DNA of 64,000 nucleotides from positions 19,157,360-19,221,359 of the forward strand of contig NC_043019.1 of NCBI RefSeq assembly GCF_006345805.1. Direction: 5' to 3'. Below, piece by piece: positions 1-64,000 of this stretch. Within the stretch, counting starts at the first letter, position 1. Each line of letters begins with the position of its first letter. The notes under the pieces were generated by a model. That model did not search any database and was not told the origin of the DNA. It saw only the letters and a program-made list of their open reading frames with translations. Source of the DNA: Octopus sinensis (taxonomy: Eukaryota). The translations under genes and the position numbers were made by a program.

Positions 1-109
1 GATGTGGACCGGAAAGATGCCTCGATTGGCAATATTGGTTCTCCGTAATTGGCAGAAAACAACTTCATAGCATGAGTCGATATCTGCATGTCTCTAAATT
101 CTCATGAAT

Positions 110-470
110 ATATATATCACCAGTTTTGCACTGGTGACGAAAAGTGGGTCTTTTACAAGAATGTTGAGTGATGTAGACAAGAGTTTAATAAAAGCATACT
201 GGCTAAATCACAACCCCAAAGTGACCATCATCCAAGAAAAGTGTTTAGTGTGACTACGTTGCTACAAGCTAATGAAACAATTTTAGCAGACAGAATATTT
301 AAACATTGCTTTGAAGAAAAGAGGCCTATTTTAGTGAAATGCAATGGAGAAATGTTCTGCCCTGATAAGCTACAGTACCATACAAAAATGATCTGAAAAG
401 ATTGGAAAACCTTTGCTGGGAAAATATTGCACAGCCTGCTTATTCGGTTAATCTTGTTCTGCCTATTCTT
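110..470 (+). mobile_element. Degenerate mariner transposase fragment
   Basis: 130-162 translates TGDEKWVFYKN (mariner TGDEKW motif). Downstream are HPRKV and a degenerate WENIAQPAYS (cf. WEVLPHPPYSPDL), with many stops and frameshifts. Confidence 0.75.
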
Positions 471-600
471 AAGATTCTTTTGATGGATAAGTTTTTAATA
501 TATGTGAACAAGTGAAAACTACCCTCTCTAGAAGTTTATAAATCATTGGAAGGAAGTCCCATCAGAGTTTCATTTTTAGTTGTTCATCTTGGATTTTAAA

Positions 601-921
601 GACTCCGCCGGTTACGACGACGAGGGTCCCAGCTGATACGATCAACGGAACAGCTTGCTCGTGAAATTAACGTGCAAATGGCTGAGCATTCCACAGACAC
701 GTGTACCCTTAACGTAGTTCTCGGGGATAATCAGCGTGACACAGTGAGTGACAAGGCTGACCCTTTGAAATACAAGTACAACTCATTTTTGCCAGCTGAG
801 TGGACTGGAGCAACGTGAAATAAAGTGTCTTGCTCAAGGACACAACGCGTCGCCGGGAATCGAACTCACAACCTTACGATCATGAGCCGAATGCCCTAAC
901 CACTAAGCCACGCGCCCTCAC
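601..921 (-). mobile_element. tRNA-derived SINE (CORE-like), near full length
   Basis: Minus strand begins gtgagggcgcgtggcttagtggttagggc...gttcgattccc (A/B boxes), then gtgtccttgagcaagacact. Related copies lie at ~16770-16890 (-) and in 42870-43040/43215-43385 (+). Confidence 0.85.
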
Positions 922-1319
922 TCATCTTGGATACAGTCACACTAATTAAGCTAATGAAATTCATAATATCGGGACCTATTGTGAAGATGATACAGAAATT
1001 TTGCAATGGCTACAAATAATTCTGGAAGCTCAAGCTTAAACCTGTAATTTTGCCAACCCTCACCACCACCACCACCTACACATTCCCTCCACTGTCTCAC
1101 ACCTCGTTCATATGGACACCACTTCAACAACTAGTTATAATCAAACAGTACTTCCTCCCACATTAGTTTTAATTTCTTATATTTTGGCATCCAAAATCAT
1201 CAGACTTTTGCCAACGTAGAATATCACTACTTGCCTTGGATTGTACAGTGTTACTGTGGTATGGATTCCTAGACCAACAGAGTTAAATTTAACTACTAAT
1301 ATGTAAGGTACTTTACTCT

Positions 1320-2040
1320 TATTCAAGATGGAAAGAGACCATCAAGTGAAACTGAAAGCATTGGTGTGGAAAAGAGTAGGAAAAAAGTGATTCTGTTTAA
1401 TATTTGGCAAAGGCTTCAAGCAACATCACAAAACCATTAAAACTTGCAATGTCTGTGGATAGAACGATACATGGAACAACGCATAAGAATAAAGATAAAA
1501 TTAGACCAAATAATCAAGTAACTCCAATGGTAAACCTTTGAACATTATTTTGTCATAGATCTAAAGTGATGCTTATTATGGAATGACTCCAGATGCAATG
1601 TACTAATAAACACAAGTGAAAGCTAAAAGTTTTTATGGTGCTGGATTGTTTTTGTTTTGTTTTTTTTCAGCAAGGGAGATTGTGGATATGGGCAATTTTT
1701 TATGTAAACCTTACTAGTAAAGGCTGATTTGAATTATTTAAGAAGTGCTTTAATTTGCTTGAAATCAAAATGACCAATGGAATTTCTGAGGCTGATACAG
1801 ATGTTGTTACTAAATATTGTGAGGGGCTGAAGGAGTTTATACACAAAAATATTTTGGAAATGATAACTACTAGGATTTTTATTCCATGTAGAAAGAGCAG
1901 TAGCAGACTTTAAAGTTACCAAAAGTCATCTGGTGCATCTAGAATTCATTGCTGGTCATGTGTAATTGAAGCCCCTACTTATATACCTGCTCAAATTCAA
2001 GGGCTTTGCTTAGTTTAATCTACCTGTGATTTGGCTTTCA
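1320..2040 (+). mobile_element. Tigger/pogo transposase remnant
   Basis: 1905-2000 translates ADFKVTKSHLVHLEFIAGHV*LKPLLIY, matching Tigger PGFKASKDRLTLLLGANAAGDFKLKPLLIY. An N-terminal KRPSSETESIGVEKSRKKVI and a KNKDKI segment lie upstream. Confidence 0.65.
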
Positions 2041-2102
2041 ACAAGAAGTCTTGATACCTATGAACCTTTCAGAAAATCGGTTTGCAAATCAATTTTCTCC
2101 CT

Positions 2103-2140
<38 letters not shown>

Positions 2141-2779
2141 TATAGGTACAGTGCCCAGCATAACATTTCCAATAAAGAATTGTTCCCTTTGAGGCAAATG
2201 CACCAAAGCACTCAGTGAACTTAACCTGTTTGGATGCTCCAGTCAATAGATCAAGGTGTGATAGCTAACTTCAAGGTACATCATATGAGAAGTTTGAAAC
2301 AATTTATAACAATAACTGACGAGTATACGCGTACTGTTAGAGATTTCTGGAAAAGGTCCAAATTATAGATGCGGTGCCTAATATAGACAAGTCATGAGAT
2401 GAAGTGACATCCTCAGATGTGAATGCTGACAAAACATCAGCAGACAGCACAGATGACTTCACAGGTTCTTTGTCTACAGAAAGTCTACTAGTTCAGCAAG
2501 ATATTGTGACACTGGAAAATAAAGTAGGATTTGAATCCTGTTTCCACTGCTTTCTCAACCAAACACTTTTATTCCTCTCTCAGATGCTGTGTTTAGTAAG
2601 TTTTCTTTGCTCTGCTTTACTTTTCATTTATGGGACACTTGCGACATCTTATATTGACCTGGAAGTTTGCTTTCTGTCAAACATGACAAGACTCACTAAA
2701 AAAACTCCCTGCCATTTTCTCTTGGTGCTTTTTATAAGGAATATAAATCACACTTTCCTGCCCTGCTTCTTTCCTCAAA

Positions 2780-3240
2780 ATCATACAATATGTAGGAAAG
2801 GAGTTGGAAGAAATTCCATTCGTTGCACCCAGTGTAAAAACTATGGACATATAAGAGGTGCAGTGGAATCACAGGTAGATTAACAGGTAAAGTTGTCTTT
2901 GTATGTGCCAGGTGTGCAGGAACAATAAGCACTAAGAGCACATGGGACTTAGATTCTCTCAAATTCCCAGGAGGATGATCTCTTGGAGTTGTAGATAGTT
3001 TCTGTTACCTAGGTGACCAGATTAGAAATGGTGGGGGATGCTCTGAAAGTATTGTCTCTAGAATAAGAATAGGATGGAGGAAGTTCAGAGCTATTATCTC
3101 CATTGGCAACAAAAGGACTCTCTTTCAGAGTGAAAGGTAGACTACATGATGCTTGTGTGTGAATGGCTGTACTCCAGGGTAGTGAGACATGGGCTCTGAA
3201 TGCAGAAGACATGCATTCCTCACAGACTCTACCACAACAA
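2780..3240 (+). mobile_element. RTE-clade LINE fragment (PHD-in-RT family)
   Basis: Translates ICRKGVGRNSIRCTQCK...RCSGITGRLTGKVVFVCARCAG, then VDSFCYLGDQI and GSETWAL (RTE RT C-terminal motifs). Frameshifted. Confidence 0.85.
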
Positions 3241-3799
3241 ACCAAACTACATCTCTTCTCATCATAACATTTCCTCCTTCATGCACTGTGCCTACCTCCC
3301 ACTCCCCAATCCTGTCCTCACAGCCCTCTTTCTCTGTATCATTGATATCCAGTAGCCCTTCCCTCCGGGTTTTCACCTCTCATTTCCTTGGCAATATCCT
3401 GCCACTTATATTATGACCTTCAAACCTCAAGCATATGCCCTGGCACTTGCCACCATCTCTCTCTCTCTCTCTTCCTTTACTCAACCATCCCATTTTTATT
3501 CTGATCCCCAACCCTTCTGAGTATGCCCAGCACTTTACCACCATCTCTATCCTGCTGTCTCCCACTCTCTCTCTCCTTCTCCTGCACTTCCCTCACATTG
3601 AGTAACCATGTATTTCCTTTGTGGCTGCACACCTGTTTCCTTCTTCATTCCTGATCTCTCTCTCACTCTGGTCAGGTAACCTTGTACCTCTTCTACAGCA
3701 AGACACCTGTTTCTTAGTCCTTGTCTCACAATAACTTTCTTCATCCGACACAAGATCACCCCCTCCCCTCTCAAAAGGCTTTTGTCTTGAAAGTTACTT

Positions 3800-4095
3800 G
3801 CTGACCCTGTCAGTGCTGATGCCACATAAAAAGCATTCAGTCCACAGCTGGATGCCTAGTGTTCAGAAGGGCATCCAGCTGTAAAAACCTTACCAAAACT
3901 GACCTTGCTTGTGCTTATGCCACATAAAAAGCACTAAGTGCACTCTGCTGGGTTTTGGGGGTTAAAGAAGGGCATCCAGCTGTAAAAAATCCATGTGAAA
4001 ACACAGAAGTCTGGTGCTGGCCTCTGCCTGGCCAACTCCTGTCAAACCATCCCACCCATGCCAGCATGGAAGGCAGGCATTAAACGATGATGATG
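3800..4095 (+). mobile_element. RTE 3'UTR-derived repeat with (GAT)n tail
   Basis: gccacataaaaagca...aagggcatccagctgtaaaa...cccatgccagcatgg...ttaaacgatgatgatg. The same sequence ends the LINE at 44340-44845. Further copies: ~6085-6225(-), 20150-20780(-), 23230-23460(+), 35900-36130(+), 47760-48230(-), 49380-49920(-). Confidence 0.8.
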
Positions 4096-4199
4096 AATTT
4101 ACATCAATTAGTTTTACCAAAATATATAAACGTCAACTTGGTATGTTGGAAACTTTTTTGTGATTGCCGACTGAGCTCTGATTTGATCTTAATCTTCAA

Positions 4200-4720
4200 A
4201 AGAGCATTTCGTGTCATCTGAGGATCCATGGCACATTGCAGATGGCACATTCGGTGTTACTCCCAGCCTCTTTTCTCAAATTTATATGATTCTGGTTAAA
4301 AAGCATAATGGGGTTCATCCTTTAGTGTTTGTTCTTTTGCTGAACAAACAACACAATATGAAAACGTTTGAGTTGATAAGAAAAGCTCAGTTTTGAGACC
4401 CTCTTCAATTGTGTCCCTTTCAACAAGCTGCCCAGAATGCTGTGGCAATCATTTTCTTCTGTGCATATAAAAGGAAGTGGTTTTTTTTTTTTCCATTTAG
4501 CACAAAATCTCCAAAACACATTAGCTAGATTGGGTCTCACTTATCTACAGAACACTGATCCAGATGTTATGTTGAAATCAGAAATGGTTATTTCTCTTAC
4601 CTTTGTGTCTGATTTTTTTGCAACAGAGCTACTTCAAGAACTTAGCCCCTTTTTGATTACAATATGAACTTAAAATGCAATGTCCAATGATATGGAAATT
4701 AATAGACGGGCTGTGTAAAA
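4200..4720 (+). mobile_element. MULE (Mutator-like) transposase remnant
   Basis: ORF 4211-4396 has WHIADGTFGVTPSLFSQIYMI...HPLVFVLLLNK, the MULE W-x-x-DGTF...P..F.Q.Y...PLV..LL..K motif. Confidence 0.75.
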
Positions 4721-5359
4721 TACAGAAAGGGAGAACGTTTATTATTTGGATACAAACCACTTTCTCAACTTAAAAAAGTCTTGAGCTGTTGACAAAAAGA
4801 ATATCTGAAACTCTAACAAATTTTGAAAACATGGATACTGTCACTATTGGTGTATTGTTCATAGATACCAAAAGAAGAATTGAATAAAGTTACCTTTGCA
4901 AAAAAATAGCAGAGTCATATCTTTTTTTTTATTAATAGTAATCTTTCGCTGCACATTTTAATTATTCCAGTTGATTATATATTTTTTTCCAGCTTCTCTC
5001 TCTCTCTCTCTCACACAAACATAAAGATACTTCTATTTCTGTCTGTTTGTCTCCAGTGTCAAAAAGTTCTGGTGCCTAAAAAGCCATCACCGAGACAGGC
5101 TCAATATCCAACCACCGATGCCAAATTGTTAGCATCCCAACAACTGCATCCATTCACTTCATTTGTATGTACATATATACAAACACACATATATACATAT
5201 GTGCCTTAATCAGCACGAAATGGACCAGTTCTATGTCAAAACCAGTAATATACTGGTCAATGAGATATAAAAATATAATCACTCTATTTCTCACATTGTG
5301 CATTTTTTTTCCAGACTTATGGACAACTGATAATTGCATTCGTACATAGATTAAAAAAA

Positions 5360-5730
5360 AAAAACTATCCTGGACTAAATATAGAGAACCTCCCCTGTTA
5401 TTGAATACATATACAAATATCAACACAAGGAAAAGTATGTGCCATCCTAGAAGTCAGCTGCTTGGCTGATGTGAATATCTCTTGGAAAATGAATGAGAAA
5501 GAGGAGAACTGCTTTGAAACTACCAGCTTCCATATCCGGATGATAAATTCACATTTGTACCAATAATGATTGGTGCCCTTGGTTTACTGAGGAAATGCCT
5601 AAGTAACAATCTAGATAAAGTAGGGTTTTCAGAAAAAGAAATCAACCAACCAACTTACAAATTACAAATGCAATCTGTAAGTGGAACAGTGAAAATGTGC
5701 AAGACTCTTGTCAAGTTTAAAATGTGTTTT
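5360..5730 (+). mobile_element. 3' fragment of a restriction-endonuclease-like (R4/Dong-type) LINE
   Basis: CAILEVSCLADVNI...FTFVPIMIGALGLL...LQMQSVSGTVKMCKT matches the RLE C-terminus (xEVSCPxDxN; VPIxIGALG; GTxxIxK). Confidence 0.7.
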
Positions 5731-6239
5731 TGTTATCTACATTCCAATGATGGAGCTTTGTATCTTTTGTTAGAAAGCAGCTCCTTCTTCAGAGGAAGAT
5801 CTCAAATTTATTAAAAACAGAAGAGAACCAACATACGTGTGTGTGTACTTGTTTCTTAATATTTTAATTTAGAGTTGATTTCAACCAGCTTCCTACTTGG
5901 TGGCAAAGAAAGTACCTTGTTTTGTTCATTAGCCTTTAAATTGAGATCTTGCAAATCTTTATAGGCCCCGATATCACAATCATTTGTAGTGTATGAATTA
6001 AGGATTTGATTGCTCTCCTCAGGAACCCAAGTTCAGCCATGCTTTATACCAGACAGGTTGGTATGTATCCTGTTGCTCCAATAATAACAGGTCATCATCA
6101 TCATCATCATTTAATATCTGTTTTCTATGCTGGTATGTATTGAACAGTTTGACAGGAGCTGGCCAGGCTCCATGTATGTTTTGGCATGGTCTCTGTAGCT
6201 GGATGCCCTTCCTAATGCCAAGTATAAAGCTGAAAGTGT

Positions 6240-7120
6240 GTCTTGGGTTCTGGACTTGCAAATTCCATATCAACAACCCATAGATGTCGCCTCTTTCTCT
6301 TGTATTTTTCTCATCACATTGGTGTCCAGAGGGCAGCTGATTTCCAAACAGAACATGTCTTTTCCTTGTGGTCCTACACAACAATATTTGGCTGCTGTTT
6401 TAATTTTTAAGTTCCGCCAATATTCTTGGCACCAATTGGTCTCAATATAGTTTGCTTCATCTGTTGGTGTTTTCTTTATGTCATTCTGTTCCACACTGTT
6501 CTGGACGCCACCTCTTGCCTCGTGGCAAACCATCATCTGGAAGGCATTTCCTCACAGCTGGTCCTTCATGTGGTTGACGTCTTCAGTCTTGCTCTTGCAC
6601 AGTCTACATGTTTGTCAAAGTTTTCTGCCTGTGGGGGGGGGGGATCTCTTGTTCTTGGATTGCATGGAGGTAGCCATCAAAGTAGGACATCATAAATTTG
6701 TCAGCACTTTGGGCAAGCTTTTGATATGATCAATTTCTTCTGTTTGCGTTTTTCACACCAAGTACCTATGTATTGTTTTCTCAGTGAACTGGTTCATTTT
6801 TTTGATATTTTCTTCTTTTGATAAATAGAATTTACCAATGCTTCTTGGGGAAGAGATCTGTATCATTATTTCATGCCTCTCCTCCAGTTCATTAGCTATC
6901 CTAATTACATTGTTGGTCTCATGGTCACAAACTTAGCCAACATAGATACTGGTCTCTTTCCTTAGCTGCAAACATTGCTTCAGTGTCACAAAACGTGCTT
7001 CATATGACATCAAGACAGATTTGAGACCATGATCACCATCCTTGCGTGGGAAGTAAAGCCAGTCTATATCTTCATTGAAGTTGAGATTTCCTGTAATACT
7101 GACCAGCTTCTGAGTTCAAA
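6240..7120 (-). mobile_element. R4/Dong-type LINE remnant
   Basis: Minus strand reads DIDWLYFPRKDGDHGLKS (cf. DRLYLPRKxGGRGL), a CRLCK...E...H knuckle remnant, and CLEISCPLDTNV..K..EK. Confidence 0.75.
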
Positions 7121-8050
7121 CATCTATCTCATAGTGACCGGTTCAGAAGGCTTTGGCAGGCATGAGGATAGTGACTGCTTGTTGTCAGCTGAGAGTTCAG
7201 ATGACCATTTTTTTTCATCCTCTTGATGTACTTATTCCTTGTCCTCTGTATCTGTGTGTGTGAGTGCAGAAAAGGTAAAACGACGAGCTTCTTAGATGAG
7301 TCCATTAGAAAGGTTCTCAACAATATGAGACAATAGGCTAAGGTCATTGAGAGAACTTGGTAACCAGAAAACAAATAAATTTTTTACAAAATGAAAATGA
7401 AAGAGGTGAGGCTGAAACCCGTGAAGACAGGACGATACGCAAATCGCCTGACCAGCTGGCTTTAGGATGACTGGCCAAATAAAGTTGTGTAAGGGAAAGA
7501 CGGGCATGATAGGATGGTCTACGACCGCTGACTTCTATAGGCATGATACATGAAAATCTATCTACGCAGAGAGAGAGAGAGAGACGGCGATGTAATTAAG
7601 CAAAACAAAGCGCAATGTGCATCAAAAGCCATTTACTAAATTTGTCATTTAATTTCATGGATGAAATTGAAACTTTTATAATGAACTGGGAATTTTTTTG
7701 TTTCGGCTGAAGACATTGCTTCCGTTGGTTGGCCAGACAGTCCGTTCTTAGACTATTTGGAGACAGTATTGATTTTTTTAGAGATGTCGCTTCTCTCTAC
7801 CTTGTCGAATATCGGATGAAGGACAAAAAGTCATGAAGCAGCTAAAATCGACAAATATATGCAAAATATTCAGGAACTGCGCATTTTCTTTCCTGTCATA
7901 AACTATAAATCTCGCTTTCCTACAGTTTTTTTTTATCAGCATCAGAATTATTAAATAAATAATCCAAACAAGTTATATAAACCTGAGCATTTCCCGCCCC
8001 CACTTCGACCGTTAAATGAAAGCGTTTATCTCTTGCGAATTCTTACTTAC

Positions 8051-8130
8051 CTCCCTTGAACCATCGCCCCCCCCCCCGGCCCGCTTTGCGCTCTTACTCT
8101 TTTCCTGTCTCAATCTCCCTTCACCTTTCT
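8051..8130 (-). other. Candidate first exon of a divergent minus-strand gene (possible start MVQG-)
   Basis: Minus strand gcgATGgttcaagggAG|GTAAGTaag gives a consensus donor at 8050-8045 and an ATG at 8064-8062 in a GC-rich patch. No compatible downstream coding exon was found in the window. Confidence 0.35.
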
Positions 8131-9350
8131 GCATATCTCTCTCTCTCTCTCTCTCTCTTTATCTATCTATCGTGTATATATATATGTATGTGTATATATA
8201 TATACACACATACATACATATATATATATATATACATACAAACATATATATATATGTTGCCCTTAACAACAAAAACATCATATACGCGTATTAAGAAAAA
8301 AAAACAAATAAGAAAAAAAAAACAAATACACGTAAAACAAATAAAAAACCATGATTCAATAAATAAATTTAAATAAAACGTTTGTCATTTTACGTTCAAA
8401 TTACGTAAATATCAGACCCGCTTTTTATACTTTCCCTTCTTCCCATTTTTGTGGACAAGATTATTTATATTTATTAATAATATTAATTTAGATATTTATA
8501 ACTGAATTACACCATCAGTTGATAAACTTGGGAAAACATTTTAAAAAAATTGAAAAAAAAATCTTTAGGAATATCTCGAAAAAAATAGTCTTGTGGGGGA
8601 AAATAACAATTTGAAACTTTCGGTAAGTTAAATTCTTGAAAGCTTGAATATTTTTCGTATCCTTCAACATATTATCATTACAACGATCATAATTATTGAC
8701 AAATATTGTAACAATTAGCAAACTTTCCGTAGAGTTTTTATAAAGATATTTTTGCTTTTTTTTTTTTTATTTCTAGTCTTGATTTAAAAATTATTTTCGC
8801 TTCCTAATCTTTCATCTCTGAGAAGTGAGGACGCATGAAAGAGGGCTATTATCGTTTAACCCCACATAAATTACTCTATGCACAAAGACATTGTATCTGT
8901 GACCATTCCATCCGTTTGTTCAAATAGTTATCTAATGTCTTCCTTTTTTTTTTTTAGAATCCAGGTAGAAAAGTCACAAGAGTTTTGTCCGGGTGAGGGG
9001 GGAGGGGCTCCGAGCGGGTTCTGTCCGGTGGGGTTTGTCCGGGGTGGGGTCCAAAGGTGGGGGGGGGGTTGTCCGGATCTCATAAATTTGTTGTGATTTT
9101 ATTACCGGTCACCACAAATTAATTGTGACTTTTTTTACCAGCCAAAAATTGTGACTTTATTACTGTGACTTTTTTCCCATTGCTTTTATTATCGGTCACC
9201 TTTTTTCTTAGTAAACGAATGCTAGCAATTTAGATTTAAAAGATACAATAATTTCAGTTTTCATTTCATTTGCTTATTTCTAAAAAAAAATCAGATTTAG
9301 TTAATGACTAAAAATAAAATTGTGACTTTAAAAACGAATTTACTAAACTA

Positions 9351-10210
9351 TGACGTCATACGTCCCATTTTCTGGTAATTTTTCTCTTCTTGTACCGGAA
9401 GTGCTATATTTAACCCTGAATATAAAACGGGACACTTTTTATTGTTTAGGATGGACATTTGGAAAAAAATCGCTAACATTGAATACATTATTTGAGTATC
9501 TAAACAAAAAGTCCACGTTTTACTATCATTTGGAAGGATTATGCAGAACTTTAATGAATGTAAAAATAAAAAAATTTGGAGACTTTTTCATAAAAATCCT
9601 TTACTCTTTATCTGCCATGTTATACAATATCGTATTTATTTAATTCGCTGTCATCATGCTTAGATTCTTGGTGGCGTAAAATCCTCAATAACAACCGCAA
9701 GTTTTCAAATATTAGGAGTGCAAGGGTTAAAAAAAACAACTTTTCATGAAACTGTTTCACGAATATATTTTTTAAAAATGCAAAAGTTTTTTGTGTTATA
9801 AACTTTTGCATGTTTAAGCCATGGTTTTTTTTAAAAATATATTTTTGTTTTCGCTTCTCCAACCCGTAAATCTTTTGCAAGTTTTCTCCTATTTTTGCTG
9901 TCTTCACGGTTTTCCGTCTCAAAGACAAAATAAAACACCAACACGCTTGCCATCTTTAACTCGCTCTTTTACATGTGTGAGAGTTTGGTGACCTTTATGT
10001 TACACTAAACGAAAATAAAAATTAAACAAAACCTTGAAAGGTGACGCTGAACAGTTTACGCCTCGGAAAAAGACACATCAACCAAAATGGCGGAACTTTG
10101 TCAGATTTTATTCTTTCACAGATCACAAATACTTACGGCACTGCTCGTGGCGTAGCTAATAAAGCAACGACTGTTCCTGCCAAGTACATTTTTCAAAATT
10201 GGCGCCTTTT
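9351..10210. promoter_or_regulatory. CpG-enriched promoter-like zone with CRE, ETS and YY1-type motifs
   Basis: TGACGTCA at 9351-9358, ACCGGAAGTG at 9394-9403, CAAAATGGCGG at 10083-10093. CpG is visibly denser than in the rest of the window, and the zone lies upstream of the acceptor-bearing exon at 15125. Confidence 0.4.
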
Positions 10211-10809
10211 ATAGAATGTATAATCGATGAGTTAATCGTTTGCTATGTGCTCGCTCCCCCTTTAGAACCTGTTTGATGCCTATGGGCACAACAACATGGC
10301 TTCTTGAGCAAACTGGGGAACTCCATATATATTGCTCGATCTATCAAAGGTAGCCGCTAAATATCCTTCATAGCATACCCTACACTCTTTCGGTTTTTTC
10401 CATTTGATATATTTCTTCCCATTTCCTTGAAAATCTCTACACAGATGGAGTTTTTCTTGCCAATTACGAAAATCACAATTCTTTGGAGAAATTAAACAAA
10501 GTTATGAACCTTTAAAGCTTTAAAGTAAACAAACTTACGAAAACTTCGGCAGAGGTAAAGAATACGCGCACCATCCGTTTTCGGCGTAACAAAAATTCTA
10601 ACCCTAAACACTGGGTGTGCATATTCTTTACCGTCTCCAAAATTTCAATTATATTTATGTTCTGTGAAAGTTTTATTACATATATAACACATGTATGTAC
10701 GGTACAAATATAATACAAAAGAAAGACAAAGAAAAAAAAGGGCGAAAACAAAGAAAAGAAAAAAAACATCACTGCAGCACCAAATTCTTCAATTGGTCGC
10801 CCACCACAA

Positions 10810-11180
10810 GGTTGACTGAAACATAGTGAAGCAAGCCAGCACACTCACAGCATTATCACAGACGATAGTGAGGCTAAAGCACTGGAAAAGTCAAGCCCCA
10901 TCACAGGCATGGCCTGGAGCTGTCACCACTGACAAGAATTCTGCTGTTAGTGGTGCAGTCCCTGCAACTGTTTCAAATGCCACCGGGTGGAAGAGATTGT
11001 TCAGAGTTTTATTCCGTTCAGCTACTGAAGCGGAGCAAAAGAGTCACAGACTGTGACATCCCAGATGAGGCACCGACCTCTAACCCAGGCACAGAAGGTA
11101 AACCCATCCTGTCTCTTTCCATTGCTTCTGGTTAATCCCGCTGGCTTTAGAACTGAGGGGACATCTCAGCCAGGGCTATA
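10810..11180 (-). mobile_element. CRE-clade-like LINE, 3' RLE fragment
   Basis: Minus strand reads DVPSVLKPAGLTRSNGKRQDGFTFCAWVRGRCLIWDVTVCDSFA, then PVAFETV...AEFL, then FQCFSLTIVCDNAVSVL. These match GKRPDG..PW..G..L.WDVT..D / FVPVA.ET / FQRISVAIQRGNA. Confidence 0.75.
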
Positions 11181-11672
11181 TTTTCTCTCATTAAATATTT
11201 TTTCACTTTTAAAGGTTTTATAATTTTTTTTATCAATTCTTTTGAAAAAATCTAAAACAAAAATGACGCCTTCCAAGTCATCATGGGATTTTGAGAGATT
11301 CAAAAGCTTATTAAATTCTTCAAGAAATGATTGCAATTTTTGTAATTGGTATGAAAAGGTTCAACTGCCGAGAATTTTTCCAAAAATTGAAAGGTGTGTG
11401 AAACGAAAACAAAATAATCTCACATAGGATGATGATGATGATGTTGAAATACTAAATGTCTGAAGGAGAAGATGAAAAATAAAGAGAGACTGCTTTTGGT
11501 AACAGGTCTACTCAACCACTTCATGGCTATGGATGCTGCTACTACTATTACTACTACTACTATTACTACTACTACTGGAGCTCGTAAAGAGAAAGATTTC
11601 AGAGAAATCCATATAAAACTGGAGAACTTTAGGTCATTTTGGTGTTCAAACACAACATACAAATATATTTAA

Positions 11673-11892
11673 CCCTTTCGTTACCAATCCGGCTGAAACC
11701 AGCTCTGGCTCTGAGTACAAATGTCTTCTTTTCATAAATTTTGAATTAAAATCTTCCACCAAACATTAGTCACAATTTATGTTCCTAACACTAGCTGAAT
11801 GATAACTAAGTAATTTTACTAAATTCTTTGTTATATCTAAAATAATTGAAAGAAACACAGAGCATCTCAAAATAAATCCAGTAATGAAAGGG
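11673..11892. mobile_element. piggyBac-type MITE (220 bp)
   Basis: TTAA|CCCTTTCGTTAC ... GTAATGAAAGGG|TTAA: 12-bp TIRs with 1 mismatch and a TTAA target site on both sides. Confidence 0.9.
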
Positions 11893-12139
11893 TTAAATAC
11901 GCTAACAGATCTGTGACAATGCACTCATGAAAATGTCATTCATTGAAATTTGCTTGATGAGCTTTAAGCAGCAGCAGCTGATTATTTGCATCCTGAAAAT
12001 TTAACATTTATCACAACCATCAGTCCGAGTTTTGTCCATGAAGATAAAGTTAACAGCAACGGAGAACAAGAGAAAGAAAGGAGAGGGAATACAAGACAAG
12101 ATTAACGTTGTTAAGGATCCGTTCAGACTATTGCAGATG

Positions 12140-12480
12140 AACACCAGCATGAACAGAGAGATGTTCTGGGAATGATGGTTAGTGTAGGGGAAGAGTGAGA
12201 AGGGGTGGAATGATGAACGGGTCAGGGGTGCCTGAGTGGTGGAATAAGAGACTGGTCTGTTCTAAGAAGCAGGGACCATTGTAGTAGTGATAGAAAAGGA
12301 GAGGAGACAGCATGCTCGTTGGTCAGAGGCTGAAAGAAGTGTGTCATTAATGATGGGAAGCCAATCAGCCAAGTGGCCCTTATCTCAATGCGGTCACGAC
12401 GCTAGTGTGTGCAGCTGTGACACTTGTCCCAGATGTGGGCCCAGTGCTCCATTGTGGGTTTCACTAGAGCTTTGTAGAAT
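12140..12480 (-). mobile_element. CR1-group LINE C-terminal fragment
   Basis: Minus strand LVKPTMEHWAHIW...DRIEIRATWLIG...FQPL resembles the CR1 C-terminus VRP.MEYCSHIW...DRIQ.RA.RLIG...LQPL. Confidence 0.65.
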
Positions 12481-14029
12481 GTCAACAGCTGTTTGTTGGG
12501 TCTGAAATATGTTTTAATGCTATTGTAACGCCATGACAAACAGTCCCTTGACCCTCCAACCTTCACCCATCATCATCACAACACATACCTCAAGGAACAA
12601 CAAATACTTCCATGAACTTCAAAAGAATTCAGGTTCATAGAACACAATAAACACCTCAATGTAATGGAGGAAGCCCACATTGTATTGCTCAAACTGATAG
12701 CAGCCCAATCTTTGTGAAATGTCACTAAACCACTTCAAAAAAAAAAAAAAAGGGACATGAATAATGTCATTGTAGATGTTCTTTAAAAAATGAGATGGTC
12801 ATGCTTGGAATGGTTTTGATCTGCTTGATCAAAGGTGATCCATGGATAAGCAACAATACCACAATTATCATCAAAGACTCTTCAGTATCTATATTCAACA
12901 ACAATGGAGGTTTTATAAAATCCTGTCTCCATGGCAATAAACTAATGACCATCTGAAACAATACATTGGCACCCTACACAAGAGAAATAAAATTCAGTTT
13001 CCAGAAACTAAGCAAATATATTTAACCCTTTCGTTACCAATCCGGCTGAAACCAGCTCTGGATGTAGACTCTAGAGAAACAGGGAGCTGGCAAATACTTG
13101 TTTCCAACATAAATTAAAAAACTAACTGGAAATTACTTATACAAGCTAATTAATAACCTCAACAAAGCCACACCACTTTTAACGTGTTTTAATTAAAATC
13201 TCAGGTAACATAACTGCACTCCAACAGAAAACTCAGATATTCTTCAAAACTCAGTCATTAAAAGGTGGTGACACGAAAGGTAAAATATGCCTGTTCTAAC
13301 TTGAATATGACATCTACAACTTTGTGTTACCAGAAAACTGATAGAGCAACCCCCAAACTCAAAAGCCTCAACCCTTGAGCACAAAGACCCTAAAGAAATA
13401 TCTGCCATCAAGATTTCTAGCTTCACATACCAATATTTGTCAAATTCCTAGAATCTTTAGAAGGTAAAATCATTTCAGTTTTATACCTTGACAAAGACCT
13501 AAATGAAGCAACATTACACAAATCCATCACATAATTATATGTGTCCTTAAAAATTTTAGAAAATTCATCCTTGACAGCAATCATTTGCATGTTACCCAAA
13601 CTTTACTATAATTTCAAGACTCTTCTCACAAAGCTCACCATTTCAAACCATTTTCCCTACCAGTGATATCAGCAAAACTTTTAACTTCACATGAAACAAC
13701 TTGACAAACAGCATAACTTTAGCTGTTGGCTAAGTTGACTATGTCTCAGTTTTTGAAAGTGCAATTTCCTAAAAAGTGCACCACAAGGATCTGCACCCTT
13801 CCATTATTCCCAGATGCAGCTTCTTCACTTATCAGATCCTGCACAAAAACCACTTGGTTCAAAGTAATACTTAAAGTAGTTCCTTCCTACCTCACCAGTA
13901 ACACCAAAGGATTTGGGGTTACAACCTGCCATCAACATAATTGATACATATGCACCTACAAATATGAAATGGTATCAAAAAGGTTCTTCGACAAGTTATG
14001 ATTAATAAAAAATAGCTTATTTACTTAAG

Positions 14030-14570
14030 TTTTAACAGAATCTCCTTTGAAATAGTCACCTTGCACAGCAACACACCAGTCTCACCTGCCCACTTTTGTA
14101 CTTTTGAAGAGATTTTCTGTAAGCAAGTCAAGGACCCACTGTGATTTGCTATGGATCTTGACAACAGTGTTAAAACAGCAACCTTTGAGTTGAATTTTCA
14201 TCTTGGGGAAGAGATGGAAGTCTGCAGTGCCAAATCTGGTGAATAGGGTGAGTGCAGAAGTAATACCATGTTGTTTTTGGCAAAAAGCTCACAAGTGAGG
14301 AGAACTCTGTGAAGAATTGTATTTCTTCATATTCCACAGATCCAGTTGCTTTCACTGAATGCTTCAAAAGGTTTCAGTAGAACTCTCGATTGATGGCCTG
14401 GTCCTGGGGGGACAAGTTCTTGATGCACGATACCACAAATGTCAAGAAGAACACTGAGCATGTTCTTGATTGATCTGTGGCACTGATGTCTGCTTTGGAA
14501 GTGCCTGTCCCTCTCAAAACATTGCATACGACTCATTGCTTTGTTGCCGTAAACTTGCCAAAGGGTGTCT
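14030..14570 (-). mobile_element. Mariner transposase remnant
   Basis: Minus strand reads MLSVLLDICGIVHQELVPPG and HSPYSPDLA. Confidence 0.85.
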
Positions 14571-14589
14571 ACATCTACTCATGACTAAA

Positions 14590-14804
14590 TATTGGGTTGC
14601 CGATTTATAGGAGCTTACCTTTCGACTTACCCTCCCAGGCACCTCAATTCTGGGAAGAGGGTATTTTCAAGTTAAAGCAAAAAACGGAGACGCATTGTGC
14701 AACAAAATGGTTCATATTTGGTTGATTAAAAATGTAATGGCAAGTATTTATTGACCTTTTTCTTTCCTTTAAAAATCGGCAAGAACTTTCTGGACAACCC
14801 AATA
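14590..14804. mobile_element. Mariner-type MITE
   Basis: Ends are tattgggttg ... caacccaata (TA-bounded). The left TIR lacks ~15 nt between two ttg microhomologies relative to the right TIR. Confidence 0.6.
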
Positions 14805-14973
14805 GCTATCTAAACTAACTAATGAATGCACAGTATGCACAACCAGATCCTACTTGACTTGTGAGGGAAGATGAACGCTTGTCCCGTCTGGAGCTTTGGA
14901 TCTGGGTCTTGGCCCTTAGGCTTTTTTTAGCTAATGATCTACTTATCATAGATATGGTCAGACATGCACTTAC

Positions 14974-15014
<41 letters not shown>

Positions 15015-15205
15015 CAACATCTCAGTTTTGTTTTTGTTTTCTTTATATAAAATACATTATTCTAAACAGCACATGTCTATATTCGTATGTCAGCTTTCCT
15101 TTTTATTTCTTGTTTCAATTTTAGTGTAAAGAATCTGAAAGTAATTTGGTAAATATTGTTGAAACCTGACAGACTCCACACTCCATCAAAGAAACCAAAA
15201 GAAAT

Positions 15206-15242
15206 ATGGGTGTCGATGAAAATAACATGGATTTTATAGAAG
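15206..15242 (+). CDS. Host gene coding exon 1 (exon 15125-15242; start codon at 15206): MGVDENNMDFIE
   Basis: Acceptor ttttag|15125, in-frame TGA at 15167-15169, ATG context aaatATGg, donor GAAG|GTATTT in phase 1, which joins exon 2 in frame. Confidence 0.6.
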
Positions 15243-15836
15243 GTATTTGTTTGGCTTGCTTTGCCTCTTTCTACCGTATCGTTCTTTTATTCACTTGACA
15301 CTCGTTATCTTTTACTTGTTTCAATCATTGGACTGTGACCATACTGGAGCACTACCTTCAACAATTTTAGTGAACACAATCAGCTCCAGGACTCTTTTTT
15401 AAAGTTTGGTACTTATTCTATCAGTTTCTTTTGCCAAACTGTTAAGTTACAAGGATGTAGACAGCGCATCGCTGGTTGTCAGGTGGAATGAGGACACACA
15501 CACAGACACACACACGCATATGCAACAGGCTACTTTCACTTTCTCTCTACCAAATCCACTCACAAGGCTTTGGTCGGCTTTATGTTTTTCATTTATTTTT
15601 CCCCCACATTTTCTACTATAACCCTGGGCTGAACAGTTTTGTGAATAGATTTGGTAGAGGGAAACTGAAACAAAATTATTCTCTCTATTTATAATATATC
15701 TGTCTCGTCCATGACTAGCATGGAAGGCAGATGTTAAATGATGATGATGATGATGATGATGATATATGTGTGTGTTTGTAACCCTTGAGTCTCTACTTAT
15801 TATTTAAGCTGATTTGCAATAACTGTGATGGTGAAG

Positions 15837-15874
<38 letters not shown>

Positions 15875-15899
15875 CTGTGCATGCACAGGTAAACATAAA

Positions 15900-16250
15900 C
15901 ACGCATATACCCATCATCATCACCATCACCATCATCACTTTCACATCATTTTCCCTCCTACCGCTTTCTCCTCTCTTTTCCTCCTCTTCCTCTTCCCACT
16001 ACTGCTTCTTCCTCCCTCCTCTTCCCCTCCCTCTTTCCTCTTGTGTCTCCTTTTCCTACTCTCTCCCTCTTCCTCTCTTTTCTTCCTCCCTCTTCCCTCT
16101 TCCTCCTACTGCTTCTTCCTCCCTCTTCCTCATGCTGCTTCCTCCTACTCCTCCCTCCTCCTCATGTTGCTTCCTCCCGCTTCCTTCTCTTGCTTTCTCC
16201 TCCTCCCTTCTCTCTCCTCCACTCCTCACACACCCTCTTCTCTCCCCTTC
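15900..16250. repeat. Low-complexity CAT/CCT/CTT simple repeat
   Basis: catcatcac and cttcctcct runs; these give rise to spurious ORFs. Confidence 0.9.
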
Positions 16251-17031
16251 TGTTTTGGCAACAGGAAGTGGGGCACTGGGTGTAGAAAATTCCACCAGAG
16301 ACGAGCATGGGGAAGTGATAAAAATGGGTGTTAAAATGATCTTTCCTCTCTTATCTTGTACTGCTTCCAGCCTGTGGCCATTCTGGGGCACCACCTTGAA
16401 GAATTTTAGTCAAATGAATCGGCCCCAGTTCTTATTTTTTTTTAAAGCTTGGTACTTATTCTATCGGTCTCTATTCCCTAACTGTTAAGTTATGGGGATG
16501 TAAACACACCAACACCAGTTGTCAAGTGGTGGACGAGTGTTTGGAGACAAGCACAGACACAAAGCCCCCCCCCACACACACACACACATAACCCCTTTGG
16601 TTATGAATGGGATTGCACCTACAAAGTTCCCCTCCAAGGTTGTTTGTGGAAGGCCAGCAGTCACCCATGCATACCAGCCTCCCCTCTTCACATCACCGAT
16701 GTTATCCAAGAGAAAGGCAAAGGCCAATTCAGCATCGGTAATGTCGCAACTTATTTCTACAGCTGAGTGAACTGGAACAACATGAAATGAAAGTGTCTTG
16801 CTCAAGAACACAACACACAGCCTGGTCTGGGAATCGAACACACAACCTCATGATTGTAAGCCCAATGCTCTAACCAATGAGCCATGCATGGAACTTTGGG
16901 CAAATGTCTTCTACTGTAGCCACAGGATGACTAAGGCCTTGGTAGTGGGATTGATGGATGGAACCGGAAAGAAACCAGAAGATATATATGTATATAACAA
17001 AGTAAAGTTGTAAGGTACCACACAAGTAGAA

Positions 17032-17431
17032 ATATATATGAAAGAAGGTTTGAAAATGCAATTTTAAAGATGTTTATTCACTTGACCGGTTTCACTTTTT
17101 TAGAAAAAGATTGTCAAAAGTAAAATGTAAAGCTTTGTATAAGCTTTGTTGTGTTAAGTTCTGGTTCTCACAAAAGTATTAAAATACATATTTACATTCT
17201 TTGATAATAATAAGAAAATGTTAAAAACAGTTTACAAGGAAATGTCTGAGAAAATATTTCTTATTATTATCAAAGACTGTATAGATGTATTTTAATACTT
17301 TTGTGACAACCAGGACTTAACACAACAAAGCTTTACATTTTACTTTTGACAATTATTTTTCTAAAAAAGTGAAACCGGTCAAGTGAATAAACATCTTTAA
17401 AATTGCATTTTCAAACCTTCTTTCATATATA
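17032..17431. mobile_element. Foldback/MITE-like long inverted repeat
   Basis: atatatatgaaagaaggtttgaaaatgcaattttaaagatgtttattcacttgaccggtttcac... is mirrored by ...gtgaaaccggtcaagtgaataaacatctttaaaattgcattttcaaaccttctttcatatata. Arms are ~180-190 bp, the spacer ~35 bp, with TA-rich flanks. Confidence 0.85.
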
Positions 17432-17829
17432 CATATATAAACACACACTCACGATGGGCTTCTTTCTGCAGTCAATGTAGCAAAGGAAAGTTGTAAGGTT
17501 GTGTTCTCTTGTTTTTCCCCAAATTGTGTAGAGATGATTGGTGCTGGTGATCTCTTGTGCCTTCATCGCTTCCAAAGCCAGCCTGTTCTTTAGCTATTTC
17601 TTGTTGAAAGGATGGTTTCAAATGTTCTAGGATTATGACAAGAAGTATTTTGCTTGTATGTAGTATCAGAGTGATTGTTCAATAATTTTCACACATAAGT
17701 ATATTAGTGGTGGAAGAGGGAGGTAGGCAGGGCTATAAAAGGAGTTGATAAGTAGCTGTACAAGCCATGTATAGGGGTACAGTCAGTAGGGTGGGAGTCA
17801 GCCATGAGTACAGTGATGAATTTAGTGTA

Positions 17830-18200
17830 CAAGTAGGAGTTCACCAGGGGACACCTCTTATATATTGATGATCTCACTTTTATAGCAGAATCTTTAACAG
17901 AATTGCAAAAGATATTCCAGGTGTAGAAGCAAAGCCTGGACTCAAAGGGCCTTAAAGTTCATCTGGTAAATATCAAGGTTGTTGTTAGCAAGAAAGCAGA
18001 TTAAAGTGTCTTTCCAGCTGGTAGATGGCCCTGCTCAATATATTGGAAAGATGTTGGAAGGAATTCCATTCATTGCACCCAGTGCAAGCTATGGACACAC
18101 AAGAGGTGCAGTGGAATGACAGGTAGATTAACAGAGAAATTTGTCTCTGAATGTAACTGACATGAAGTGAAAATAAACACCAAGGACATGCGAGGGGGAA
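17830..18200 (+). mobile_element. RTE-clade LINE fragment (PHD-in-RT family)
   Basis: ggtagatggccctgctcaata...gaattccattcattgcacccagtgcaagctatggacacacaagaggtgcagtgga, homologous to 2780-3240 and 43550-43700. Confidence 0.8.
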
Positions 18201-18378
18201 ACAGGAAATGTCCTCTGTGGGACAAACCTGTTATAGTTCAGGCTTCTGCTACTTGATATGACCCTCAGGCATCTTGATGCCACTTGAACCGACCCTCAGG
18301 CATCAGTCTACCGACCAACAGTAGGGATTCTGCTGAGTGGTGTTGTGCAGTGCTTCTCCCTGTTTCTCAATTTTTGCA

Positions 18379-19008
18379 ATGGCTGAAATGAATGAACAGT
18401 GTGCTTCCATGAAATTCTGTTTTCTGCTGGGGAAAACAGCAGCCAAAATAGTTCTCATGCTTCAAACAGCCTACAACGATGCTACCATGAGCAAAACACA
18501 AGTTTATGGTTTTCAAGCTTTAGGAATGATCACTTGAAAATTCATGAATTATCTTGGAGGACCATCACTGAATAAGTGACAAACTTGTTGATACGACTGA
18601 TATGTCCTGGAGCTCCTGCCAACGAATTTTGAGTGAAAAATTGCGAATGAAAATACTTGCAGCAAAATTTGTGTCTCACTTGCTCACAGAAGATAAAAAG
18701 CAGTCATGACTGAATGTGTGTCATGAATTGAAAGAACAATTGGAAGTTGATCTGGGCCATTCTTCAAAGGTGACAAACGCTGGTGCTTTGGAATTTTCAG
18801 ATGTAGAAGAAGTGAAGAAAGAGATGATGGAGGAAGTGAAAGGTATCACTTTGCAAGAGTTCCAGGACTGATTCTAATGAAACACGCATGGACCGATGCA
18901 CTGCTTCAAATGGAGAATACTTTGAAGGTGATAAAAGCATAAAGACGTGAAACTAAGTGAATGAAACAATACTGCCAAATTCTGGTTTGTTTTGGATAAC
19001 CCCTCGTA
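18379..19008 (+). mobile_element. Internally deleted mariner element
   Basis: MAEMNEQCASMKFCFLLGKTAAK...TMSKTQVY (HTH), AAKFVSHLLTED, and a 3' TIR-like end ttggataacccctcgta. Confidence 0.8.
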
Positions 19009-19559
19009 CAGGAGGAATTCAATTTTCTCAGATGCCCAGATGTGCTACTGTAGTGGAGACACATGGCTACCCAGCCAGAGGGAAGAACAAGACAAAGAGA
19101 GAGAAAGTGGAAGACAGCAAGGGTGCAAGAGAGAAATAGTGGCAAAGTGCCAGGGCATACTGACAAGGGGCAGGGATCAAAATGTAGACGGGATGGTAGA
19201 GTAAAGGAAGAGAAAGATAGATAGGGGCAAGTACCAGGACATAGCGTTAAGGTGTACAGAAGTCATAAGTGGCAGGATACTAGCAAAGAAGCGTGAGTAG
19301 GGAGTAGGTGTGGGGAATGCAGTGACTGGTGAGAACCTGACCATATAGAGGGGTGGGGGACTATGGGATAGCCATGATGCAGTGAGGACAAGATTGGGGA
19401 GTGAGAGATAATCAATCATATTGCATGAAAGAGGAAATTTGAGGGAAAGAAAAGATGCGGATTGGGAGAAGAGATATCGTTTGGTTTGTCGGGGGTCGGG
19501 GTGTGTGGGCAGAACACAACACTCACTGACGTGGGTGGGTCTTCTCGAGAATCTCATAT

Positions 19560-19790
19560 TGCCAGACATCTCGGTCCATTGTCATTTCTTCCACGAGGCC
19601 CAACATCCTGAGATCAGTCCTTACCACTTCATCTCCTGTCTTTCTGGGTTTCCCTCTTCCTCCTTCCCCAGGTACCATCCACTTCCAGTGATCGGCACTT
19701 CTTTATACCACTGCCCTCATTCATATGCATCACATGTCCAAACCAATGCAGTCTTCTCTCTTGCATGCTGCACTTGATTCCTCTTATGCT
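19560..19790 (-). mobile_element. RTE LINE 3' coding fragment
   Basis: Minus strand QERRLHWFGHVMHM...KKCRSLEVDG, homologous to 44100-44300. Confidence 0.75.
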
Positions 19791-20819
19791 GATCCAGTCA
19801 CACAGTTGAACTTATGCATTATCATTATCTCAGCATCCTCTACTTTTCCATGCTTTCATGAGTCTGACAAGAGTATTTTGGGGCAGAGTTTTCTATGGTT
19901 AGATGTCTTTCCTCTTACCAACTTCCACCTGTTTCCAGCTGAGGCCATAAACTCCAAATCTATCAAGCAAAAAAATAACCTGGGTACGCTTATGTGGTGA
20001 ACTGTAAACAAATGACACTGGAAAAAGCCTTTTGTTTACAAAGACCAAGGAGTGTGTTGAGACAATGTTCAGAAGTCTGGACAGGCTTTCACAGTGGGCT
20101 GATTGCAAATGACAGTGAAACCACTGTTTATAAATCAGTAAGCAAATTGCATGTGTAGATCATCATCATCATCATTTTCCATGCTGGCATGGGTTGGACA
20201 GTTTGACTGAAAAATGGTAAGCTGGGAGGTGGGGGGCTGTACCAGGTTCCAATCTGATTTGGTAAGGTTTCTACAGCTGGATGACCTTCCTAATGCCAAC
20301 CACTCTGAGAGTGTAGTGGGTGTTTTTTTATGAACCATTGACCTGACACCGGCATCAGCCACAACTACGGTCTCACTTGGCTGGACAGGTCTACACAAGC
20401 ACGGTATATCACCAAAGGTCTTGGTCACTTGTCACCGCCTGCATGGGGCCCAACACTCAAGTGGTGCCTTTTACGTGCCACCAGCATGGGTGCCAGTCAG
20501 ATGGCACTGGCTTTGGCCACCACTATGATTTCACTTGGCTTGAGAGGTTTTTCAGAAGCACAGCACATTGCCCAATAATTGAAGAGAAATATAAAATCAC
20601 CCACAAAAGACTCAGGCACCCATATACATACATCATCATCATATAACATCCGTTTGCCATGCTGGCATGAGTTGGATGGTTTAACAGCAACTGCAACAGA
20701 CTCCATTATCTGTTTTGGCATGGTTTCTATAGCTGGATAGCTTTCTTAATGCCAACCACTTTACAGAATGTAGTTGGTACTTTTTGTGTGACCCCTTCTC
20801 CAACTGGGTCATCAAGCAT

Positions 20820-21027
20820 CTTATTTCCCACAAGGGGCTAAACAAGGACACACAGAAGGATTAAGTTGATTACATCAACCCCAGTGTGTAACTGGTACTT
20901 AATTTATTGACCCTGAAAGGATGAAAGGCAAAGTCGACCTTGGCGGAATTTGAACTCAGAACATAATGGCAGATGAAATACTGCTAAGCATTTGGCCCGG
21001 CATGCTAACGTTTCTGCCAGCTCGCCA
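20820..21027 (-). mobile_element. tRNA-derived SINE with Meta/MESC-like central domain
   Basis: Minus strand has a tRNA-like head (gagttcaaattccgcc) followed by aaggtcgactttgcctttcatcctttcagggtcaataaattaagtacc. The domain name is from recall only. Confidence 0.7.
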
Positions 21028-21149
21028 CACTTATCAAGCATCTTGCAAGACAAAATCCCCTCAGCTGGGAGTGGGGGGGGGGGGTAGTATTGATGGAGTA
21101 GTGGCTTTGTGCTACTTGGAAAAGAAAAGTGAAACTTGAAAAAGTTGAG

Positions 21150-22540
21150 GGCTTGGCCAAAGAAGATGTCTATCAACCACACTGCTTGATTGGTAGAGGA
21201 CTTTGAACACTCGATGGCATTCCAGATTCCAAGTGCCTTGACTTGGTCTTTAGCTGGTCCATGGCTGCTCTCTGTCAAAGAGACAACCTATGGAAAAGTG
21301 AGTCTGACAAATAGGAACCATATCTGTTTACCATCAAAGAGTTTCTGGGAATGTAGCAGTCTTTTTGCACAACTGCATCTTGTCCTTATCAGCCATAGCA
21401 TTCCCAGTCCTCCATTCATTTGGCAGCAAATAAAGCACTGCCCCTGGCAAAATGTGGAACAGGAGCTGTTCCATCTTGATCAGATATGAGCTGGGGCAAG
21501 ACATGATGGTCATCAGGTAGTAATAAATGATGGAGATGATGTAAGTGTTCACCTCCTCTGCCCAATTTTTCAGAGTTAGTTTTTTTATCAATTCATTTCT
21601 GTGTTAGGATTGGCCACTCTGCTTGTTGATCCAATTATCTATCCAGTGCTCCATAGTACAAGTGGATGGCATGAAGATGGTTCTTTCACATCCTAGTTTT
21701 TATGGGATTCCCATCAATATCTCTTGTTTCTGTGGCAGTGGCTCTAGAGTCAATACATAAAGAAGAGACAAGAATTGATAACCTTGACAGACCAAGTGTA
21801 TGTAGTTGAATGGTTCAGACAGGTGACCATTCATCCTAATCACTGAGCAGATGGGACTGAAATTAGCTGCAGTGAAGACAGTCATCATGTATTAATGGTT
21901 GACTCTATCAAATGTGTGCTAAGAGGTTTCCAAACAAGTCTGAAATGTAAAAATAAAAGTCTTAGGCAGTACACCATCCAAGACAGGTGATTTACCCACT
22001 GTACAGCCAGCCATTAATTCCTATATTTCTGAAGCTGTTATTGACTTTTTTTGCGACACTCCACTTCTCTAGACAAGAGTCATGGCAGGTTGTTAAGGTA
22101 AGTGCTGAAATCTGTTCTGTGATTAGGCTTACCACTCATCCTGAACAGTTAAGTACTGTTGAAAAGCTGCACACATCTAATCAGGTTTAAATAACATACC
22201 CATCATGCTCTACCAATGACCAAATTGAGGTCTTGTTACCACATTGCATGCAGGCCACTTGGGCCCATCAGATGGCTTTTGTTTTCTCGTGTCTTAGCTC
22301 TGACAACACAGCTTTCATGCTTTGCATTGATAAATTGGTCAATGGCTAATCTCACCACAAACACATGAGTTATGATGCCTTTCCTATGTGCCTCCTCTAA
22401 GTTTCTTACTAGATTTCCCTGTAATCTATTTTTCTCTTGCTATTTCCTTACTAAACCTTATTGATTCCACTTTAATCACCCTTGTGTCCTCATCAATGCC
22501 CACTTAACTACTTTGTTAATCCAGTCTTTGTAAGTTTGGT
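21150..22540 (-). mobile_element. Tx1/L1-clade LINE RT remnant
   Basis: Minus strand ESCVVRAK (linker), SVIRMNGHLSEPF...VCQGYQFLSLLYVLTLEPL (cf. VNG.LS..F...SVRQGCPLSPLLYVLALEPL), and KLTLKNWAEEVNTYIISIIYY (cf. LSLKGRAEV.N.YI). Confidence 0.7.
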
Positions 22541-23589
22541 GCACTAGAAGTGACACATTCAGTTTCCAGTAATCAAATCCCTACCTACAGAGCCTATCTA
22601 GGCCAAACATACAGATCACAAATTTATGGTCTGAGCAGTTGACAATTTTAAATTGTGGACAAGCTTTGCTATCTTTATGTACTGGCCTACAGATTATTCT
22701 GTTTCTGAGGGTCCTGCACTCTACATTTTTTTAACTCTCTTTCATATCAATGCTAAGAGGCCTGGGGAACAGTTACACCCGAGGGCCTTTAATACTCTCA
22801 GTCTGCCCCTGTCAGTGAGGTTTCAAAATAATAATTGGAGGAAACTTAAATAAAAAAGTTTTTAACCTCATTGAATTTTATTCATATTTAATTCACTTTG
22901 GATGCACTCCTTAAAAGTATTTTCAATAAAAGTTTAATCATTCTCATTATACAAGCCTATATCAAATACATGTAATATACATTTTCCCTGCCTACCCACC
23001 CAGTCCAGTCCCCTGTCTCATTTCACCTATACTCATCCCACCCACTGTACCTCAAGGGGTATGTCCTGACACACATTCATCTCTATCTTTCTCTCCCTTC
23101 TCCTCTAACTGGGATATCCTTGTACCTGTTCTACAGCCACTATCTCTATCACTCTATTATTCTTTTAACCCCTCATTTACTGGCACAAAGCCACCTCTCT
23201 CGATACTACTCCCCCTCCCAGTCAAGGGGCCTTTGCCTTGTCTTGCAAGTCACTTGGTCACCCCACTGGTGCTGGTGCCACATAAAAAGCACCCGGTACA
23301 CCCTGTAAAGTGATTGGCTTTAGGAAAGGCATCTAGCCATAGCAATCTTGTCACAACAACCTCCTCGCTTGCCAGTTCTTGTCAAACCATCCAATTCATG
23401 CCAGCATGAAAAGAATGTGCAATGGGGATTATGGCGATGATGATGATGGTGATGATAATAGATTATATATCATTGTTAGTTTATTTCTTTTAAAATGGCA
23501 TGGTTATTGATGGCACAGGTATACAAGTGTGTGTGTGTGTGCATGTGTATGTGTATTTGTGGTGAGGTCCTGCGATTTGGTGTCCCTTC

Positions 23590-25215
23590 ATAAAATTATT
23601 TGTGTAATCTGGAGGGATGGTGCAATGCTTAAGGACTGGAAGGATGCAGTTATTTTTCGTCTCTATAAAGGAAAGGGAGCCAGAGTAGGGTGTGGCAACT
23701 ACAGAGGTATTGATCTACTATCAGCTGCTGGCAAGGTTCTGGCAAATATTCTTGAATGGTTGTCTTGTAAATGATGTTCTATCAGAATATCTATATGGTT
23801 TCTGATCTGGAAGAGGAACAATGGATATGATTTTCACAGCAAGACAGATGCAGGAGAAGTGCTATGAGCAGAATATGGATCTTGTCCAGGTATTCATTGA
23901 CTTAACCAAGGCGTTGATTCTGTGGCCTCCAAATGGGAAATATTTGGCAAACCTGGATGTCTGGATCCTTTTGTATCAATAATCAAATCATTTCATGATG
24001 GGATGGATGCTTGGGTCAGTGTTGGTGGTGGCATGGCAGGACCCATTCCTCTAGAGAATGGTGTCAAGCAGGGTGACATCCTTGCCCCAACTCTCTTTTC
24101 TCTGTACTTTGTTGCTACTCTTACTCATGCTTTTGCTGTGGACAGCTCTCCCGGGGTATATGTTAGGTATCGATCTTCTGGCCGTCTTTTTTAACCTGCA
24201 TCAATTTGCTGCCAATTCCAAAGTTTGTCAGTCTGTTATTCTTGACCTCATGACCTCCTTTATGCAGGTGACTGTTACTTAGTCACTCATACAGTGGATG
24301 ACATGCAAATACTTGTGAATCATATTTCTGCTTCTTGCAAGGCATTTGGACTCAGCATTAGCTTGGACAAAACTGTTGTAATGTTCCAATCTGCACCAGG
24401 AGGTCCATATGTGGAATCAGCTATCTTGATTGAAGGAACAATACTGAAAGTGGTAGACAAGTTTGTCTACCTGAGCAGCACGCTCAGCTGTTCTTGCTCC
24501 CTGGATGAAGAATTATCTTTCAGGCTGCAGAGAGCAACTGATTCCTTCAGATCTCTTGAGTCTTGTGTCTGGTCCCAGCATGGCATCACAAGGTGAAAAA
24601 AAATTGCTGTGTACCATGCATGTGTATTGACATCACTCTTTTATTCATGTAAGACATGGACCCTTTACAAATGTTATGTAAGGGTCCTTGAACGCTTCCA
24701 TCAGAGATGTATGAGACACATTCTGAATGTTGGCTGGACCCTAAAACTCCAGGCACACAGATCCTGAGGACAGCTGATATCTTGAGTATTGAGGCGATGG
24801 TGCACAAATGAAGTTACATTGGACTGGACACTTTGTTAGAATGAATGATAGCAGGCTCCCTAAACAGATGCTGTATGGGGAATTTGTGAATTAGTGGTAA
24901 GAGTCCCTGGCAGAAGCCAACACTGATTTAAGGACTGTGTAAAGACCTCATTAAAGGCCTGTGAAATGTGTGTGTGTTGTGGGAGGCCCTGACTGGGACA
25001 GTAATGCTTGTCATAGCCACTGAAGCAGGTAAAGGAGGGAGTTGATATCTTTGAAAGAGCATGTATTCTTCATGAAGAATTTAAGCGTGCTGCCCGAAAA
25101 TGCACTGCTAGTGTAATGAATGGGAAAAGCTTTGTCTGCAACATTTGAAGTTGTGTATGTTTGTCAAGAGCAGGGCTCGTTAGTCACCAGTGGAGCTGCA
25201 AGTGTAAAGTATAAG
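23590..25215 (+). mobile_element. RTE-BovB-like LINE, 5'-truncated, with terminal C2H2/C2HC finger
   Basis: DWKDAVI..LYKGKG...CGNYRGI.LLS.AGKVLA; GRGTMDMIFTARQMQEKC.EQN; NGVKQGDILAPTLFSLYF; GLSISLDKTVVM; a 3' FVCNI...CLSRAGLVSHQ segment. Frameshifted. Confidence 0.92.
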
Positions 25216-25843
25216 GTAGTCTTGGGTGCACAATGATCCTAAAGGTGAGTAATGATTTTTCTTGGTCATGAGTGGATGGCCATCATGAGTGTATGCATAT
25301 GTATATATGCATATGTATATATGCATATGTATATATGTATATGTATATATGTATATGTCTATGTCCATTCCTGTGTTTGTCTATAGTCTAAAAAATTGAT
25401 GTAGCTATATTAGTGTGACTTGGAGCAGTTTAACAAAGAGAGATTAATAAATGATGTCCTAGATTGAAGAATAGGTTCTGGATATAAATCAATTATAAAA
25501 AAACTTGAAGGCGTAGCTCCAGCATGGCAGAAAATCCAGTGACTGGAAACTTTAAATGAATAAAGACTATAAACACACAGGCATGCACACATGCAAGCAC
25601 ACGCATGCATGCACGTGTGCACACACAATCATTCAAATGATATAATTCTTTAACAACTGCCAGAAATTATAATTGCTTGTGGCAATAAAATAGTTTAAAT
25701 TTAAGAATCCTTAACTTTGTCTTGTCTTCTTATACGTATTATCAACAATGGAGGTTATAAAGTTATGAATCTCACTCTCTTAAAAAGTATTATGCAAAAC
25801 AGCTTCATGCCATATTAGTGTATCTCTTCATTCCTTCATTCAG

Positions 25844-51558: not shown

Positions 51559-53399
51559 TTTGGGTATGGTAGATGAGTTCAGCAAAAATTTAGATTCAGA
51601 TGAGTATGGTACTTAAGTTGAGGCACCAGAATTTAGTACGGTATTATCCATACAATTTCAAAGTAAGGTGATTAAAGTCAAATTAAGCAACAAGGATATC
51701 CAGAGGTAATCCTGTATGATCGTTTCATGCAACTCCATTTAATTGACCATTGCAATCATTACATCAATTTAAAATGCAGAGCAGTCCTCAGCTGCACTAA
51801 GACATAGAATTTAATTAAATTAGAACAGATGGACACATTAGTATAATTATACCTAAAATCTCCAAGAAGTTAAGGAGATAGACAAAGAACATGCTGGCTT
51901 CACTCCAGCATAGAAATTACTAAGTTATCAAGAAGATATACATTGTTACAGACTCTGCCTGTCACTGATTTTTGTTTGTTTTTATGGGGTCAGTTTTAAT
52001 TTATAGACTAGTTTATCAAATCCTTGTATATCTAAGGCTGGGAGAACAAAGGACAGTATTTGTTAATGGTAGGACTGGGGGAGAAGACAGACATCATACT
52101 TGGTTTAGTCATAAAAATCAAGATTTACTAGAAGCAATATCATGAGGTTAGGTAACGGAAAACTTAAAACAAGATGTCAACTGACAATTAAGGGGGTCGC
52201 CCACTGGCAGACCATTGATAATGAAACAGGGGGAGTCTTATCATGTAGTACCATAGTTAAATATTTTAAACAATGTTGCTATATTGTATATAGTTAAAAT
52301 TTAGGGTTATTCAGAGGATTATCAAGAAGAATATTATAACAAAAGGATAGAAATTTATGAATACTTTTGAGTATATACCAAACTTTTACCACAATAAAGG
52401 GAGGAAAAGAAATTATATAGAAATAGCTTAATATTCATACATATTGTGCACTTAAATACTAGCTCATCGGATGGTATCTGTGAATATTGATTAATTAGTA
52501 TATACTGGTATTAATAAATGAGTATGTTAATTATATGTTAATGAAACTATAATCTAAGCAGTTTTTTATAAGTAGTGAATATACCAGTATAGTTTTATAT
52601 AAACTAAGTATGAATTTATAAAGATACAAAAACTAGATTAATTTTATAAATAAAGGCTAATTATAAAATAATAAAGAAATAAAATAAAATAATTATTTTA
52701 TAATTAGCCTTTTTCTGTCTGCTCCCTCAGCCCTATGAGAGAATACATACACAAAACAACACATACCAATCTGCACACATACATACATACACACACACAC
52801 ACACCCTGTTGATGTTGTTGAAATTCCAATGAAGAGGCCTTGGATCTAAGTTAGAAACCAATTCTTTCTCCATTGGCAAAAAATTTTGAAATAAAACTAA
52901 ATAATGACACACACACATTTATTTATTTGTATATGTATATGTGTATGTGTGTGCGTGTTTGCATACTTACAGACATATCTATGTATATATGTTTGTATGT
53001 TTGTACACACACATATACATGCGCATATATATATATATATACATGGTCTGTCCCTACTCATACACTCCTCATTCTATTCAAATTAGTTTGTGTTTTAAAT
53101 AGGATTTGATTGGTAGACAATAGTCACATGACTGGTCTTAGAAATTTTTGACTATTCTCTACCAATCAAACCCTATTCTAAACATATACTAACTTGTGCC
53201 ATGAACTCCCTATAAAAACAGGGGAAACTTTAAACCACAGCAAAGCAGCTGCGACATAAGCCACGTCTTTCTATTTGAACTTTTTGAAAATCAGTGGAAA
53301 CCGTGAAACCGGTTAAAGCTTCAAATATTTTATTAAAAAATATTTTAACCGCATTTTCAACTTCTATTTTTTCTATACATACATACATACATATATAAA

Positions 53400-53830
53400 T
53401 ATATACACATACATACATATATACATATACATACATATATTTATGGCTGGCCCCTCGTTATCGAGTATGGCCATTGCACGAAGCTCAACTGCTACTGGTG
53501 CTATGATCGAATGTGACTTTTTAGCCCAGCTAAAGATGTACAATGTCTTGTACAGAATTGGCAACTAAAACCTTTACTGGTAATAGCCGGCTATAGTTGT
53601 AACTGGGCTTCATGTACCTTTGCATGTCGTTTAAGTCCTCCTGCCGAATTACACTCTCTTCCACATGCCCGACAGATATGATTAGTATGGTGTGTTACAC
53701 CACCACCAGTGGCCAGGTTGTCACTCATCTGTCTCGTTTTATGACTACGAAGATGACTCATGAGTCCAGCTTTACTGAGGCAGGGTTTTGCACAGACATT
53801 GCATGTCAGAATCAAAGGAAGACCCTTCCC
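53400..53830 (-). mobile_element. 3' end of an RTE-like LINE encoding three tandem C2H2 fingers
   Basis: CNVCAKPCLSKAGLMSHLRSH and CRACGRECNSAGGLKRHAKVH (ORF 53591-53815); in the same frame past one TAG, CQFCTRHCTSLAGLKSHIRS*H. A short 3'UTR and microsatellite tail follow. Finger 1 resembles the terminal finger at 25130-25200. Confidence 0.7.
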
Positions 53831-56506
53831 TTCTGGAAGTGTAACAGCGATGCCCTTCCTGACATCCCTCCTTACTTTCTCATGTATGTATATATATATG
53901 TAACTTTTTCCACTAATGGGTATATGTCAATTAGTGTGTTGAGTAAAGCATGTTCACAGTGTTGGGCTACCTGGTGTCATCCATGGTTGGGGTAAATTTC
54001 TGGTGGATTTACTTCAGGAATTCCACAGTGTTAGTTGAGATAATAATAACTGATGAAGGAAACAGAAGATGGATTTGGCATTAGTCTTAGACTAATCTTC
54101 TGTGTCCTCCATTGATTATTATTATCAATACACACACACACACACAGATATAGAGAGAGATGATCTCATGTTGCAGTGGTTGTGTTGTAAGCAAGGCTCA
54201 TAGCCTATTCCAGTGGATGTGACTGAACAAAAAGCACCAGGCTCCAAACACTACTTCGCAGTTGAGTATCGTTTCCTTCTTCAAAACAATCTAATTCGAT
54301 GAAATTGTTTTTAGCAGCAGACTGTTCTCACTTAATTCAGAAAGAGGACAATATTAATTTTGGGATGAGATAATCTCATCTTTGAACATTTATCTACACC
54401 ATATTGCAATCAGTTTCATTCAGGTGTATGGCTGACAGGGCGAGATTCAAACTAGAAACCATTATCCACTCTGTCATTGATACACTTACATCGACTCACT
54501 ACCCTTAATTTAAATCTCACCTGCTACTAAGCATAAGAATGAAAGACCTGACGAAGAACAGGGGTCAACTGAAATGTAGCGTAATAAAATATCAAAAAAC
54601 AATTAAGTTCTAAAAATGAGGATGGAAGTCTCAAATATGATATTCATACTAGCAATAACTTATACTAGTAAGACCATGTGAGCTGTGGAATGGATCCTTC
54701 AACGGTATCAAACATATTACTTGCACATCTCCAGCTACAAGAAAAGAAAATATATAGAAAGCTGAAAAGGATTCAAAAAGAAAGTAAAAAATGGGGGAAA
54801 TTGCAGAACATCCCATGATTACCGTCTTTAAGGAGATTATTTCACAGTTAAAGGATTAGGAATAGGAAAGATGTCTAATTTTAAAACAATTGCTTTAACA
54901 AAAGCCAAAATAAAAATCTAGGAAAATAAATATAAAACAGGGGTTTTCCAGACTTGAACCAACACACCACATTGCCTCTCACCTTGTATCTGTAGGACTT
55001 GGTTCTTGATAACAATCTCTCAAGGCTGAAGAATATGTCTGTCTGGTAAGAGATATTGTTCAATATTGAATGAACTGATGAACATGCCAGACATCCCATG
55101 CTGCTTTTAATGTGTTCAGAGTCCAGATCTTATGACTAAAGTTGACCTACACAACTAATGTGCCCTTGACTGAAACTGATTACTAGAATGGCTTCTCCAG
55201 ACCCTGTATACAATTGAACCCAGCAATGTAAGATAACAGGTAATTTGTTAAATCTACAGTTTTGCTCCAGCTGACAGTAGTGAGATGCTTTTTTCCCCCA
55301 TGGTGTGACTACTTTCAACTTGAGGGAGTGGCCCAATTAAGGGTTAAATAATCATTACTTTGGAAACCTTGAAAAGCCACTGACAGGATCTGGTTGGTTG
55401 TCCAGTATTCCGGCCGTCTCTGGACATTGTAGTTTGTTCATTCATTTTACATCTGTTTTTCCATGCTTTCATGTGTTGGACAAATATGTCCTTCCTGGCG
55501 CTGGCACTCACCTGGTTTTCCAGTAAATGATTAAATGTTTTGTTGACAGGTGAAGTTGACAACACCACCATCTGCTGCACTGTCACACAACTGATTACAG
55601 ATGTAAACAAACATATAGACATTAATGAATATGCATGTGTGTGTGCACACTCACACCATTATCATCATAATATTTGTATGGGTCAGACAGAATTCTTTGA
55701 GGCAGATTTTTTATGGCTGTTGCCAATCCTCACCTGTTTCTAAGCAAGGTAATACTCTTCCATGGCTTGACATTTTTCTCCCAGAAGATTGGTAATGATG
55801 AAGTACACCACTTGTATGATGGTGAAGCTCATCTACAGCCATCATGTGAAGACTCGCAGACACAATCAGACACACATGCACACACACACACACACACACA
55901 CTTGCAGGTATTTTCTTTCAGTTTCCATCATTCAAATCTACCTACAAGGCTTTCTTAGAAGACACCTGCCCAAGGTGGGTCTAAATACAAAACTATGTGG
56001 TTGACAAATGAACTTCTGGATCACATTTTGCTGTGTTTGATTGCGTTTTAATTTCGTCCACAACAATGAACCAGTCGTAGGCATTAACAAGAACAGTAAG
56101 ACCCTCAGACCTGGTGCCATGGGCTATTTGTCCTGGTTCTTGGCTTAATTAGTTCAAATCTTGGCATGACCTACTTAGGTGCTTACGTGGTAGATTTAAT
56201 CCATTCTCTACTTCAGTGCTCCCATCCAGCACCTTTGATAACCTTGGTGAAATCTATTGTTTTGTAAGTATTTGAGCTTGGTTTCCAATTTGAGGATACT
56301 ATCCTCTAACCCTTCCATAAGTTTGAGGGACCTCATAAAAGTCATGGGTTCTACTTTTTCTTCTGAGAAAGATTAGAAATTTAAAAAAAGTCAGAATTGT
56401 AAATAGAAATATTTGAAGTCATGACTGTCACAATGTCTCACTATGATATTGTGTGCTTAGTGAAAAAGAACTAATCGATCTTATGTGTGGACTTCTTTGA
56501 CTACAG

Positions 56507-56692
56507 AGCCAAGAGAAGAACCTAAAAGTACAGATAATGTCAGTGTGCAAACTGATAAGATTGGTGATGTTCCCAGTACACCGAAGACACAAACTGATGT
56601 CCAGAAGCAAGCAAAACCAGGTGCTTCACCAATCCATATCAATGTGACCATGCCTCACATCTGTCAACCGGAAACAGCCAAACCCACTCCAG
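56507..56692 (+). CDS. Host gene coding exon 4: (E)PREEPKSTDNVSVQTDKIGDVPSTPKTQTDVQKQAKPGASPIHINVTMPHICQPETAKPTP
   Basis: Acceptor ttctttgactaCAG|, donor CCAG|GTAAGT, 186 nt (62 codons), phase 1/1. Confidence 0.88.
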
Positions 56693-57323
56693 GTAAGTAA
56701 ATCAGTGATCTCTCTCTCTCTCTGATTGTGTCAACCATCAACTGACTCCTGAGAGTCACTGGTCTCTCTGATTGTATATCTGCTTGTCTGTGAATTTGAT
56801 TACCTCTTTAACCATCTGACCATCAACTCGGACTGTCTGTCTGACATCAGCTCTTAAAGAAATGTTGAGGGTTGTCTATGGTTCGTTTCACTTTCACTTC
56901 TGCTGTATACTTCTTGTCCTGTCAGAAACCCAGCCACCTATTTGCCCCTTTATTGAGTAGAATGATGGTCAAGAGTGTTCCTGCAATGGCAATACTGTCC
57001 TTTCCTTGCCTCCCACTCCTACAGAGACCTGGCAATTAGAGTGTCGTTAGTGATATTTGGCCCCATATCACTTCTGACTAAGCAGTTCTATTATCAGAAC
57101 AATTCAAGTTAAAACCATCTCATTTTTTTCTTATTTAAAATGGAAGAAGTGATTTTTGAGGAAGATTTAGCTGCTCTTTCTAAAAAGAGAGGTTAATCAT
57201 ACAAAGAAGCTTTTGTCGGCTTATGGGAGTTATGCAATTAAACATGAATATTGGATAAAAAGACACATTGAAGAGAAGGGAATTCCTGTTGGAGACCCCA
57301 GGTTTGATAGAATTATAACAGAA

Positions 57324-59300
57324 CAGTGATTCCCAACCAAATACATGATCCCTTGGGGTTTTCAGAAGATAGTATTTAGGGTCCATGAGCTGAGTTTAAA
57401 TGGCTGCAGTGCAAAATGTCTAATTACTCACTATAAGGTTCATAAAAAATATGCCTAGAACTTTATACAGTTCTAGTACAAGGTTAACTTTGACAGGGTC
57501 ACAGCACAGAATGGAAGACTTCTGGATATTCAGTAACTGGATCTGTGTTTGTTTGATTTCTGAATTTTGACACTTAATTGGATTAGTAAAGGTATTAATG
57601 ATATAGCATGGTTTGAAACTGTTGCTATGACTATTGTATATTGTGAATGTGGCATATGACATGTCATCTTGTGCATGCTCATCCAGAAATTGCTTACAAG
57701 TGATACTAATATAAAAAAAAAATACCATGTGTGAACATGAGACATAATGTTTTGACTGGATAATGTTTTAACGGATCACATGGAAACACCAACTATTTGA
57801 ATAAACTCTGTATATTTATGAATTATTCTCTTCATAACAGTTTTAACATCAATAAAAACACTTTATATGTCTGACCATGGAAACACATCGAAATGAAAAG
57901 ATAGTGAGAACTTAGGTGTCAGATGCATCTTGGTTAAAGGAAACAGATTCTGGTTTAAGTTTTATGAAATGAATAACTTGTAAATCTTGTGACAAGTCCA
58001 TATCTTTTGCATTTCTATACAGCTACCATAAATTTGATAAAAAGCCACATTGTGTTGTGTTTTATGAAGCTTTGTCCAATGACAGCATGAAGCCGACCAA
58101 GTGTGGCTGACACAAAGGAAACAAGAACCTATTGAATATTTTCCAAGATTGCAAAAACTACTTTTACAACAAAAGTCAATGGAAAAACTTGTAGCTGACT
58201 GATAATAAAAATACTATTTACATTGTATGATGTGTCTCTTTTAACAGCAATGAGTGGAAACTACTCACAAACAGCAAAGGAACTGATTCTGCTGCCAAAG
58301 CAATTGCCACCAGAATACATGAAAACAAAAGAGGAAGCAATTATGATATGATTCCATTACCAAACAGCACTAAAGCAGCATTAATAAAAGACACGTCTGA
58401 TATTCATAAACATTAGTAAAAAGAGTAATTAAAAGTGAAAAGTATTCCTTATGTTTAGATGAAAGTCCACAGATTTCTAATTGTGACATTTTGGCTTGCA
58501 TTCCTGGTATGGATTTTAAAATGGAATTAACAAACAGTTTCTGCTTTGCCAATCATTGCCACCAAATAACAACTGGTGAGTCTATTTTTAATGGTCTGAA
58601 CAATTTTGCAATAAAAAGATAAAATATCAACTGTCAAATGAATTCAATGCTGCATCCATAAAGAAACACGAGTAGTGAGAAATATGACAAGAAAATTGAA
58701 AATTGAAAATGGAGGAGGCAGAGAAGATTTGTGAGGAGGTGGACAGTGTCCATGGACAACTACTCTCACATTTTCAGGTGTGCTGGTTGTCTTATGGTAA
58801 AGTACATACCTGTATATTTAAGTTGCATGATGAAAGAAGACAATCCAATTTTATTCTGAATTACTAAATTGTTCAGGCCATTAAATGTTATGGCAAGCTG
58901 TGGTAGAATATAGGGTTGACATTTTGACATATCTGAGTCAACAAGAGAAATCCATAATGATTTAATGATTTTAAAATGGAAGTGGAAGTCAATTATGAAA
59001 TTAGATTTATGGTTTGAACAGCTGCAGATTGGTGAGTTTGAATCCTTCCTGGAACTTTCCTGCAACATCTGAAAATGACTTCTCTGTAGAAATTAGAACC
59101 CTTTTCATTAAACACTCACAAAATTTGGGGATTATTTTCCTTTCCCAGATTCTAGTAATGATTTGTCTAGGGGTCCATTATATGTAAATGGAAAAACCAT
59201 AACCTTCGAATGAAGAAAACAGTATTGTTGGATTTTTACAAGATACCTCAGTTATGTGTAGTATGATTTAGCAGACTTGGTTCCATATAAAGAACGAGTC
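57324..59300 (+). mobile_element. hAT (Charlie/Buster-like) transposon remnant
   Basis: 5' end cagtgattcccaacc (Charlie-type TIR); AKELIL...IPLPNST and SLCLDESPQISNCDIL (cf. EELILPA, IPLSN.T, FSLQLDESTD). The 3' end was not located. Confidence 0.65.
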
Positions 59301-59896
59301 TCATTATTAATTTTCTTCCTAATTAGTTGTGCTATATTTCTCACTATTATGTTTGTAACCCAATCTATCAGTTTGGTGCCTGTAGTGACATCTGCATCTC
59401 CTTTTCTCTCATAAAATTGATGAGTCTCTGATGTTACTCATTAGGAATGAATTCTTCCTTTACTATCAGATTAATTACATGACTAACTCATGCACGTTCT
59501 GCTTCATCTGATATTTTCAATATCTCAGCATCAGTCCCATGATGGTCTGGCTGATTTTTCGATCTTCATACTCTTAATGGCCATTTCACATGTATAACCA
59601 TCAACTCCAAGAGCTCGGCCATCCATTGAGTCTACTTGGGGTAGATCTTCTCTCATCTCAGCACTCTCTTAAATTGGTAACCACTTGTAATAGCATTTTC
59701 GTGCTTCTTTCTTACTAGCATCGGTGAGATCATGTCACTAACATTACACATTTATTTCATTTCAGCTGCATCTGATTCTTCATTGTAAGCAGGAATATTT
59801 CAGGTCATGCTTGTCACTACTTCACACTGTCTCTCCTTTTAAAGCTAAAAAATGTGACTAGTCAAAAAACATTAATTAATGCTTCTTTAATTTCAG

Positions 59897-60019
59897 CTGC
59901 ACCACAGCCAGACTCTGCAGCAGAGCAAAAAAAGAAGCCTGAACTTAAGGAAATTGGTGTGCAATATGATAATATGGATGCTGGCACAAAGGAAGATGTG
60001 CCCCCTGAGACCACTCCAG
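59897..60019 (+). CDS. Host gene coding exon 5 (repeat copy A): (A)APQPDSAAEQKKKPELKEIGVQYDNMDAGTKEDVPPETTP
   Basis: Acceptor ttctttaatttCAG|, donor CCAG|GTAGCT, 123 nt, phase 1/1. Confidence 0.85.
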
Positions 60020-60294
60020 GTAGCTAAGCTATTGAGTTCCCTATTTGACTAAAACCTTGTATATCCATCAGTTTGTGTGATTACCTCTTTGATCCTCTGA
60101 CTGCCAGTTCAAACCATTTGACCACCTCTCCAATGGACTGTCAATCTATTTGTTTGTCTGACATCAGCTTCATTGTCTGTCTGTCTGATCAATTGTCTGT
60201 TTGCCTGCATATCTGCCTGCCAGTCTTATTGTCTAACAGTCAAATTACTCTGAATAAACTAATTAATGCTATGTGTAATCTTCTTTAATTTCAG

Positions 60295-60417
60295 CTGCAC
60301 CACAGCCAGACTCTGCAGCAGAGAAACCAAAGAAGCCTGATCTTAAGGAAATCGGTGTGCAAACTGCTGACATGGATGCTGACAAAAAGGAAGATGTGCC
60401 CCCTGAGACCACTCCAG
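60295..60417 (+). CDS. Host gene coding exon 6 (repeat copy B): (A)APQPDSAAEKPKKPDLKEIGVQTADMDADKKEDVPPETTP
   Basis: Acceptor ttctttaatttCAG|, donor CCAG|GTAACT, 123 nt, phase 1/1. Confidence 0.88.
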
Positions 60418-60690
60418 GTAACTAAGCTGCTGAGTTCTCTATTTGACTAAAAACCTTGTATATCCATCAGTTTGTGTGATTACCTCTTTGATCCTCCGAC
60501 TGCCAGCTCAAATCATTTGACTGCCTGTCCAATGGACTATCAATCTATTTGTCTGTCTGTCTGATCAATTATCTGTTTGCCTGCCATTCCTGCTGCCAGT
60601 CTTATTGTCTAACAATCTAATTACTCTTTGTAACACATTTTGTTCCTGAATAAACTAATTAATGCTATGTGTAATCTTCTTTAATTTCAG

Positions 60691-60840
60691 CTGCACCACA
60701 GCCAGACTCTGCAGCAGAGAAACCAAAGAAACCTAAACTTTTTAAGGAAATCGGTGTGCAAACTGCTGACATGGATGCTGACAAAAAGGAAGATGTACAC
60801 CCACCATTAACAGTTCAACTTATCATAGAAGAGAGTCCAG
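60691..60840 (+). CDS. Host gene coding exon 7 (repeat copy C): (A)APQPDSAAEKPKKPKLFKEIGVQTADMDADKKEDVHPPLTVQLIIEESP
   Basis: Acceptor ttctttaatttCAG|, donor CCAG|GTAACT, 150 nt, phase 1/1. The gene continues beyond this exon. Confidence 0.88.
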
Positions 60841-61335
60841 GTAACTAAACTGCCGAGTTCTCTATTTGACTAAAACCTTGTATACCCATCAGTTTGTGTG
60901 ATTGCCTCTTTGATCATCCAACTGCCAAATCATTTGACTACCTGTCCAACAGACTATCAATCTATTTGTCTGATTGTCTGATTGATTATCTGTTTGCCTG
61001 CATGTCTGCCAGCCAGCCTCATTGTCTAACAATCTAATTACTCTTTGTAACACATTTTGTTCCTAAATAGTGTTATTTGCTTATTGCTTATGATGAAAAA
61101 ATATAGAAAATGGTTGTTATTTCTTTCAAACTTTACTCTTGCAACCTGTTTGATGATATTTTGAAATTTACCTATTTTTTTCCTGTGGGAAAAACAAGTG
61201 TATTTATTACATTTTCATTCACATAAGATCAGAAAGAATCAACAGATGAATCAAATTTAACAGGTTCGTATGGTTAGGTTATATAAAAATTCAAAAGTGA
61301 GTGGAGGTTTATTTTAAATATACAATTGAACTCAC

Positions 61336-61554
61336 TTTACTCTTTTACTTGTTTCAGTCATTTGACTGCGGCCATACTGGAGCACTGCCTTTAGTCGAGC
61401 AAATCGACCCAGGGACTTATTTGTTGTAAGCCCAGTACTTATTCTATCGGTCTCTTCTGCCAAACCGCTAAGTGACGGGGATGTAAACACACTAGCATCG
61501 GTTGTCAAGCAATGCTAGGAGTAGAAACACAGACACACAAACATATACATATAT

Positions 61555-61605
<51 letters not shown>

Positions 61606-61770
61606 CGACGGCCTTCTTTCAGTTTCCGTCTACCAAATTCACTCAAGACTTTGGTTGGCCTGAGGCTATAGTACAAGACACTTGCCCAAGATGCTACACA
61701 GTGGGAATGAACCCGGAACCATGTGGTTCATAAGCAAGCTACTTACCACACAGCCACTCCTGCGCCTATA
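61336..61770 (-). mobile_element. CORE-like tRNA SINE, full length
   Basis: Minus strand ataggcgcaggagtggctgtgtggtaag...gttccgggttcattcccac...cttgggcaagtgtc, an internal (TG)n, and a 3' gactgaaacaagtaaaagagtaaa tail. Confidence 0.9.
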
Positions 61771-62102
61771 AATTACTTTCAGATTCAGCCTCAAGAACAT
61801 CTCCCAAGTTTTCATTATATACTCCATGCTAGCAGTGTTCAAAGTCCAGTATATCCTAATTAAATCACTTGCCTTACTTCATTAAGTAACGTTTCCTTAA
61901 TCTCCCTGAGTTTATCAAGATGGGCATTAAAGATATAGACTTTTGGGGACATTTTGTAACCTATTTTGTTAATGTTTTCCACCAAATTCTCAAACAGTTC
62001 CTCATAGCTTTCTACCTGCTAATTGTCCAAGAATCCTTAAATCACTACAACAAAACTGTTCCCAGTTACTTTCTCCTTCCTTGAACTTTTTAAAGAATTT
62101 TG

Positions 62103-62498
62103 CACACTGTGGTAAGTAGCTTGTTTACGAACCACATGGTTCCAGGTTCAGTCCCACTGTGTGGCATCTTGGGCAAGTTTCTTCTACTATAGCCTCAGGT
62201 CGACCAAAGCCTTGTGAGTGGATTTGATAGACGGAAACTGAAAGAAGCCCGTTATATATATGTATATATATATATATGTGTGTGTGTTTATGTGTTTGTG
62301 TTTGTCCACCCCCCAACATCGCTAGACAACCGATGCTGGTGTGTTTACGTCACCGTAACTTAGCGGTTTGGCAAAAGAGACTGATAGAATAAGTACTAGG
62401 CTTACAAAGAATAAGTCGTAGGGTCGATTTGCTCAACTAAAGGCGGTGCTCCAGCATGGCCACAGTCAAATGACTGAAACAAGTAAAGGAGTAAAGGA
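62103..62498 (+). mobile_element. CORE-like tRNA SINE, same family
   Basis: ctgtggtaagtagc...ggttccaggttcagtcccact...cttgggcaagt...gactgaaacaagtaaaggagtaaagg. Confidence 0.9.
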
Positions 62499-62900
62499 CT
62501 CCATGATCTTCTTCGTTTGTGGTTCAACAAAAATACATGTCATGATTTTTATCTCAGAGGGCAAAACAGGTTTTCTGAAGCTACGACTTTGGTTTTACTT
62601 GAAGGAAGTTTTGAAGGTAATTACAGGTTGCAGGCCCCTTTTCAGAAGCTGTAACAAACTGTTTCATAGGGTTCAGAGTTTTTAGTGCAATGTTGGGAAT
62701 AACATTTTCCAGTGGTCCACAAATGACTCACATTTGATGTTTCTTTCCATAGAAAACTTGGTCCACGGTGGTCAGCACCACAGTGTCTCTGCTGTCTGAA
62801 AGGCAAAAATAGCAGGAAAACTGCTCAATGATTTGATCAATTATTTTGGCTTCACAAAGCCAATTGCTAAGCAAATGTGTGAGTCACAAATCAACAGATG

Positions 62901-63324
62901 TACTCTTTACTCTCTTTTACTTGTTTCAATCATTTAGCTGTGACCATGCTGGAGCACCGCCTTTAGTCGAACAAATCGACCCCAGGACTTATTCTTTGTA
63001 AGCCTAGTACTTATTCTATGGGTCTCTTTTGCCGAACTGCTAAGTTACAGGAACATAAACACACCAGCATCAGTTGTCAAGTGATGTTGGGGGAGGGGAC
63101 AAACACAGACACACAAACATATACACACACATGTATACATATATATATATACATATATACGATAGGCTTCTTTCGGTTTCCATCTACCAAATCCACTCAC
63201 ATGGCTTTGGTTGGCCCAAGGCTATAGTAGAAGACACTTGCCCAAGGTGCCACGCAGTGGGACTGAACCCAGAACCATGTGGCTGGTAAGCAAGCTACTT
63301 ACCACACAGCTACTCCTGCGCCTA
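62901..63324 (-). mobile_element. CORE-like tRNA SINE, same family
   Basis: Same orientation as, and homologous to, 61336-61770. Confidence 0.9.
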
Positions 63325-64000
63325 TGGGAACCTTTAATTAGAAACCCATGACTATAAAAACAAGGTTTAAAGTTTATAATTTTCGTAATGTAATTGTCTT
63401 CTAGAGCAATAATATAGTAAATATAAATATTTTTTTCGTGTTAACATGCTGTAGGCAGGTTGGTGTACATGAGTTCAATCCCTGCATGAGTCAAGCTGGA
63501 TATAAATGGTTGAAGGGTATTACCCTAGCATTATCACAGTTGTAAGAAGAATATCTTTAGTCAGGATTTAATAATGGATCCAGTTCCAAATTCCATGAAC
63601 ATTATTAGGTATAAACAGCCACTTGAAGAAGACTGGTGTACACAAGAGTAAAAAGATTGTGACTCTAACAACTAAGTCCAAATATATCAGAGTACAAAAT
63701 AATACTTTCTGATTTCAGCACAAAGCCAGCAATATTAAGAAGAGGTGACAATCAATCACGTCAAAGTACTTCATCTCTACAGTGTTTTGTCATCCCTGAA
63801 AGAATTGAAAATAAAACTGAACTGAGCAGGATTTGAACTCAGAGTCCAGAGAGTCAGAACGAATGCAACAGAACATTTTATTCAATGTTCTAAAGACTCT
63901 GCTAATCCACCACTCTGCTAATCCACCACCCTGCTAATCCACCAACCTGTATATCAGAATACAATAATGATAATCCTTCATCTTAGAAATTAAATTCACA

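Follow-up and report, generated by a model that had tools for sequence, protein, structure and literature searches.

The window that we analyzed, a 64,000-nucleotide stretch of Octopus sinensis DNA, contains the first half of a gene for a predicted disordered protein made up of 9 to 14 related modules, each encoded by its own symmetric phase-1 exon. The recurring [GS]-[VM]-Q-T core of these modules matches, at the sequence level, the LC8 (DYNLL) recognition motif of the G-I-Q-V-D/S-V-Q-T subclass. We therefore regard the protein as a candidate multivalent LC8 client encoded by a real octopod gene, a reading to which we assign a probability of about 0.5; that the protein binds LC8, forms duplexes, or has a cellular role is our inference.

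The locus is a real protein-coding gene. All seven canonical AG/GT exons and all six motif strings of the original prediction are located on the plus strand (Table 1). Exons 2 to 7 measure 84, 258, 186, 123, 123, and 150 nt, each a multiple of 3; all junctions among the seven exons are phase 1, and their lengths sum to 961 nt (320 codons plus 1 nt). The translation of the spliced exons exactly matches residues 1 to 320 of XP_036368543.1, a 619-aa O. sinensis model named "proteoglycan 4-like," which bears out the earlier exons, phases, and length, with all seven exons spliced in frame. The gene had been called unrecognized; RefSeq models already exist in two Octopus species, and because the spliced exons correspond to a RefSeq protein, it is misnamed rather than unrecognized. 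An exhaustive HMMER search found XP_036368543.1; a word-indexed search with a spliced 292-aa chain, confined to the 8,000 candidates with the most words in common, gave no match, probably because the low complexity of the chain drew in unrelated proteins. Since exon 7 lacks a stop codon at 60840, the gene extends past the window, and five further CDS exons lie beyond its 3' end. The protein may finish with the RefSeq tail ...CCCHK, with ...PGG* if a canonical splice is used, or with a hydrophobic tail. The Octopus bimaculoides orthologue, XP_052831867.1, has 968 aa, 85% identity to the O. sinensis protein, and the same architecture.

Table 1. Coordinates of the features discussed, numbered from the first base of the window
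Feature	Positions	Strand	Description
CDS exon 1	15206-15242	+	Starts at ATG; MGVDENNMDFIE plus 1 nt; donor GT at 15243
CDS exon 2	25844-25927	+	EKEMNEILDTAISDMLGRIKQSLEDEIP; predicted amphipathic helix
CDS exon 3	32661-32918	+	Long module; anchor DLGVQTD 32735-32755, then YQINIQEHARPACSPLHINLSLPPHTCP
Ultra-conserved block	45706-46122	+	Inside intron 3; 98.8% identity over 417 nt
CDS exon 4	56507-56692	+	NVSVQTD 56536-56556, PKTQTD 56581-56598, then PIHINVTMPHICQ
399-bp tandem repeat, 3 copies	59877-61069	+	Per copy: one short-module exon plus intron
CDS exon 5	59897-60019	+	Short module; EIGVQYD 59950-59970
CDS exon 6	60295-60417	+	Short module; EIGVQTAD 60348-60371
CDS exon 7	60691-60840	+	Short module; EIGVQTAD 60747-60770; tail HPPLTVQLIIEESP

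The O. sinensis protein carries nine [GS]VQ[TY] cores and its O. bimaculoides orthologue 14 [GS][VM]Q[TA] cores. Both sets are in keeping with an LC8 anchor defined as an eight-residue motif around a T/V/I-Q-T/V triplet, Q being position 0. Only V and Q are invariant columns in the nine-module alignment; in the 14-module O. bimaculoides alignment Q is the sole invariant residue, and the T next to it is at least 90% conserved. The invariance of Q alone across 14 modules agrees with a published ranking of LC8 motif positions, which puts the Q at 0 first in conservation (PMC6607443). Several octamers lie near validated binders: DNVSVQTD and ETVSVQTE near SON RCVSVQTD and MAST1 RHQSVQTE, EDLGVQTD near DNMT3A KDLGIQVD and gephyrin EDKGVQCE, and KEIGVQTA near DLGAP1 LSIGIQVD (PMC6607443, Table S4).

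We scored the cores with a position-specific scoring matrix (PSSM) built here from 79 published LC8 binders, which is distinct from LC8Pred, a predictor with an accuracy of only about 78% (PMC6607443). Seven of the nine [GS]VQ[TY] cores score 9.2 to 13.4 bits, which places them between the 9th and 39th percentiles of the 79 binders, a range that overlaps the scores of anchor-containing non-binders (median, 9.9) and of non-binding peptides that contain TQT. GGVGVQTV (4.6) and KEIGVQYD (6.3) score lower, and PKTQTD scores 11.1. In the 619-aa protein, five 8-residue windows reach the binders' 10th percentile or exceed it; among 2,000 composition-preserving shuffles, the average is 0.31 such windows and the most is 3. 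We also considered the flanks, for which we took an H-bonding residue at −4, a small residue at −2, a strand breaker at +2, and no proline before the anchor as favorable. GGVGVQTV carries G at −4 and V at +2, and PKTQTD carries P at −3. V at −1 is a minority choice (6 of 79 binders), and none of the 79 has M at −1, the residue found in the C-terminal modules.

The motifs of the original prediction agree with the LC8 consensus from the literature. As a working site, PKTQTD is contradicted by the proline before its anchor and by its change from TQT to TQN in O. bimaculoides; this only true TQT site is probably non-functional. Inspected by eye, readings of the VQT core or the neighboring strands as a caspase site or as RHIM, TRAF, SxIP, RVxF, or B56 motifs fail across modules.

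The candidate motifs lie in what is predicted to be an intrinsically disordered region. As proposed earlier, the 320-aa chain is rich in P, K, and E (14.1%, 10.3%, and 9.7%), and we found no Pfam domain at E values up to 10. On a charge-hydropathy plot, the composition of the protein lies on the disordered side, and AlphaFold2 (AF2) gave a mean pLDDT of 32 for the full-length protein, so that the disorder originally proposed holds as a prediction. AF2 placed a helix at residues 13 to 38 (pLDDT 57 to 61).

The modules are paralogues of one another. Exons 3 and 4, 36% identical over 64 aa, are old paralogues, both still open and spliceable. In long modules, a second element is conserved as well, namely Y-x-I-N-I-Q-E-H ... 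P-L-H-I-N ... P-P-H-x-C. The short modules (exons 5 to 7) retain a K/P-rich lead-in and the GVQT core and have lost the remainder, and the core therefore looks like an autonomous unit. Each short-module exon in the window lies in one copy of a 399-bp tandem repeat whose intron is conserved to the same degree as its exon. The repeat evolves in concert. The motifs are non-independent events, every module being a paralogue and three of them sitting in this recent repeat. The architecture of one motif per symmetric exon is borne out, and the signs of exon duplication and gene conversion are clear.

All nine VQT cores are retained in O. bimaculoides, where EIGVQYD of exon 5 reads EISVQTD (VQY to VQT). 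Between the two species, 1 of 27 anchor residues changed versus 85 of 535 remaining residues (P = 0.06), so that the anchors are only marginally better conserved than other residues. Conservation beyond the anchors is uneven. Exon 1 is 97% identical in O. bimaculoides, compared to 86% for its flanks. In exon 3, a core of 50 codons (KLVKVLEDLGVQTDA...LPPH) has a dN/dS of 0.07 with 8 synonymous changes, and its only amino acid changes are I/V and V/A, among three octopod samples; the third, an exon-3 orthologue, comes from a Logan contig of 985 nt (run SRR11869391). A constraint spanning about 50 residues means that the modules exceed bare LC8 motifs. It is also far above the need of a single 8-residue motif. 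The second element of the long modules is not accounted for by LC8 binding.

These features bear on an alternative that we consider a real possibility, albeit not the one we would choose: the gene is genuine, but its conserved strands (GVQT, Y.INIQEH, and PLHINL) form a joint fold or engage a binding partner that is not LC8, in which case the resemblance to LC8 motifs would be a coincidence. Examples would be a small β-hairpin or sheet unit, a cross-β assembly, or His/Cys metal or redox chemistry at PPHxC. Such a reading would explain why the exon-3 core is kept over its whole length and why, among long modules, PPHxC and the H-I-N strand's I hardly vary. Consistent with it, two segments of alternating hydrophobic and polar residues are drawn by AF2 as hairpins at low confidence, and a module model based on an 18-row paralogue alignment reaches pLDDT 73 to 84 at residues 41 to 70, away from the VQT core. 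The M-Q-T of the C-terminal modules, absent among known LC8 binders, points the same way. However, the same module model averages pLDDT 65 with no secondary structure assigned, so no confident fold is predicted; Pfam and PDB offer no relatives; the short modules drop the hairpin part while retaining GVQT; and the single residue invariant across the family is Q, as LC8 binding predicts.

It is very improbable that the locus is non-functional and its exons are prediction artefacts in repeat-rich DNA. Some data do fit this view: when the two Octopus species are compared, exons 2 and 4 to 7 are conserved no better than the intron sequence around them, dN/dS reaches about 1 or more in exons 4 to 7 (1.7 for exon 4, compared to 0.52 for exon 2), and the RefSeq models have non-canonical junctions, at exon 10/11 and at the terminal junctions, outside the window. 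The values for exons 4 to 7 also weigh against the LC8 reading. The pooled dN/dS is 0.73, a value that includes 60 exon-11 codons aligned out of frame. Against an artefact, both species preserve the reading frame together with phase 1 and every AG/GT site, the purifying signal in exon 3 extends over three samples, and paralogues as old as exons 3 and 4 are both still intact.

As far as databases reach, the gene appears confined to octopods, in line with its earlier description as lineage specific. No homologue outside octopods was found in 1.84 billion representative proteins, nor any relative in squid, cuttlefish, or other molluscs in protein and module-profile searches. Searching with the 14-module profile yielded one extra sequence, the SRR11869391 exon-3 orthologue. 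Nothing meaningful came out of sequence searches against NCBIfam and PDB, and the neighboring DUF4590 genes of O. bimaculoides contain no module-like sequence. A literature search on the accession, the RefSeq name, and LC8/DYNLL in octopus or cephalopods found nothing relevant.

We give almost no credence to a relationship with the secreted, mucin-like proteoglycan 4 (lubricin): the RefSeq names and a shared low-complexity makeup with abundant P, K, E, and T are all that speak for it, while the octopus protein has an acidic N-terminus (MGVDENNMDFIEEKEMNE) without a hydrophobic signal sequence, lacks KEPAPTT repeats and any Pfam match, including the somatomedin-B (SMB) and hemopexin domains of PRG4, and has no homologue outside octopods. 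The existing annotation is thus uninformative and misleading, its "proteoglycan 4(-like)" name a compositional artefact that should not serve as a functional annotation; our analysis corrects it.

The protein is predicted to begin with a roughly 25-residue amphipathic helix, followed by the 9 to 14 modules. Under the LC8 reading, the likeliest mechanism is that LC8 dimers would clamp equivalent motifs of two chains, adding each as a strand to the LC8 β-sheet, and the two chains would zip up into a duplex held by many LC8 rungs. With 41 to 75 residues between candidate motifs, such a duplex would be expected to be dynamic and heterogeneous. Since every module exon is symmetric, duplication, gene conversion, and skipping could each alter the number of sites while leaving the frame intact.

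One of the closest likenesses among known clients is to ASCIZ/ATMIN, the LC8 transcription factor and LC8 concentration sensor, which also carries many motifs along a disordered region. ASCIZ has 7 LC8 sites in Drosophila and 11 to 16 in humans, with mixed strengths and linkers, and forms dynamic duplexes with LC8 dimers (PMC10046861). Valency is comparable to that of the octopus protein, and the human ASCIZ site ISTGVQVN has a GVQ-type anchor. However, the N-terminal C2H2 zinc fingers of ASCIZ have no counterpart in the octopus protein, and where ASCIZ relies mostly on TQT anchors, the octopus protein employs [GS]VQT almost exclusively. The octopus protein also places its motifs one per exon and shows no sequence similarity to ASCIZ. 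With no Pfam domain and matches in octopods only, it does not belong to the ASCIZ/ATMIN family. Nup159, Chica/FAM83D, RSP3, and Bassoon stack LC8 dimers between two chains at 3 to 5 sites in a disordered segment. Arrays of this type are short, with little distance between sites, and that of Nup159 is rigid; the octopus protein, in contrast, has 9 to 14 widely separated candidate sites and no homology with these or other multi-site clients. At the level of the motif, there is a close likeness to the non-TQT subclass of GKAP/DLGAP1, nNOS, DNMT3A, gephyrin, SON, MAST1, and ZFPM1. Its octamers (LSIGIQVD, QSVGVQVE, KDTGIQVD, KDLGIQVD, EDKGVQCE, RCVSVQTD, RHQSVQTE, and SDKGVQTP) are nearly the same as those of the octopus protein (EDLGVQTD, DNVSVQTD, KEIGVQTA, ETVSVQTE, KDLSVQTG, and GDMSVQTD), but these proteins have one or two sites in unrelated architectures, and the likeness is confined to the motif.

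If the motifs bind LC8, the protein, with up to 14 candidate sites, would rank among the LC8 clients of highest known valency, and its site number would be visibly governed by exon duplication and gene conversion. It would then offer a natural system for the effects of valency and linker length on assemblies of LC8 with disordered proteins, and an example of a lineage-specific gene joined to a universal hub. A more elaborate version, which we consider unlikely, makes the protein an octopod-specific LC8 "sponge" or scaffold whose site number is tunable from 1 to 14. In that version, taken as a whole, duplication and gene conversion would shift valency over evolution and exon skipping would do so within the animal, an ultra-conserved alternative terminal exon in intron 3 might do so too by yielding a one-site isoform, and a 30-residue constrained element in each long module would recruit a further partner beside the LC8 rung.

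Besides the 50-residue module core, the analysis flags the 417-nt block in intron 3 as a constrained element in octopus genomes; identity over all aligned bases is about 0.89, well below that of the block. A structured RNA is unlikely there, given an RNA folding z score of +1.43 and the lack of a match in Rfam. We looked for a canonical acceptor reading the GCHVMSC... frame of the block and found none. The block is paralogous to the exon annotated as terminal in the O. bimaculoides orthologue (GCHVMSCPAVCPRRMKC...), and it may represent an alternative last exon together with a 3' untranslated region.

The seven exons that the original prediction had spliced together sum to 961 nt, which makes 320 codons and one leftover base. 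All their junctions are phase 1, interrupting a codon between its first and second bases, and the six motif strings of that prediction all lie on the + strand where it had placed them. The gene is not, however, an unrecognised one, as had been proposed: RefSeq already contains it as XP_036368543.1 ("proteoglycan 4-like," Octopus sinensis), the sole match when 1.84 billion representative proteins were scanned exhaustively with HMMER. Nor is 60840 its end: exon 7 lacks a stop codon, and another five CDS exons follow past the window. The spliced query sequence is exactly residues 41-320 of XP_036368543.1, and the full seven-exon splice is residues 1-320. The gene for this protein lies on CM016881.1, in a locus (L001) of which the window covers a part (window position = L001 coordinate + 5205). 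Despite its name, it is no relative of proteoglycan 4, a candidate ruled out because sequence searches found no Pfam, NCBIfam or PDB relative and there is no signal sequence; judging from sequence, the name is a compositional artefact.

Features of the gene and its surroundings. Positions are those of the window unless prefixed L001 (O. sinensis locus containing the window) or L002 (orthologous O. bimaculoides locus).
Feature	Positions	Strand	Remarks
Exon 1	15206-15242	+	starts at ATG in good context; canonical GT donor
Exon 2	25844-25927	+	placed after the matching protein was identified
Exon 3	32661-32918	+	canonical AG acceptor, GT donor
Exon 4	56507-56692	+	canonical AG acceptor, GT donor
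Exon 5	59897-60019	+	canonical AG acceptor, GT donor
Exon 6	60295-60417	+	canonical AG acceptor, GT donor
Exon 7	60691-60840	+	canonical AG acceptor, GT donor
Tandem repeat	59877-61069; L002 27512-28470
Exon 10/11 junction	L001 62348/69236		RefSeq model
C-terminal module-type sequence beyond window	L001 91671-91877, 77748-77963, 90284-90514
TAG in GMQT core	L001 91722		end of RefSeq model
Last intron, O. bimaculoides model	L002 39993/42357
PF15257 (DUF4590) genes	L002 1-1314, 45059-52422		flank the gene
Conserved block, intron 3	45706-46122		417 nt
Sub-block of the above	45750-45950
Canonical acceptor	45813-14
Other conserved blocks	26049-26566; 7812-7962; 8333-8727; 57360-57494		first starts 120 nt after exon 2
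Retrotransposon-like ORFs, introns 1 and 2	27935-30355	-	396-aa ORF with YMDD reverse-transcriptase motif
Retrotransposon-like ORFs, introns 1 and 2	23511-24764	+
CA-rich repeat, intron 3	39135-42926

The protein starts with a predicted amphipathic helix (residues 13-38, from exon 2), after which comes a series of paralogous modules, one per exon. By eye only, the exon 2 helix, NEILDTAISDMLGRIKQSL, has the hydrophobic pattern phi-phi-x-x-phi-phi-x-x-phi-phi-x-x-phi (phi, hydrophobic residue), a pattern that docking helices (those of AKAPs, for example) also show; this helix could be a dimerisation or docking element. A long module comprises a K/P-rich lead-in, phi-[GS]-V-Q-T-[DE], about 10 residues, and a second conserved segment, Y-x-I-N-I-Q-E-H-x-R-P-x-x-S-P-L-H-I-N-x-x-x-P-P-H-x-C; short modules (exons 5 to 7) are reduced to the lead-in and GVQT core followed by an acidic tail. 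Successive cores are 41 to 75 residues apart. In alignments, V and Q of the core are the only invariant residues among the nine O. sinensis modules, and Q is the only one among the fourteen of O. bimaculoides, where the next T is at least 90% conserved.

The O. bimaculoides orthologue, which a second protein search matched at 85% identity (current RefSeq model XP_052831867.1, 968 aa), has five extra C-terminal modules, four with G-M-Q-T and the last with G-V-Q-A, each carrying a second, D-S-K-M-I-Q-T-like element. In O. sinensis, the RefSeq model is cut short by a TAG replacing the Q of a GMQT core and also omits at least two other C-terminal-type module exons present in the DNA; probably the true protein is longer than the model, or this C-terminal part is decaying in O. 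sinensis. The RefSeq exon 10/11 junction is non-canonical (GT donor with CC acceptor) and gives RDISDS; a canonical pair six bases away (CCAG/GT...CAG/) would give RDSPDS, matching the "...P/" ending seen in all other exons. In the O. bimaculoides model, the final intron is likewise non-canonical, without AG.

Protein and module-profile searches found no relatives beyond octopods; the one sequence added by the profile is orthologous to exon 3 and lies on a genomic contig of 985 nt (run SRR11869391), whose octopod-like source genome is more divergent. Frames, splice sites and phase are conserved in both Octopus species. Overall dN/dS between them is 0.73, a pooled value that takes in 60 exon-11 codons aligned out of frame; it is 0.17 for exon 3, 0.29 for exon 10, 0.40 for exon 8, and about 1 or higher for exons 4 to 7 and 9. 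Nucleotide conservation exceeds that of introns in exons 1 and 3 only. With the third sample included, a 50-codon core of exon 3, whose flanks contain indels, has 8 synonymous and 2 non-synonymous differences (dN/dS of 0.07), which settles that the gene is protein-coding and shows that constraint on the first module extends well beyond a single short motif. The O. bimaculoides gene has DUF4590 genes on both sides, in which no module-like sequence was found; the upstream neighbour has an LC8-like string, SERGTQVIV, at its C-terminus.

In the library of papers searched, none mentions this gene or any cephalopod LC8 (DYNLL) client. LC8 motifs are eight residues long, lie in disordered regions and contain a TQT anchor or variant, Q at position 0 being the most conserved residue; an H-bonding residue is favoured at -4 and a strand breaker at +2, whereas proline ahead of the anchor is disfavoured, as are bulky residues at -2 (Jespersen et al. 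2019, PMC6607443). Several octopus cores are near validated binders (PMC6607443, Table S4): DNVSVQTD and ETVSVQTE (SON RCVSVQTD, MAST1 RHQSVQTE), EDLGVQTD (DNMT3A KDLGIQVD, gephyrin EDKGVQCE) and KEIGVQTA (DLGAP1 LSIGIQVD, 53BP1 NNIGIQTM). On our own log-odds matrix from 79 validated binders, the scores in bits were 13.4 (GDMSVQTD), 12.2 (EDLGVQTD), 12.1 (ETVSVQTE), 11.5 (DNVSVQTD), 11.1 (STPKTQTD), 9.8 (KDLSVQTG), 9.2 (KEIGVQTA, twice), 6.3 (KEIGVQYD) and 4.6 (GGVGVQTV); the three O. bimaculoides short modules, reading KEI[SG]VQTD, scored 12.3 to 12.5. By the same matrix, the median was 14.0 for leave-one-out binders, whose 10th percentile was 9.8, and 9.9 for TQT-containing non-binders. Five sequence windows scored at least 9.8, versus a shuffle mean of 0.31. 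Position -1 is V in 6 of the 79 binders and M in none. The motif fit appears genuine but not discriminating, because octopus core scores overlap those of non-binders.

All nine VQT cores are kept in O. bimaculoides, where the odd VQY is VQT, and the extra TQ-type sites are lost there (PKTQTD to TQN, KITQVD to TQA). Anchor residues changed between the species at 1 of 27 positions versus 85 of 535 others (p = 0.06), a comparison of low power over a short evolutionary distance. Paralogues offer the stronger conservation argument: down to 24-46% identity the Q is unchanged in all, and modules shortened by two-thirds still have the core.

We consider a multivalent LC8 client the best-supported reading of the octopus protein, with a probability of about 0.5. 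On this reading, two chains would be joined at equivalent cores by LC8 dimers, and the long linkers would, by analogy with ASCIZ, produce a dynamic, heterogeneous ladder, as ASCIZ work predicts for such an arrangement (PMC10046861). The protein would resemble ASCIZ/ATMIN, Nup159, Chica and RSP3 in function, although it lies outside all these families and shares neither domains nor sequence similarity with them. That the chain is disordered, as originally proposed, is predicted both by its composition, which falls on the disordered side, and by AlphaFold2: full-length mean pLDDT is 32, exceeding 50 in the N-terminal helix only, and hairpins are drawn with low confidence for the Y.INIQEH and PL.IN. 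segments. With an alignment of paralogous modules (18 rows) as input, the model of the exon-3 module has a pLDDT of 65 and no assigned secondary structure, peaking at 73-84 at residues 41-70, away from the VQT core. This profile, together with the 50-residue constraint on exon 3, favours the main rival, a less probable reading in which the long module's three short amphipathic strands work jointly, perhaps as a unit that folds conditionally or as a binding site for some other partner, and the LC8 likeness is incidental; the existence of short modules speaks against it, as does the Q being the single invariant residue. The LC8-client and joint-strand readings are not exclusive, because LC8 sites often adjoin self-association or second-partner elements.

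Exons 5 to 7 lie within a 399-bp tandem repeat, intron and exon being equally similar. Copies are 95-98% identical within species and positional orthologues only 86-90% identical between species, although the orthologous introns following exon 7 match at 94%. Both species therefore share the three-copy array, which is evolving in concert through gene conversion or unequal exchange. Every internal exon is symmetric (phase 1), so exon gain, loss or skipping would keep the frame, in support of the proposed exon-by-exon change in valency.

The most conserved block in the window, in intron 3, is 98.8% identical to O. bimaculoides, its sub-block reaching 100%; the figure for all aligned bases together is about 0.89. 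The block is paralogous, at 73% identity, to the terminal exon annotated for XP_052831867.1 and reads GCHVMSCPAVCPRRMKCSYREK...NQK-stop, with AATAAA about 30 nt past the stop. No in-frame AG acceptor was found for this frame; the canonical acceptor would give the ending ...STA-GG-stop after exon 3. The block may serve as an alternative last exon or for polyadenylation within the intron. The other blocks of at least 97% identity to O. bimaculoides have no coding look and are candidate conserved non-coding elements. The imperfect CA-rich simple repeat of intron 3 (~3.8 kb) translates as HTHTHTC..., with a GC skew of -0.5 and an AT skew of +0.48.
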